Part shown: piece by piece, positions 1-44,274 of the stretch
How positions within the stretch are numbered: the first letter of the stretch is position 1
Layout: every line of letters begins with the position of its first letter
DNA from: Deltaproteobacteria bacterium
GTDB lineage: Bacteria > Desulfobacterota > GWC2-55-46 > S146-80
Assembly: GCA_015492305.1 (NCBI GenBank)
Contig: WGFJ01000012.1
Span: 1-44,274, forward strand
Direction: 5' to 3'
Length of the DNA stretch: 44,274 nucleotides
Made by a program: the position numbers and the translations under genes
Notes under the pieces: generated by a model
Told to the model about the DNA's origin: nothing
What the model saw: only the letters and a program-made list of their open reading frames with translations
Database searches by the model: none

Positions 1-243
1 ATGACATGGGAGGAGGCGGTAAGCAGGATGGACAGGGCCCTTGATGAGTTCGTCATAAGGGGTGTGAAGACCACCATCCCCTTCCTGAGGATGATAGTGA
101 GGGATCCAGACTTCAGAAGGGGTGAGTTCGACACCCGCTTCATAGAGAAGAGACCCCACCTCTTCGAGTACGACGAGCGGCGGGACCCACAGGATCTCGT
201 TGCCGCCATCTCGGCAGCAATAGCTGCACACCACGGTTTTTGA
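1..243 (+). CDS. pycA: Pyruvate carboxylase subunit A / biotin carboxylase, C-terminal fragment (5' part outside window)
   Basis: Biotin carboxylase C-terminal pattern (RMDRALDEFVIRGVKTTIPF...FDTRFI); directly upstream of the carboxyltransferase/biotin-carrier subunit. Confidence 0.85.
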   Translation: MTWEEAVSRMDRALDEFVIRGVKTTIPFLRMIVRDPDFRRGEFDTRFIEKRPHLFEYDERRDPQDLVAAISAAIAAHHGF

Positions 244-252
244 GGTAAGAGG

Positions 253-2097
253 ATGAAAAAGGTCAGGATAACGGACACAGTGCTAAGGGATGCCCACCAG
301 TCCCTCCTTGCAACGAGGATGAGGACCGAGGACATGCTCGAGATAGCTGAAAAGCTCGACAGTGTGGGCTACTGGTCCCTTGAGGCATGGGGAGGGGCAA
401 CCTTTGATACATGCCTCAGGTATCTCAAGGAGGACCCCTGGGAGAGGCTAAAGAGGCTTAAGGAGGTGGTAAAGAACACCAGGCTCCAGATGCTTTTGAG
501 GGGCCAGAATGTGGTGGGCTACCGTCACTACCCCGATGATGTGGTGAGGAAGTTCATAGAGCGGGCGGTGAAGAACGGGATAGATGTCTTCAGGATATTC
601 GATGCCCTCAATGACATAAGGAACCTTGAGGTTGCCATAAAGACGGTGAAGTCCCTGGGTGCCACGGCCGAAGGTGCCATATGCTACACCGTAAGCCCCA
701 TCCACAACAACGATGTCTTCGTGGAGATGGCCCTGCGCCTTGAGGACCTCGGGGTGGATGTGATCTGCATAAAGGATATGGCAGGCCTCCTCTCCCCCTA
801 CGCAACGGAGAGCCTGATCGCTGCCATAAAGGAGAGGGTGAAGCTGCCCATCCACATCCACTCCCACGACAGCAGCGGCATGGCCCTCATGAGTTACCTC
901 AAGGGGATAGAGGCAGGGGCAGACATCGTGGACACGGCCATATCCTCCATGGCCTCCGGCACATCCCAGCCACCCACAGAAAGCCTGGTTGCAGCCCTGA
1001 AGGGAACCCCTTACGATACAGGCCTCGACCTCAATCTCCTCTCCGAGATAGCCGAGTACTTCAGGAAGGTAAGGAAGAGGTACAGGAAGTTCGAGAGCGA
1101 ATACACGGGCATAAACAGCAAGATCCTGGTCCACCAGATACCGGGCGGCATGATCTCGAACCTCGCCACCCAGCTCAAGGAGCAGAACGCCCTCGACAGG
1201 ATGGATGAGGTCCTTGAAGAGGTGCCAAGGGTGAGGAAGGACCTCGGATACCCTCCCCTTGTGACCCCAACCAGTCAGATAGTGGGAAGTCAGGCCACCC
1301 TCAATGTCCTCACAGGGGAAAGGTACAAGGTCATAACCAGCGAGATAAGGAACTACCTCAAGGGCCTCTACGGAAGGCCCCCTGGTGAGGTGAACGAGGA
1401 GGTGAGGAGGAAGGCCATAGGGGATGAGAAGCCCATAACCTGCAGGCCTGCAGACCTCCTTGAGCCAGAGCTCGACAGGCTCACAAGGGAGCTTGGAGGG
1501 AGGGCAAGGAGCATAGAGGATGTCCTGAGCTATGCCATGTTCCCGAATGTGGCCCTCGAGTTCTTCGAGCAGAGGGAGAAGGGGATGCTCCAGCCAGAAC
1601 CCATCGAGGAGGTATCTGAAGAGGCAAAGCCACCTTCCCAGCCATTCCTGGCACCGAGTGAGTTCAACATCACCGTCCACGGTGAGACCTACCATGTGAA
1701 GGTGGCAGGCTCCGGCCACAAGGTGGATGGGAAGAGGCCCTTCTTCCTCAAGATAGATGGAAGGCTCGAAGAGGTGATGGTGGAGTCCCTGACCGAGATA
1801 GTCCCAACCCTTGCAGGCCATATCGAGGAGAAGCCGAGCACCCAGTCCGTGAGGCCAAAGGCAGAGAAGGAGGGGGATGTGACCACCCCCATGCCGGGCA
1901 GGGTGACGAGTATAAGGGTGTCAGAGGGTGACAGGGTGACAGCAGGGGATACGGTCCTCACCGTTGAGGCCATGAAGATGGAAAACGAGGTCCACACACC
2001 CATAGATGGGGTTGTGAAGAAGATCTATGTCAAGGTGGGGGATCAGGTAAACCCGGATGAGACCCTTATAGAGGTGGTGAGGGAGAGTGGATCTTAG
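253..2097 (+). CDS. pycB: Pyruvate carboxylase subunit B (oxaloacetate decarboxylase alpha family)
   Basis: RDAHQSLLATR, WGGATFD, HxHD, PPLVTPTSQIVG motifs; C-terminal biotinyl domain EAMKMENE; follows a biotin carboxylase, no oadB/oadG nearby. Confidence 0.92.
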   Translation: MKKVRITDTVLRDAHQSLLATRMRTEDMLEIAEKLDSVGYWSLEAWGGATFDTCLRYLKEDPWERLKRLKEVVKNTRLQMLLRGQNVVGYRHYPDDVVRKFIERAVKNGIDVFRIFDALNDIRNLEVAIKTVKSLGATAEGAICYTVSPIHNNDVFVEMALRLEDLGVDVICIKDMAGLLSPYATESLIAAIKERVKLPIHIHSHDSSGMALMSYLKGIEAGADIVDTAISSMASGTSQPPTESLVAALKGTPYDTGLDLNLLSEIAEYFRKVRKRYRKFESEYTGINSKILVHQIPGGMISNLATQLKEQNALDRMDEVLEEVPRVRKDLGYPPLVTPTSQIVGSQATLNVLTGERYKVITSEIRNYLKGLYGRPPGEVNEEVRRKAIGDEKPITCRPADLLEPELDRLTRELGGRARSIEDVLSYAMFPNVALEFFEQREKGMLQPEPIEEVSEEAKPPSQPFLAPSEFNITVHGETYHVKVAGSGHKVDGKRPFFLKIDGRLEEVMVESLTEIVPTLAGHIEEKPSTQSVRPKAEKEGDVTTPMPGRVTSIRVSEGDRVTAGDTVLTVEAMKMENEVHTPIDGVVKKIYVKVGDQVNPDETLIEVVRESGS

Positions 2098-2976
2098 ATG
2101 GCCCTCTACAAGATCCTCTCCATAGTCTTTCCCGTCTTCACCACCATCGGAATAGGCTATCTATTCGCACGGTTCAAGAGGATAGACCTCAACTCCCTGA
2201 TAGAGATCCTCCTTTTTGTTACCATCCCTGCCCTTGTCATCTCCTCCCTCATAAAGAGGAAGATACCCCCTGATGAGATAGGTCTCGTATTCCTCTCGGC
2301 CCTGCTCGTTGTGGCAGGGGTGGGTGTCATTGCACACCTCTACCTCAGGATCACCGGGAGGACCGAACTCAGGGGATTCTACCTCCCCACCATGTTCATG
2401 AACTCTGGCAACATGGCCCTACCCCTGGCACTGCTTTCCTTTGGAAGCAGGGGCCTCCAGGTGGCCATACTCTACTATGTATCTGTGAGCCTCCTTGTCT
2501 ACACCCTGGGCATATACATGGCAAAGGGAGGAGACGGCTTCAGGGAGATCTTCAGGCTTCCCCTCATCTACGCCACCCTCATAGGTATAGGGCTCAGTGT
2601 GGCAGAGATCCCCCTTCCCTCCCCCCTCACTGTAACGGTGGACATGATAGGGGATGCCACCATACCCCTCATGCTCCTTAGCCTTGGCTACAGGCTCGAA
2701 TCCATCCATGCCCGGGATCTCGGGATGGCCATCTGGGGAGGTATCATAAGGATAGGAGGTGGATTCCTCATATCCCTTGCACTGGTCTGGTTCACAGGCC
2801 TTGGAGGTGTTACGGGCAAGATCGTCATCCTCTCCTCCTCGATGCCATCGGCTGTCATAAACTTCATCCTCACCGAAAGGTACAACCTCAACCCGGCTCT
2901 CGTGGCATCGGTGGTTGTTGTGAGCACGGTGATGAGCCTATTCACAACCCCCCTGATCCTTGCCTTCATACTTTAA
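2098..2976 (+). CDS. AEC family (auxin efflux carrier / malate permease-like) transporter
   Basis: About 10 hydrophobic segments; NSGNMALP, IPLMLLSLG and MPSAV motifs; ATG abuts the pycB stop. Confidence 0.85.
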   Translation: MALYKILSIVFPVFTTIGIGYLFARFKRIDLNSLIEILLFVTIPALVISSLIKRKIPPDEIGLVFLSALLVVAGVGVIAHLYLRITGRTELRGFYLPTMFMNSGNMALPLALLSFGSRGLQVAILYYVSVSLLVYTLGIYMAKGGDGFREIFRLPLIYATLIGIGLSVAEIPLPSPLTVTVDMIGDATIPLMLLSLGYRLESIHARDLGMAIWGGIIRIGGGFLISLALVWFTGLGGVTGKIVILSSSMPSAVINFILTERYNLNPALVASVVVVSTVMSLFTTPLILAFIL

Positions 2977-2980
2977 GATG

Positions 2981-3009
2981 TTGATTATTCATCCCCTATG
3001 TCATAAAAT
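2981..3009 (+). promoter_or_regulatory. Putative sigma70 promoter for amrB-gltX
   Basis: TTGATT-17 nt-TAAAAT, followed by AAGGAGG SD before ATG 3039. Confidence 0.6.
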
Positions 3010-3038
3010 AGCCCTACCCAGCCCTTAAGGAGGAATAC

Positions 3039-3839
3039 ATGGTAAGGAGGCCCTGCGTAGCGGATCAGTTCTATCCGGGCAATCCAGAGGCCCTGAGGAG
3101 GATGATCGGGGGCTTTGTTGAGGCAGGGGAAAGGGAGGAGGTCATCGGTGCCATCTCGCCCCATGCCGGTTACATATACTCCGGGAAGGTGGCAGGGATA
3201 CTCTTCTCCCGCATCGTCATACCCGACAATGTGATCCTCCTCGGTCCAAACCACACAGGCCTTGGAGAGACGGTCTCCCTCTATCCAGGGGGGCTGTGGG
3301 AGACCCCCCTCGGGGAGGTGGAGGTAAATGAGGACCTTGCCCGCCTCATCCTCGAGAGGATCCCCCTTGTGAGGGAGGATACCCTTGCCCACCTGAGGGA
3401 ACACTCCCTTGAGGTCCAGATACCCTTTCTCCAGTACTTCAACCCCTCTGTGAGGATAGTGCCCATCACCATCATGCACATGGACCTTGAAAGGTGCCTT
3501 GAGGTGGGAAAGGCCCTTGGTGGCCTCCTCAAGGATTACGGGGAGAAGGTCCTCATCCTGATGAGCTCGGACATGAACCACTATGAATCCGAGGAGGTAA
3601 CGAGGAGGAAGGACATGGAGGCCATCGAGGAGATACTGAGGCTTGACCTTAAGGGGCTCTGGAGGGTTGTGAGGGAGAAGGATATAAGCATGTGCGGCAT
3701 CATACCCGCTGTAGTGGGTCTCAGGGCCTGCATGGAGATGGGGGCAAGGGAGGCAAGGCTTGTAAAGCACATGACATCAGGCGATGTGAGTGGTGATTAC
3801 AACCATGTTGTGGGATATGCAGGGATCATCGTGAAGTAG
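3039..3839 (+). CDS. amrB: AmmeMemoRadiSam system protein B (MEMO1 family)
   Basis: RRPxVAxQFYP, [43 protein letters not shown] motifs. Confidence 0.93.
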
Positions 3840-3847
3840 GAGGGGAG

Positions 3848-5248
3848 ATGGTAAGAACAAGGTTTGCACCCAGTCCAACAGGGTATCTCCACATAGGCGG
3901 GGCAAGGACAGCGCTTTTCAACTGGCTCTTTGCAAGGCACCACAGGGGCAGTTTCATCCTCAGGATAGAGGACACGGATGTTGAGAGGTCCACGGAAGAG
4001 GCCACACAGGCCATCCTTGATGCCATGGAGTGGCTTGGCCTCAAGTGGGACGAAGGTCCCTACTTCCAGAGCAAGAGGCTCCACCTCTACAGGGAGCATG
4101 TGGAAAGGCTCCTTGAGAGGGGGCTTGCCTACAGGTGCTACTGCACACCGGAGGAACTGGAGGAGAGGAGGAAGAGGGCCCTTGAGGAGGGAAGGCCCCC
4201 GAGGTACGATGGCAGGTGCAGGGACAGGAAGGACCGGCCAGACCTCCCCCATGCCATAAGGTTCAAGGTCCCGAGGAATGGGGCCACCATCGTGAGGGAC
4301 CTCATAAAGGGGACGGTATCCTTCGACCACTCAGAGATAGAGGATCTTGTGATCCTCAGGAGCGATGGGATGCCCACCTACAACCTGTGCGTTGTTGTGG
4401 ATGATGCCCTCATGGGGATAACCCATGTGATCAGGGGGGACGACCACCTGAACAACACACCCAAGCAGATACTCCTCTACGAGGCCTTTGGCTACAAGGT
4501 GCCAGAGTTTGCCCATGTCCCGATGATCCTGGGTCCTGACAGGACACGGCTCAGCAAACGCCACGGTGCAACATCGGTAACCGCTTACAGGGAGATGGGG
4601 TACCTGCCTGAGGCCATGGTGAACTACCTGGTGAGGCTCGGGTGGTCCTACGGCGATCAGGAGATCTTCTCCGTGGAGGAGCTCATTGAGAAGTTCTCCC
4701 TTGAGAATGTGGGCAGATCCTCTGCCGTCTTCAACCCGGAGAAGCTCCTCTGGCTCAATGCCCATTACATAAAGGAGAAGGACGACAGGGAGCTTGCAGA
4801 GCTACTCGTTCCCTTCCTTGAGAAGAGGGGATACAGGGCCAGAGGGGATGAAAGGCTCCCGAAGATCGTAAAGACCCTGAAGGAGAGGGCAAAGACCCTT
4901 GAAGAGATGGCAGAGATGGCAGACTTCTACTTTGCAGAGGAGATCGAATACGATGAGGAGGCAAGGAAGAGGTTCCTCACCCCCGAGAGGCTGGAGATCT
5001 TCGATGCCCTCATAGAGGGCCTTTCAGGGCTTGAAGAGTTCACGGAGAAGGGGATAGAAGGGGTCTTCAGAAGGATCATGGAGGAGAAGGGCCTTAAGCT
5101 CGGAAAGCTCGCCCAGCCTGTGAGGGTGGCTGTGACTGGAAGGACCGTGAGCCCCGGCATATTCGAGACCCTTGAGGCCCTGGGAAAGGAAAGGACCATC
5201 AAGAGGCTGAAGAAGGCAAGGGATCTCTTAAAGGAGGCCACCCTATAG
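3848..5248 (+). CDS. gltX: Glutamate--tRNA ligase
   Basis: [16 protein letters not shown] (HIGH), LSKR (KMSKS-like), CYC zinc region, C-terminal anticodon-binding domain. Confidence 0.97.
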
Positions 5249-5611
5249 CCCTATCAGGCCCTTTACAACCCTCACAAGCTCTTCCGTGTTTATAGGCTTT
5301 GAGATGTAGCCGTCGAAACCTTCGCTCAGGATCCTCTCCTCATCCCCGACCATGGCAGATGCGGTGATGGCCACAACAGGGATGGAATTAAATCCCTCCA
5401 TGGATCTTATCTCCTTCATGGCCTCTATCCCATCCATACCGGGAAGGCCTATATCCATGAGGATAAGATCAGGAGGGGGGTTCCTCCTCACCCACTCTAT
5501 GGCGTCCATGCCTGTCTCCACCTCTGCAACCGAGATCCCGTGAAGGGATAGGACATCCCTGACAAGGATCCGGTTCAGCAGGTTGTCCTCCACAAGAAGG
5601 ACACTTGCCAT
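5243..5611 (-). CDS. Single-domain response regulator (DivK/CheY-like receiver)
   Basis: [21 protein letters not shown] (phospho-Asp), AITA, YISKP. Confidence 0.92.
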
Positions 5612-8506
5612 TCATTCCTCCCCTATGACAGAGACCCTGTCGCCGCCACCTTCCCTCACCCTCTCTACCTCCTCTTCAAGCCTCTCAAGGAGGGTCTGCC
5701 TCTCCTTTCCATCCACGGGAAAACCACCTATCCCGATGCTCGCGCTGAACCTGAACCCCCCTTCACCTGCAAACCTTCCGATGATCAACCTCAACTTCTC
5801 ACCCACCACCCTGGCAGGCTTCTTTGGTGTATCGGGAAGGAGGAGGACAAAGACCGAGTCCTCATACCTTGCCAGGATGTCGGCCTTCCTTATGTGCTTT
5901 TCTATAAGGGCTGAGAGGGACTTTATCGCCTCTTCCCCCTTTGCCGTTCCATACCTCTCAACATAGCTATCAAAGCGGTCTATCCCTATCATCATGAGGG
6001 AGAAGGTCCCCCCATAGCGCTTGCCCCTCGCTATCTCGTGATCTATCCTCCTCTTTATATACCGCCTGTTGAAGGTGTTCGTCAAGGGATCTATCATCTT
6101 TGCCCTCGAGGGGTAGAGCATCTCAAGCCTTCTCACCTCTTCCAGTATGTCATCGACACTGAACCCCTTCTTTACCACACCCGCAATGTCACCCCTGAGC
6201 CTTCCTGCCTCTTCAGGTGTGAGGTCCTTTGCAGTATAGACGATTATGGGGATATCCTTGGTATCCGGGTTCCTCCTCAGACCGTCTATCACCTGGAACC
6301 CGTTCATCCCGGGCATCATGAGGTCGAGTATTATGAGGTCCACATCCTTGGTTGTGGCCATCTCAAGGCCCTCCTTGCCTGTGGATGCCTTGAGCACACC
6401 GAAGCCCTCTTTCTCCAGTATCCCTGAAAGGAGGGCCTGTGTCTCAGGGTCGTCATCTATGATGAGGATGGTGAAGCTACCCCTCTTCACCCTGTCTATG
6501 AAACTTATGGACTGGAGGGCATTCAGGAGGGTTTCCTTGTCCACGGGCTTTGTGATGTACTCACAGGCCCCGAGGCTGAAACCCTTCTTCATGTCATCAA
6601 GGGCAGAGACTATGACAACAGGGATCTCCCTGGTCTCTGGATCCTTCTTCAGTTCTCTCAACACCTCCCATCCATCCCTGTCAGGGAGCATGAGGTCAAG
6701 GGTTATGGCAAAGGGCTTGAGCCTCCTTGCCATCTCAAGGGTCTCCTCCCCGCTGCCCACCCCGACCACACTGTAGCCCGACCTCCTGAGGTAGGACATG
6801 ATGAGCTCCCTCAACTGGTCGTTGTCCTCCACAACGAGGACAAGGGGGTACTCCTCATGTATGGCTGCAGGCTTTACCTTTATCTCCCTCTTCACAGGTG
6901 GAACACCCTCTGCCGGTATGGTGAAGGTGAAGGTAGAGCCCTTGCCGTATTCGCTCTCCACCCAGATCCTGCCGCCATGGAGCTCCACAAGCCTCTTGGT
7001 CACAGAGAGGCCAAGGCCTGTCCCCTCTATGCTCCTCCTCTCCTCATCACCTATCCTCTCAAACTCCATCCACACCTTGGGAAGGTCCTCCTTCCTTATA
7101 CCTATCCCTGTGTCCTTCACGGATACAACAAACTCGCCCCCCTCAAGCCATGCCTCCACATCCACCCTCCCGCCATCCCTGTTGAACTTCACCGCATTGG
7201 TCAGGAGGTTGAGGAGTATCTGTCTCAGCTTTGCCCTGTCGCCCTTTATTGAGCCCCTGTAATCGACCCTGGAGTGGATCTCTATATCCCTTGCCTCTGC
7301 CACGGGCCTGACGGTGGTGATGGCCTGCTCTATGAGGGGCTCAACCTCCACATCCTCCTTGTTGAGCTCCATCCTCCCTGCCTCGATCTTCGATATATCG
7401 AGGATGTTGTTTATGAGCTGGAGGAGGTGCTTTCCACTTGTGTGGATGTAGTTCACATACTCCATCTGCTTGTCATTGAGGGGGCCAAAGGCCTGCCCCT
7501 TCAGGAGTTCTGAAAAGCCTATCACCGAATTGAGGGGTGTCCTCAGTTCATGGGATACGGTGGCAAGGAACCTGTTCTTCGTCTCATTTGCCTTCCTCAA
7601 TTCTGCATTGACAAACTCAAGCTCAAGCCTCCTCCTCTCAAGCTCCTCATTTGCCTGACGGAGGTGTTCGGTCCTCTCCATGACCTTCTTCTCAAGGTCC
7701 CTGTAGGACTCCTCCAGTTGATCGGCCATTATGTTGAACTCGGAGGCCATTACTCCTATCTCATCCATCTTCTCAACGGGTATCCTCTTCGAGAGGTCAC
7801 CAGAGGCTATGGCCCTTGCTATCTCTATCACCTTGTTGAGCCTCCCCCCTATCTCCCTTGATATGAAGAGGGTTGCAAGGAAGCCGCTGACCGCTCCCAG
7901 CACGGTAAGGAGGAGGAGGGAAAAGAGATACCTCTCCGTTCTGCCCTTTATCCCTTCCCTTGCCTTCTCCATGAGGTCCATTTCATGTTCCACAACCTTT
8001 TCGGCCAGGGCAGAGAAGCTATCAAACCTCCTCAACTGGATCCCGAGGGCCACATCCATTGCCTCCCCGTACCTTCCCTCCTTCAGGGCGGGGATGATCA
8101 CCTCCTCCCTCGTCTTCTTGAAGTCCTCCCAAAGGGTCTTTATCTCCTCAAGGAGCTCCCTTGTCCGGGGATCGATCCACTCCATGCCGAGGAGGGAGCC
8201 TATCTGACCGTCTATGCTCTTTGTGGTCTCTTCCACCTCCTTGAGGTAGGATGAGAAATCCCCCTTCTTCAGCAGGGTTGTGAGGAGTGCATTCCTCACC
8301 TTGTACAGATCCTTTGTGAGACATGAAACGGCCGATACGGCTGCCACCCTCCTCTGGTAGAGGAAGTCGGTGTAGTCCTCCATCCAGAAGGCGTAGAAGT
8401 AGCTCGTTCCGGCAAGGAGGAGGTAGAGGGTCACACCCCCTGTGAAGGTGAGGAAGAGCTTGTCCCTCACCTTCAGGGTCTTCATCTTTTTCACGAATCC
8501 TTCCAT
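5612..8506 (-). CDS. Membrane hybrid histidine kinase: four-helix sensor-HAMP-HisKA-HATPase-REC-REC-degenerate GGDEF
   Basis: Two TM segments; HAMP (DEIGVMASEFNIM); H-box SHELRTPLN; N, G1 and G2 boxes; receivers ITLDLMLP and IILDLMMP; C-terminal DPLTNTFNRR...RKADILARYEDSVF. Alternative start at 8485. Confidence 0.9.
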   Translation of the reverse strand: MEGFVKKMKTLKVRDKLFLTFTGGVTLYLLLAGTSYFYAFWMEDYTDFLYQRRVAAVSAVSCLTKDLYKVRNALLTTLLKKGDFSSYLKEVEETTKSIDGQIGSLLGMEWIDPRTRELLEEIKTLWEDFKKTREEVIIPALKEGRYGEAMDVALGIQLRRFDSFSALAEKVVEHEMDLMEKAREGIKGRTERYLFSLLLLTVLGAVSGFLATLFISREIGGRLNKVIEIARAIASGDLSKRIPVEKMDEIGVMASEFNIMADQLEESYRDLEKKVMERTEHLRQANEELERRRLELEFVNAELRKANETKNRFLATVSHELRTPLNSVIGFSELLKGQAFGPLNDKQMEYVNYIHTSGKHLLQLINNILDISKIEAGRMELNKEDVEVEPLIEQAITTVRPVAEARDIEIHSRVDYRGSIKGDRAKLRQILLNLLTNAVKFNRDGGRVDVEAWLEGGEFVVSVKDTGIGIRKEDLPKVWMEFERIGDEERRSIEGTGLGLSVTKRLVELHGGRIWVESEYGKGSTFTFTIPAEGVPPVKREIKVKPAAIHEEYPLVLVVEDNDQLRELIMSYLRRSGYSVVGVGSGEETLEMARRLKPFAITLDLMLPDRDGWEVLRELKKDPETREIPVVIVSALDDMKKGFSLGACEYITKPVDKETLLNALQSISFIDRVKRGSFTILIIDDDPETQALLSGILEKEGFGVLKASTGKEGLEMATTKDVDLIILDLMMPGMNGFQVIDGLRRNPDTKDIPIIVYTAKDLTPEEAGRLRGDIAGVVKKGFSVDDILEEVRRLEMLYPSRAKMIDPLTNTFNRRYIKRRIDHEIARGKRYGGTFSLMMIGIDRFDSYVERYGTAKGEEAIKSLSALIEKHIRKADILARYEDSVFVLLLPDTPKKPARVVGEKLRLIIGRFAGEGGFRFSASIGIGGFPVDGKERQTLLERLEEEVERVREGGGDRVSVIGEE

Positions 8507-9063
8507 AGGGCCTCCATCTTAAAGGTCTCTGCTCCAAGCAATCCCTTGACAGTCTCCTTGAGGGTCTCCATATCTATGGGCTTGATGAATATGCCATCCA
8601 CAAGGCCTCTCAGGTCCTTAACCTCTTCAGGGTAGGCCGTCACCACAAGGATCCTCATGTCCCTTGTGATCTCCATTGACCTCACCTTCCTTATGACCTC
8701 CTTCCCATCGACCCTTGGCATCTTTATATCGGTAACAAGGACATGGGGCCTCCACTCCCCTATCCTTATGAGGGCCTCGTAGCCATCCCTGGATGCCTCC
8801 ACCTCACAGTCTTTAAGGATGCCAAGCCCATCCACAAGCATGCGAAGGGTGAAGGGATCGTCCTCCACAACAAGGATCCTCTTTCTGGAGGGGATGGCAT
8901 TGCATTGGGCAAGGAACCTCTTGAACTCCTCCCTGGGTATCCTGTAGTGGCCCCCAGGGGTAAGGATGGCCCTGAGCTTGCCCTCAGAGATCCACCTCTT
9001 GATGGTGTTGACGGTAACGCTGAAGTACTGGGCTACCTCACCGGTGGTAAGGAACCGTTTCAT
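8491..9063 (-). CDS. Response regulator with N-terminal excisionase/BldC-like (MerR-type) HTH and C-terminal receiver
   Basis: FLTTGEVAQYFSVTVNTIKRWISEGKLRAILTPGGHYRI, then RILVVEDD...VTDIKMP...IKP. Confidence 0.88.
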   Translation of the reverse strand: MKRFLTTGEVAQYFSVTVNTIKRWISEGKLRAILTPGGHYRIPREEFKRFLAQCNAIPSRKRILVVEDDPFTLRMLVDGLGILKDCEVEASRDGYEALIRIGEWRPHVLVTDIKMPRVDGKEVIRKVRSMEITRDMRILVVTAYPEEVKDLRGLVDGIFIKPIDMETLKETVKGLLGAETFKMEALWKDS

Positions 9064-9099
9064 GTTTTTACACTTTTGACGGTTTTGATAGTTTGGTCA
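9064..9099. repeat. Four tandem imperfect 9-bp direct repeats (consensus GTTTTGACA), probable operator
   Basis: gtttttaca|cttttgacg|gttttgata|gtttggtca, abutting the ATG of the HTH-REC gene. Confidence 0.75.
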
Positions 9100-9124
9100 T
9101 ACTACAGTTCCCCTGCCCTGTCAA
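9096..9124 (-). promoter_or_regulatory. Putative sigma70 promoter of the HTH-REC/kinase/receiver operon
   Basis: TTGACA-17 nt-TATGAC on the minus strand; the -10 overlaps the promoter-proximal repeat. Confidence 0.55.
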
Positions 9125-9146
9125 GGAAATAAAAGGGAGAAAGGGA

Positions 9147-9923
9147 TCAGAAGAAGGGGTTGTTTTCCCTCTCCTCGCCAACGGTTGTGGCAGGCCCGTG
9201 TCCCGGGAGGAGGATGGTGGGGTCAGGGAGGGTGAGGATCCTCTCCCTTATAGACCTGAGATGGATGGGGTAGAGTGAAGGGGGGTTACTCCTCCCTATG
9301 GAGCCTGCAAAGAGGGTGTCCCCTACAAGGCAGACCCCATCTGTAAGGTAGGAGAAGGAGTCCTGTGTGTGGCCGGGTGTGGCAAGGCACCTTACCAGCA
9401 TCCCCCCTGCCCTCACCTCCTGCCCATCCACAAGGGACCTTCCCCTGTAGACAGGGACAGAGCACTCCTTGAGGACCCTTTCAAGACCTCCGGTATGGTC
9501 ACCATGGCCGTGGGTGAGGAAGATGGCCCTCAGGGTTATACCCCTCTCCCGAAGGGCATCGAGTACAGCCTCAGGGTTGCAGGCCGTATCGATGAGGATG
9601 CCATCACCCCCCTTGAAAAGGATGTAGGCCTTCACCTCGTAGCCACCGATGTAGCCCCTTATGGTGACAAGCCTCCTATCCACCTCAGGGGGCAGGGGGG
9701 CCGGCTGGTAGCTTCCCTCTGCAATGGCAAGGAGCCTATCGGCCTTCAGACCCAGGACCCTGGCAATGGCCATCACCTCCTCCCTTCGAGGCCTCTTGCC
9801 GGAGAGGATGGCAAGGAGCCTCTCCCTGGGGATGGCTGTATCGGAGGAGAGCCTTTCCCTGTCGATGCCGAGCCCTGAAAGGGCCTTCTCCACTATGTCC
9901 GAGAACTCGTCTTCAAGGACCAC
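9147..9923 (-). CDS. MBL-fold metallo-hydrolase (glyoxalase II-like) with N-terminal XRE-like HTH
   Basis: THGHGDH, TPGHT, GDTLFAGSIG, PGHG motifs; start reassigned to GTG 9923 (GGAGG SD) because the longer ORF overlaps the cytochrome gene. Confidence 0.85.
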   Translation of the reverse strand: MVLEDEFSDIVEKALSGLGIDRERLSSDTAIPRERLLAILSGKRPRREEVMAIARVLGLKADRLLAIAEGSYQPAPLPPEVDRRLVTIRGYIGGYEVKAYILFKGGDGILIDTACNPEAVLDALRERGITLRAIFLTHGHGDHTGGLERVLKECSVPVYRGRSLVDGQEVRAGGMLVRCLATPGHTQDSFSYLTDGVCLVGDTLFAGSIGRSNPPSLYPIHLRSIRERILTLPDPTILLPGHGPATTVGEERENNPFF

Positions 9924-9943
9924 TTTAACCCTCCGGAAGTATG

Positions 9944-10675
9944 TCACCTTACCCTCCCCATGAGGCTGAGCACATAAGATGTGAGGTGCCACCTCTCCTC
10001 CTCTGTGAGTGAGACGGCAAAGGATGGCATGGTTGTTCCATCCACACCGATGGTTATGGAGAGGTATATGTCCTCCACCCTTGGACCCCTGTTTATGATG
10101 CCATAGGTGAAGTTTGCAGGCCTGACAGGCCTGCCCCACACATCAAGGAGTAACCCAGCAGCCTTGCCACCACCCCTGCCATCCACACCATGACACACGG
10201 CACACCTCGTCCTGTACAGGGCCTTCCCCTTCTCGATGGATTCAGGGGTTCCAACAAACCCCGGGACCTTCACCTCCTTTACCAGGGGCCTTCCTGGACT
10301 CTCCTCCTCCCACCTGTCTGAGAAGGTCTTTATGTAGGCTATAACCGCATCCTTTTCGGGCTCTGGAAGGAGTCTGAAGGAGGGCATGGATGTGAGGGGA
10401 AGTCCCTGATCAATCACCCTCTTGAGATCCGAATCAAGGGGAAGGGAACCCCTTGGTGTGGACTTGAACTTGAATATCCCGGTTGTGAAGTCCCTGGGCT
10501 TCACGATGAGGTCCCTGGCGGCAATGCCATTTCCATCACCTTTCTCCCCGTGACAGCCCACACAGTACCTCTCGTAGACCTCCCTGCCCATTGCCACTTT
10601 TGACGGCTGTCCATCTACAGGGATGGGCCGCATCAGAAGGAAGGCAAGGAACACAAAGGGGCCTCTCCATCTCAT
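9944..10675 (-). CDS. Exported dihaem cytochrome c
   Basis: Signal peptide; CVGCH and CAVCH, each followed by a MPSF distal Met; ATG 10675 behind GGAGGTG. Confidence 0.9.
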   Translation of the reverse strand: MRWRGPFVFLAFLLMRPIPVDGQPSKVAMGREVYERYCVGCHGEKGDGNGIAARDLIVKPRDFTTGIFKFKSTPRGSLPLDSDLKRVIDQGLPLTSMPSFRLLPEPEKDAVIAYIKTFSDRWEEESPGRPLVKEVKVPGFVGTPESIEKGKALYRTRCAVCHGVDGRGGGKAAGLLLDVWGRPVRPANFTYGIINRGPRVEDIYLSITIGVDGTTMPSFAVSLTEEERWHLTSYVLSLMGRVR

Positions 10676-10712
10676 CTCCCCACCTCCTGCAATGGAGTTA
10701 TCCAGGGTGATA

Positions 10713-10728
10713 CGCAAGAGGCATACCT
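10713..10728 (-). promoter_or_regulatory. Possible sigma54 (-24/-12) promoter for the cytochrome c gene
   Basis: AGGTATG-cctc-TTGCG with exact GG-N10-GC spacing; deviates from the TGGCAC consensus. Confidence 0.4.
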
Positions 10729-10744
10729 TCCACCCAAACAGGGA

Positions 10745-10773
10745 TTGACAAGGTAGAGGGGTTAGGATAATCT
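10745..10773 (+). promoter_or_regulatory. Putative sigma70 promoter of the pnt(-trehalose) operon
   Basis: TTGACA-17 nt-TAATCT about 30 nt upstream of GTG 10805. Confidence 0.65.
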
Positions 10774-10804
10774 TACCATAAAGACCTCAAAAAGGGGAAA
10801 CATT

Positions 10805-11929
10805 GTGACCGTAGGTGTTCCCAAGGAGAAAAGGGAAGGGGAGAAGAGGGTTGCCCTCATCCCTGACCATGTAAAGACCCTCACCTCCATGGGCATGGAT
10901 GTCCTTGTGGAGAAGGGGGCTGGAGAAGGGGCCTTCTTCACGGATCGCGCCTACGAGGAGGCAGGGGCGAAGGTGGTGGACGGGGTCTTCGGTGCAGGGA
11001 TCATCCTCAAGGTGAACCCCCCTGAAGAGGAAGAGGTGGAGGGGCTTGAGGAGGGAAGTCTCCTTGTGGGCTTTCTCAATCCCTTTGGCAGGCCCTCCCT
11101 CATAAAGAGGCTCTCCGAGAGGAAGGTAACGGCCCTGGCTATGGAACTCATCCCGAGGATAAGCCGTGCCCAGGCGATGGATGCCCTTTCATCCCAGGCC
11201 TCTGTGGCTGGTTACAAGGCGGTCCTCATGGCCGCTGACTCGATACAGAAGTTCTTCCCCATGCTCACCACCGCTGCAGGGACCATACCACCGGCAAGGG
11301 TCTTTGTCATAGGTGCCGGGGTTGCAGGGCTTCAGGCAATAGCCACGGCAAGGAGGCTTGGCGCCATTGTGGAGGCCTTCGACATAAGGCCTGAGGTTAA
11401 GGAGGAGGTCGAAAGCCTTGGTGGCAGGTTCGTGATGGTGGAGGCACAGGAAGAGGTGAGGACCGAGGGTGGCTATGCAAAGGAGGTATCGGAGAGGACA
11501 AAGGAGAGGGAAAGGGAGGTCCTGGCAGAGCACATAAAGGCCGCTGATGCGGTGATCACAACGGCCCTTACGGCGGGCAGGAAGGCGCCCATCCTCATAA
11601 CAGAGGAGATGGTCTCTTCCATGAAACCCGGCTCTATCATCATAGACCTTGCTGCAGAAGGTGGGGGCAACTGTGAACTCACAAGGCCAGGGGAGACCGT
11701 CACCCACGGGGATGTGAAGGTCATCGGTCCTGTCAACCTGCCATCCACCATGGCCCACCACGCAAGCAGGATGTACGGCAAGAACCTCCTCTCCCTCTTG
11801 AGGGAGATCATCAAGGACGGGCAGGTGGTGATCGACCTTGAGGATGAGGTCATAGGGAGTATATGCGTGGTCTACAGGGGAGAGATAAGGAACAGGAGGG
11901 TCCTTGAGGCCCTTGAAAGGAGGGAGTGA
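10805..11929 (+). CDS. pntA: NAD(P)+ transhydrogenase subunit alpha part 1 (dI)
   Basis: GVPKE...EKRVAL, PRISRAQAMDALSSQ, GAGVAGLQA, GGYAKE, GGNCE. Confidence 0.95.
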   Translation: MTVGVPKEKREGEKRVALIPDHVKTLTSMGMDVLVEKGAGEGAFFTDRAYEEAGAKVVDGVFGAGIILKVNPPEEEEVEGLEEGSLLVGFLNPFGRPSLIKRLSERKVTALAMELIPRISRAQAMDALSSQASVAGYKAVLMAADSIQKFFPMLTTAAGTIPPARVFVIGAGVAGLQAIATARRLGAIVEAFDIRPEVKEEVESLGGRFVMVEAQEEVRTEGGYAKEVSERTKEREREVLAEHIKAADAVITTALTAGRKAPILITEEMVSSMKPGSIIIDLAAEGGGNCELTRPGETVTHGDVKVIGPVNLPSTMAHHASRMYGKNLLSLLREIIKDGQVVIDLEDEVIGSICVVYRGEIRNRRVLEALERRE

Positions 11930-12219
11930 TGGGGATCGTAGACAGCCTCTTTGTCTTTGTCCTGGCCATGCTCGTCGGCTTTGAGGTGATCACAAAGGTC
12001 CCGCCAACCCTTCACACCCCCCTCATGTCAGGGGCGAATGCCATATCAGGGATCACCATCGTGGGGGCCCTCCTCGTTGCAGCCCATTCCGACTCACCCC
12101 TTACAGAGGTCATAGCCTTCGTTGCCATCGTAATGGCAACGGTGAATGTGGTGGGAGGCTTCCTTGTAACGGACAGGATGCTACAGATGTTCAGGAAGGA
12201 GACCCGGAAGAAGGCATAG
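11926..12219 (+). CDS. pntA: NAD(P)+ transhydrogenase subunit alpha part 2 (membrane)
   Basis: VPPTLHTPLMSGANAISG, NVVGGFLVTDRMLQMF. Confidence 0.95.
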   Translation: MMGIVDSLFVFVLAMLVGFEVITKVPPTLHTPLMSGANAISGITIVGALLVAAHSDSPLTEVIAFVAIVMATVNVVGGFLVTDRMLQMFRKETRKKA

Positions 12220-12220
12220 C

Positions 12221-13588
12221 ATGAAAGCCCTTGTAGAACTCATCTACCTCCTTTCTGTGATACTCTTTGTTGCAGGCCTCAGATACCTCAACTCCCCTGC
12301 AACGGCAAGGAGGGGAAACCTCCTTGCATCCGTGGGGATGGCCCTTGCCATCGCAGCAACCCTTGCCGGAAAGGGGATCAGCCACCTGTGGATCATCCTC
12401 GCAGGTCTCCTTGCCGGGTCCATCATAGGGGCTGTGGCTGCAAGGAAGGTGAAGATGACCGCCATGCCCCAGATGGTAGGGCTCCTGAACGGACTTGGTG
12501 GTGGCGCTTCTGCCCTTGTGGCTACAGGGGAGTTTGTGAGGCTGAGCCCTTCCATCCCCCTCGATACGGTGGTCACCATCATCCTCAGCCTCCTCATAGG
12601 TGGTGTCACCTTCACGGGAAGCCTCGTTGCCTTCGGTAAGCTCCAGGGCCTTGTGAAGGGGACCCCCACAGTCCTCCCCCTCCACAGGGCTGTAACAATC
12701 CTCCTTTCCATCGCCTTCCTCCTCCTCTCCTTCTCCCTCCACATCTCACCCCTTGCTGTCTTCACCACCATGGCCATCATATCCCTCATCCTCGGGGTCC
12801 TCCTCGTCATACCCATAGGTGGGGCCGATATGCCCGTTGCCATATCACTGCTCAACTCCTTCTCCGGTCTTGCCGCAAGCGGGGCAGGGTTCGTCCTTAA
12901 GAACAACATGCTCATCGTTGCAGGTGCCCTTGTCGGGGCGGCAGGGATGATCCTCACCTTCATCATGTGCAGGGCCATGGGAAGGTCCCTGCTCCATGTC
13001 CTCTTCGGTGCCTTCGGGGGGAAGGAGGAGCTTGCAGAGGAGGCAGGGGAAAGGCGTGTGAGGTCCATAGATGTTGAAGAGGCGGCCATGATCCTTGCCT
13101 ATGCCAGGTCCGTCATCATAGTGCCTGGATACGGTATGGCCGTTGCCCAGGCCCACCATGCCGTAAGGGAGCTTGCAGATGAGCTTGAGGCAAGGGGTGT
13201 GGAGGTGAAGTTCGCCATCCACCCTGTGGCAGGCAGGATGCCGGGCCACATGAATGTCCTCCTCGCAGAGGCAAATGTCCCCTACTCGAAGCTCTACGAC
13301 ATGGACGACATAAACCCTGAGTTTGAGAGGACCGATGTGGCCCTTGTCATAGGGGCAAGCGATATAGTGAACCCGGCAGCACGCCACAAGAAGGGAAGCC
13401 CCATATACGGCATGCCCATACTGGAGGTGGACAGGGCAAGGCAGGTCATCGTGATCAAGAGGAGCCTGAGCCCTGGCTTCTCAGGGGTGGAGAACGAGCT
13501 CTTCTACAACCCCAAGACGATGATGCTCTTTGGCGGAGCCAGGGATGTCGTCCAGGAGCTCATAAAGGAGGTGAAGAGGCTTGACTGA
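12221..13588 (+). CDS. pntB: NAD(P)+ transhydrogenase subunit beta
   Basis: MTAMPQMV, GGADMPV, PGYGMAVAQA, HPVAGRMPGHMNVLLAEA. Confidence 0.96.
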   Translation: MKALVELIYLLSVILFVAGLRYLNSPATARRGNLLASVGMALAIAATLAGKGISHLWIILAGLLAGSIIGAVAARKVKMTAMPQMVGLLNGLGGGASALVATGEFVRLSPSIPLDTVVTIILSLLIGGVTFTGSLVAFGKLQGLVKGTPTVLPLHRAVTILLSIAFLLLSFSLHISPLAVFTTMAIISLILGVLLVIPIGGADMPVAISLLNSFSGLAASGAGFVLKNNMLIVAGALVGAAGMILTFIMCRAMGRSLLHVLFGAFGGKEELAEEAGERRVRSIDVEEAAMILAYARSVIIVPGYGMAVAQAHHAVRELADELEARGVEVKFAIHPVAGRMPGHMNVLLAEANVPYSKLYDMDDINPEFERTDVALVIGASDIVNPAARHKKGSPIYGMPILEVDRARQVIVIKRSLSPGFSGVENELFYNPKTMMLFGGARDVVQELIKEVKRLD

Positions 13589-14237
13589 GGATGTGAGGCC
13601 CTTTGTTGTGAAGGACTGCACCCTTGTGGCCATTGCAACCGGTGACAGGGCCCAGAACCTCAAGGAACTCAGGGAGAGGCTCCTGACCATCCACCCGGGA
13701 AGCATATACTACCACTTCTGGGGTGGCCACCTCCGCCCCAAGTTTGTTGATCCCGAATACAACAACGACTTTGCAGCATGGGTGAAGCATGCCCTCCATG
13801 ACACGGCCCTGGCAGAGCGCCTTGCCATAGTGGACCCCACTTGGTTCCCCAACATAGAGGACCTGAGGAAGGAGGTCCTTGAGATCATAGAGGAGAGGCT
13901 TGATGAGACGGAGTGGATCCCCTGGGCAAAGAGGGAGGAGCAGTTCCACTTCATAAGGGCCCAGATGATCATCTTCAGCACAAGGTGCCTCATAAAGAGA
14001 CCGGAGGACCTCCTCAGGATGATCCCCCACCTGTCTGAAGGGAGCATCTTCTACCACTTCATAGATGCAAGGAGGAGGACAGAAGGGGGGGTGAACGACT
14101 TCTGTGCCTGGCTGCATCTTTTCGGCGAGAGGTACCAGGACCTCTGTGCAAGGCTCTGTGCCATAGACCCCTACTTCGTCACCCTTGCTGAACTGAGGGA
14201 AGAGCTCCTTTCCGTCCTGAAAGGGTACTTCCAGTGA
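13581..14237 (+). CDS. DUF5752-like protein (TreT-associated)
   Basis: Internally duplicated SIYYHF...NDFAAW / SIFYHF...NDFCAW; TTG start behind GGAGGTG; directly upstream of treT. Confidence 0.8.
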   Translation: MTEDVRPFVVKDCTLVAIATGDRAQNLKELRERLLTIHPGSIYYHFWGGHLRPKFVDPEYNNDFAAWVKHALHDTALAERLAIVDPTWFPNIEDLRKEVLEIIEERLDETEWIPWAKREEQFHFIRAQMIIFSTRCLIKRPEDLLRMIPHLSEGSIFYHFIDARRRTEGGVNDFCAWLHLFGERYQDLCARLCAIDPYFVTLAELREELLSVLKGYFQ

Positions 14238-15478
14238 CGGAACTCCTGGAGACATACGCCCCCATTGCAGGGGCAGAGGAGATAGAGAGGATAAGGCAAC
14301 TCTCCCAGCACCTCAGGGGGGCAAGGGTGGTCCATGTAAACGCAACGAGGGTTGGTGGAGGGGTGGCAGAGATACTCTCAAAACTGGTCCCCCTCAAGAA
14401 GGAACTGGGCCTTGAAGTCCACTGGGAGGTGATAAAGGGTGACAGGGACTTCTTCCACTGCACAAAGTCCATACACAACGCCCTCCACGGCACCCACATA
14501 GACATATCCTCGGAGATGCTGAAACACTACGAAGAGACGAACAGGAGGAACGCTGAAGAACTGCAACCCCTCCTGAGGGAGGCAGACTTCGTCTTCATCC
14601 ACGACCCACAGCCGGCAATGATACAGCGCTTCATCCCGGAAAGGAAGGGGAAATGGATCTGGAGGTGCCACATAGACATCAGCCATCCCTACAGGCCTGT
14701 ATGGAAGTACCTGAGGGAGTCCCTCCTCTCCTACGATGCAAGTGTCTTCCACATCGCCGATTTCGCCCACTCCCTCCCCCACCTCCAGTATGTGATACCC
14801 CCGAGCATTGACCCTCTGAGCGAGAAGAACATAGATCTGCCGGAAGAAGAGATCCAGTCCGTGGCAGACCGCTTCGGCCTTGACCTGGAAAGGCCCATGA
14901 TCATCCAGGTCTCAAGGTTCGACCGCTTGAAGGACCCCATAGGGGTGATCCATGCCTACCGGCTGGTGAAGACCTTTGTACCCTCCCTGCAGCTTGTCCT
15001 TGCCGGCGGGATCGCAGCCGATGATCCAGAGGGAGAGGCCGTGTTCGAGGAGGTCACCATCGCTGCTGGAAACGACCCGGACATACACCTGCTCCTCCTC
15101 CCGCCCGATGCCCACAGGACGATAAACGCCCTCCAGAGGATGGCTGAGATAGTGCTTCAGAAGTCCATAAGGGAGGGCTTTGGCCTCACCGTCACCGAGG
15201 CCATGTGGAAGGGAAGGCCCGTTGTGGGGGGGAACACCGGGGGGATAAGGCTTCAGGTGATAAACCACCACACAGGCTTCCTCGTTGACACACCGGAAGG
15301 GGCTGCCCTCAGGGTGAGATACCTCCTTCGCCATCCCAACATAAGGGAGGAGATGGGGAGGAAGGGCAGAAGGTTTGTAAGGGAGAACTTCCTCATCACC
15401 CGTCAGTTGAGGGAGTACCTCACACTCATGCTCATACTCCTCCACGGTGATATGGAGAGGCTCGAGATAGGAGGGTAA
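14234..15478 (+). CDS. treT: Trehalose glycosyltransferring synthase TreT (GT4)
   Basis: HVNATxxGGGVAEIL, IHDPQP, WRCHID, PPSIDPLSEKN, QVSRFDxxKDP, QKSIREGFGLTVTEAMWK. Confidence 0.92.
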   Translation: MTELLETYAPIAGAEEIERIRQLSQHLRGARVVHVNATRVGGGVAEILSKLVPLKKELGLEVHWEVIKGDRDFFHCTKSIHNALHGTHIDISSEMLKHYEETNRRNAEELQPLLREADFVFIHDPQPAMIQRFIPERKGKWIWRCHIDISHPYRPVWKYLRESLLSYDASVFHIADFAHSLPHLQYVIPPSIDPLSEKNIDLPEEEIQSVADRFGLDLERPMIIQVSRFDRLKDPIGVIHAYRLVKTFVPSLQLVLAGGIAADDPEGEAVFEEVTIAAGNDPDIHLLLLPPDAHRTINALQRMAEIVLQKSIREGFGLTVTEAMWKGRPVVGGNTGGIRLQVINHHTGFLVDTPEGAALRVRYLLRHPNIREEMGRKGRRFVRENFLITRQLREYLTLMLILLHGDMERLEIGG

Positions 15479-15481
15479 GCT

Positions 15482-16540
15482 ATGGATCTCCTGGACATCA
15501 CCTTCTACGGAAACACCCTTAAGGCCTGGCTCTTCTCATCCTTCCTGGTCGTTGTCCTCACGGTTGCCTTTCACCACTTCAAGAAGATCCTCCACCGGTG
15601 GATGAGGACCCTTTCGGAAAGGACCGAGACGGATATAGACAACCTCATTGCAGACCTCATGGGGAAGACAAAGACGGTCTTCCTCTTCCTCCTTGCCCTT
15701 TACATAGGCTCCCTCTTCCTCACCCTCCCGGGCAAGGTGTCGTCCCTCATAAAGGCGGTGGTGGTGATCGCCTTCTTCATCCAGACGGCCCTGTGGGGGA
15801 ACGGCTTCATGGACTTCTGGATCGGCCGCTACAAGCAGAGATACCTTGAAGAGGATCCATCAAGGGCGACCACCATCGCTGCCCTTGGTTTCATAGGGAG
15901 GCTCATCTTCTACTCCATCATCCTCCTCCTTGCCCTCGACAACATAGGCATCGACATAACCACCCTTGTTGCGGGTCTGGGCATAGGGGGTATAGCCGTT
16001 GCCCTTGCGGTCCAGAGCATCCTCGGTGATCTCTTTGCCTCCCTTTCCATAGTCCTTGACAAGCCCTTTGTAATAGGGGACTTCATCATAGTGGACGATC
16101 TCCTGGGGACGGTGGAGCACATCGGTCTCAAGACCACAAGGATAAGGAGCCTTTACGGGGAGCAGATCATATTCTCCAACACAGACCTCCTCAAGAGCAG
16201 GATCAGGAACTACAAGAGGATGTTCGAGAGGAGGATCGTCTTCACCATCGGGGTCGTCTACCAGACCCCCTACGAGAAGCTACAGGCCATACCCGGCATG
16301 ATCCAGGAGATAATAGAGTCACAGGAGCTCACACGCTTTGACAGGGCCCATTTCAAGACATACGGCCCCTACTCGCTGGACTTCGAGATCGTCTACTACG
16401 TGAAGAGCCCTGATTACAAGACCTACATGGACATACAGCAGGCCATAAACCTTGCCATATACAGGCGATTCGAGGAGGAGGGCATAGAGTTTGCGTATCC
16501 CACCCAGACCCTTTACATCGAGAAGGGGGCAACCTCATGA
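15482..16540 (+). CDS. Small-conductance mechanosensitive channel (MscS family)
   Basis: LVAGLGIGGIAVALAVQ, DKPFVIGDFI, GTVEHIGLKTTRIR, GIEFAYPTQ. Confidence 0.93.
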   Translation: MDLLDITFYGNTLKAWLFSSFLVVVLTVAFHHFKKILHRWMRTLSERTETDIDNLIADLMGKTKTVFLFLLALYIGSLFLTLPGKVSSLIKAVVVIAFFIQTALWGNGFMDFWIGRYKQRYLEEDPSRATTIAALGFIGRLIFYSIILLLALDNIGIDITTLVAGLGIGGIAVALAVQSILGDLFASLSIVLDKPFVIGDFIIVDDLLGTVEHIGLKTTRIRSLYGEQIIFSNTDLLKSRIRNYKRMFERRIVFTIGVVYQTPYEKLQAIPGMIQEIIESQELTRFDRAHFKTYGPYSLDFEIVYYVKSPDYKTYMDIQQAINLAIYRRFEEEGIEFAYPTQTLYIEKGATS

Positions 16541-18006
16541 AGGGAAGGCTCATCATCGCATCCAACAGGCTTCCCATAGTCCTTACAAAGGAAGGGAAGG
16601 ACTGGAAGGTCGAGGAGGGGACAGGCGGTCTTGTGACGGCCCTTGTCCCTGTCCTGAAGAACAGGGGAGGCATATGGATAGGATGGCCGGGCACCACAGG
16701 AGACAGGGAGGAAATAGAGGAGGTCATCTCCGGTGCCACAAGGGATTCAGGATACAGGTTCGGCATCGTCCACCTCGAGCCACAGGAGATAGATGGATTC
16801 TACTACGGCTTTGCAAACGAGATCCTCTGGCCCCTCTTCCACGACCTCCAGACCCATTGCAACTTCGACCCCTCCTACTGGGATGCCTACATCAGGGTGA
16901 ACAGGAAGTTTGCAGCCAAGATAGCGGAAAACTACCAGAGGGGTGATTACATCTGGATCCATGACTACCACCTCATGGCGGTGGCCCGGGAACTGAGGAG
17001 GATGGGGATAGACTCGGAGACGGGCTTCTTCCTCCACATACCCTTCCCCTCCCTCGACATATTCCTCAAGCTTCCCTGGAGGTTCCAGATCCTGAAGGCC
17101 CTGCTCCACTACGACCTCATAGGTTTCCAGACCGTAAGGGACAGGACCAACTTCGTCCAGTGCGTGAAGACCCTCTTCAAGGACATCACCATCCAGGGAA
17201 GGGGAAGGGTCCTCAAGGCCTTCACAGGGGAAAGGGAGGTCGGGCTCGGTGTGTTCCCCATAAGCATAGACTTCCACGCCTTTGCAAGGAAGGCCATATC
17301 CGATGAGGTGGCCAAGAGGGCGTGGTACATCCATGAGGACCTGCCAAACAGGCATCTCATCCTGGGCATCGACCGCCTGGATTACACAAAGGGCATCCCC
17401 CATAAGCTCCAGGCCTACAAGAGGGCCCTCCTCAACTTCCCTGACCTGAGGAGGAAGGTCACCCTCATACAGGTGGTGGTGCCGAGCAGGAAGAGGATAC
17501 CAAGGTATGAGGAACTGAAGACCCAGATCGACCGCCTTGTGGGGGAGATAAACGGTGAATTCACCGAATCAGGATGGGTGCCTGTACATTACATCTTCAG
17601 GCGCCTGTCCACAACGGAACTCCTTGCCTACTACAGGACATCGGAGATCGCCCTCATAACCCCCCTTAAGGACGGGATGAACCTGGTTGCAAAGGAGTAC
17701 TGTGCCGCCAATGTGGACGAGAATGGGGTCCTCATACTGAGCGAGTTTGCAGGTGCCGCCTCACAGCTCCACAGATGGGCCATCCTCGTCAACCCCTACG
17801 ATGTGGAAGGGGTGGCAGAGGCCATCTACAGGGCCTTTACCATGCCCGGGGAGGAGAGGCAGAGGAGGATGAAGGCCCTGAGGAGGTCCATAAGGGAGTA
17901 CGACATATACTGGTGGGTCGATTCCTTCCTGAGGGCAGGGATCGCCAGGGACCTCAGGGACTTCCCCCTCATGGAGGAGTACATACCCCAGGAGGTGAAG
18001 ACATGA
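16537..18006 (+). CDS. otsA: Alpha,alpha-trehalose-6-phosphate synthase (GT20), stand-alone
   Basis: [50 protein letters not shown]. Confidence 0.95.
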
Positions 18007-18010
18007 CCCA

Positions 18011-19297
18011 TCAGGGGCTGACACCCATGGCCCTTAGCCTCCTCCTTGCCTCGGCTGCCTCAGGGCTTTCAGGGGCAAGCCTTATAACCTCCCTGTAGTT
18101 CCTCACAGCCTCCCTGTAATTGCCTGTTATCTCGTAGGACCTGCCGAGGTAGAACTTCACCTGAGGGACATCGGGTATAAGTCTGTCGGCAACACGAAGA
18201 TGCCTTATGGCACGGAAGTAGTCCCCCTTCCTGAAGGCGATGAGACCTGCAAGGTACCTGTTTGAGAAGAGGTCAGGATACAGTCTCAGGGCCTTACGAA
18301 TGGATATGTCGGCCTCAACGAGCCTTCCCTGCCTCATGAGGGCCCATGCAAGGCCTCCGTAGAAGACGGACTGGTCATCGGCAAGGTCTATGGCCCTCCT
18401 GTACTCCCCTTCGGCCCCCCTGTAGTCCCCCTTCTCCATGAGCCTATCACCCCTGTCAAAGTGCATGTAGGCCTCCTTCAGGGATTTGAGGTGGGCCGTC
18501 TTCTCCGCAAAGTCCCTCACCTTGAAGGGGAGGGTTGTGGGGTAGGTACCCTTATCCAGTTCTGCCCTGATCCTCTCTATCCTCTCCTCTGTGAGGGGAT
18601 GGCTCTGGAAGAGGGCCTCCAGTCTCGAGGGCTTCCTCTTTGCCGTCCTCTGCAGGATCTCCATGACCTGGAGCATGGCAACGGGGTTGTAACCTGCCCT
18701 TGTCATGTACTCAAGGCCAAGGAGGTCTGCCTGCCTCTCCTGGTCCCTGCTGTACTTGAGGAGAAGAAGGGTTGCAGCAAAGGAGGAACCAAGGTAGTAG
18801 AGGTCCCTGCTCCTTGCATCCCTCCCTGCCATGGCGGCCCCCACCCCTGCTATGATGGTCTGGGCAAGGAGGGTCCTGCTTATCTGGGCTGCCGAGTGCC
18901 TTGCAGCCACATGCCCTACCTCATGGCCAAGGACGGCAGCGAGCTGATCCTCACTCTCAAGAAGGGTGAGAAGCCCCCTTGTTATGCTTATCTTCCCTCC
19001 CGGAAGGGCATAGGCATTTACCTCCGATGAGTTTACCACATTGAATTCGTACCTCAGATGGGGACGGTGGCTGAAGGAGGCGATCCTCTGGCCCACGGTG
19101 TTCACATACCCCTGGAGCTGGTCATCCTGGAAGAGGCCACCATTTATCTGGGTTGTGATGGGGTAGTTCTCCTCACCGAGGGCCACCTCCTGGGCCTCTG
19201 AGATGAGCATGAGCTCCTCCTTTTCCGTAACAGGGTTTACGGCACACCCTGCCACGAAGAGGAGGAGCAGGAAAAGGGCCTTCCTTGTCCTGAACAA
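18011..19297 (-). CDS. M48 family zinc metalloprotease lipoprotein with C-terminal TPRs (BepA-like)
   Basis: Lipobox VAGC, NAYALPGG, HEVGH, YSRDQERQAD, SHP, TPR helices; start is TTG 19297 or GTG 19327. Confidence 0.9.
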   Translation of the reverse strand: MFRTRKALFLLLLFVAGCAVNPVTEKEELMLISEAQEVALGEENYPITTQINGGLFQDDQLQGYVNTVGQRIASFSHRPHLRYEFNVVNSSEVNAYALPGGKISITRGLLTLLESEDQLAAVLGHEVGHVAARHSAAQISRTLLAQTIIAGVGAAMAGRDARSRDLYYLGSSFAATLLLLKYSRDQERQADLLGLEYMTRAGYNPVAMLQVMEILQRTAKRKPSRLEALFQSHPLTEERIERIRAELDKGTYPTTLPFKVRDFAEKTAHLKSLKEAYMHFDRGDRLMEKGDYRGAEGEYRRAIDLADDQSVFYGGLAWALMRQGRLVEADISIRKALRLYPDLFSNRYLAGLIAFRKGDYFRAIRHLRVADRLIPDVPQVKFYLGRSYEITGNYREAVRNYREVIRLAPESPEAAEARRRLRAMGVSP

Positions 19298-19301
19298 GTC
19301 C

Positions 19302-19460
19302 CTAAGCCTCTGCCTCCCTGGAGGCACCCTCTGCCTGGCCCTTCTTCTCCTTTGCCTTTGCAGCCCTTGCCCTCTTTATGGCCTCCCTTATCCTCGCCTT
19401 CAACCTCTTCTCCCTCCGTTTCCTCCTTCTCCTCAACTCCCTTTGCCTTTCCGTTGCCAT
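19302..19460 (-). CDS. 52-aa highly basic small protein (not in ORF track; DUF6800-like by recollection)
   Basis: Read directly: GGAGGTGA-ttcc-ATG, MATERQRELRRRRKRREKRLKARIREAIKRARAAKAKEKKGQAEGASREAEA*; fills the DUF190-M48 gap; host-like AGG/AAG codons. Confidence 0.75.
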   Translation of the reverse strand: MATERQRELRRRRKRREKRLKARIREAIKRARAAKAKEKKGQAEGASREAEA

Positions 19461-19464
19461 GGAA

Positions 19465-19806
19465 TCACCTCCTGCCATGCCTGTATTTTATTATCTTCAC
19501 CCTCTCAAGGGTGATGAGACCCTCCTCAACCACCTCATCAAGGAAGGGAAAGAGCCTGTTCAGCTTCTCCTCTGTATCCACTATCTCTATGACGATGGGT
19601 AGGTCCTCTGAGAGCCTCAGGAGCTTTGCCGTGTGGAGGTGACTGTGGGCCCCAAAGCCCATTATACCCCTCAGGACCGTTGCACCGGCAAGGCCAAGCT
19701 CCCTTGCCTTGAGCACTATCTGCTCGTAGAGGGCCTTGCCCTGAAACCTGTCGGACTCCCCTATGAATATCCTCAAAAGGAGCCCCTCCTCTGGTAACTT
19801 CATCAT
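19465..19806 (-). CDS. DUF190 family PII-like protein
   Basis: LLRIFIGESD, GLAGATVLRGIMGFG, LRLSEDLPIVIEIVD; usual crcB neighbour. Confidence 0.92.
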   Translation of the reverse strand: MMKLPEEGLLLRIFIGESDRFQGKALYEQIVLKARELGLAGATVLRGIMGFGAHSHLHTAKLLRLSEDLPIVIEIVDTEEKLNRLFPFLDEVVEEGLITLERVKIIKYRHGRR

Positions 19807-19812
19807 CCCCTC

Positions 19813-20205
19813 CTATCTGAAGATCCCTGTTATGTACCTGGAAAGGAGGAGGCCCGCAAAGACAGCCACAATACCCCCTCCATTGCTGAGGAGGAGATTT
19901 GTGAAGGCCATCCCCCATTCACCATCCCTGATGAGGTTTACCGTCTCAAGGCTGTAGGTGGAAAAGGTGGTGAAGCCACCGAAAAGGCCTATGAAGAGGA
20001 AGGACCTCACCTCCGGAGACAGGCCGGTCTCCTCAAAGAGCTCCCAGAGAAGGCCTATGAGGAAGGAGCCAAGGATGTTCACCCCCATCGTTCCCCAGGG
20101 AAAGACCCCCTCCGTAAGGCTGTAGAGGAAGCCCGAGAACCAGTACCTCAAGAGGGCCCCTACACCACCACCTGCAAGGATCATTAAGAGAGAGACCATC
20201 CTCAC
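19813..20205 (-). CDS. crcB: Fluoride channel Fluc/CrcB
   Basis: GGGVGALLRY, FPWGTxxVNILGSF, GLFGGFTTFSTY. Confidence 0.95.
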   Translation of the reverse strand: MRMVSLLMILAGGGVGALLRYWFSGFLYSLTEGVFPWGTMGVNILGSFLIGLLWELFEETGLSPEVRSFLFIGLFGGFTTFSTYSLETVNLIRDGEWGMAFTNLLLSNGGGIVAVFAGLLLSRYITGIFR

Positions 20206-21263
20206 CCCTTGAAGATGTCCTTAAGGGCCTCCAGGAGCAACCTGTTCTCATCCCTCCCCAGGATGGCCACCCTGAAGAACCTGTCCCCGAGGCCCCTGAA
20301 GGAGGAACAGTCCCTCACATAGATGCCCCTTGAAAGGAGCATCTCCTGCAGGCCCCTGGAATTTATACCCTCCCTCTCTATCCTTATCAAGAGGAAATTG
20401 GTATGAGAGGGGTAGGGCTGGAGACCCTCCACAGCCCTGATGGCCCTTATCATCCACCCCCTCTCCCCTTCAAGCCATGAAAGGGTCCTCTCCACAAAGC
20501 CCCTCTCCTTTAGGGCAAGGATGCCTGCCACCTGGGCAGGTCCATTCACGGACCATGGCGGAAGATGCCTGGAAAGGAGGTCTATGACCCCCTTCCCTGA
20601 GATCCCGTACCCGAGCCTCAGGCCCGGAAGGGAGAAGAACTTGGTCATGGACCTCAGGACGATCACCCTTTCCATCTCCACCGCCTTCCCCGCGAAGGAG
20701 CCCCCTCCGCAGAAGTCAATAAAGGCCTCATCCACCACAAGCCATGTCCCCAGTCTCTCGGTGACACGGGCTATCTCCATCACCCCATCTGCGGAGATGA
20801 ACTCCCCCCTTGGTGATGAGGGGTTTGCAAGGAAGACCATGTCATAACCCCTTGAAAGGACCCTGAGAAGGTCCCTCACAGGGAGGCAGAATCCCCCCTC
20901 CTCTCTGAGGGAGAAGTCCTCCACCCTTGAGCCAGAAAGGATGAGGGCATTCCTGTACTCGCTGAAGGAGGGCTCTATAACAAGGGCCCTTGATGGTCTC
21001 AGGGCATTGACAAGGAGGTATATGAGCTGGGTCGAGCCGTTTCCAACGATGATGTTCCCCTCCCCTACACCGAGATAAGAGGAGAGGGCCCCCTTCAAGG
21101 CTCCACAGAGGGGATCTGGATATGTGGCAATGGCATCCCTCATCCGGTCCCTCAGCCCTTCAAGGACCGGGGCAGGGGGACCAAGGGGGTTTATGTTTGC
21201 GCTGAAATCGATGACCCCTTCCATCCCTGGTGTAAGGCCCCCGTGGACCCTCACGATATCCAT
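20202..21263 (-). CDS. cobD: L-threonine-O-3-phosphate decarboxylase (PLP)
   Basis: HGG, DFSANINPLG, GNGS, DEAFIDF, RSMTKFFSLPGLRLGY; adjacent to cbiB. Confidence 0.92.
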   Translation of the reverse strand: MDIVRVHGGLTPGMEGVIDFSANINPLGPPAPVLEGLRDRMRDAIATYPDPLCGALKGALSSYLGVGEGNIIVGNGSTQLIYLLVNALRPSRALVIEPSFSEYRNALILSGSRVEDFSLREEGGFCLPVRDLLRVLSRGYDMVFLANPSSPRGEFISADGVMEIARVTERLGTWLVVDEAFIDFCGGGSFAGKAVEMERVIVLRSMTKFFSLPGLRLGYGISGKGVIDLLSRHLPPWSVNGPAQVAGILALKERGFVERTLSWLEGERGWMIRAIRAVEGLQPYPSHTNFLLIRIEREGINSRGLQEMLLSRGIYVRDCSSFRGLGDRFFRVAILGRDENRLLLEALKDIFKG

Positions 21264-22201
21264 GTGTAGCCCCCGAAAGGTATGGTAAAGAGGACGGAAA
21301 GGAGGGTGGCACCATGGACCACCTTGAGCAGGTCTTCAACCTTCCCCTCCGTTGGGGGTCCGAGGTCCTCCCCTATGGCCGGTTTCCTGTGGTACACGCC
21401 CCTGTAGTAGGCCCCTCCACCGAGCCTTACCCCAAGGACCCCTGAGGCCACCGCCTCCGGGAGACCCGCATTGGGGGAGGGGTGTTTCCTCCCCTCCCTG
21501 AGGAGGGTCACAAGTCCCCTCCTCCAGTCAAGGCCAAGGAGGAATGAGGAGAGGAGCATGAAGAGGGCCGTTATCCTTGCAGGGATGTAGTTCATCACAT
21601 CATCGGCCCTTGCAGAGGCCCAGCCAAAGTGGAGGTACCTCTCGTCCCTGTAACCCACCATGGAGTCAAGGGTACTCACGGCCTTGTAGGCCATGGCAAG
21701 GGGAGGCCCACCCAGAAGGAGATAGAAGAGGGGGGCGATCACACCGTCCGATGCATTCTCTGAAAGGGTCTCCACCGTTGCCCTGAGGACCCCTTCCCTG
21801 TCAAGGGGTGCCGTGTCCCTTCCAACGATCATGGAAAGCCTTGCCTTCGCCTCCCCCTCGGATCTCCCAAGGGCCTCCACCACACCTTCAACCTCCCTGT
21901 GGAGGGACCTTGCAGCGAGGGTGGTGTATGCCATGAGGACTGCAAGGAGCCACCTCACCCATCCATCAAGGGCCTCAAGGATCATCCAGGGTATGGAAAA
22001 GGAAAGGGCAGAAAGGGTGAGGAGGAGGAGGATCCCACCCGCCCTCTCCAGGAGGGGTGTCCTCAAACAGGGCCTTACCCACCTTTCAAAGGACTCTATG
22101 TACCTGCCCATCCACCTCACAGGATGGGGCAACCACCTGGGATCACCAAGGAGGAGGTCAAGGAGATACGCAGAGGGGATGATCAGGGCATCAGGGGCCA
22201 T
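21251..22201 (-). CDS. cbiB: Adenosylcobinamide-phosphate synthase CbiB
   Basis: GDPxxxPHPVRWMG, IVGRDT, ENASDGVIAPLF, TLDSMVGY, HPSPNAG; start 22201 or 22219. Confidence 0.94.
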   Translation of the reverse strand: MAPDALIIPSAYLLDLLLGDPRWLPHPVRWMGRYIESFERWVRPCLRTPLLERAGGILLLLTLSALSFSIPWMILEALDGWVRWLLAVLMAYTTLAARSLHREVEGVVEALGRSEGEAKARLSMIVGRDTAPLDREGVLRATVETLSENASDGVIAPLFYLLLGGPPLAMAYKAVSTLDSMVGYRDERYLHFGWASARADDVMNYIPARITALFMLLSSFLLGLDWRRGLVTLLREGRKHPSPNAGLPEAVASGVLGVRLGGGAYYRGVYHRKPAIGEDLGPPTEGKVEDLLKVVHGATLLSVLFTIPFGGYTWIS

Positions 22202-23702
22202 GGAACCTCTCGAGGGCAAGGGCCTTCACCTTCTGGAGATCCACCTTCCCGCTGCCAAGGAGGGGGATGGATTCGATGAAGTGGATCTCCTTCGGGATCC
22301 ACAGGGATGGCAGCCCCTTCTCCAGAAGCCCCTTCCTTATGGTGGGACCATCCATACCGGGATGGGTGTGGAAACAGACAAGCCTCTCCCTTCCATCCTC
22401 ATCAAAGAGGGAGACAACGACCGACTCCTTCCCTGTTACCCCCTTTACCGCCTCCTCGATCCTCAGATGGGGCACCATCTCACCGCCTATCTTGCTGAAC
22501 CTTGAGAGCCTGTCGGTGATGGTGAGGAAGCCCTCCTCATCGATGGAACCCACATCCCCTGTCACATACCAGCCATCCCTCAAGACCTCAGCCGTGGCCC
22601 CGGGATCATCAAGGTACCCGTCCATCATGGATGGCCCCTTGACAAGGACAAGCCCCTCCCTTCCAGGAGGAAGGGCCTCAAGGCTTTCAGGGTCCACAAC
22701 CTTCACCATGGTCCCGGGGATGGGAGGGCCCACGGTGCCCACCCTGTTTCTGCCAGGAAGGTTGACGGATACAACAGGTCCCATCTCCGTGCAGCCGTAG
22801 CCCTCCAGGATCTCCGCTCCAAACCTCTCCCTGAAGGCCCTGCAGGTGGACATCTTCAACTTCTCCCCACCAACGATGCAGAACCTGATGGAAGAGAGGT
22901 CCTCCTTCCTGCACTGTCTGAGGTAGATATCGCAGAAGGTTGGGGTCGCAAGGAGGAGGGAAGGCCTGTACCTTGAGACAGCCTCACCCACCCCCTTCCC
23001 GTCGAGCGGGTTCGGGTGATAGACGGCCCCTATACCCTTGAGGAGGGGGAACCAGAGGGTAACGGTGTAACCGAAGGAATGGAAGAAGGGAAGGACCCCC
23101 ATCACCTTCTCCCCCCTGCCAACAGGACACACCCTTTCAAGGGCATCAACATTGGAGGCTATGGCCCGGTGGGAGAGGACTATCCCCTTGGGCCTTCCCG
23201 TGCTCCCGCTGGAGAAGAGGATCGTGGCGGTCCTGTTGGGATCGGATCTGAAGAGGGAAAGGAGAAGGCCAGCAGGAAGGAGGGAAAGAAAGACACCCTT
23301 GAGCCTTTCCATGGGGGAGGGCCCCATATCCTCCAGGAAAAGGGCCCCCTCAAGGTGGAGGCCAGACCTCTCCACAAAGGCCCTTGATGTGATCACCCTG
23401 CCTATGGAGGCCCTCTCGATGGCACAGGTCAGGACCTCCCTTCCGATGGTGTAGTTGAGGTTTACAGGGACCTTTCCGGCCATGGGGAGGGCTATGTTGA
23501 GGATTGCACTCACCGTGGATGGTGGAAGGAGGATGCCTACCCTGTGGTCCTTACCGAACCTTCTCCTCATGGAGATGGCCATAACAAGGGAAGCAACAAG
23601 GGTCCTTCGGTATGTGAACTCCCTACCGGAGGAATCGGCCATGGCAAAGGCCCTTCCAGACCCCTTTGCAGTGCGGATGAACCTCAGATGGAGCCCCTCC
23701 AC
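22191..23702 (-). CDS. AMP-binding (ANL) enzyme resembling the C-terminal acyl-ACP synthetase domain of Aas
   Basis: FSSGSTGRPKG, LPFFHSFG, EGYGCTE, TGD, RFSKIGGEMV, GSGKVD; no PlsC or MFS domain. Confidence 0.85.
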   Translation of the reverse strand: MEGLHLRFIRTAKGSGRAFAMADSSGREFTYRRTLVASLVMAISMRRRFGKDHRVGILLPPSTVSAILNIALPMAGKVPVNLNYTIGREVLTCAIERASIGRVITSRAFVERSGLHLEGALFLEDMGPSPMERLKGVFLSLLPAGLLLSLFRSDPNRTATILFSSGSTGRPKGIVLSHRAIASNVDALERVCPVGRGEKVMGVLPFFHSFGYTVTLWFPLLKGIGAVYHPNPLDGKGVGEAVSRYRPSLLLATPTFCDIYLRQCRKEDLSSIRFCIVGGEKLKMSTCRAFRERFGAEILEGYGCTEMGPVVSVNLPGRNRVGTVGPPIPGTMVKVVDPESLEALPPGREGLVLVKGPSMMDGYLDDPGATAEVLRDGWYVTGDVGSIDEEGFLTITDRLSRFSKIGGEMVPHLRIEEAVKGVTGKESVVVSLFDEDGRERLVCFHTHPGMDGPTIRKGLLEKGLPSLWIPKEIHFIESIPLLGSGKVDLQKVKALALERFHGP

Positions 23703-23703
23703 C

Positions 23704-25182
23704 CTATAACCCCATGATCCTGTAGATCTCTTCCATCCTGAGGTGCCTCCTCACCTCCCTGCAGAGCCTCCCTATCCCTTCCTCAACCCTCTCCCTGTAG
23801 ACGCCCCTATCCCCCCCTCTGAGACCAGTCCCTGACCTGATGCGGTCAAGGAACCACCTCCTGAAGTGATCACCCTCAAAGAGGCCATGGATGTAAGTGC
23901 CCATGATGTTCCCCCTCTCGGAAAGGGCCCCCTCTGCAACGGCTGCTGACGATCCATCCCTCTCTATGAGAAAGAGGGGGGACTCCATGGATTCCGTCTC
24001 GCCCATGTGGATCTCGTAGCCCTCAACCGGGATGGCATGGTCCCCTGCAAGACGGCCCCTCACCCTGTGGAGCCTCTTCTCCCCCTTCATGGTTGTCCTC
24101 ACCCTGAGGAGCCCGAGGCCTCGAGCCCTCCCGGGTCTGCCCTCCACACCGGAGGGATCCTCTATCCACTCCCCGAGGATCTGGTATCCCCCGCATATGC
24201 CAAGTACAAGGCCTCCCCTTTCCGCAAACACCCTGAGAGGCCCTTCAAGGCCTTTCTTCCTGATGTAGGAAAGGTCAGACAGGGTGTTCTTCGTCCCGGG
24301 TATGATGATACAGTGAAAGGAGGGAAGGTCATCCGGGTCATCGACATAGGTGAGTCCCACATCTGGCTCCATCCTTAGGGGATCGAAGTCGGTGAAATTG
24401 GATATCCTTGGAAGCCTTATGACCCCTATCCTAAGCACCCCCTCCTCCCTCTTCACCTCATCGATGGCCACACCATCCTCCTCAGGGAGGTTGAGGTCCT
24501 TTATGTAGGGCACCACACCGAGGACAGGCCTTTCAAGCCTCTCCTCAAGGAACCTCACACCGGGCTCAAGGAGTGAGGTATCACCTCTGAACTTGTTTAT
24601 GACAAGTCCCTTTACAAGGCCCCTTTCCTCCGGACTCAGGAGCTCCATGGTGCCAAGGAGTGAGGCAAAGACCCCTCCCCTCTCTATGTCCCCCACAAGG
24701 AGGACCGGAGAGCCCACCTCAAGGGCAAGGCCCATGTTCACTATATCCCCATCCCTCAGGTTCACCTCTGCAGGGCTTCCCGCCCCCTCGATGAGGATCA
24801 CATCAAAGGCCCTCTCAAGCCTCCTGTAGCTCTCAAGGACATAGGACTTTGCCTCCCTCTTGAACCTGTGGTACTCAAGGGCGGTCATGTTTCCATGGAC
24901 CTTCCCATGGATGACCACCTGTGAGATGGAATCGTGGGAAGGTTTGAGCAGGATGGGGTTCATGTCAACGGTGGGCTCCACCCCTGCGCAGTAGGCCTGA
25001 AAGGCCTGGGCCCTGCCTATCTCCCCTCCCTCCCTGGTTACAAAGGAGTTCAGGGCCATGTTCTGGGCCTTGAAGGGGGCAACTGAAAACCCCTCCTCCC
25101 TCAGTATGCGGCAGAGGGCAGCCACAAGGAGGCTCTTTCCCACATGGGAGGAGGTCCCTTGAAGCATGAGGGAGGGAGCCAT
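23704..25182 (-). CDS. cobQ: Cobyric acid synthase (CbiP/CobQ)
   Basis: QGTSSHVGKS, PFKAQNMALNS, EGAGSPAEVNL, SNFTDFDPL, GICGGYQ, GYEIH, GTYIHG. Confidence 0.96.
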   Translation of the reverse strand: MAPSLMLQGTSSHVGKSLLVAALCRILREEGFSVAPFKAQNMALNSFVTREGGEIGRAQAFQAYCAGVEPTVDMNPILLKPSHDSISQVVIHGKVHGNMTALEYHRFKREAKSYVLESYRRLERAFDVILIEGAGSPAEVNLRDGDIVNMGLALEVGSPVLLVGDIERGGVFASLLGTMELLSPEERGLVKGLVINKFRGDTSLLEPGVRFLEERLERPVLGVVPYIKDLNLPEEDGVAIDEVKREEGVLRIGVIRLPRISNFTDFDPLRMEPDVGLTYVDDPDDLPSFHCIIIPGTKNTLSDLSYIRKKGLEGPLRVFAERGGLVLGICGGYQILGEWIEDPSGVEGRPGRARGLGLLRVRTTMKGEKRLHRVRGRLAGDHAIPVEGYEIHMGETESMESPLFLIERDGSSAAVAEGALSERGNIMGTYIHGLFEGDHFRRWFLDRIRSGTGLRGGDRGVYRERVEEGIGRLCREVRRHLRMEEIYRIMGL

Positions 25183-25183
25183 A

Positions 25184-25366
25184 TCAGGCCCCCTCTTTCT
25201 CCCCTCCCTGAGAGAGCTTGTCCTTTATGTTCTTCCTTATCCTCTCCGCTACATCCTTATGGAAGGCAAGTTCACCTATGATGGGACAGTAAAAGAGGAT
25301 GGCCGTCTCCTTCTCATCACCCTTGAAGGTGGTCCTCTCCCTCAGTATCTTTGCCGTGCACTCCAT
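25184..25366 (-). CDS. 60-aa hypothetical protein heading the cob operon
   Basis: CAGGAGGTG SD; MECTAKILRERTTFKGDEKETAILFYCPIIGELAFHKDVAERIRKNIKDKLSQGGEKEGA*; stop lies 1 nt before the cobQ ATG. Confidence 0.7.
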   Translation of the reverse strand: MECTAKILRERTTFKGDEKETAILFYCPIIGELAFHKDVAERIRKNIKDKLSQGGEKEGA

Positions 25367-25379
25367 TGCCATCACCTCC

Positions 25380-25398
25380 TGACAACCAAAGGTTGTAA
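25380..25398. promoter_or_regulatory. Palindromic operator-like site at the predicted transcription start
   Basis: tgACAACC-aaa-GGTTGTaa between the -10 box and the SD. Confidence 0.55.
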
Positions 25399-25400
25399 GA

Positions 25401-25429
25401 AAGATATTACGAAGAGCCCGGATTGTCAA
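25401..25429 (-). promoter_or_regulatory. Putative sigma70 promoter of the cob-crcB operon
   Basis: TTGACA-17 nt-TATCTT on the minus strand. Confidence 0.65.
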
Positions 25430-25508
25430 GATCGCTCGCCACCGATTGGTCTAAAGGTTTTCGGGGAAGGATCCGATATACTACCAAACCCCTGTCCCAT
25501 GGATCCCG

Positions 25509-26912
25509 ATGAAACTTGCCACCCTCCTGCAGGACCACAAAAGACCCCAGACCCTCCACAAGGTCTTGATAGTAGACGACGAACCAGGGGTAAGGGCCTC
25601 CCTTGCGGTGATCCTGGAAGAGGAAGGCATCGGCTTCTATGAGGCCCCGAGCGGTGCAAGGGCCGTAGAGATCTTCCAGGAGACAAGGCCTTCGGTGGTG
25701 CTCCTTGACCTTGTCATGCCGGGGATGGACGGGATGGAAACGATGGAAAGGCTCAAGGAGATCGATCCAGAGATCCCCATCATAATCATCACCGGCCACG
25801 GGGATGTCCCCACAGCGGTGGATGCCATAAAGCGGGGTGCCTATGAGTTCCTCCAGAAGCCCATAAACATCGAGGAGTTCAAGATCACCCTGAAGAGGGC
25901 CATAGAGAAACTGGAACTGGAAAGGGAGGTAAAGAGGCTCCATTCCCATGTGGAGACCTCCATAGAGGGGATGATGGGAAGGAGCGAGGCCATCAAGAAG
26001 GTGATAGAACAGATCCAGCGGATTGCATGGAGCGACCTCTCCGTCATGATCCAGGGCGAGACAGGGACAGGCAAGACCCTTGTTGCCAGCATCATCCACA
26101 ACCTCAGCAATCGATCAAGGGGCCCCTTTGTGAAGGTGGACATAGGGGCCATCCCGGAGACACTGGTCGAGAGCGAACTCTTCGGATACGAAAAGGGGGC
26201 CTTTACAGGGGCAGCAAAGAGGAAAAAGGGCCTCTTCGAGTCCGCCCATGGCGGCACCATCTTCATAGATGAACTGGAAAACATGTCCACCTATGTCCAG
26301 AGCAAGCTCCTCCATGTTGTGGAGGAGAAGAGGATCTATCCCCTTGGTGCGACCCGGCCGGTGGAGGTGGATGTAAGGATCATTGCAGCCACAAATGAGG
26401 ACATAAAAAGGAATGTGAAGGAGAAGCGCCTGAGGGAGGACCTCTTCTTCCGCCTCAGTGAGTTCATCATCACCCTCCCTCCCCTGAGGGAGAGGATTGA
26501 GGATATACCCTTCCTGGCCCAGAGGTTCCTCATGGAGGCAGGGGAGGAACTCAACAAGCAGGTGAGGGGCATATCGAAGGAGGCCATGGACCGTCTCATG
26601 AAATACCCATGGCCTGGCAATGTGAGGGAACTCAGGAACATAGTGAGGAAGGCGGTCCTCCTTGCCGATGGTGAGGTGATAAGACCGGAATCCATAGAGT
26701 TCCTCTTTGGAGACAGCCAGGATGATGTAATAGACTCCCCCCTCATGCCCCTCAAGGAACTATCCACCATAGCCGCCAAGAAGGCAGAGAAGCGCGCCAT
26801 AAAGAAGGCCCTGGAGATGACAAAGGGCAACAAGTCCAGGGCAGCGGCAATCCTCCAGATCGACTACAAGACACTCCTCACAAAGATAAAGGAGTTCGGA
26901 CTCCAGCCATAG
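25509..26912 (+). CDS. Sigma54-dependent activator, NtrC family (REC-AAA+-Fis HTH)
   Basis: LLDLVMP receiver, GETGTGKT, ELFGYEKGAFTGA, IFIDE, WPGNVREL, GNKSRAAAILQI. Confidence 0.95.
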   Translation: MKLATLLQDHKRPQTLHKVLIVDDEPGVRASLAVILEEEGIGFYEAPSGARAVEIFQETRPSVVLLDLVMPGMDGMETMERLKEIDPEIPIIIITGHGDVPTAVDAIKRGAYEFLQKPINIEEFKITLKRAIEKLELEREVKRLHSHVETSIEGMMGRSEAIKKVIEQIQRIAWSDLSVMIQGETGTGKTLVASIIHNLSNRSRGPFVKVDIGAIPETLVESELFGYEKGAFTGAAKRKKGLFESAHGGTIFIDELENMSTYVQSKLLHVVEEKRIYPLGATRPVEVDVRIIAATNEDIKRNVKEKRLREDLFFRLSEFIITLPPLRERIEDIPFLAQRFLMEAGEELNKQVRGISKEAMDRLMKYPWPGNVRELRNIVRKAVLLADGEVIRPESIEFLFGDSQDDVIDSPLMPLKELSTIAAKKAEKRAIKKALEMTKGNKSRAAAILQIDYKTLLTKIKEFGLQP

Positions 26913-26953
26913 CTATGGAAATCGTTCCATAGGTTATGGAATCCCTTCCATAA
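26913..26953. promoter_or_regulatory. Tandem palindromes TATGGAA-N4-TTCCATA; probable upstream activator sequences
   Basis: ctatggaa-atcg-ttccatag (26913-26932) and ttatggaa-tccc-ttccataa (26934-26953); centres 21 bp apart, upstream of the sigma54 site. Confidence 0.75.
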
Positions 26954-27003
26954 TCCCCTCCACACCCCCTCCCTCAAGATGACGATACAACAGGATCTTC
27001 ATC

Positions 27004-27021
27004 TTGGCACCTTCCTTGCAT
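27004..27021 (+). promoter_or_regulatory. Sigma54 (-24/-12) promoter of the chemosensory operon
   Basis: TTGGCAC-cttcc-TTGCAT with GG-N10-GC spacing; GGAGGT SD and ATG 27062 downstream. Confidence 0.88.
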
Positions 27022-27061
27022 AAGAGCCGTTGGGATCTATGAGGCAACAGGGAGGTAAGGG

Positions 27062-27304
27062 ATGAAGATAGGTAAGGAACTGACCATCTATCGAGTGGGA
27101 GAGATCTGCAGAGTCCTTAGAGAGGAGCTGAGGGATTATGAGACAGTGGTGGTCGATGCAACGGAGGTGGAAGAGATAGACACGGCAGGGACCCAGCTCC
27201 TCCTTGCCCTCAAGAAGGCATGTTGCACCCGGAGGAAAGGACTGGATCTCAGGCTCTCCGAGAGGGTAAAGGGGTTCCTCTCCTCCATCGGGGTTGAGCT
27301 ATGA
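27062..27304 (+). CDS. STAS domain protein
   Basis: ELTIY...[21 protein letters not shown]. Confidence 0.85.
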
Positions 27305-28461
27305 AGGTATGGCAGAGACCAATGGCCAGGATCCTCGCACCTCTGCTTCTGCCCGTCCTTCCCGCCTTTATCTCCAGCCCGACCCTGAGGATACCCCTCA
27401 CCCTCTTTCTCTACCTGGTGGCCGGTGTCATCACCTATAGCATCGTCAAAAGGAGCCTCCAGGCCGCAGAGAACATGGAGGCAGAGATCAGGAAGGAGGA
27501 GATCTCCAGCTTCGAAGAGATCATAGAACCCATTGCAAGGTCCCTCCAGGAGAAGACGCGGCTTATCCCTGTCTTCACCAGCCAGCTCAGCGAGGTCATA
27601 CAGCAGACAGAGTCTGCCGCCCTGAACATAGGGGAGAGGTTCATGCACATCGTGGAGGAGGCAAGGGCCCAGTCCAAGAAGGCATCAGAGACCTTTACAG
27701 GCTTTGCAGGTGATGGAAAGGGCAACAATGCCCTTCTGGACCTCAGCAAGAAGACCCTTGCAGAGGTGATAGAGAGCCTTAAGGAGATAGCCCATGTCAC
27801 CAGACAGACCCTGAGCGATATGGAGATCATCATAAGGGATGCGGAGAACATAAAGAGCATCGTCAACGAGATGGAGTACATTGCGGAGCAGACAAACCTC
27901 CTTGCCCTCAATGCAGCCATAGAGGCATCAAGGGCCGGGGAGTACGGCAGGGGCTTCAACATCGTGGCCGAAGAGGTGAGGAAGCTCTCGGACAGGTCAA
28001 ACAGGGCCGCCGAGGAGATAGGCCAGCTCATAACCAAGGTGGAGGACGACATAAAGGGTATCTACACAAGGACCCAGAAGAGTGCACAGGACAGCAACAG
28101 GAGGTCCTCAGAGGCAGAAGGCATCGTGGAGGAAACGCTGAGGAAGATAGATGAGGCCATGCACGATGCCAACAGACGCCTCGATGAGCTTGCAGAGGGC
28201 ACAGAGTCCCTTGCAAAGAATATAAGCAGCATAGTCGTGTCTCTCCAGTTCCAGGACATTACCCGCCAGAAGATAGAGCATGTGATAGAACCCCTCAACA
28301 CATTCAAGGAGGAACTGGAAAGGGTGGTGGCAGGTCTCAGGGGTATGAAGGAGAGGATCCATGGCCTTGAAGGGTCTGCCGGGAAGGAGTGGCTTGAGGA
28401 CCTGTACACCATGGAGGAGGAAAGGGATGTGATGAGGAAGGTTCTGAAGGTCGTAAAATGA
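27301..28461 (+). CDS. Atypical short methyl-accepting chemotaxis protein (McpA/CttP-like, no periplasmic sensor)
   Basis: Closely spaced N-terminal hydrophobic helices; [16 protein letters not shown] hairpin; C-terminal [14 protein letters not shown]. Confidence 0.85.
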
Positions 28462-28479
28462 AGAGAAGGGAGGGATAGC

Positions 28480-28845
28480 ATGTCAAAGACGGTCCTGATA
28501 GTGGATGACTCGGTCTCCATGAGACAGATGGTCTCCTTCACCCTAAGGGATGCGGGGTATGAGATCGTGGAGGCCATCAACGGAAGGGATGCCCTCAGCA
28601 AGCTCAAGGGCAACAGGATAGACATGATCATAACGGACCTCAACATGCCCGAGATGGATGGCATCGAGTTCATAAAGCAATTGAGGGCCTGTGCGGAGAT
28701 GAGGTTCACCCCTGTGGTGATGCTCACAACAGAGTCCCAGGAGGCAAAGAAGGAGGAAGGGAGAAGGGCCGGGGCCAGTGGGTGGATCGTCAAACCCTTC
28801 ACCCCGGAGCAACTCGTAGGGGTGGTAAAGAAGTTCGTGAGGTAG
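28480..28845 (+). CDS. cheY: Chemotaxis response regulator CheY
   Basis: VLIVDDS, ITDLNMPEMDG, LTTES, WIVKPF. Confidence 0.92.
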   Translation: MSKTVLIVDDSVSMRQMVSFTLRDAGYEIVEAINGRDALSKLKGNRIDMIITDLNMPEMDGIEFIKQLRACAEMRFTPVVMLTTESQEAKKEEGRRAGASGWIVKPFTPEQLVGVVKKFVR

Positions 28846-28849
28846 TGCC

Positions 28850-30883
28850 GTGGATATGGAGAAACTGGTCAGGATCTTCATCGATGAGGCCCTTGAGAGG
28901 ATCCTTGAGCTGGAGGAGGGCCTCCTTGAGATCGAAAAACACCCTGACAACAGGGAACTGATCAACCTTGTCTTCAGGGCAGCCCACACCATAAAGGGCT
29001 CCAGCGGCACCATAGGCCTCACGGAGATCTCAAAGTTTACCCATTCCATGGAAGAGGTCCTTGATATGCTGCGGGAAGACACCCTGTCCCCGGACAGGGA
29101 GACGATCAATACCCTCCTCAAGGCCACAGATGCCCTGAAGGAGATGGTGGAGAGCCTGGCAGAGGGAAGGACCTTTGACTACTCCAGATGTAACGACATT
29201 GTAGGGAGACTGGAGGAACTGAAGAACAGGGGGAAGGTGAGGGAGTTCAAGATCCTCTTCGCACCCTCCCCGGAGCTCTTCAAGAGGGGGATAGAGCCAT
29301 CCATGATCATGGAGAACCTGAGGGAGATGGGGGAGATCCTCGAGATGAGGGCCTCCCCTGAAAGGGTCCCTCCCATTGAAGAGCTGGACCCTGAAGAGCT
29401 CTACCTGGGGTGGGAGATCCTCTTCAGGACAGACAGGGATGAGGCCGGTATAAGGGAGGCCTTTGAGTTCGTTGAGGATGGCAGCGAGATCAAGGTACTG
29501 CCCGTAACAGAGGGAGAAAAGGAGACCCCCTTCCTCGGTGAGATGCTTGTAAAGGAGGGGGTGGTGGACCCCAGGGATGTGGATGAGGCCCTCAAGTCCC
29601 AGCAGAGGCTTGGAGACATCCTCTTGAAGCAGGGCAAGGTGACCCAGGAGGAACTGGAGAAGGTCGTTGCAAAGCAGAGGGATAAAAAGACCGATTCCTT
29701 CAAGAAGTCCATCACCTCCACCATCCGGGTGGACCTCAAAAAGCTCGATCACCTCGTAAACATCGTTGGTGAGATGGTGATCATCCACTCCATGCTCCAG
29801 GAGGCCATAAACAACAACGGTGCCTCAACCAGGCTCGATGTGCTCTTCGGACAGCTCCAGAGGATAGGGAGGGAGATACAGGAAGGGGTCATGTCCCTCA
29901 GGATGCTGCCGGTAGGGGAGGTCTTCCACAGGTTCAACAGGCTTGTGAGGGAGCTCTCAGAGACAAGGAACAAGGAGATAGAGCTCGTCGTAACCGGGGA
30001 AGAGACGGAACTGGATAAAGGGGTCCTTGAGAAGATCACCGATCCCCTTGTCCACCTCATACGCAATGCAATAGACCACGGCATAGAGGAAAGGGAGGAG
30101 AGGCTGGAGAAGGGCAAACCACCGAAGGGCAGGATCCACCTCAGTGCCTTCCAGATGGGGGATTCCGTATTCATAGAGGTGGAGGATGACGGACGTGGCC
30201 TTGACAGGGAGAAGATCCTGAAAAAGGCCTGCCAGTCAGGGCTTGTCACCGATCCTTCAAACCTCACAGATGAGCAGATCTACGGACTCATATTCCAGCC
30301 AGGGTTCTCAACGGCCGAGAAGGTGACCGACATATCCGGCCGTGGTGTGGGCATGGATGTGGTCAAGAAGAACATCGAGTCCCTCAACGGAAAGGTCTTC
30401 ATCCGGAGCAAGCCCAATGCAGGCACAACCGTATCCATAAAGCTCCCCCTGACCCTTGCCATCATAGATGGCCTCACCGTAAGTGTGGGGGATGAGGTCT
30501 TCGTCATCCCCATCTCATCCGTCGTGGAGTCACTGCGACCGGAGAAGGAGAATGTGAAGACCCTGAATGAGAAGGGAGAGGTCGTGAAGGTGAGGGAAGA
30601 CTACATACCCCTTGTGAGGCTCCATGAACTGCTCGATATCCCGGCAAGGAAGACCGATCCATCAGAGGCCATTGTGGTGGTTACATCCCATGAGGTGAAG
30701 AGATACGGGCTCCTTGTGGACGACCTTATAGGTGAGCAGCAGGTGGTGATAAAGAACCTTGGAGAGGCGATGCCGAAGATCCAGGGCATAGCAGGTGGCA
30801 CTGTCCTTGGAGACGGGAGGGTGGCACTGGTTCTGGACATCTCCGGGATCGTGGAGGTTGCCACATCCCAGACACTGCAATAA
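28850..30883 (+). CDS. cheA: Chemotaxis histidine kinase CheA
   Basis: HPt FRAAHTIKG, HLIRNAIDHGIE, SGRGVGMDVV, LPLTLAI, C-terminal CheW-like domain; start 28850 or 28856. Confidence 0.96.
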   Translation: MDMEKLVRIFIDEALERILELEEGLLEIEKHPDNRELINLVFRAAHTIKGSSGTIGLTEISKFTHSMEEVLDMLREDTLSPDRETINTLLKATDALKEMVESLAEGRTFDYSRCNDIVGRLEELKNRGKVREFKILFAPSPELFKRGIEPSMIMENLREMGEILEMRASPERVPPIEELDPEELYLGWEILFRTDRDEAGIREAFEFVEDGSEIKVLPVTEGEKETPFLGEMLVKEGVVDPRDVDEALKSQQRLGDILLKQGKVTQEELEKVVAKQRDKKTDSFKKSITSTIRVDLKKLDHLVNIVGEMVIIHSMLQEAINNNGASTRLDVLFGQLQRIGREIQEGVMSLRMLPVGEVFHRFNRLVRELSETRNKEIELVVTGEETELDKGVLEKITDPLVHLIRNAIDHGIEEREERLEKGKPPKGRIHLSAFQMGDSVFIEVEDDGRGLDREKILKKACQSGLVTDPSNLTDEQIYGLIFQPGFSTAEKVTDISGRGVGMDVVKKNIESLNGKVFIRSKPNAGTTVSIKLPLTLAIIDGLTVSVGDEVFVIPISSVVESLRPEKENVKTLNEKGEVVKVREDYIPLVRLHELLDIPARKTDPSEAIVVVTSHEVKRYGLLVDDLIGEQQVVIKNLGEAMPKIQGIAGGTVLGDGRVALVLDISGIVEVATSQTLQ

Positions 30884-30893
30884 GGAGGTCTCT

Positions 30894-31382
30894 ATGACAG
30901 CAACAGAAAAAGACCATGGAGAGGAGAAAGAGCAGTTCGTGACCTTTTACCTCAACAAGGAGGTATACGCCATAGAGGCGCTCCGTGTCCAGGAGATCAT
31001 CGAATTGCCGGGTATCACAAAGGTCCCCCACCTTCCGGAGTTCCTCAAGGGGGTCATCAACCTGAGGGGGACAATAGTGCCTGTGGTGGACCTGAAGCTG
31101 AAGTTCGGCATGCGCTCTGAAGGCTACAAGAAACACACCTGCGTCATAGTGACAGAGTTCTCAGGAGGGGTAATGGGCCTTATTGTAGATGCGGTGGCCG
31201 ATGTCCTTCCCCTCTCGGAAAGGGGGATCTCGGCACCACCCTCCTTTGGAACCAGGATAAGGACGGAGTTCATCAAGGGCATGGGCAGGTTCAACAACGA
31301 CCTTGTAATCATCCTGGACATCGAAAAGGTGCTCACCTCTGAAGAGGCATCAGCCCTCTCGGAGGCGGTCTCCCAACCCTAA
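30894..31382 (+). CDS. cheW: Chemotaxis coupling protein CheW
   Basis: [32 protein letters not shown]; start moved to ATG 30894 behind AAGGAGG. Confidence 0.95.
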
Positions 31383-31399
31383 CCCCTGGAGGTGTTACC

Positions 31400-32995
31400 A
31401 TGGATATGAAGATAGGCACACTCCTCAAAGGCATAGCAACCATCCTCCTCATCTTTGCCCTGGCCAATACTGCGGTGGTCTACTACCAGCTCAACAAGAT
31501 GGTAAACGACGGCAGGGTGGTCAACTACTCAGGGATAGTGAGGGGTGCCACCCAGAGGCTTGTGAAACTGGAGATGGCAGGGCACAAGGCAGACGGGCTT
31601 GTGGCAAAGCTCGACAAGATCATCAACGGCCTCATCAACGGTGACGAGGAGCTGAAGCTGCCCAAGGCTGTGGACAACAGGTACCTCACCAAGATGGAGG
31701 ATGTCAAGGAAGGCTGGAAGGAGCTGAAGAAGACCATCATGGAGGCAAGGAAGGACCCTGCCCTCAGGCAGAAGCTCTTCGATGAAAGCGAGAACTACTT
31801 CAAGCTGACCAATGCCGCTGTCTTCGCTGCCCAGGACTTTTCAGAAGGGAATGTGACCAGGCTCAAGACCATCCAGATAGTCCTCTTCCTCCTGAACCTT
31901 GTTGTACTTGTGGCCATCTGGATAATCAGCCAGAAGAAGATCGCCTCACCCCTCATGGACCTTTCCCAGAGGATAAAGGCCCTTGCCGGAGGGGACCTCA
32001 CCGTGGATATCCCCTACTGCAGCAAGAATGAGATCGGCGTGATAGGGTGCGAGCTCCAGAAGATGGTAAAGAGGATAAGGGATGTTATCACCCAGACAAA
32101 GGAGGCATCCAATCAGGTCTCGGTGGCCTCTGATCAGCTATCGGATGCCACCCAGAACTTCTCCCAGAGGGTCACCGAACAGGCGGCCTCCATAGAGGAG
32201 GTATCCTCCACCATGGAGGAGATGGCCGCTTCCACGAGGCAGACCGCTGAGAATGCAAGGGAGGCAAACAAGCTTGCCCAGAACACGAACGACCTTGCAG
32301 ACTCGGGTTCACGGGTGATGGAAGAGACCATAAAGGCCATGGACGAGATAAACAAGGCATCCGGGAAGATAGCCAACATCTCCAATGTGATAGAGGAGAT
32401 AGCCTTCCAGACAAACCTCCTTGCCCTCAACGCAGCCGTTGAGGCAGCACGGGCAGGGGAACACGGCAAGGGCTTTGGCGTGGTGGCTTCTGAGATAAGG
32501 AACCTCGCCCAGAGGACCACTGAATCGGCAAAGGAGATAACAGCCCTCATAGAGGACAGCGTGGAGAAGACGGGAAGGGGCGTTCAGCTGGCGGAGGAAC
32601 TGGGCAAGAAGCTCGTTGAGATCGGGACAGGGGTAAAGAAGGTGGCAGGTCTCATGGATGAGATAGCGGCAGCAGCGGGTGAACAGGCCTCCGGGATAAA
32701 CCAGGTGAACACCGCCATATCCCAAATGGAACAGGCAACCCAGCAGAACGCATCCCTCGTGGAGGAGACAGCGGCATCGGCAGAGGAGCTGGCAGCCCAG
32801 GCCAGGGAACTCATGAATCTCATAGCCTTCTTCAAGGTTGCAGAGAAGGCGGAGGCAGAAAAGGGCAACGGGAAATGGCTTGAAAGGGAGGGGGAAAAGG
32901 CCCCAGCCCCCCATCCACCCTACGAGGGGAAGGGGCTGGAAGGGCCTTCATCAACCATGGAGGTAAGGGGAAATGGAGAGTTTGAGGAGTTTTAG
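31400..32995 (+). CDS. Transmembrane chemoreceptor (PilJ/NarX-like sensor, HAMP, signalling domain, C-terminal pentapeptide)
   Basis: Two TMs; [14 protein letters not shown]; [26 protein letters not shown]; ends EFEEF. Confidence 0.93.
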
Positions 32996-33827
32996 CCTTG
33001 AACCCGAACTCAGCGATGAGGTCTTTGCCCTCTTCTCCAACCTCATCTACAGGACCTCCGGTATCAGGCTGGGCCTGCAGAAGAAGGGGCTCCTCATCTC
33101 GAGGCTCTCAAGGAGGCTCCTTGCCCTCAGGATAAACAGCTTCTACAACTACTTCAAGAGGGTAAGGGAAAACGAGGACGAACTGGCCTGGATGCTCGAC
33201 TGCATCTCCACAAATACCACCAAGTTCTTCAGGGAGTGCCACCACTTCGAGTACCTCAGGGGCAGCATAATCCCCGAACTCATCCGATCAAAGCCTGACA
33301 GGACCATCAGGGTCTGGAGTGCAGGGTGTTCAACCGGTGAGGAGCCCTACTCCATAGCCATAACCATCTTCGAGGCCCTGAGGGACGAAGGACTCTCGCC
33401 CATGGGATGGGATATAAAGATCCTTGCCACAGACATATCCAACAGGGTCCTTCAGATAGGCAAGAGGGGGGTATACGAGATGGATCAACTACCCCCTGCC
33501 CTGCCCCAGGATGTCCTGACCCGGTACTTCCTCAAGGGGGTGGGAAGGAACGAAGGCAAGGTAAAGGTTAAGGACCCCTTGAGGGAGGTGGTGAGGTTTG
33601 GAAGGCTCAACCTCAAGGACCCCACCTACCCCTTCAGGAAGAGGTTTGACATCATCTTCTGCAGGAATGTGATGATCTACTTCGATGAGGAGATGAAAAG
33701 GCATGTCATATCCAACCTCCGCCATCACCTGGCCGAGTCCGGCTATCTCTTCCTCGGCCATTCAGAGACCATATTCGGCGATGGTGGCTTTGTCCCGGTC
33801 TCCACAACGGTCTACCGGAAGGTATGA
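32973..33827 (+). CDS. cheR: Chemotaxis methyltransferase CheR
   Basis: [44 protein letters not shown]. Confidence 0.95.
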
Positions 33828-34321
33828 AGAGGATCATCCTCAACATAGGTGACATCGTTGTTTCAAGGAGGCCAGCCATCCTTGAAACCATACTGGGACC
33901 GTGTGTGGCCGTGTGTCTCTGGGACAGAAAAAGGAAGATAGGGGGGATGAACCACTTCATGCTGCCAAGGACGGTGACAGGTATGGAGAATGCCGGCTAT
34001 GGAGGGCTGGAATCGACAGAGAGGCTCATAGAGGCCCTCCTTGGGATAGGTGCCTGCCTTAAAGACCTGAAGGCCAAGGTATTCGGCGGGGCATTGAGAT
34101 CGGGCCTCATAATGGGGAGGGCCCTTGGAAGGGAGAATGCAGCGGTGGCAAAGGAGGTCCTCAGGGCATACAGGATCCCCATCGTGGGTGAGTTGACCAG
34201 CCACGACCACAGCATGAGGATCCTCTTCCACTCCGACACGGGAAAGACCCTTGTGAAGAGGGTAAGGTGGGAGGATGTAGGGGGACCCAGCCTTAAGGGA
34301 TGGCTTCTGGAGGAGAGATGA
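33824..34321 (+). CDS. cheD: Chemoreceptor glutamine deamidase CheD
   Basis: TILGPCVAVCLWD, GGMNHFMLP, AKVFGG. Confidence 0.9.
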   Translation: MKRIILNIGDIVVSRRPAILETILGPCVAVCLWDRKRKIGGMNHFMLPRTVTGMENAGYGGLESTERLIEALLGIGACLKDLKAKVFGGALRSGLIMGRALGRENAAVAKEVLRAYRIPIVGELTSHDHSMRILFHSDTGKTLVKRVRWEDVGGPSLKGWLLEER

Positions 34322-35361
34322 AGAAGATAAAGGTCCTTGTAGTCGATGATTCAGCACTTATAAGACAGGTCCTTTCAGAGATCCTCAATCAGGCCGGAGA
34401 CATAGAGGTAGTGGGCACGGCCCAGGACCCTATATTCGCCATGGAGAAGATCAGCAGACTCAAGCCCGATGTGATCACCCTTGATGTGGAGATGCCAAGG
34501 ATGGACGGTCTCACCTTCCTGGGGAAGCTCATGAAGTCCAACCCCATACCGGTCCTCATGGTGAGTGCCCTCACCCAGAAGGATGCCAGGGTCACCATAG
34601 AGGCCCTTGAGCTGGGAGCTATAGACTACATTCAGAAACCCACCATAGATGTGGCAAAGGGGGTGGTGGAGCTTGGCGAGGAGATCGTAAGGAAGGTGCG
34701 GATAGCGGCAAATGCAAGGGCCAAGATAGGTGCCGGTGGGAGGAGACCAAGGCCCGTGCCATCCATATGCGGCTTCTCGACGACCGATAAGATAATAGCC
34801 ATAGGGGCCTCCACAGGCGGGACAAAGGCCATAACCGACATCGTCTCCACCCTCCCTGAGACCACCCCAGGGGTGGTGATCGTCCAGCACATGCCACCTG
34901 CCTTCACACGCTCCTTTGCAAAGAGGCTGAACTCCCTCTCAAGACTCGATGTGAAGGAGGCCTCCACAGGTGACAGGATCGTGAGGGGGACCGTCCTGAT
35001 TGCCCCGGGCAACAAGCACCTTGTCATCAGGAGGAACGGTGCCATGTACTACACAGAGGTGAAAGACGGACCCATGGTGAACTTCGTCAGACCCTCTGTG
35101 GATGTCCTATTCAACTCTGTGGCAGAACAGGCAGGGAGGAATGCCGTCGGCGTGATCCTCACAGGCATGGGAGAGGACGGGGCAAAGGGTCTCCTTGAAA
35201 TGAAGAGAAAGGGTGCCTTCACCATCGCCCAGGATGAGGCCTCCTCGATCGTCTTCGGCATGCCGAAGAAGGCAATAGAGATAGGGGCAGCTGAAAGGGT
35301 TGCCTCCCTTGAGGAGATCCCCAGGATCATAATGGAGGGCCTGTCCAGAAACCCCTCATAG
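34318..35361 (+). CDS. cheB: Chemotaxis methylesterase CheB (REC + esterase)
   Basis: TLDVEMP, GASTGG, VQHMP, RPSVD, LTGMGEDG; ATGA overlap with cheD. Confidence 0.96.
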   Translation: MKKIKVLVVDDSALIRQVLSEILNQAGDIEVVGTAQDPIFAMEKISRLKPDVITLDVEMPRMDGLTFLGKLMKSNPIPVLMVSALTQKDARVTIEALELGAIDYIQKPTIDVAKGVVELGEEIVRKVRIAANARAKIGAGGRRPRPVPSICGFSTTDKIIAIGASTGGTKAITDIVSTLPETTPGVVIVQHMPPAFTRSFAKRLNSLSRLDVKEASTGDRIVRGTVLIAPGNKHLVIRRNGAMYYTEVKDGPMVNFVRPSVDVLFNSVAEQAGRNAVGVILTGMGEDGAKGLLEMKRKGAFTIAQDEASSIVFGMPKKAIEIGAAERVASLEEIPRIIMEGLSRNPS

Positions 35362-36096
35362 GGTGTATCCCCTTGGTGTCACCATCCATCCACCATGCAA
35401 GAAGGTGGTGGAATTCCCTATGATGAGGGTGGTCGTCATATCCACCTTCTCGTAGTGCCTTTCAAGCCCGCCAAGGGTGGTGATGGACACCTCTTCCCCA
35501 TCCCTTGTGGCACCCTTTACCACACCGACAGGGGTGTGATCCGATCTGTATCGCCTTATCACCTCCACAGCCCTCTTGAGGTGATCCCTCCTGCCCCTGC
35601 TCCTGGGGTTGTAGAGGACGATGACAAGGTCGGTTGATGCAGCACCATCGAGCCTCCTTTCGATGAGTTCCCAGGGGGTGAGGAGGTCACTGAGGGAGAT
35701 GACCGCAAAGTCATGCATGATTGGTGCACCAAGCAAGGAGGCTGCAGCGCAGAAGGCAGGGACCCCTGGCACGATCTCAAGGGAAAGCTCTTTCCCCTCC
35801 CTTGCAAGGAGCTCCAGGACAAGGCCTGCCATACCGTATATACCCGGATCACCACTGCTCACAAGGGCCACCCTGAGTCCTGATGAGGCAAGGTCTATGG
35901 CCCTGCTACACCTTTCCACCTCACCGCCCATGCCTGTTGCCACCACCTCCTTCTCCGCCACAAGGCCCCCCAGGAGATCCAGGTAGGTCCTGTAGCCCAC
36001 CACCACCTCTGATGACTCTATGGCCTTCCTCGCCCTCGGGGTCATATCCTCTGGACCACCGGGTCCTATGCCAACTATGTAAAGACGGCCTTCCAA
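35356..36096 (-). CDS. cobJ: Precorrin-3B C17-methyltransferase (CbiH/CobJ)
   Basis: VGIGPG, SSGDPGIYGMA, HDFAVISLSDLLTPW, YNPRS, TPRGY. Confidence 0.95.
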   Translation of the reverse strand: MEGRLYIVGIGPGGPEDMTPRARKAIESSEVVVGYRTYLDLLGGLVAEKEVVATGMGGEVERCSRAIDLASSGLRVALVSSGDPGIYGMAGLVLELLAREGKELSLEIVPGVPAFCAAASLLGAPIMHDFAVISLSDLLTPWELIERRLDGAASTDLVIVLYNPRSRGRRDHLKRAVEVIRRYRSDHTPVGVVKGATRDGEEVSITTLGGLERHYEKVDMTTTLIIGNSTTFLHGGWMVTPRGYTL

Positions 36097-36107
36097 CCTT
36101 CCACCCC

Positions 36108-36806
36108 CTATTCCTCGAGATAGTCCACCCTGTACCTTCCCCTGTCGCTCCAGCCCCTCTTCTCCCAGTATCCACGGTAGTCGTAGTCCACCACCTCTAT
36201 CTCATGGAGCCATTTGGGTGACTTGTACCCCCACTTCCCGGGGCACATCACCCTCATCGGATACCCGTGGTCCAGGGGAAGGTCCCTGAGCAACCTCCCG
36301 TCCCTATCGTGGTTTATGGCGTATACAAGGAGGGGATCGCCCTTGGTCACATACCCCATCTCCACACTTGTGTGGTAGCCATCCATGGCCCTTAAGACCA
36401 CATCCACACTATCCCTGCCAGTGCCGGCCATCTCAAGGAGGTGTGAGAGCCTCACCCCTTCAACCCTCAGCCTTCCTACCCTTGTGCCCCTTGGATTGTC
36501 CACACACTCAAGGATGAGGTCCCTCCTCACAGAGGGAAGACCCCTTATCTCTTCAAGGGTCAGGACGAGTTCCCTTGCCACCCTGCCGTGGACCCTGAGC
36601 CTGAAGGAGGAGGGATCTTCTGCCACCTGCCTTGCAGCCCCGGGAACACCCTTTATGTCCACCACATAGAGATCCTTAACAGGTGTGAACCTTCCCTCAG
36701 GGGGAAGGGCATCCTTCTTCCTGAAGAGATCCAGTATCCCGGCCTCTGCCAGGGATGGCATCCAGAGGATCGTGAACAGGACCTTGAGGAGTTGCCTTCT
36801 CTCCAT
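36108..36806 (-). CDS. Tat-exported molybdopterin-dependent oxidoreductase (sulfite oxidase / MsrP-YuiH family)
   Basis: MERRQLLK twin-Arg signal; LECVDN Mo-ligand Cys; HGYPMR, GYKSPKWL, GYWEKRGW. Confidence 0.85.
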   Translation of the reverse strand: MERRQLLKVLFTILWMPSLAEAGILDLFRKKDALPPEGRFTPVKDLYVVDIKGVPGAARQVAEDPSSFRLRVHGRVARELVLTLEEIRGLPSVRRDLILECVDNPRGTRVGRLRVEGVRLSHLLEMAGTGRDSVDVVLRAMDGYHTSVEMGYVTKGDPLLVYAINHDRDGRLLRDLPLDHGYPMRVMCPGKWGYKSPKWLHEIEVVDYDYRGYWEKRGWSDRGRYRVDYLEE

Positions 36807-36810
36807 GGCC

Positions 36811-37116
36811 TCACACCCCATGGAGGTAGAGGAAGAACAGGAAGAGGGAGATGCTCACCACCCCTATCCCCGCCTTCAGGATCCCCCTCCCCCGGGACCC
36901 GAGACACCTTCCAATGGACAGGTAGGTATGGAGGAAGAAGAGGAAGAGCAGGACAAGGGGGAGGAGGACCACATGGAAGGTGTAGACCTCTCCCCTCTCA
37001 AGGGGGAAGGGGAGGAGGGAGGCCACCTCCCTTGGCTTCCACACCCAGTAGCCTGTAATGGCCTCAAGGAGGAAGGCAAGATAGAGGGCTGCTGCCACCA
37101 GGGGGAAGGGCCTCAT
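36811..37116 (-). CDS. Small 3-TM membrane protein with His residues (possible haem b partner of the Mo enzyme)
   Basis: Three hydrophobic helices; FHVVLLPLVLLFLFFLHTY; ATGA overlap with cbiG. Confidence 0.65.
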   Translation of the reverse strand: MRPFPLVAAALYLAFLLEAITGYWVWKPREVASLLPFPLERGEVYTFHVVLLPLVLLFLFFLHTYLSIGRCLGSRGRGILKAGIGVVSISLFLFFLYLHGV

Positions 37117-38159
37117 CCTCTCCCCCTGAAGGGTATCCTTGCAGCGGCAAAGGTGACCCTGCCCACCTTCTCCTTCCTGAAGAGTACCTCCCTTACCCCT
37201 GCAGACCTCATGGCTGCAGGCTCACACACACCGCCTATGCCGATGGCCTTCAAAACGGCATGGGAGGTGCCTGATGGCAAGGGAAGGTCCGAGAGTTCCT
37301 CACGGCTGAAAAACTCCACCCCAAGGCCGTGTCTCCTGGAGAAGGCAAGGAGCCCCTCTTCATCCCTCTTGACATCGATGGTTGCCACCCTTACCACAGA
37401 GAGGGGAGATATGCCCCATCTCCTGAGGACCCTCTGGTATGCCCTCTCAATCTCCTCAAGGCCAACCCCCCTCTCACAGCCCACCCCGACAACAACACTC
37501 ATTGGCCTGAGAAGGAGGCAGTCCTTTGGAAGATCCGGGCACACTCTCTCTGTGACCACCACGGATACCCCCCTTTGAGGGGCCCTCCCCAGGGGGACCA
37601 CTACACCCATCTCTCCGAGGATCTTTCCAAGCCTTTCGAGCCTTGCCTCATCATCCCCGGCACACAGGATCCTCTCACCCCTGAGGATGGCAGAGTTCAC
37701 GGACTTTATCCTCTCCACCCCCTCTATCCTGCATTCTATGGAAGAGGCAATGGCCTCTATGGAGGGGAGACCATGGACATCGGTGGCCGTTGTCACAACA
37801 GGCTGGGCACCGGTGAGCCTTCCGATCCTTTCTGCAAGGCGGTTTGCCCCGCCAAGGTGGCCTGAAAGGAGGCTTATGGCGTATCTACCGCCCTCATCCA
37901 TCACCACCACTGCAGGGTCTACATCCTTGCCCTTAAGGAGGGGGGATATGAGGCGGACGACGATACCCGCAGCCATGATGAATATCAGCCCCCTGTACCT
38001 CTGGAAGGCTTCACCCACGGCCTCCCTGATGTCCTCAAAGGGGGTCCCATCCCTTCCAAGGCCGGCAGGATGGTAGAGATCGGCCCCAAGCATGGAGGAA
38101 AGGTCCTTTCCAAGTCCAAGGCCCCTCTGGGTGAGGACGAAGACAGCGATCGAGTCCAT
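37113..38159 (-). CDS. cbiG: Cobalt-precorrin-5A hydrolase CbiG
   Basis: MAAGIVVR, DPAVVVMDE, SLLSGHLGGAN, TTATD, GVGC, GVCEPAA. Confidence 0.93.
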   Translation of the reverse strand: MDSIAVFVLTQRGLGLGKDLSSMLGADLYHPAGLGRDGTPFEDIREAVGEAFQRYRGLIFIMAAGIVVRLISPLLKGKDVDPAVVVMDEGGRYAISLLSGHLGGANRLAERIGRLTGAQPVVTTATDVHGLPSIEAIASSIECRIEGVERIKSVNSAILRGERILCAGDDEARLERLGKILGEMGVVVPLGRAPQRGVSVVVTERVCPDLPKDCLLLRPMSVVVGVGCERGVGLEEIERAYQRVLRRWGISPLSVVRVATIDVKRDEEGLLAFSRRHGLGVEFFSREELSDLPLPSGTSHAVLKAIGIGGVCEPAAMRSAGVREVLFRKEKVGRVTFAAARIPFRGRG

Positions 38160-38173
38160 GACAGGGAAAGGCC

Positions 38174-38326
38174 CTACTGCCTGCCCTTCAGCCCCTTTAC
38201 CTCGGCCTTCAACCTCTCGATCTCCCTTGCGAGTCTGCGCTGCTCACCGAACTGTTTGAGGAGGTATATGAGCACCCCCGTCCATATAACGGCATAGGCT
38301 GTAAAGAGGTAGATCCAGTTCTTCAC
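38174..38326 (-). CDS. ccmD: Haem exporter protein CcmD (not in ORF track)
   Basis: Read directly: GTG start, MKNWIYLFTAYAVIWTGVLIYLLKQFGEQRRLAREIERLKAEVKGLKGRQ*; TM plus charged tail, starts 1 nt after the ccmC stop. Confidence 0.85.
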   Translation of the reverse strand: MKNWIYLFTAYAVIWTGVLIYLLKQFGEQRRLAREIERLKAEVKGLKGRQ

Positions 38327-38327
38327 A

Positions 38328-39002
38328 TCAACCTCCTTCCTCAAGGGTCATCTTCAGGTCCTCCACCTCCTTATCCATCTGGGCAAGGTTGAACCTGTAC
38401 CACAGGAGCCAGAGATTGAAGAGGGTGAAGGTAACCATGACAAGGAGCATGACCTTCATCATGGTGGGATCAAGGCCCCCTCCCTCCTGGGAGAGGAGGG
38501 GATGGATCGATCTCCACCACCTTGTTGAAAGCCTCACAATGGGGACATCTATGAAGCCCACTATCCCTATCACAGCAGAGAACCTTGCCCTCCTTCCCGG
38601 GTCCGTCACAGCAGACCTCACCATGAAATAGGCCACATATATGAACCAGAGGATAAGGGTCGTGACAAGCCTGGGGTCCCATGTCCACCACACATTCCAC
38701 ACAGGCCTTGCCCAGAGCATACCCGTGATGAGGACGAGGGTCGTGAAGAGGAGGCCTATCTCCGCAGCACATGAGGCAAGCCTGTCCCACAGGAGGTCCT
38801 TCTTGAGGAGGTAGACGATGCTCGCTATGAAGACAACGAAGAAGGCTATAAAGGCCTGAAGGGCTATGGAGACATGGAAGTAGAAGATCCTCTGAACATC
38901 CCCCATGATCCTTTCGGTGGGCGCTATCCTGAAGGCACCATAGAGGGAGAGGATCATGAAGAGTATCACAGTGTAACCAAGGATCCTTGAAACCCTTTCC
39001 AT
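38328..39002 (-). CDS. ccmC: Haem exporter protein CcmC
   Basis: QRIFYFHV, WWD motif WNVWWTWDPRL, WWRSIHP. Confidence 0.94.
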   Translation of the reverse strand: MERVSRILGYTVILFMILSLYGAFRIAPTERIMGDVQRIFYFHVSIALQAFIAFFVVFIASIVYLLKKDLLWDRLASCAAEIGLLFTTLVLITGMLWARPVWNVWWTWDPRLVTTLILWFIYVAYFMVRSAVTDPGRRARFSAVIGIVGFIDVPIVRLSTRWWRSIHPLLSQEGGGLDPTMMKVMLLVMVTFTLFNLWLLWYRFNLAQMDKEVEDLKMTLEEGG

Positions 39003-39007
39003 AGGCT

Positions 39008-39688
39008 TTACTCCTCAAGGACGTATTCGAAGACGGCAATGGATAGGCTGAAGAAGAGGATATCAAAGGCAACAAGGAGCTTCAACCACTTTGATGCCTC
39101 CTCAAGGCCCTCACCCCTCATGACGATACCCGTGGCAGATACAGCGGCTATGATAACAGGCACCAGGATGGGAAAGAGGAGAAGGGGCAGCAGTATCTCC
39201 CTTGCCTTTGTGTTGACCGTTATGCCTGAAAAGAGGGTGCCTATCACGGAGAAACCCAGGGTGCCAAGGAAGAGTATGAAGACAAGGGAAGGCAGGTTCC
39301 TGTAAAGGGGCAGAAAGTCGTAGAGGAAGAAGAATACCACCCCTGTGATCACCTCCATTATGATCATGAACACGAGGTTGCTCAGGACCTTCCCGGAGTA
39401 GATGGCACTCCTTTCCACAGGTGATAGCATGAGCCCTATTATCCCCCCCTCTTCCTTCTCAAGGAGGAAGGACCGGTTGAGACCGAGGACCCCTGCAAAG
39501 ATGAAGGCTATCCAGAGCACACCGGGGGCATAGCGGAGGAGTTCTTCACCCCTCAGATCAAAGGCAAAGTTGAATACCACCACAACCAGGATGGAGAAGA
39601 AGAGCATTGAACTTATGACCTCCCTTGTGTGGAGCTCGAGGAGCACATCCTTCCACAGGATGGTGAAGACCGCCCTAAGGTAGGACAC
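39008..39688 (-). CDS. ccmB: Haem exporter protein CcmB
   Basis: WKDVLLE, PGVLWIAF, LLPLLLFPILVP; start moved to GTG 39688. Confidence 0.92.
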   Translation of the reverse strand: MSYLRAVFTILWKDVLLELHTREVISSMLFFSILVVVVFNFAFDLRGEELLRYAPGVLWIAFIFAGVLGLNRSFLLEKEEGGIIGLMLSPVERSAIYSGKVLSNLVFMIIMEVITGVVFFFLYDFLPLYRNLPSLVFILFLGTLGFSVIGTLFSGITVNTKAREILLPLLLFPILVPVIIAAVSATGIVMRGEGLEEASKWLKLLVAFDILFFSLSIAVFEYVLEE

Positions 39689-40391
39689 TCCCCATAACCC
39701 CTGCCGAGTAATAGACCTCCTGGAACCTCTCCCACGGGATGGAGGACCTCTCCTCAAGGTGGACCAGACGTCCCTTTGCCATTATGGCGAGCCTCTCTGA
39801 GAGCTCGTATCCCTCCCTGAGGTTATGGGTAACCATCACCACCGTCCTGCCCTCCTCCTTGAACTCGAGGAGGAGGGTCTTGAGGTCATCCACTGCCCTT
39901 GGATCAAGGCCGGAAAAGGGCTCATCAAGGAGGAGGATGGAAGGATCGTGCAAAAGGGCCCTTGCGATGGCAAGCCTCTGCTTCATGCCGCAGGAGTAGG
40001 TGGATACAGGGTCATCCTTCCTGTCAAGGAGCCTCACCCTTGCAAGGACCCTCTCTATCCTCTCCTGGATGTGGTCGACGGAAAAGAGGCGTCCGAAGAA
40101 CTGGAGATTCTTGTAGGCAGAAAGGGATGGGTAGAGACAGGACTGGTGGATGACCACCCCGAGCCTTCCCCTGATCTCACCGTTTGCGCTGTTAAGGGGC
40201 ACTCCATCGATAAGGACCCTCCCTGAAGTAGGGGTCACAAGGCCTGCCATTATCTTGAGGAGGGTACTCTTGCCAGCCCCGTTCTCACCCACGATCACAA
40301 GGAAGTCCCCTTCCCCCACTTCAAGGCTTACACCCCTGAGGGCCTCGTAGTGGCCGTACCTCTTCTTTACATTCTCAATGGTGATCTTCAT
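39675..40391 (-). CDS. ccmA: Haem ABC exporter ATP-binding protein CcmA
   Basis: GENGAGKST, YSCGMKQR, LLLDEP, VTH; upstream of ccmB. Confidence 0.9.
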   Translation of the reverse strand: MKITIENVKKRYGHYEALRGVSLEVGEGDFLVIVGENGAGKSTLLKIMAGLVTPTSGRVLIDGVPLNSANGEIRGRLGVVIHQSCLYPSLSAYKNLQFFGRLFSVDHIQERIERVLARVRLLDRKDDPVSTYSCGMKQRLAIARALLHDPSILLLDEPFSGLDPRAVDDLKTLLLEFKEEGRTVVMVTHNLREGYELSERLAIMAKGRLVHLEERSSIPWERFQEVYYSAGVMGSVLP

Positions 40392-41883
40392 AGATGGTCC
40401 TGTTGATCTCTTCAATCCTCATGAGGAGAAGATCCCTGTAGGGGGCGTAGAACCGCCTTGCCTCCTCATTGTTTCCTATCTCCCTTTCAAGCCTCTCAAG
40501 GAGGGTGGAGAGACGATCCCTCTCCTCCTTGAGTGCACCTGCCTCCCTTTCCATCTCCCTGCCCCTGCTCATCCTGATGTAGAAGAGCCCGGCGATTATG
40601 GATGATATGAGGGCAAGGATGATGGCTATCTCGTTCCTCCCTATGAGCCTGTAACGGGATGGATCGTAGATGGTGATCTTGGGGGAGAGTATGTAGGGGA
40701 GGGATTCATCATCCCCCTTTACATCCTTCCCTATATCCCTTCCCTCCCACCTGAGGAAGGACCTTCCCTGAAGCTCCGCAGTCCCTGCCTCCCTGAGTCC
40801 CTTCACCTTCACCTTCCAGTCCACACCCCTGGGGAAGTAAAACCTGAAGACCCGGTAAGGGGTTGTGATGGGAAACTGGAGGTCGAATCTTCCTATCTCA
40901 CTCCTCACCCGGTAGGTGAGCCAGAGGGTCTTCTCTCCCGGGGGGATCGCCTCCTGGAGCACAAGGCCATCGGTCATAGGAACGACCTCATTGAGATCCA
41001 CATCTCCATCAAGGGTGGGTTGCTCATAACCCGGAGGAAGGCCGACCTTCACCGTCTCGTTCATCTTCGTGGAGTCGTTGTAGCGACCCACATAGGTTTT
41101 GTTGCCCCTGTTCTTGATGGTCAGGACATCCACCATGTAGATCCCCTCACCCTTGACCCTCTCCACGAAGACATCCCTCTTCTCTATCTCTATGAGCCCC
41201 TCCTCATCGGAGATCTCGAAGACCTTGATCCTGACCTCCCCATCCCCCTTTGAGAGGTCGATTCCCCCACCCCGGTAGGGGATACCCCTGTACTCCACAA
41301 GGGGCATGGCAAGGAGCTTCTTACCGGACGGGACATCCAGAGAGAAGCGTGCAACTCCATTGCTATCGGTCACACCCTTGAGCTTCTCCTTCACCTTGTG
41401 GGCCTTGCCATCCTGTTCAAGGACATAGAGGATCACAGAGGCCCCGGTCTGAGGGGCCTTCAAGGTCCCGTTCTCGACCCTGACCTTCACCTCCGCAGCA
41501 AAGAGCTGAAGCGGCACCAAGAGGAAGAGGACAAGGAGGGCCATCTCCTTTTTCAGCCTCAGGACCTCCCTCTTTATGGCCTGATGGAGTTCCCTGCTCA
41601 CCCCCTCTGGAGGCTCAAGGTCCATGTCTATCTCCTTTATGGCCTCGATGGCCTCCTTCTTGAAGGCCTCCCTGAGCCTCCTGTACTCTTCAGGGGTAAG
41701 CCTTCCAGCTGCATACTCAAAGTCTATGTCATGGATGGCAAGGAGGGCCGCCTCCTTCCTCTCCTTGAGCCTTATGGCCCCAAGGCCTTTGCCAAAGGTC
41801 CAGGGCAATCTCCTTCCAAGGGGCTCCATAAGGTAGAGGACAGCCAGAGAGACGATGATGAATATGAGTATGGTGGCCATCAT
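40375..41883 (-). CDS. Ccm-associated membrane protein: CcmI-like N-terminus plus beta-rich extracytoplasmic domain and C-terminal TM/coiled coil
   Basis: TM then KEAALLAIHDIDFEYAAGRLTPEEY; internal signal-like MALLVLFLLVPLQLFA; ATGA overlap with the ccmF stop. Confidence 0.7.
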   Translation of the reverse strand: MMATILIFIIVSLAVLYLMEPLGRRLPWTFGKGLGAIRLKERKEAALLAIHDIDFEYAAGRLTPEEYRRLREAFKKEAIEAIKEIDMDLEPPEGVSRELHQAIKREVLRLKKEMALLVLFLLVPLQLFAAEVKVRVENGTLKAPQTGASVILYVLEQDGKAHKVKEKLKGVTDSNGVARFSLDVPSGKKLLAMPLVEYRGIPYRGGGIDLSKGDGEVRIKVFEISDEEGLIEIEKRDVFVERVKGEGIYMVDVLTIKNRGNKTYVGRYNDSTKMNETVKVGLPPGYEQPTLDGDVDLNEVVPMTDGLVLQEAIPPGEKTLWLTYRVRSEIGRFDLQFPITTPYRVFRFYFPRGVDWKVKVKGLREAGTAELQGRSFLRWEGRDIGKDVKGDDESLPYILSPKITIYDPSRYRLIGRNEIAIILALISSIIAGLFYIRMSRGREMEREAGALKEERDRLSTLLERLEREIGNNEEARRFYAPYRDLLLMRIEEINRTIYEDHH

Positions 41884-43865
41884 GTCCCCACAACCTCCCC
41901 CTCTGCTACAGGCACCCTCACCCCTGCCCTCTTCCTCCTCGGCACAACGGCAAGGATGGCCCCAAAGGTGGCCACCCCTGTGCCGATCCATATCCACTGG
42001 AGGAGGGGATCGATTATGGCCACAATGGTGACACTCCCGTCATTGTTCCAGCCTGCAAGGATGAGGTATATGTCCTCAACAAGGCCTGACCTTATGGCAA
42101 CCTCCGTTGTAGGCTGTCCCTGCTTGGTGTAGAACCTCTTTTCAGGGTAGAGGAAGCCAAGGTCCTTTCCACCCTTGAAGACCCTTATCTTCGCCCTTAC
42201 AGCCTCGTAGTTCCACTTCCTTCCCGGCTCAAGGCCGTTGAAGACAAAACGGTAGTCATCAAGGACCAGGGCCTCACCGGGCTTCAGATGGGCCTCATCC
42301 TTCTGCTGGAAGAAGCCATAGCCCACAAGACCCACCGTCATCATGACGATGCCCACATGGACTATGTAGCCCCCGTAACGGCGCCTGTTCTTTGAGATCA
42401 GTCTGCCAAGGGCCGTAAGTGCCCCTTCTCCTGTCATCCTCTGCCTTGCCCTTGTGCCATCGTAGAACTCGATGATGGTGGTCACAAGGACGAAGACGGA
42501 AAAGGCATAGAAGAAGACAGCCATGGGTCTATCGGCACCAAGGAGGATGATGGGGCCGACACTTGCCATCATCACAAGGGTGGGTATGGCAAACCTCCTC
42601 TTCAGGCTCTGCCATGAGGTGCTGCGCCACCCTATGAGGGGACATATACCCATAATGGCTATCATAGCAAGGAAGAGAGGGGTGTTGACCCTGTTGAAGA
42701 AGGGAGGACCAACGCTCACCTTGACCCCTTTGACCGCCTCTGAGATGATGGGGAAGATGGTCCCCCAGAAGGTGGCAAAGGCTATGCCAAGGAGGATCAG
42801 GTTGTTGTAAAGGAAGGTGCTCTCCCTTGAAAGGAGGGCCTCCAGCCTCTCCTCACCCCGGAGTTCCCTGTATCTTATGGATATGAGTATCATGCCAAAG
42901 ACAAGGACTATGCCAAGGAAGCCAAGGAACACATAACCAACCGATGACTGACCAAAGGCATGGACAGAGGCAACAACACCGCTCCGTGTAAGGAAGGTGC
43001 CGAAGATGGACAGGGAGAAGGTCAGAAGGATAAGGGCCATGTTCCATACCTTGAGCATCCCCCTTCTCTCCTGGATCATAACGGAGTGGAGGAATGCCGT
43101 TGCAGTGAGCCAGGGCATGAGGGAGGAGTTCTCAACAGGGTCCCATCCCCATACCCCTCCCCAGCCAAGCTCCCTGTAAGCCCACCAACCACCGAAGACT
43201 ATCCCCAGGGTAAGGAAGGTCCAGGAGAAGATGGTCCACCTCCTTGTCTTCCTTATCCACCAGCTATCCAGTTCTCCTGTGATAAGGGCAGCCATGGCGA
43301 AGGCAAAGGGAACGGTAAAACCCACATAACCAAGGTAGAGGGCAGGGGGATGAAAGACCATCCCGGGGTTCTGAAGAAGGGGGTTGAGACCATTTCCATC
43401 AGGGGGTGTGGTGGGCAGGAGCTCAAAGGGCGGAGTAACAAAGACAGAGAGGATGAGGAAGAATGCCTCCACAGCCCCTATTATGAGGGCCACATAGGGG
43501 AGGTAGAGGTGGATGCGATCCTTCCTGTTCTGATACATAACAATGAGGCCAAAGAGGGAGAGCAGCCATCCCCAGAAGAGGAGGGACCCATCCTGACCTG
43601 CCCACAGGCCCGTAACCTTGTAGAAGAGGGGGAGGGCCCTCTCCGAGTAGCCTGCCACATACCTTATCTGGAACCTGTCGGTGACAAAGGCGTATATGAG
43701 GGCAATGGCCGAGATGGTGTAGAGGAAGAAGATGAGGTAGAGCCCCCTGTACCCGCTCTCAATAAAGGACCTGTTCCTTCTGAAGAGGCCGTAAAGGATG
43801 GCAAAGAGGGTGTAAACCGATACCATCAGCCCTATGTAGAGGGCGTATCTTCCAAGATCGATCAA
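41880..43865 (-). CDS. ccmF: Cytochrome c haem lyase CcmF
   Basis: WAGQDGSLL, GLNPLLQ, HPP, WGGVWGWDPVENSSL, LTRSG, SVHAF. Confidence 0.96.
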   Translation of the reverse strand: MIDLGRYALYIGLMVSVYTLFAILYGLFRRNRSFIESGYRGLYLIFFLYTISAIALIYAFVTDRFQIRYVAGYSERALPLFYKVTGLWAGQDGSLLFWGWLLSLFGLIVMYQNRKDRIHLYLPYVALIIGAVEAFFLILSVFVTPPFELLPTTPPDGNGLNPLLQNPGMVFHPPALYLGYVGFTVPFAFAMAALITGELDSWWIRKTRRWTIFSWTFLTLGIVFGGWWAYRELGWGGVWGWDPVENSSLMPWLTATAFLHSVMIQERRGMLKVWNMALILLTFSLSIFGTFLTRSGVVASVHAFGQSSVGYVFLGFLGIVLVFGMILISIRYRELRGEERLEALLSRESTFLYNNLILLGIAFATFWGTIFPIISEAVKGVKVSVGPPFFNRVNTPLFLAMIAIMGICPLIGWRSTSWQSLKRRFAIPTLVMMASVGPIILLGADRPMAVFFYAFSVFVLVTTIIEFYDGTRARQRMTGEGALTALGRLISKNRRRYGGYIVHVGIVMMTVGLVGYGFFQQKDEAHLKPGEALVLDDYRFVFNGLEPGRKWNYEAVRAKIRVFKGGKDLGFLYPEKRFYTKQGQPTTEVAIRSGLVEDIYLILAGWNNDGSVTIVAIIDPLLQWIWIGTGVATFGAILAVVPRRKRAGVRVPVAEGEVVGT

Positions 43866-44274
43866 GTCCGCACCTCCTTTGATCCGGGTCCTTCAGGTGT
43901 CCCCTTTCTCTCGTACTTGGATGGACACTTCACAAGGAGCTGATCCGCCTTAAAGGTGTCTGTCCTCTCGTCGTATATGCCCTCGGCAACCACACTCACA
44001 CCCTCCCTCTCAAGGAGATCAGGAGGGGCACCGTGGTAGACCACCTGAAGGGTGTGGCCCGTCTTGTCATCCTTCAGGGCGAACCTGAGTTCAAGGTCCT
44101 TGGGATCGTAATTGACACTTCCGACAAGTAGCTCCCCGTTCACCCTCACCTTCCTGCCTTTGAGGCTCTCCTTCTGGCTCATGAACTCAGAGACGGAGAG
44201 GTAGTACATGCTCCCCGTCTGGATACCAACATACATGAGGTAGATGAGGGCCGAGAGGATCACACCTCCAAGGA
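43862..44274 (-). CDS. ccmE: Haem chaperone CcmE, CxxxY variant (N-terminus probably beyond window edge)
   Basis: YYLSVSE, VRVNG, VVAEG, LLVKCPSKY; reading frame is open to the window end. Confidence 0.92.
   Translation of the reverse strand, partial: LGGVILSALIYLMYVGIQTGSMYYLSVSEFMSQKESLKGRKVRVNGELLVGSVNYDPKDLELRFALKDDKTGHTLQVVYHGAPPDLLEREGVSVVAEGIYDERTDTFKADQLLVKCPSKYERKGTPEGPGSKEVRT

What the first reader, a model, noticed from the sequence alone, without database searches (positions are those of the whole stretch)
8491..9124. BldC/Xis-like HTH-receiver regulator with four head-to-tail 9-bp repeats covering its own leader
Seen: the 36 nt between the putative -10 and the ATG are four phased repeats (gtttttaca, cttttgacg, gttttgata, gtttggtca) with no SD; the gene encodes an excisionase/MerR-type HTH N-terminal to a receiver, the reverse of the usual REC-HTH order. 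Known: Streptomyces BldC and phage Xis proteins polymerise head-to-tail on short AT-rich direct repeats. Inference: a phosphorylation-controlled BldC-like protein that autoregulates this operon by forming a short nucleoprotein filament, with GTTTTGACA arrays marking its regulon.
Basis: partly seen in the sequence, partly recalled or inferred. Interest (0 to 1): 0.8.

Follow-up and report, generated by a model that had tools for sequence, protein, structure and literature searches.

The report
Receiver-fused BldC-like regulator with repeat operator
A bacterial signalling protein that joins a BldC/excisionase-type DNA-binding head to a phosphorylation receiver sits behind four 9-base repeats covering its own promoter start, and the same arrangement recurs in relatives from several phyla, so the repeats are most likely its own on/off switch.

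Summary
Window 8491-9063 (-) encodes a 190-aa HTH_17 + receiver protein. The 36 nt before its ATG (9064-9099) are four imperfect 9-bp direct repeats with no Shine-Dalgarno. A weight matrix built only from orthologues' repeats ranks this leader first in the whole 1.94-Mb genome.

The closest solved protein, by sequence and by fold, is BldC. BldC binds 9-bp direct repeats head-to-tail, one protomer per repeat. Phased 9-bp repeats recur just after the -10 of orthologues in 6 of 8 families of the class. Group-specific unit sequences occur in Acidobacteriota-like and Rokubacteria-like relatives. The arrays are anchored to the promoter, not to the start codon.

Best reading (about 0.65): a phospho-controlled BldC-like response regulator that represses its own two-component operon by coating -10/+1 with up to four protomers. 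Which phospho-form binds is open.

Some relatives have extra 2-unit sites at other promoters. The domain order is common in databases but I found no study of it. This is a new variant of a known kind.

The parts
9119..9124 (-). -35-like hexamer TTGACA
   Evidence: Read directly. The same TTGAC[ACG] hexamer, with a 17-nt spacer, precedes the arrays in orthologues.
9096..9101 (-). Putative -10 (TATGAC), 17 nt after the -35; overlaps repeat unit 1
   Evidence: Found by the best-promoter scan (10 of 12 matches). Weak last position. Not called by the stricter scan. Inferred, with no transcript data.
9064..9099 (-). Four head-to-tail 9-bp repeats (units 9099-9091, 9090-9082, 9081-9073, 9072-9064); proposed operator
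   Evidence: Ranked first genome-wide by a matrix built only from orthologues.
8491..9063 (-). Response-regulator gene, 190 aa
   Evidence: AlphaFold2 model pLDDT 89.8.
8902..9054 (-). HTH_17 / BldC-like winged helix-turn-helix (residues 4-54)
8548..8877 (-). Receiver domain (residues 63-172)
   Evidence: E67/D68, D112, T142 and K161 are conserved.
8728..8730 (-). Codon of Asp112, the predicted phospho-acceptor
   Evidence: Invariant column D112 in 23 orthologues. GAT read.
5612..8506 (-). Overlapping (16 nt) downstream gene: hybrid sensor kinase, 4HB_MCP-HAMP-HisKA-HATPase-REC-REC-GGDEF
   Evidence: Sensor-type genes follow the orthologues in 14 of 25 loci; the other 11 fragments gave no Pfam hit.

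Best explanation
The gene encodes a two-component response regulator whose DNA-binding module is a BldC/Xis-type winged helix-turn-helix. The module sits N-terminal to a canonical receiver. The gene is translationally coupled to its cognate hybrid sensor kinase.

The four 9-bp direct repeats run from inside the -10 region to the ATG and form its own operator. One HTH protomer sits on each 9-bp unit, all in the same orientation (head-to-tail, as solved for BldC). The resulting short nucleoprotein filament covers -10, the transcription start and the early transcribed region. A filament there blocks RNA polymerase, so the bound protein represses the operon.

Phosphorylation of Asp112 by the kinase changes how readily the filament assembles.

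Shown here:
- the domains
- the repeats
- their genome-wide uniqueness
- their conservation, phase, orientation and promoter anchoring in relatives
- the closeness of the HTH to BldC

Inferred:
- that this protein, and not another, binds the repeats
- the head-to-tail mode
- repression
- phospho-control

Which phospho-form binds is open. I lean about 55:45 to phosphorylation-promoted assembly (negative feedback), the common rule for response regulators on direct repeats. The alternative is the HnoC-like case, where the unphosphorylated oligomer binds and phosphorylation derepresses.
For: **Protein**
- Pfam HTH_17 + Response_reg.
- The HTH's best PDB hits are BldC 6ama/6amk, E 9e-7 and 1.3e-6.
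- The HTH-only AlphaFold2 model has pLDDT 92.3. Its top 7 Foldseek hits are BldC chains: TM 0.72-0.78, best rmsd 0.9 A over 49 columns, 43% identity.
- I mapped the BldC contact and oligomerisation residues named in PMC5859096 through the alignment. Kept: F21->F14, T27->T20, R30->R23, W31->W24, H46->H39, R48->R41. Changed: K26->N19, L43->P36, R47->Y40.
- Receiver residues D68, D112, T142 and K161 are invariant in 23 orthologues.

**Fit to BldC sites**
- Each BldC protomer occupies 9 bp with consensus AATTXXXX(C).
- A natural BldC operator has four repeats, and a 36-mer binds four subunits.
- Shifted by four bases, the consensus here reads AAAA-N-TRT-M. That is the same layout: an A/T tetrad, four bases, then C.

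**Conservation**
- 17 of 25 upstream regions in the class (own included) carry motif pairs exactly 9 bp apart (33 pairs).
- No other spacing from 5 to 20 gives more than 12 loci. The opposite strand gives 4. 300 shuffles give a mean of 2.0 and a maximum of 6.
- Pairs occur in 6 of 8 families.
- A motif-free self-similarity test on 81 non-redundant upstream regions gives z = 11.6 at period 9. The next best is 5.0 at period 6.

**Promoter anchoring**
- In 36 of 39 loci with a recognisable promoter and a pair, the first unit starts within -12..+15 of the -10 end (median +3).
- The distance to the start codon ranges from 0 to 151 nt.

**Other phyla**
- Acidobacteriota-like loci show CGTAAAAAN/CGGAAMNWN units at 9 bp after TTGACA-17-TATATT.
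- Rokubacteria-like loci, which have a different recognition helix, show three GAAGAAWYC units at 9 bp in 10 of 10 loci.

**Residue and base change together**
- Where the BldC-R30 equivalent is Arg, unit column 4 is C in 9 of 15 units.
- Where it is Lys, column 4 is C in 12 of 96 units.

**Uniqueness**
- The matrix built from orthologues ranks the own leader first in the genome.
- The three other HTH_17 ORFs of the genome have unrelated recognition helices and lack the TPGGH wing.
Against: - No binding, footprint, transcript start or expression data exist. No RNA run holds the locus.
- The repeats are imperfect, with adjacent units 6 of 9 identical and a TRF score of only 34.
- The -10 is weak, so the position of +1 is a guess.
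- 8 of 25 class loci, among them 4 of 5 in family f8 and the single loci of f11 and f12, show no pair at my thresholds.
- Relatives are not independent, so the z-scores and counts overstate the evidence.
- The period-9 triples of the outgroups had no shuffle control of their own. In Rokubacteria-like loci the repeats lie inside the called coding sequence, so codon-level repetition (KNP KNP) is an alternative there.
- The Arg/Lys versus C/A association rests on very few independent lineages.
- The protein fails NCBIfam's BldC cutoff (50.6 < 77 bits). Leu43, the core of BldC's head-tail contact, is Pro here.
- The only characterised MerR-type response regulator I could find, HnoC, binds palindromes, not direct repeats (passage in PMC9938897).
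Confidence: 0.65

Rival explanations
1. The binding and the repression are the same, but the sign of phospho-control is reversed, as in HnoC. The unphosphorylated protein assembles on the repeats and silences the operon. Phosphorylation by the kinase breaks the oligomer and derepresses, which gives positive feedback.
For: HnoC of Shewanella is described as a MerR-type response-regulator repressor. Its sites overlap -10 and the transcription start. The unphosphorylated tetramer binds, and phosphorylation releases it (passages in PMC9938897, and PMC12471899). The near-consensus -35 and 17-nt spacer in most orthologues fit a strong promoter that is held off by default. BldC itself needs no partner domain to bind.
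Against: HnoC recognises palindromes, not direct repeats. I could not read its original paper or test homology. From general knowledge, not tested here, most studied receivers promote DNA binding when phosphorylated.
Confidence: 0.3
2. The repeats are a real conserved operator, but a different protein binds them (another small HTH_17 protein, or a nucleoid or global factor). The regulator's own targets lie elsewhere.
For: No binding data exist. The genome holds three other HTH_17 ORFs. A-rich phased sites can attract architectural proteins.
Against: The arrays travel with this gene across families and phyla, while the upstream neighbours differ. The unit sequence changes together with the regulator's recognition helix. 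The other HTH_17 ORFs have unrelated helices and no TPGGH wing. The 9-bp pitch equals the BldC protomer footprint.
Confidence: 0.1
3. The repeats act in the RNA. An unstructured A-rich leader allows Shine-Dalgarno-independent translation, or binds an RNA chaperone or small RNA.
For: There is no Shine-Dalgarno before the ATG. The leader is A-rich and folds no better than shuffles (z -0.95). In this locus, in L026 and in L094 the array abuts the start codon.
Against: Across loci the arrays keep their distance to the -10 (median +3), not to the start codon (0-151 nt). In L002 and L003 units overlap the -10 or the spacer and cannot all be transcribed. There is no Rfam match at E <= 0.1. A secondary role of the SD-less leader in this one gene is not excluded.
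Confidence: 0.07
4. It is chance or composition: an AT-rich promoter-proximal stretch that happens to look periodic.
For: The units are only 6 of 9 identical to their neighbours. TRF score is 34. No exact-seed repeat was found.
Against: The array ranks first genome-wide with a matrix that never saw this locus. Period 9 is specifically enriched across relatives. The same arrangement occurs in genomes of 67-71% G+C.
Confidence: 0.03

Closest known systems
BldC of Streptomyces (PDB 6AMA, 6AMK; PMC5859096)
   Same: MerR-like/Xis-like winged HTH without a coiled coil. It is the best sequence and fold match. Arg30, Trp31, Phe21, His46, Arg48 and Thr27 equivalents are kept. The BldC site is a 9-bp direct repeat with an A/T tetrad and a C/G four bases on, in arrays of two to four, bound head-to-tail. 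The operator here is four 9-bp units with the same layout.
   Different: BldC is a 68-residue stand-alone protein with no known signal input. This protein carries a C-terminal receiver and has a cognate kinase. Lys26->Asn, Leu43->Pro, Arg47->Tyr. It scores below NCBIfam's BldC cutoff. BldC controls a large regulon as both repressor and activator (PMC6428758, abstract and passages). Here only the protein's own promoter carries an array.
HnoC of Shewanella oneidensis (Plate and Marletta 2013; seen only through passages in PMC9938897 and PMC12471899)
   Same: Described as a MerR-type response regulator that represses signalling genes from sites overlapping -10 and the transcription start, with oligomerisation controlled by phosphorylation.
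   Different: It recognises palindromic motifs as a tetramer, not direct repeats. Its domain order and Pfam family were not seen in any call (I recall an N-terminal HTH, unverified). Homology to this protein was not tested.
OmpR/PhoB-family response regulators on tandem direct repeats
   Same: A phosphorylated receiver drives winged-helix domains onto head-to-tail direct repeats. Autoregulation of the two-component operon is common (general knowledge; mentioned in the discussion of PMC5859096).
   Different: The domain order is opposite (REC-wHTH) and the winged-helix family is different. Repeats are about 10-11 bp, usually two. They are mostly activators bound upstream of -35.
Excisionases (lambda Xis, Tn916 Xis, mycobacteriophage Pukovnik Xis)
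   Same: Same fold class: Pukovnik Xis ranks 10 and Tn916 Xis ranks 17 in the Foldseek list. TIGR01764 'excise' scores 56.5 bits. Cooperative filaments on closely spaced direct sites are known for Xis (recalled, plus the BldC paper's discussion).
   Different: No integrase or attachment site is next to the gene; the neighbours are a kinase, an MBL-fold hydrolase and a cytochrome c. The Tn916-Xis Pfam score is below cutoff (17.2 < 22.9). The role is transcriptional, not recombinational.
Classical MerR activators
   Same: Related HTH: Pfam MerR at 27.5 bits, just under the 28.2 cutoff. MerR-family structures appear lower in the fold list.
   Different: No coiled-coil dimerisation helix or effector domain. 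The promoter spacer is 17 nt, not 19-20. There is no palindrome. The operator lies downstream of the -10, not in the spacer.

Membership tests
Two-component response regulator (receiver, PF00072) | Receiver domain above the Pfam cutoff | tested here: met
   58.5 bits vs 30.2. The fold matches DivK, RR468, Spo0F and others.
Two-component response regulator (receiver, PF00072) | Acidic pocket, phospho-acceptor Asp, Thr/Ser and Lys | tested here: met
   E67/D68, D112, T142, K161. D68, D112, T142 and K161 are invariant in 23 sequences.
Two-component response regulator (receiver, PF00072) | Cognate histidine kinase in the operon | tested here: met
   A hybrid kinase overlaps the gene by 16 nt. Sensor domains follow the orthologue in 14 of 25 loci; 11 fragments had no Pfam hit.
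Two-component response regulator (receiver, PF00072) | Phosphotransfer from the kinase to Asp112 | not testable with these tools
   Needs biochemistry.
HTH_17 / excisionase-family DNA-binding domain (PF12728, TIGR01764) | Profile match above the curated cutoff | tested here: met
   PF12728 54.5 vs 27. TIGR01764 56.5 vs 28.8.
BldC family (NCBIfam NF033787) | Score above the family cutoff | tested here: not met
   50.6 bits vs cutoff 77.
BldC family (NCBIfam NF033787) | Small stand-alone wHTH of about 68 residues | tested here: not met
   190 aa, with a receiver fused C-terminally.
BldC family (NCBIfam NF033787) | BldC fold is the closest solved structure | tested here: met
   The top 7 Foldseek hits are BldC chains, TM 0.72-0.78. 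BldC is also the top phmmer hit.
BldC family (NCBIfam NF033787) | DNA-contact and head-tail residues (F21, K26, T27, R30, W31, L43, H46, R47, R48) | tested here: inconclusive
   Six of nine are kept (F, T, R30, W, H, R48). K26->N, L43->P, R47->Y. Mapped onto the residues named.
BldC family (NCBIfam NF033787) | Cooperative head-to-tail binding to 9-bp direct repeats | not testable with these tools
   Indirect evidence only: 9-bp phased, single-orientation arrays at the gene's own promoter here and in relatives.
Classical MerR | C-terminal coiled-coil dimerisation helix and effector domain; palindromic operator in a 19-20-bp spacer | tested here: not met
   The HTH is followed by a short linker and a receiver. 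The spacer is 17 nt. No inverted repeat is found.
Recombination directionality factor (Xis) | Association with an integrase and attachment site | tested here: not met
   ORFs within 6000-12500 are a kinase, an MBL hydrolase, a cytochrome c and transhydrogenase. Tn916-Xis is below cutoff. The rest of the window was not searched for integrases.
HnoC-type MerR response regulator | Homology to HnoC; palindromic site | not tested
   No HnoC sequence was available and the original paper is not held. No palindrome is present here.

The most novel reading that the evidence does not exclude
HTH_17-receiver proteins are a widespread, unstudied class of response regulators that work as phosphorylation-gated nucleoprotein filaments. 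The receiver sets whether BldC-type heads polymerise head-to-tail. The number of 9-bp units at a promoter (2 to 7 in the loci seen) sets the threshold and steepness of the response. Operator sequence has co-evolved with one or two recognition-helix residues across at least three phyla. In this vent-type organism the circuit would couple a c-di-GMP-binding hybrid kinase to its own expression, and possibly to a PilZ-type cellulose synthase.
Probability: 0.35. Interest if true: 0.75.

Novelty: new variant of a known kind. Interest (0 to 1): 0.6.

Why it matters
BldC showed that a bare winged helix can regulate genes by polymerising head-to-tail on 9-bp repeats, but no signal is known to control that assembly. 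Here the same head is wired to a receiver and a kinase. The predicted operator is visible and conserved across phyla, with a unit sequence that tracks the recognition helix.

That gives a directly testable model for how phosphorylation could gate filament formation. It also gives a ready operator for a large family that databases label only 'response regulator' or 'excisionase family protein', and a simple rule for finding its targets: phased 9-mers just after the -10.

My literature searches found no study of HTH_17-receiver proteins. The library lacks most subscription journals, so a study elsewhere is not excluded.

Tried and rejected
- **Complex prediction** (two copies of the protein): the queue was full. 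It never ran, so there is no result.
- **The look-up of sequencing runs**: no RNA holder listed, so there is no transcript start or expression data.
- **Metagenome scan**: 3 full-length relatives (L115-L117) among the 80 loci kept of 307 confirmed. L116 shows the motif, L115 does not clearly, L117 is ambiguous.
- **Full-length Foldseek**: returned only receiver structures. Redone with the HTH alone.
- **Regulon in this genome:** homologues of the P-type ATPase, the lipoprotein and the 193-aa gene that carry sites in relatives have no site here.
- **bcsA-like candidate target:** the gene was found in only 5 of 40 relatives, so no comparative test was possible.
- **Runner-up array** at C23:23724: rejected because it lies inside an RHS-repeat coding sequence.
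- **Rfam and RNA folding** of the leader: nothing.
- **Palindromic operator:** none.
- **Literature:** zero papers. The hits do not treat this architecture. The HnoC paper is not held.


Full report
**1. What is there**

The minus strand of window 8491-9063 holds a 190-codon ORF with one possible start codon. Pfam finds HTH_17 at residues 4-54 and a receiver at 63-172. NCBIfam adds the 'excise' domain (56.5 bits) and a sub-threshold BldC match (50.6 vs 77 bits).

The next gene (5612-8506) overlaps it by 16 nt. It is a hybrid kinase with 4HB_MCP, HAMP, HisKA, HATPase, two receivers and a GGDEF domain. The gene upstream (9147-10139) is an HTH_19 plus MBL-fold hydrolase. That leaves an 83-nt intergenic region.

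This region contains TTGACA (9124-9119). Seventeen nt later comes TATGAC (9101-9096). From 9099 to 9064 there are four 9-mers that run into the ATG.

**2. Is the repeat real?**

The units are imperfect. TRF gives 72% matches and a score of 34. No exact-seed repeat is found.

In a genome-wide scan for 4x9 column consensus, 96 of about 1.93 million windows (22 clusters) score as high. By eye, the other 21 clusters are purine- or pyrimidine-rich period-3 stretches.

The stronger test is independent of this locus. I let a script collect 43 phased units from the upstream regions of orthologues only, built a weight matrix, and scanned both strands of the 1.94-Mb genome. The leader of this gene is the best 3-unit (29.7 bits) and best 4-unit (31.1 bits) array. 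The runner-up (25.4 bits) lies inside an RHS-repeat coding sequence.

The 'no Shine-Dalgarno' remark also holds. It is not rare: by a crude rule, 313 of 863 long ORFs lack one too.

**3. The protein**

*The HTH.* Searched alone against all PDB sequences, the HTH finds BldC first (6ama E 9e-7, 6amk 1.3e-6). A cobalamin-binding regulator, RacA and two excisionases follow. An AlphaFold2 model of residues 1-59 has pLDDT 92.3. Its seven best Foldseek matches are all BldC chains, with TM 0.72-0.78 and a best rmsd of 0.9 A over 49 columns. RacA, Pukovnik Xis, MerR-family proteins and Tn916 Xis follow.

*What the BldC paper says* (PMC5859096; I read passages and sections 10 and 13):
- Each protomer occupies 9 bp with consensus AATTXXXX(C).
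- Arg30 reads the G of that C-G pair in a YpG step.
- The wing (His46, Arg47, Arg48) reads the narrowed A/T minor groove.
- Phe21, Trp31 and Leu43 form the head-tail contact.
- The smeA operator has four repeats, and a 36-mer binds four subunits.

*Mapping onto this protein.* Through the alignment, this protein keeps F14, T20, R23, W24, H39 and R41. It changes K26->N19, L43->P36 and R47->Y40.

*Unit register.* Read four bases out of register, the unit consensus here is AAAA-N-TRT-M. That is an A tetrad, four bases, then C or A, followed by the A of the next unit. This gives the TG step on the other strand.

*The receiver.* It is canonical. D68, D112, T142 and K161 are invariant in 23 orthologues, and the fold matches DivK, RR468 and Spo0F. 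The full-length model is confident (pLDDT 89.8, pTM 0.71).

**4. Relatives**

*Who has the gene.* Among 40 related genomes of the same class, 25 have an orthologue at 33-50% identity. One of these is cut by a contig end and one is masked at its N-terminus. The other 15, in three families, give only receiver-level hits. All 25 loci have a same-strand ORF just downstream. In 14 loci it shows sensor domains (4HB_MCP, HAMP, HisKA, GAF, PilJ). In the other 11 the truncated fragments gave no Pfam hit at 1e-5.

*Phased repeats upstream.*
- Motif pairs exactly 9 bp apart occur in 17 of 25 upstream regions (33 pairs; own locus and one near-duplicate included).
- At most 12 loci show pairs at any other spacing from 5 to 20.
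- The opposite strand gives 4 loci.
- 300 shuffles give a mean of 2.0 and a maximum of 6.
- By family the tally is f1 1/1, f2 1/1, f3 3/3, f5 4/4, f10 7/9, f8 1/5, f11 0/1 and f12 0/1.
- The closest relatives carry the longest arrays: 5 units in L002, 6-7 in L003 and 4 in L026.

*A test without any motif.* I measured self-similarity at each period in 81 non-redundant upstream regions against block shuffles. Period 9 gives z = 11.6. The next best is period 6 at 5.0. Kinship inflates these figures.

**5. Where the arrays sit**

In 39 loci that have both a recognisable TTGAC[ACG]-16/18-TAnnnT promoter and a pair, the first unit starts within -12..+15 of the -10 end in 36 (median +3). The exceptions are L003 (-27, running back through the spacer), L057 (+24) and L111 (-47).

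The distance from the last unit to the start codon varies from 0 to 151 nt. So the arrays are tied to the promoter, not to the ribosome-binding site.

This favours a DNA-level operator over an RNA-level element. A site over -10/+1 of a near-consensus promoter points to repression.

**6. Other phyla**

A scan of named genome records shows that the class consists of uncultured 'Deltaproteobacteria/Thermodesulfobacteriota' MAGs. It also brought in orthologues from Acidobacteriota, Rokubacteria/Methylomirabilota and others.

- *Acidobacteriota-like loci* (67-68% G+C) have TTGACA-17-TATATT followed by 9-bp phased CGTAAAAAN / CGGAAMNWN units. This is clear in 4 of 5 loci.
- *Rokubacteria-like loci* (about 70% G+C) have a different recognition helix: Pro for Asn19, and Thr or Ser for residue 23. 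They lack the TRTMAMAA motif (0 of 7). They do carry three GAAGAAWYC units at 9-bp pitch just after the promoter in 10 of 10 loci. These units lie inside the called N-terminus (VKNPKNPKN), so either the start codon is miscalled or the repeat is also coding. I ran no shuffle control on these outgroup triples.

*Within the motif-bearing groups.* Loci with Arg at the BldC-R30 position have C at unit column 4 in 9 of 15 units. Loci with Lys have C in 12 of 96. A metagenome relative with the same recognition helix as this protein (L116) has the same TATCAAAAR units. The operator sequence therefore tracks the regulator's own helix while the 9-bp pitch stays fixed. That is what is expected if the regulator reads the repeats. 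The number of independent lineages is small.

**7. Regulon**

In this genome no other array of three or more units exists.

A matrix from the closest subgroup (14 units, own excluded) gives 12 two-unit hits of 15 bits or more. Two are in the own leader (22.4 and 22.0). One scores higher, at C140:62778-62795 (22.6). It lies between a LuxR-type gene and a TPR-repeat gene, in the opposite orientation. Another is at C37:26115-26132 (15.8), about 100 nt upstream of a GT2+PilZ cellulose-synthase-like gene. These are leads only.

In five complete relatives a 2-unit pattern occurs 3-7 times per genome. The reversed-pattern control gives 1-5. The pattern hits the regulator's own promoter in 5 of 5 genomes. 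Extra sites sit just after promoters of a P-type ATPase operon (two genera) and of a lipoprotein/NHL/multihaem-cytochrome operon (two genera). Homologues of those genes here carry no site.

**8. Rivals**

- *Another binder.* The three other HTH_17 ORFs of the genome have unrelated helices and no TPGGH wing.
- *RNA element.* The leader folds no better than shuffles (z -0.95) and there is no Rfam match. The promoter anchoring in section 5 also argues against this.
- *Palindromic MerR-type site.* None is present.
- *Sign of phospho-control.* This is open. Passages in two papers describe HnoC as a MerR-type response regulator that represses from sites over -10 and the transcription start as an unphosphorylated tetramer, and is released by phosphorylation. 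Its sites are palindromes. I could not read the original paper.

**9. Novelty**

The architecture is common in sequence databases. 69 of 72 homologues at E <= 1e-10 carry both domains, and the sources name them 'response regulator' or 'excisionase family DNA binding protein'. All 30 nearest Atlas clusters carry both domains.

Five literature searches found no study of such proteins. The library lacks most subscription journals, and supplements were closed.

The new element is the link of a BldC-type head to a receiver together with a conserved, promoter-anchored 9-bp array. This is a new variant of a known kind. It rests on comparative sequence evidence only.

Noticed in passing
window 5612-8506 (-), C-terminal GGDEF domain: The hybrid kinase's GGDEF domain has a degenerate active-site motif (RYEDSVF where GG[DE]EF is expected). 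It keeps an RxxD motif (RKAD) five residues upstream. It is therefore more likely a c-di-GMP-binding module than a cyclase. Read from the translation.
   Followed up: no
G000 C37:26115-26132 (-) (locus L201 2116-2133): A two-unit site (15.8 bits with the subgroup matrix) overlaps the stop codon of a ksgA-like gene. It lies about 100 nt upstream of a GT2+PilZ cellulose-synthase-like gene. Two more TGTAAA-type words follow it, out of strict phase. The gene is found in only 5 of 40 relatives.
   Followed up: partly
G000 C140:62778-62795 (-) (locus L032 2479-2496): This is the best two-unit site in the genome outside the leader (22.6 bits). It lies between a LuxR-type regulator gene and a TPR-repeat gene at a contig end, and is oriented opposite to the TPR gene.
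   Followed up: partly
loci L195, L198 (P-type ATPase) and L196, L200 (lipoprotein / NHL-like / multihaem cytochrome operon) in relatives G034, G037, G036: Two-unit sites of the family motif sit just after promoters of the same two operons in two genera each. This suggests a small regulon in the Lys-type subgroup.
   Followed up: partly
loci L085, L087, L093, L097, L101, L104, L110, L114 (Rokubacteria-like): The called N-terminus VKNPKNPKNS is encoded by three 9-bp DNA repeats that start 2 nt into the called GTG. In L095 the same repeats lie upstream of the chosen start. The start codons in these records may be miscalled.
   Followed up: partly
window 9064-9103 (+): On the + strand the units contain -35-like words (TTGACA, TTGACG, TTGATA). 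The simple scan calls a + strand promoter-like site, TTGACG-16-CATACT, at 9076-9103, pointing antisense to the upstream gene. This is probably a by-product of the unit sequence, because orthologue units lack it.
   Followed up: no
window 9147-10139 (-) and 9944-10717 (-): The listed 330-aa ORF of the HTH_19 + MBL-fold hydrolase overlaps the end of a dihaem cytochrome c gene by about 200 nt, and its Pfam domains start at residue 84. Its real start is probably further downstream.
   Followed up: no
window 10805-13588 (+): Three consecutive ORFs (374, 97 and 455 aa) look like the alpha-1, alpha-2 and beta subunits of a proton-translocating NAD(P) transhydrogenase. This is judged from the translations only.
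   Followed up: no
G000 C23:21200-26200 (locus L031): An AT-rich tip of a 770-aa RHS/YD-repeat protein is followed by a small membrane ORF, probably a toxin tip and its immunity gene. It produced the spurious runner-up array.
   Followed up: no

Follow-up and report, generated by a model that had tools for sequence, protein, structure and literature searches.

Degenerate GGDEF domain and retained I-site in a transmembrane hybrid histidine kinase: a candidate c-di-GMP receptor in a deltaproteobacterium

The window analysed here is a stretch of 44,274 nucleotides of a deltaproteobacterial genome (contig WGFJ01000012.1), in which a hybrid sensor kinase gene lies between two response regulator genes on the minus strand:

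8491..9063, minus strand, response regulator P0003 (190 aa), an HTH_17/excisionase-type DNA-binding domain followed by a receiver (ORF, domain search)
5612..8506, minus strand, hybrid sensor kinase P0001 (964 aa; ORF and Pfam)
5243..5611, minus strand, response regulator P0002 (122 aa) of a single receiver domain, starting with an ATG immediately after the kinase stop codon

The upstream regulator gene overlaps the start of the kinase gene by 16 nt, and together the three genes form a conserved operon. Across the loci of 23 relatives, the gene adjacent downstream encodes a receiver that is 45–56% identical in 15 and 39% identical in 2 more, and an upstream counterpart of the HTH-receiver gene (39–48% identical) occurs in 7. 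A promoter and terminator scan of positions 4900–10800 returned nothing on the minus strand, with fewer sites than in shuffled sequence; a TTGACA noticed by eye some 60 nt before the HTH-receiver start is given no weight. Rfam finds no RNA family anywhere in the window, so a nearby c-di-GMP riboswitch is absent. A 540-aa frame occupies 40.2–41.9 kb of the window.

The kinase has the domain order 4HB_MCP-TM-HAMP-HisKA-HATPase-REC-REC-degenerate GGDEF, with the following boundaries:

7985..8476, minus strand, N-terminal four-helix-bundle sensor 4HB_MCP_1, aa 11–174 (Pfam E 4.6e-10)
7856..7933, minus strand, second transmembrane segment, aa 192–217 (Kyte-Doolittle 19-residue mean 2.41)
7709..7867, minus strand, HAMP domain, aa 214–266 (Pfam E 4.2e-11)
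7376..7579, minus strand, HisKA phospho-acceptor domain, aa 310–377 (Pfam E 2.5e-25)
6908..7243, minus strand, HATPase_c catalytic domain, aa 422–533 (Pfam E 9.1e-32)
6497..6841, minus strand, first receiver (REC1), approximately aa 556–670 (Pfam and alignment to PleD REC1)
6134..6469, minus strand, second receiver (REC2), aa 680–791 (Pfam; D684/D685, D728, T758, K780)
5639..6097, minus strand, degenerate GGDEF domain, aa 804–956 (Pfam E 4e-25, score 88.9 bits, cut-off 23.8)

The preliminary description placed its feature at 5612–6860, a span that covers the REC-REC-GGDEF tail of this reading frame, and took the protein for a membrane kinase with an outside sensor. The domain layout agrees: 4HB_MCP_1 stands N-terminal to the strongly hydrophobic segment at aa 192–217, which is followed by HAMP, and is predicted to lie outside the membrane; the first membrane segment, at about aa 16–41 and assessed only by eye, is less pronounced. 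The protein has the makeup of a hybrid histidine kinase, with a HisKA domain carrying an H-box (HELRTP, with H319 at 7550–7552 by motif search), a HATPase_c domain and two receivers with acceptor aspartates (D604 and D728). HisKA is 85–98% identical within the kinase's own clade. Pfam finds neither an Hpt nor a GAF domain in the protein; the four Hpt matches of the genome lie in frames of 558–727 aa, and the one in the window is CheA. Among NCBIfam models, the TorS, HrmK, BarA and PleD families match best, all far under their cut-offs, so that no specific model applies.

PleD is the best PDB match over REC1, REC2 and GGDEF (phmmer E ~6e-34; Foldseek E 5e-35), and we therefore use its numbering as a reference. 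In REC1 the acceptor set is complete (E560/D561, D604, S634 and K653, from motifs and the PleD alignment), while among 24 orthologous tails the REC1 acceptor aspartate is found in only 6, and of the 23 tails that extend over REC1, 17 have it as a pseudo-receiver. The REC2 acceptor, D728, is present in all 24. The order REC-REC-GGDEF matches that of PleD- and PopA-like regulators, whose second receiver is a non-phosphorylatable adaptor, but here the unit is fused to a kinase and REC2 keeps its acceptor, which PleD REC2 lacks. R178, the PleD REC2 residue that partners the I-site, aligns with Phe, so the PleD-type cross-link between GGDEF and REC2 could not be copied exactly.

The GGDEF fold itself models as intact. 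Mean pLDDT of the predicted structure is 84.4, with GGDEF blocks at 86–97; GGDEF-only chains superpose on the model with target-normalised TM scores of 0.84–0.91, the GGDEF domain of 3ign reaching 0.90 with an rmsd of 1.4 A. The motifs of the domain align with PleD as follows:

6026..6028, minus strand, R827, accessory I-site residue at the position of PleD R313 (PleD alignment)
5978..5986, minus strand, GID in place of DID, aa 841–843, with G841 at PleD D327 (PleD alignment)
5879..5890, minus strand, I-site RxxD, reading RKAD, aa 873–876, with R873 and D876 at PleD R359 and D362 (motif and PleD alignment)
5849..5863, minus strand, EDSVF in place of the GG(D/E)EF signature, aa 882–886 (PleD alignment)
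5795..5797, minus strand, K904, accessory I-site residue at the position of PleD R390 (PleD alignment)

In PleD, D327 is the first metal-binding aspartate, and N335 and D344 bind guanine. The signature Asp/Glu has a role in Mg binding, K442 and R446 (PleD numbering) bind phosphate, and replacing the signature Asp and Glu inactivates WspR, according to the available text of PMC3509222. Relative to PleD the active site (A-site) carries D327G, K332D, N335V, D344E, GGEEF to EDSVF, K442R and R446G, the residues now present including G841, V849, E858, R951 and G955 at the D327, N335, D344, K442 and R446 positions; the signature Asp/Glu positions are occupied by Ser and Val, the Ser standing at PleD E370. 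R880 (PleD R366) and D843 (PleD D329) are kept. The protein thus departs from an active diguanylate cyclase at the signature, at D327, at N335/D344 and at K442/R446, and most likely is unable to make c-di-GMP. This was the view of the preliminary description on the strength of EDSVF and GID, both of which it had read exactly, and the replacements at the K332, N335, D344, K442 and R446 positions extend it.

The I-site presents the opposite picture. RKAD at 5879–5890 lies five residues (ILARY) before EDSVF, as had also been read correctly, and the phmmer alignment to PleD runs without gaps, placing RKAD on RAID, EDSVF on GGEEF and GID on DID; the motif is therefore homologous in position and not a chance match. 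PleD R359, D362 and R313 are all conserved. Whereas PleD is an active cyclase under I-site feedback inhibition, the substrate and metal positions checked here are replaced, and a degenerate A-site with an RxxD five residues ahead of the signature is the pattern of PopA/SgmT-type receptors. The presence of RxxD is by itself unsurprising, since relatives carry it by default: every one of the genome's 11 GGDEF matches has it, as do 209 of 241 GGDEF domains in the 150 nearest cluster representatives, and 74 of the 89 degenerate domains (83%) among near representatives. What is informative is that it has been retained as the active site decayed, although part of that retention may reflect inheritance or a structural role.

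Among the observations that would refute its reading, the preliminary description listed an RxxD that varies between orthologues; R873 and D876 are in fact invariant in all 24 orthologous tails, among them all four distinct sequences of the kinase's own clade, and across the 24 they belong to only about ten invariant columns of a 161-residue domain. The position of R313 is Arg in 23 of the 24 tails, and that of R390 is Lys in 22 and Arg in 2. Over the same tails the PleD A-site residue is retained at D327 in 18, K332 in 3, N335 in 18, D344 in 8, and K442 and R446 in none; no A-site position is conserved throughout, so that the I-site is conserved and the A-site variable. The R446 position holds Gly in every one of the 24, and in a wider family set of 54 non-redundant tails it does so in 50. 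Within this family of 4HB/dCache-HK-REC-REC-GGDEF kinases, which spans at least 12 family-level groups of a single class of bacteria with small genomes, mostly uncultured, the signature is degenerate in 37 tails, 28 of which keep RxxD. Counted on a quick tree only, the signature state requires at least seven changes, four of them forced by well-supported branches, which puts its decay at 4–7 times at the least. The REC1 state goes with the signature: REC1 is a pseudo-receiver in 16 of the 17 tails with a retained signature and canonical in 30 of the 37 with a lost one. In 8 of the 54 tails, all from one related clade, the I-site Asp is lost (RxxN); for some family members the I-site is therefore dispensable, and the fold does not need this Asp.

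The kinase's own degenerate clade comprises four distinct sequences only, with four decayed signatures (EDSVF, AYSTF, GDFTF and NDIIF) and RxxD in every one. An exhaustive GGDEF search of representatives yielded only 6 at E <= 1e-30, and the clade therefore remains small; when the tail alignment was used to scan genome contigs, most hits were remote kinases with two receivers, and no new close relative came up. As judged by sequence comparison, the GGDEF domain is still under selection; it is 59, 55 and 46% identical to that of three clade members, and the sensor domain 52, 35 and 38%. A c-di-GMP economy is present in the genome, which has 11 GGDEF matches, among them six canonical GGEEF/GGDEF cyclases, together with 9 HD_5 and 13 PilZ matches.

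Two characterised receptors were named as models by the preliminary description, and the text of the papers describing them, as far as available, bears the comparison out (PMC8020655, PMC3509222). PopA, a PleD paralogue of Caulobacter crescentus, resembles the tail in its REC-REC-GGDEF order, degenerate A-site and retained RxxD; it binds c-di-GMP with a Kd of about 2 uM, and R357G abolishes binding (PMC8020655, available text). As described, PopA is a free-standing soluble protein, whereas the present module forms the tail of a transmembrane histidine kinase and has acceptor aspartates in both receivers. SgmT of Myxococcus xanthus, as described in the available text of PMC3509222, is a histidine kinase with a receiver and a C-terminal degenerate GGDEF domain (GGGVF, RHPD, K442/R446 pair missing) that binds c-di-GMP, binding being abolished by R763A. 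Its partner, as is probably the case for the kinase studied here, is a DNA-binding response regulator. SgmT is a cytoplasmic protein that has a GAF sensor and a single receiver and is encoded by an orphan gene, in contrast to the 4HB_MCP, membrane segment, HAMP, two receivers and conserved three-gene operon described above. We considered whether the kinase could be an SgmT orthologue and, on domain content, rejected this: 4HB_MCP_1, the TM segment, HAMP, two receivers and the missing GAF domain set it apart from SgmT as described. A PopA/SgmT-type module attached to a transmembrane kinase would be a familiar design, newly arranged.

On balance, then, we favour the reading that the protein is a transmembrane hybrid kinase whose PleD/PopA-like tail would be catalytically dead and would still bind c-di-GMP at the I-site, as its sequence and the analogy with tested receptors suggest. 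The four-helix bundle would sense a ligand outside the cell and signal through HAMP to the kinase core, which, from its domains, would autophosphorylate on H319; phosphate would then pass to D604, D728 and/or, as the conserved gene order suggests, to the upstream HTH-receiver and downstream single-receiver proteins. c-di-GMP made by the canonical cyclases of the genome would bind R873 and D876, with K904 and R827 helping, and might cross-link or immobilise the tail within the kinase dimer in the manner of PleD and PopA. By further analogy, the outcome could be a shifted flow of phosphate, or sequestration of the kinase in the cell as with SgmT and PopA. Weighing against binding are the Lys at R390, the Phe at R178, the RxxN clade and the near-universality of RxxD. 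The preliminary description went on to propose that the kinase integrates a ligand with c-di-GMP; this claims more than the precedent supports, for in SgmT c-di-GMP changed localisation and neither autophosphorylation nor phosphotransfer in vitro (PMC3509222, available text), so an effect of c-di-GMP on phosphotransfer in the present kinase is speculative.

Of the other readings, the one that survives best, which we hold to be unlikely though worth keeping in mind, is that the GGDEF domain binds no nucleotide and is the output of the phosphorylated REC-REC unit in a structural, dimerising or partner-binding role, its RxxD being inherited or needed for folding or contacts. RxxD does not discriminate, given its frequency in the genome and among degenerate near relatives, the changes of R390 to Lys and of R178 to Phe fit a site that has lost its ligand, conservation extends over the whole domain, as would also be expected of a protein-binding role, and the SgmT GGDEF domain is dispensable for known phenotypes (PMC3509222, available text). 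However, R873 and D876 hold their places among the invariant columns while every substrate-binding position drifts, the RxxN clade shows that the Asp is unnecessary to the fold, and PopA and SgmT, the tested proteins with the same pattern in the literature found, bind c-di-GMP through the I-site Arg (PMC8020655, PMC3509222, available text). A bolder extension of the favoured binding reading, that the family is a stepwise record of conversion from cyclase output to c-di-GMP input, with c-di-GMP gating phosphate flow by locking the double-receiver tail, we regard as rather improbable; in it the phosphate pair may have decayed first, the guanine-binding Asp next, and the signature last and repeatedly, the I-site staying fixed.

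It is very doubtful that the ligand of the I-site is another cyclic dinucleotide such as 3',3'-cGAMP, instead of or besides c-di-GMP. The genome does encode a GAF-GGDEF enzyme in which Ser stands at PleD D344, a substitution that we take to be the mark of the Hypr GGDEF enzymes, the cGAMP producers of Deltaproteobacteria; against this, five of the six canonical cyclases have Asp there, the sequence gives no sign of adenine recognition, and in the I-sites described so far, to our knowledge, c-di-GMP is bound as intercalated dimers by contacts between guanine and Arg. That the domain still has diguanylate cyclase or other nucleotidyl cyclase activity through a non-canonical motif is hardly credible: the predicted fold is intact and R880 and D843 are kept, but both metal ligands (D327G, and Ser at E370), the guanine-binding residues (N335V, D344E) and the phosphate pair (K442R, R446G) are gone, and signature Asp/Glu substitutions inactivated WspR (PMC3509222, available text).

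The c-di-GMP-binding reading is a prediction of a known type and not a new principle. Few histidine kinases read c-di-GMP directly, and in the literature found, to the extent that its text was available, SgmT alone does so through the I-site of a degenerate GGDEF domain. The family would add a transmembrane case, in which a signal from outside and the cellular level of c-di-GMP meet in one protein; if gating proved true, the kinase would detect the coincidence of a ligand outside the cell and the messenger inside it, which goes beyond what SgmT showed in vitro. In the family, active sites at different stages of decay also stand next to an unchanging I-site, a natural series useful for understanding what keeps an I-site functional.

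An ORF on the minus strand (5612-8506) specifies a 964-residue hybrid sensor kinase, which we read, on balance, as a c-di-GMP-sensing transmembrane protein. Its C-terminal REC-REC-GGDEF tail, the span 5612-6860 singled out in the preliminary description, carries a degenerate cyclase active site (A-site) beside a conserved allosteric c-di-GMP site (I-site).

Genes of the operon and domains of the kinase (all minus strand; domains from Pfam, receiver residues from motifs and alignment)
8491-9063: upstream gene, HTH_17/excisionase-type DNA-binding domain then a receiver; shares 16 nt with the start of the kinase gene
5612-8506: hybrid sensor kinase
aa 11-174: 4HB_MCP_1 sensor
aa 214-266: HAMP
aa 310-377: HisKA
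aa 422-533: HATPase_c
6497-6841: first of two Response_reg stretches (REC1), residues E560/D561, D604, S634, K653
aa 680-791: second Response_reg stretch (REC2), residues D684/D685, D728, T758, K780
aa 804-956: GGDEF, E 4e-25
5243-5611: downstream gene, single receiver; ATG immediately after the kinase stop codon

The four-helix-bundle sensor is followed at aa 192-217 by a stretch of strong hydrophobicity (Kyte-Doolittle 2.41) and preceded near aa 16-41 by a weaker one, judged by eye; hydrophobic segments on both sides of the bundle fit a sensor on the outer side of the membrane. Together with the HAMP, HisKA and HATPase_c domains, the sensor and the segment at aa 192-217 bear out the membrane kinase proposed in the preliminary description, and the H-box HELRTP sets the phospho-histidine as H319. 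Among the loci of 23 relatives, a single-receiver gene 45-56% identical to that of the window lies directly 3' of the kinase in 15 and one 39% identical in two more, and the HTH-REC gene lies upstream in seven, counts that are lower bounds because several loci stop at contig edges. The genes flanking the operon are unrelated housekeeping genes (gltX, a metallo-beta-lactamase-fold protein, pntAB). Elsewhere in the window, the stretch 25509-35358 holds a sigma-54-dependent response regulator (25509-26912) and then a complete chemotaxis cluster (MCP, CheY, CheA, PilJ-type MCP, CheR, CheD, CheB). At the thresholds applied, Pfam matched nothing in three frames: 13560-14255 (-), 231 aa; 36811-37116 (-), 101 aa; and 39825-40226 (+), 133 aa, which overlaps a 246-aa opposite-strand frame and so may not be a gene.

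Across 40 related genomes of this class, counterparts that are full-length or nearly so (37-53% identity) were found in 12 family-level groups, and a word-indexed protein search added further members, mostly metagenomic, whose sources, if named at all, are mostly 'Deltaproteobacteria bacterium'. The best PDB sequence-search match of the tail is PleD of Caulobacter crescentus (E about 6e-34), in an alignment covering REC1 and then a second stretch of REC2 plus GGDEF, from which the residue map was read. In PleD, R390 and R313 serve as accessory I-site residues, R178 is the REC2 partner of the I-site, D327 is the first metal-binding Asp, and N335 and D344 bind guanine.

PleD residue, window residue and conservation in 24 tails (window plus 23 loci, some near-duplicates)
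R178: Phe
R313: R827; kept in 23/24
D327: G841; kept in 18/24
D329: D843
K332: D846; kept in 3/24
N335: V849; kept in 18/24
D344: E858; kept in 8/24
R359: R873; kept in 24/24
D362: D876; kept in 24/24
R366: R880
GGEEF 368-372: EDSVF 882-886
R390: K904; R in 2/24, K in 22/24
K442: R951; kept in 0/24
R446: G955; kept in 0/24, Gly in 24/24

The preliminary description had placed RKAD (aa 873-876; 5879-5890) exactly where we find it, five residues ahead of EDSVF (aa 882-886; 5849-5863), and had correctly read GID (aa 841-843; 5978-5986) for DxD. Loss of RxxD in orthologues was one of the outcomes it named as speaking against its reading, but the arginine and aspartate are invariant in all 24 tails. 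Across 54 non-redundant family tails RxxD is kept in 45, including 28 of the 37 whose signature is degenerate; of the nine degenerate tails without it, eight read RxxN and fall in one dCache-sensor subgroup (GGSTF, GGSSF), and one has a gap there. Two paralogues in the same genome (C55:28555-30729 and C85:5960-7966) share 40-42% identity with the window protein over a stretch running from the kinase core via both receivers to the GGDEF domain, with degenerate signatures (RRDEF, GDDEI) and RxxD kept in both; the copy on C85 follows, about 0.8 kb downstream, the HD_5 (HD-GYP-type) gene at C85:4626-5120.

The motif is widespread. Each of the genome's 11 GGDEF matches (six canonical, five degenerate or partial) has RxxD where the alignment puts it. 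In the 150 nearest 50%-cluster representatives, a sample biased to query-like sequences that holds 241 GGDEF domains, it accompanies 135 intact signatures (17 without) and 74 degenerate ones (15 without), under a strict pattern that scores GGEEL, AGDEF and similar variants as degenerate. A dead signature with RxxD is thus common, and is a known receptor-type class (Introduction of PMC3509222). Against this background the motif by itself carries less weight. A nucleotide-blind module with a structural or partner-binding role is a less likely alternative, to be weighed against an I-site fixed in all 24 aligned tails. The domain itself is 59, 55 and 46% identical to those of the three distinct sequences with which the window protein groups (SH-aLRT 98), close to HATPase (76, 54, 51%) and REC2 (70, 54, 53%) and above the sensor (52, 35, 38%). 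An AlphaFold2 model of aa 549-964 from the 24-row alignment has a mean pLDDT of 84.4 (GGDEF part 86-97); for the tail as a whole, the top Foldseek match is PleD (E 5e-35), with a TM of about 0.36 that reflects differing domain arrangement, and GGDEF-only chains reach 0.84-0.91 normalised to target (e.g., 3ign, rmsd 1.4 Å). These identities and the modelled fold point to a folded domain under selection, no decaying remnant.

The 1.94-Mb, 97.5%-complete assembly has 11 GGDEF, nine HD_5 (HD-GYP type) and 13 PilZ matches, so the organism very likely makes, degrades and senses c-di-GMP; no EAL domain was matched in the whole assembly, and breakdown would rest on HD-GYP-type enzymes alone. Six GGDEF domains have the full set of checked catalytic residues, save one with Ser at the D344 position. 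The latter, a 351-aa GAF-GGDEF protein on contig C38 (L006:1483-2535 (-); GGDEF match C38:8781-9248), joins a canonical signature to Ser at that position, a change characteristic of 'Hypr' GGDEF enzymes producing 3',3'-cGAMP in Deltaproteobacteria, so the genome may make a second cyclic dinucleotide. That the tail binds such another cyclic dinucleotide is improbable.

Passages of PMC3509222 assign the catalytic magnesium ions to the signature Asp and Glu, and the beta and gamma phosphates to K442 and R446. In the window protein these positions and those of D327, N335 and D344 are all replaced, so leftover cyclase activity is very unlikely. K442 and R446 are kept in no tail, so members still reading GGDEF also lack the phosphate-binding pair, as does SgmT of Myxococcus xanthus, and the whole family looks non-catalytic or badly impaired. 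Asn occupies the D344 position in 15 of 24 tails, among them most orthologues that keep GGDEF. The window protein is a late stage of this decay. GG(D/E)EF persists in 17 of 54 non-redundant tails, the window clade carries four differing signatures (EDSVF, AYSTF, GDFTF, NDIIF) with RxxD in all, and signature state changed at least seven times, four forced by well-supported branches, on a provisional tree from a quick maximum-likelihood search. REC1 co-varies with the signature, its acceptor Asp being missing (Gly or Ser) in 16 of 17 GG(D/E)EF-keeping tails and present in 30 of 37 degenerate ones, a pattern on the tree offered with no statistical test since the sequences are related; the REC2 Asp is kept in 54/54.

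We return to a kinase that senses c-di-GMP rather than making it, as the preliminary description held, a reading that the dead A-site, invariant I-site and kinase architecture favour at the level of sequence. c-di-GMP would be bound by R873, D876 and K904 and, as in PleD and PopA (C. crescentus), form a bridge to R827 on the other tail of the kinase dimer. This would either change how well the receivers and the two partner regulators can reach H319 or cluster the kinase in the cell, as with SgmT and PopA. The window protein has no Hpt domain, and all four Hpt matches in the genome fall within frames of 558-727 aa, the window's one being CheA; a classical His-Asp-His-Asp relay is thus not evident, and it is simpler to suppose that H319 passes its phosphate straight to the regulators of the operon. 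By analogy, the tail would work like PopA while looking like PleD, and the whole protein would work like SgmT. PleD and PopA, however, are free-standing regulators, whereas this tail is fused to a kinase, and SgmT has a GAF sensor and one receiver, whereas the window protein is membrane-bound with two receivers and no GAF, and by architecture is no SgmT orthologue. SgmT was the sole kinase of this kind found in full-text searches of the freely accessible literature on degenerate GGDEF domains, I-sites and histidine kinases; RavS is reportedly another kinase that binds c-di-GMP.

The dead-GGDEF c-di-GMP receptor is a textbook idea in this field. What this case adds to it is a family-wide fixed I-site beside repeated A-site decay, the fusion to a transmembrane kinase, and a conserved three-gene module. 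Automatic annotation from the GGDEF signature alone would mislabel the orthologues that keep it as cyclases.
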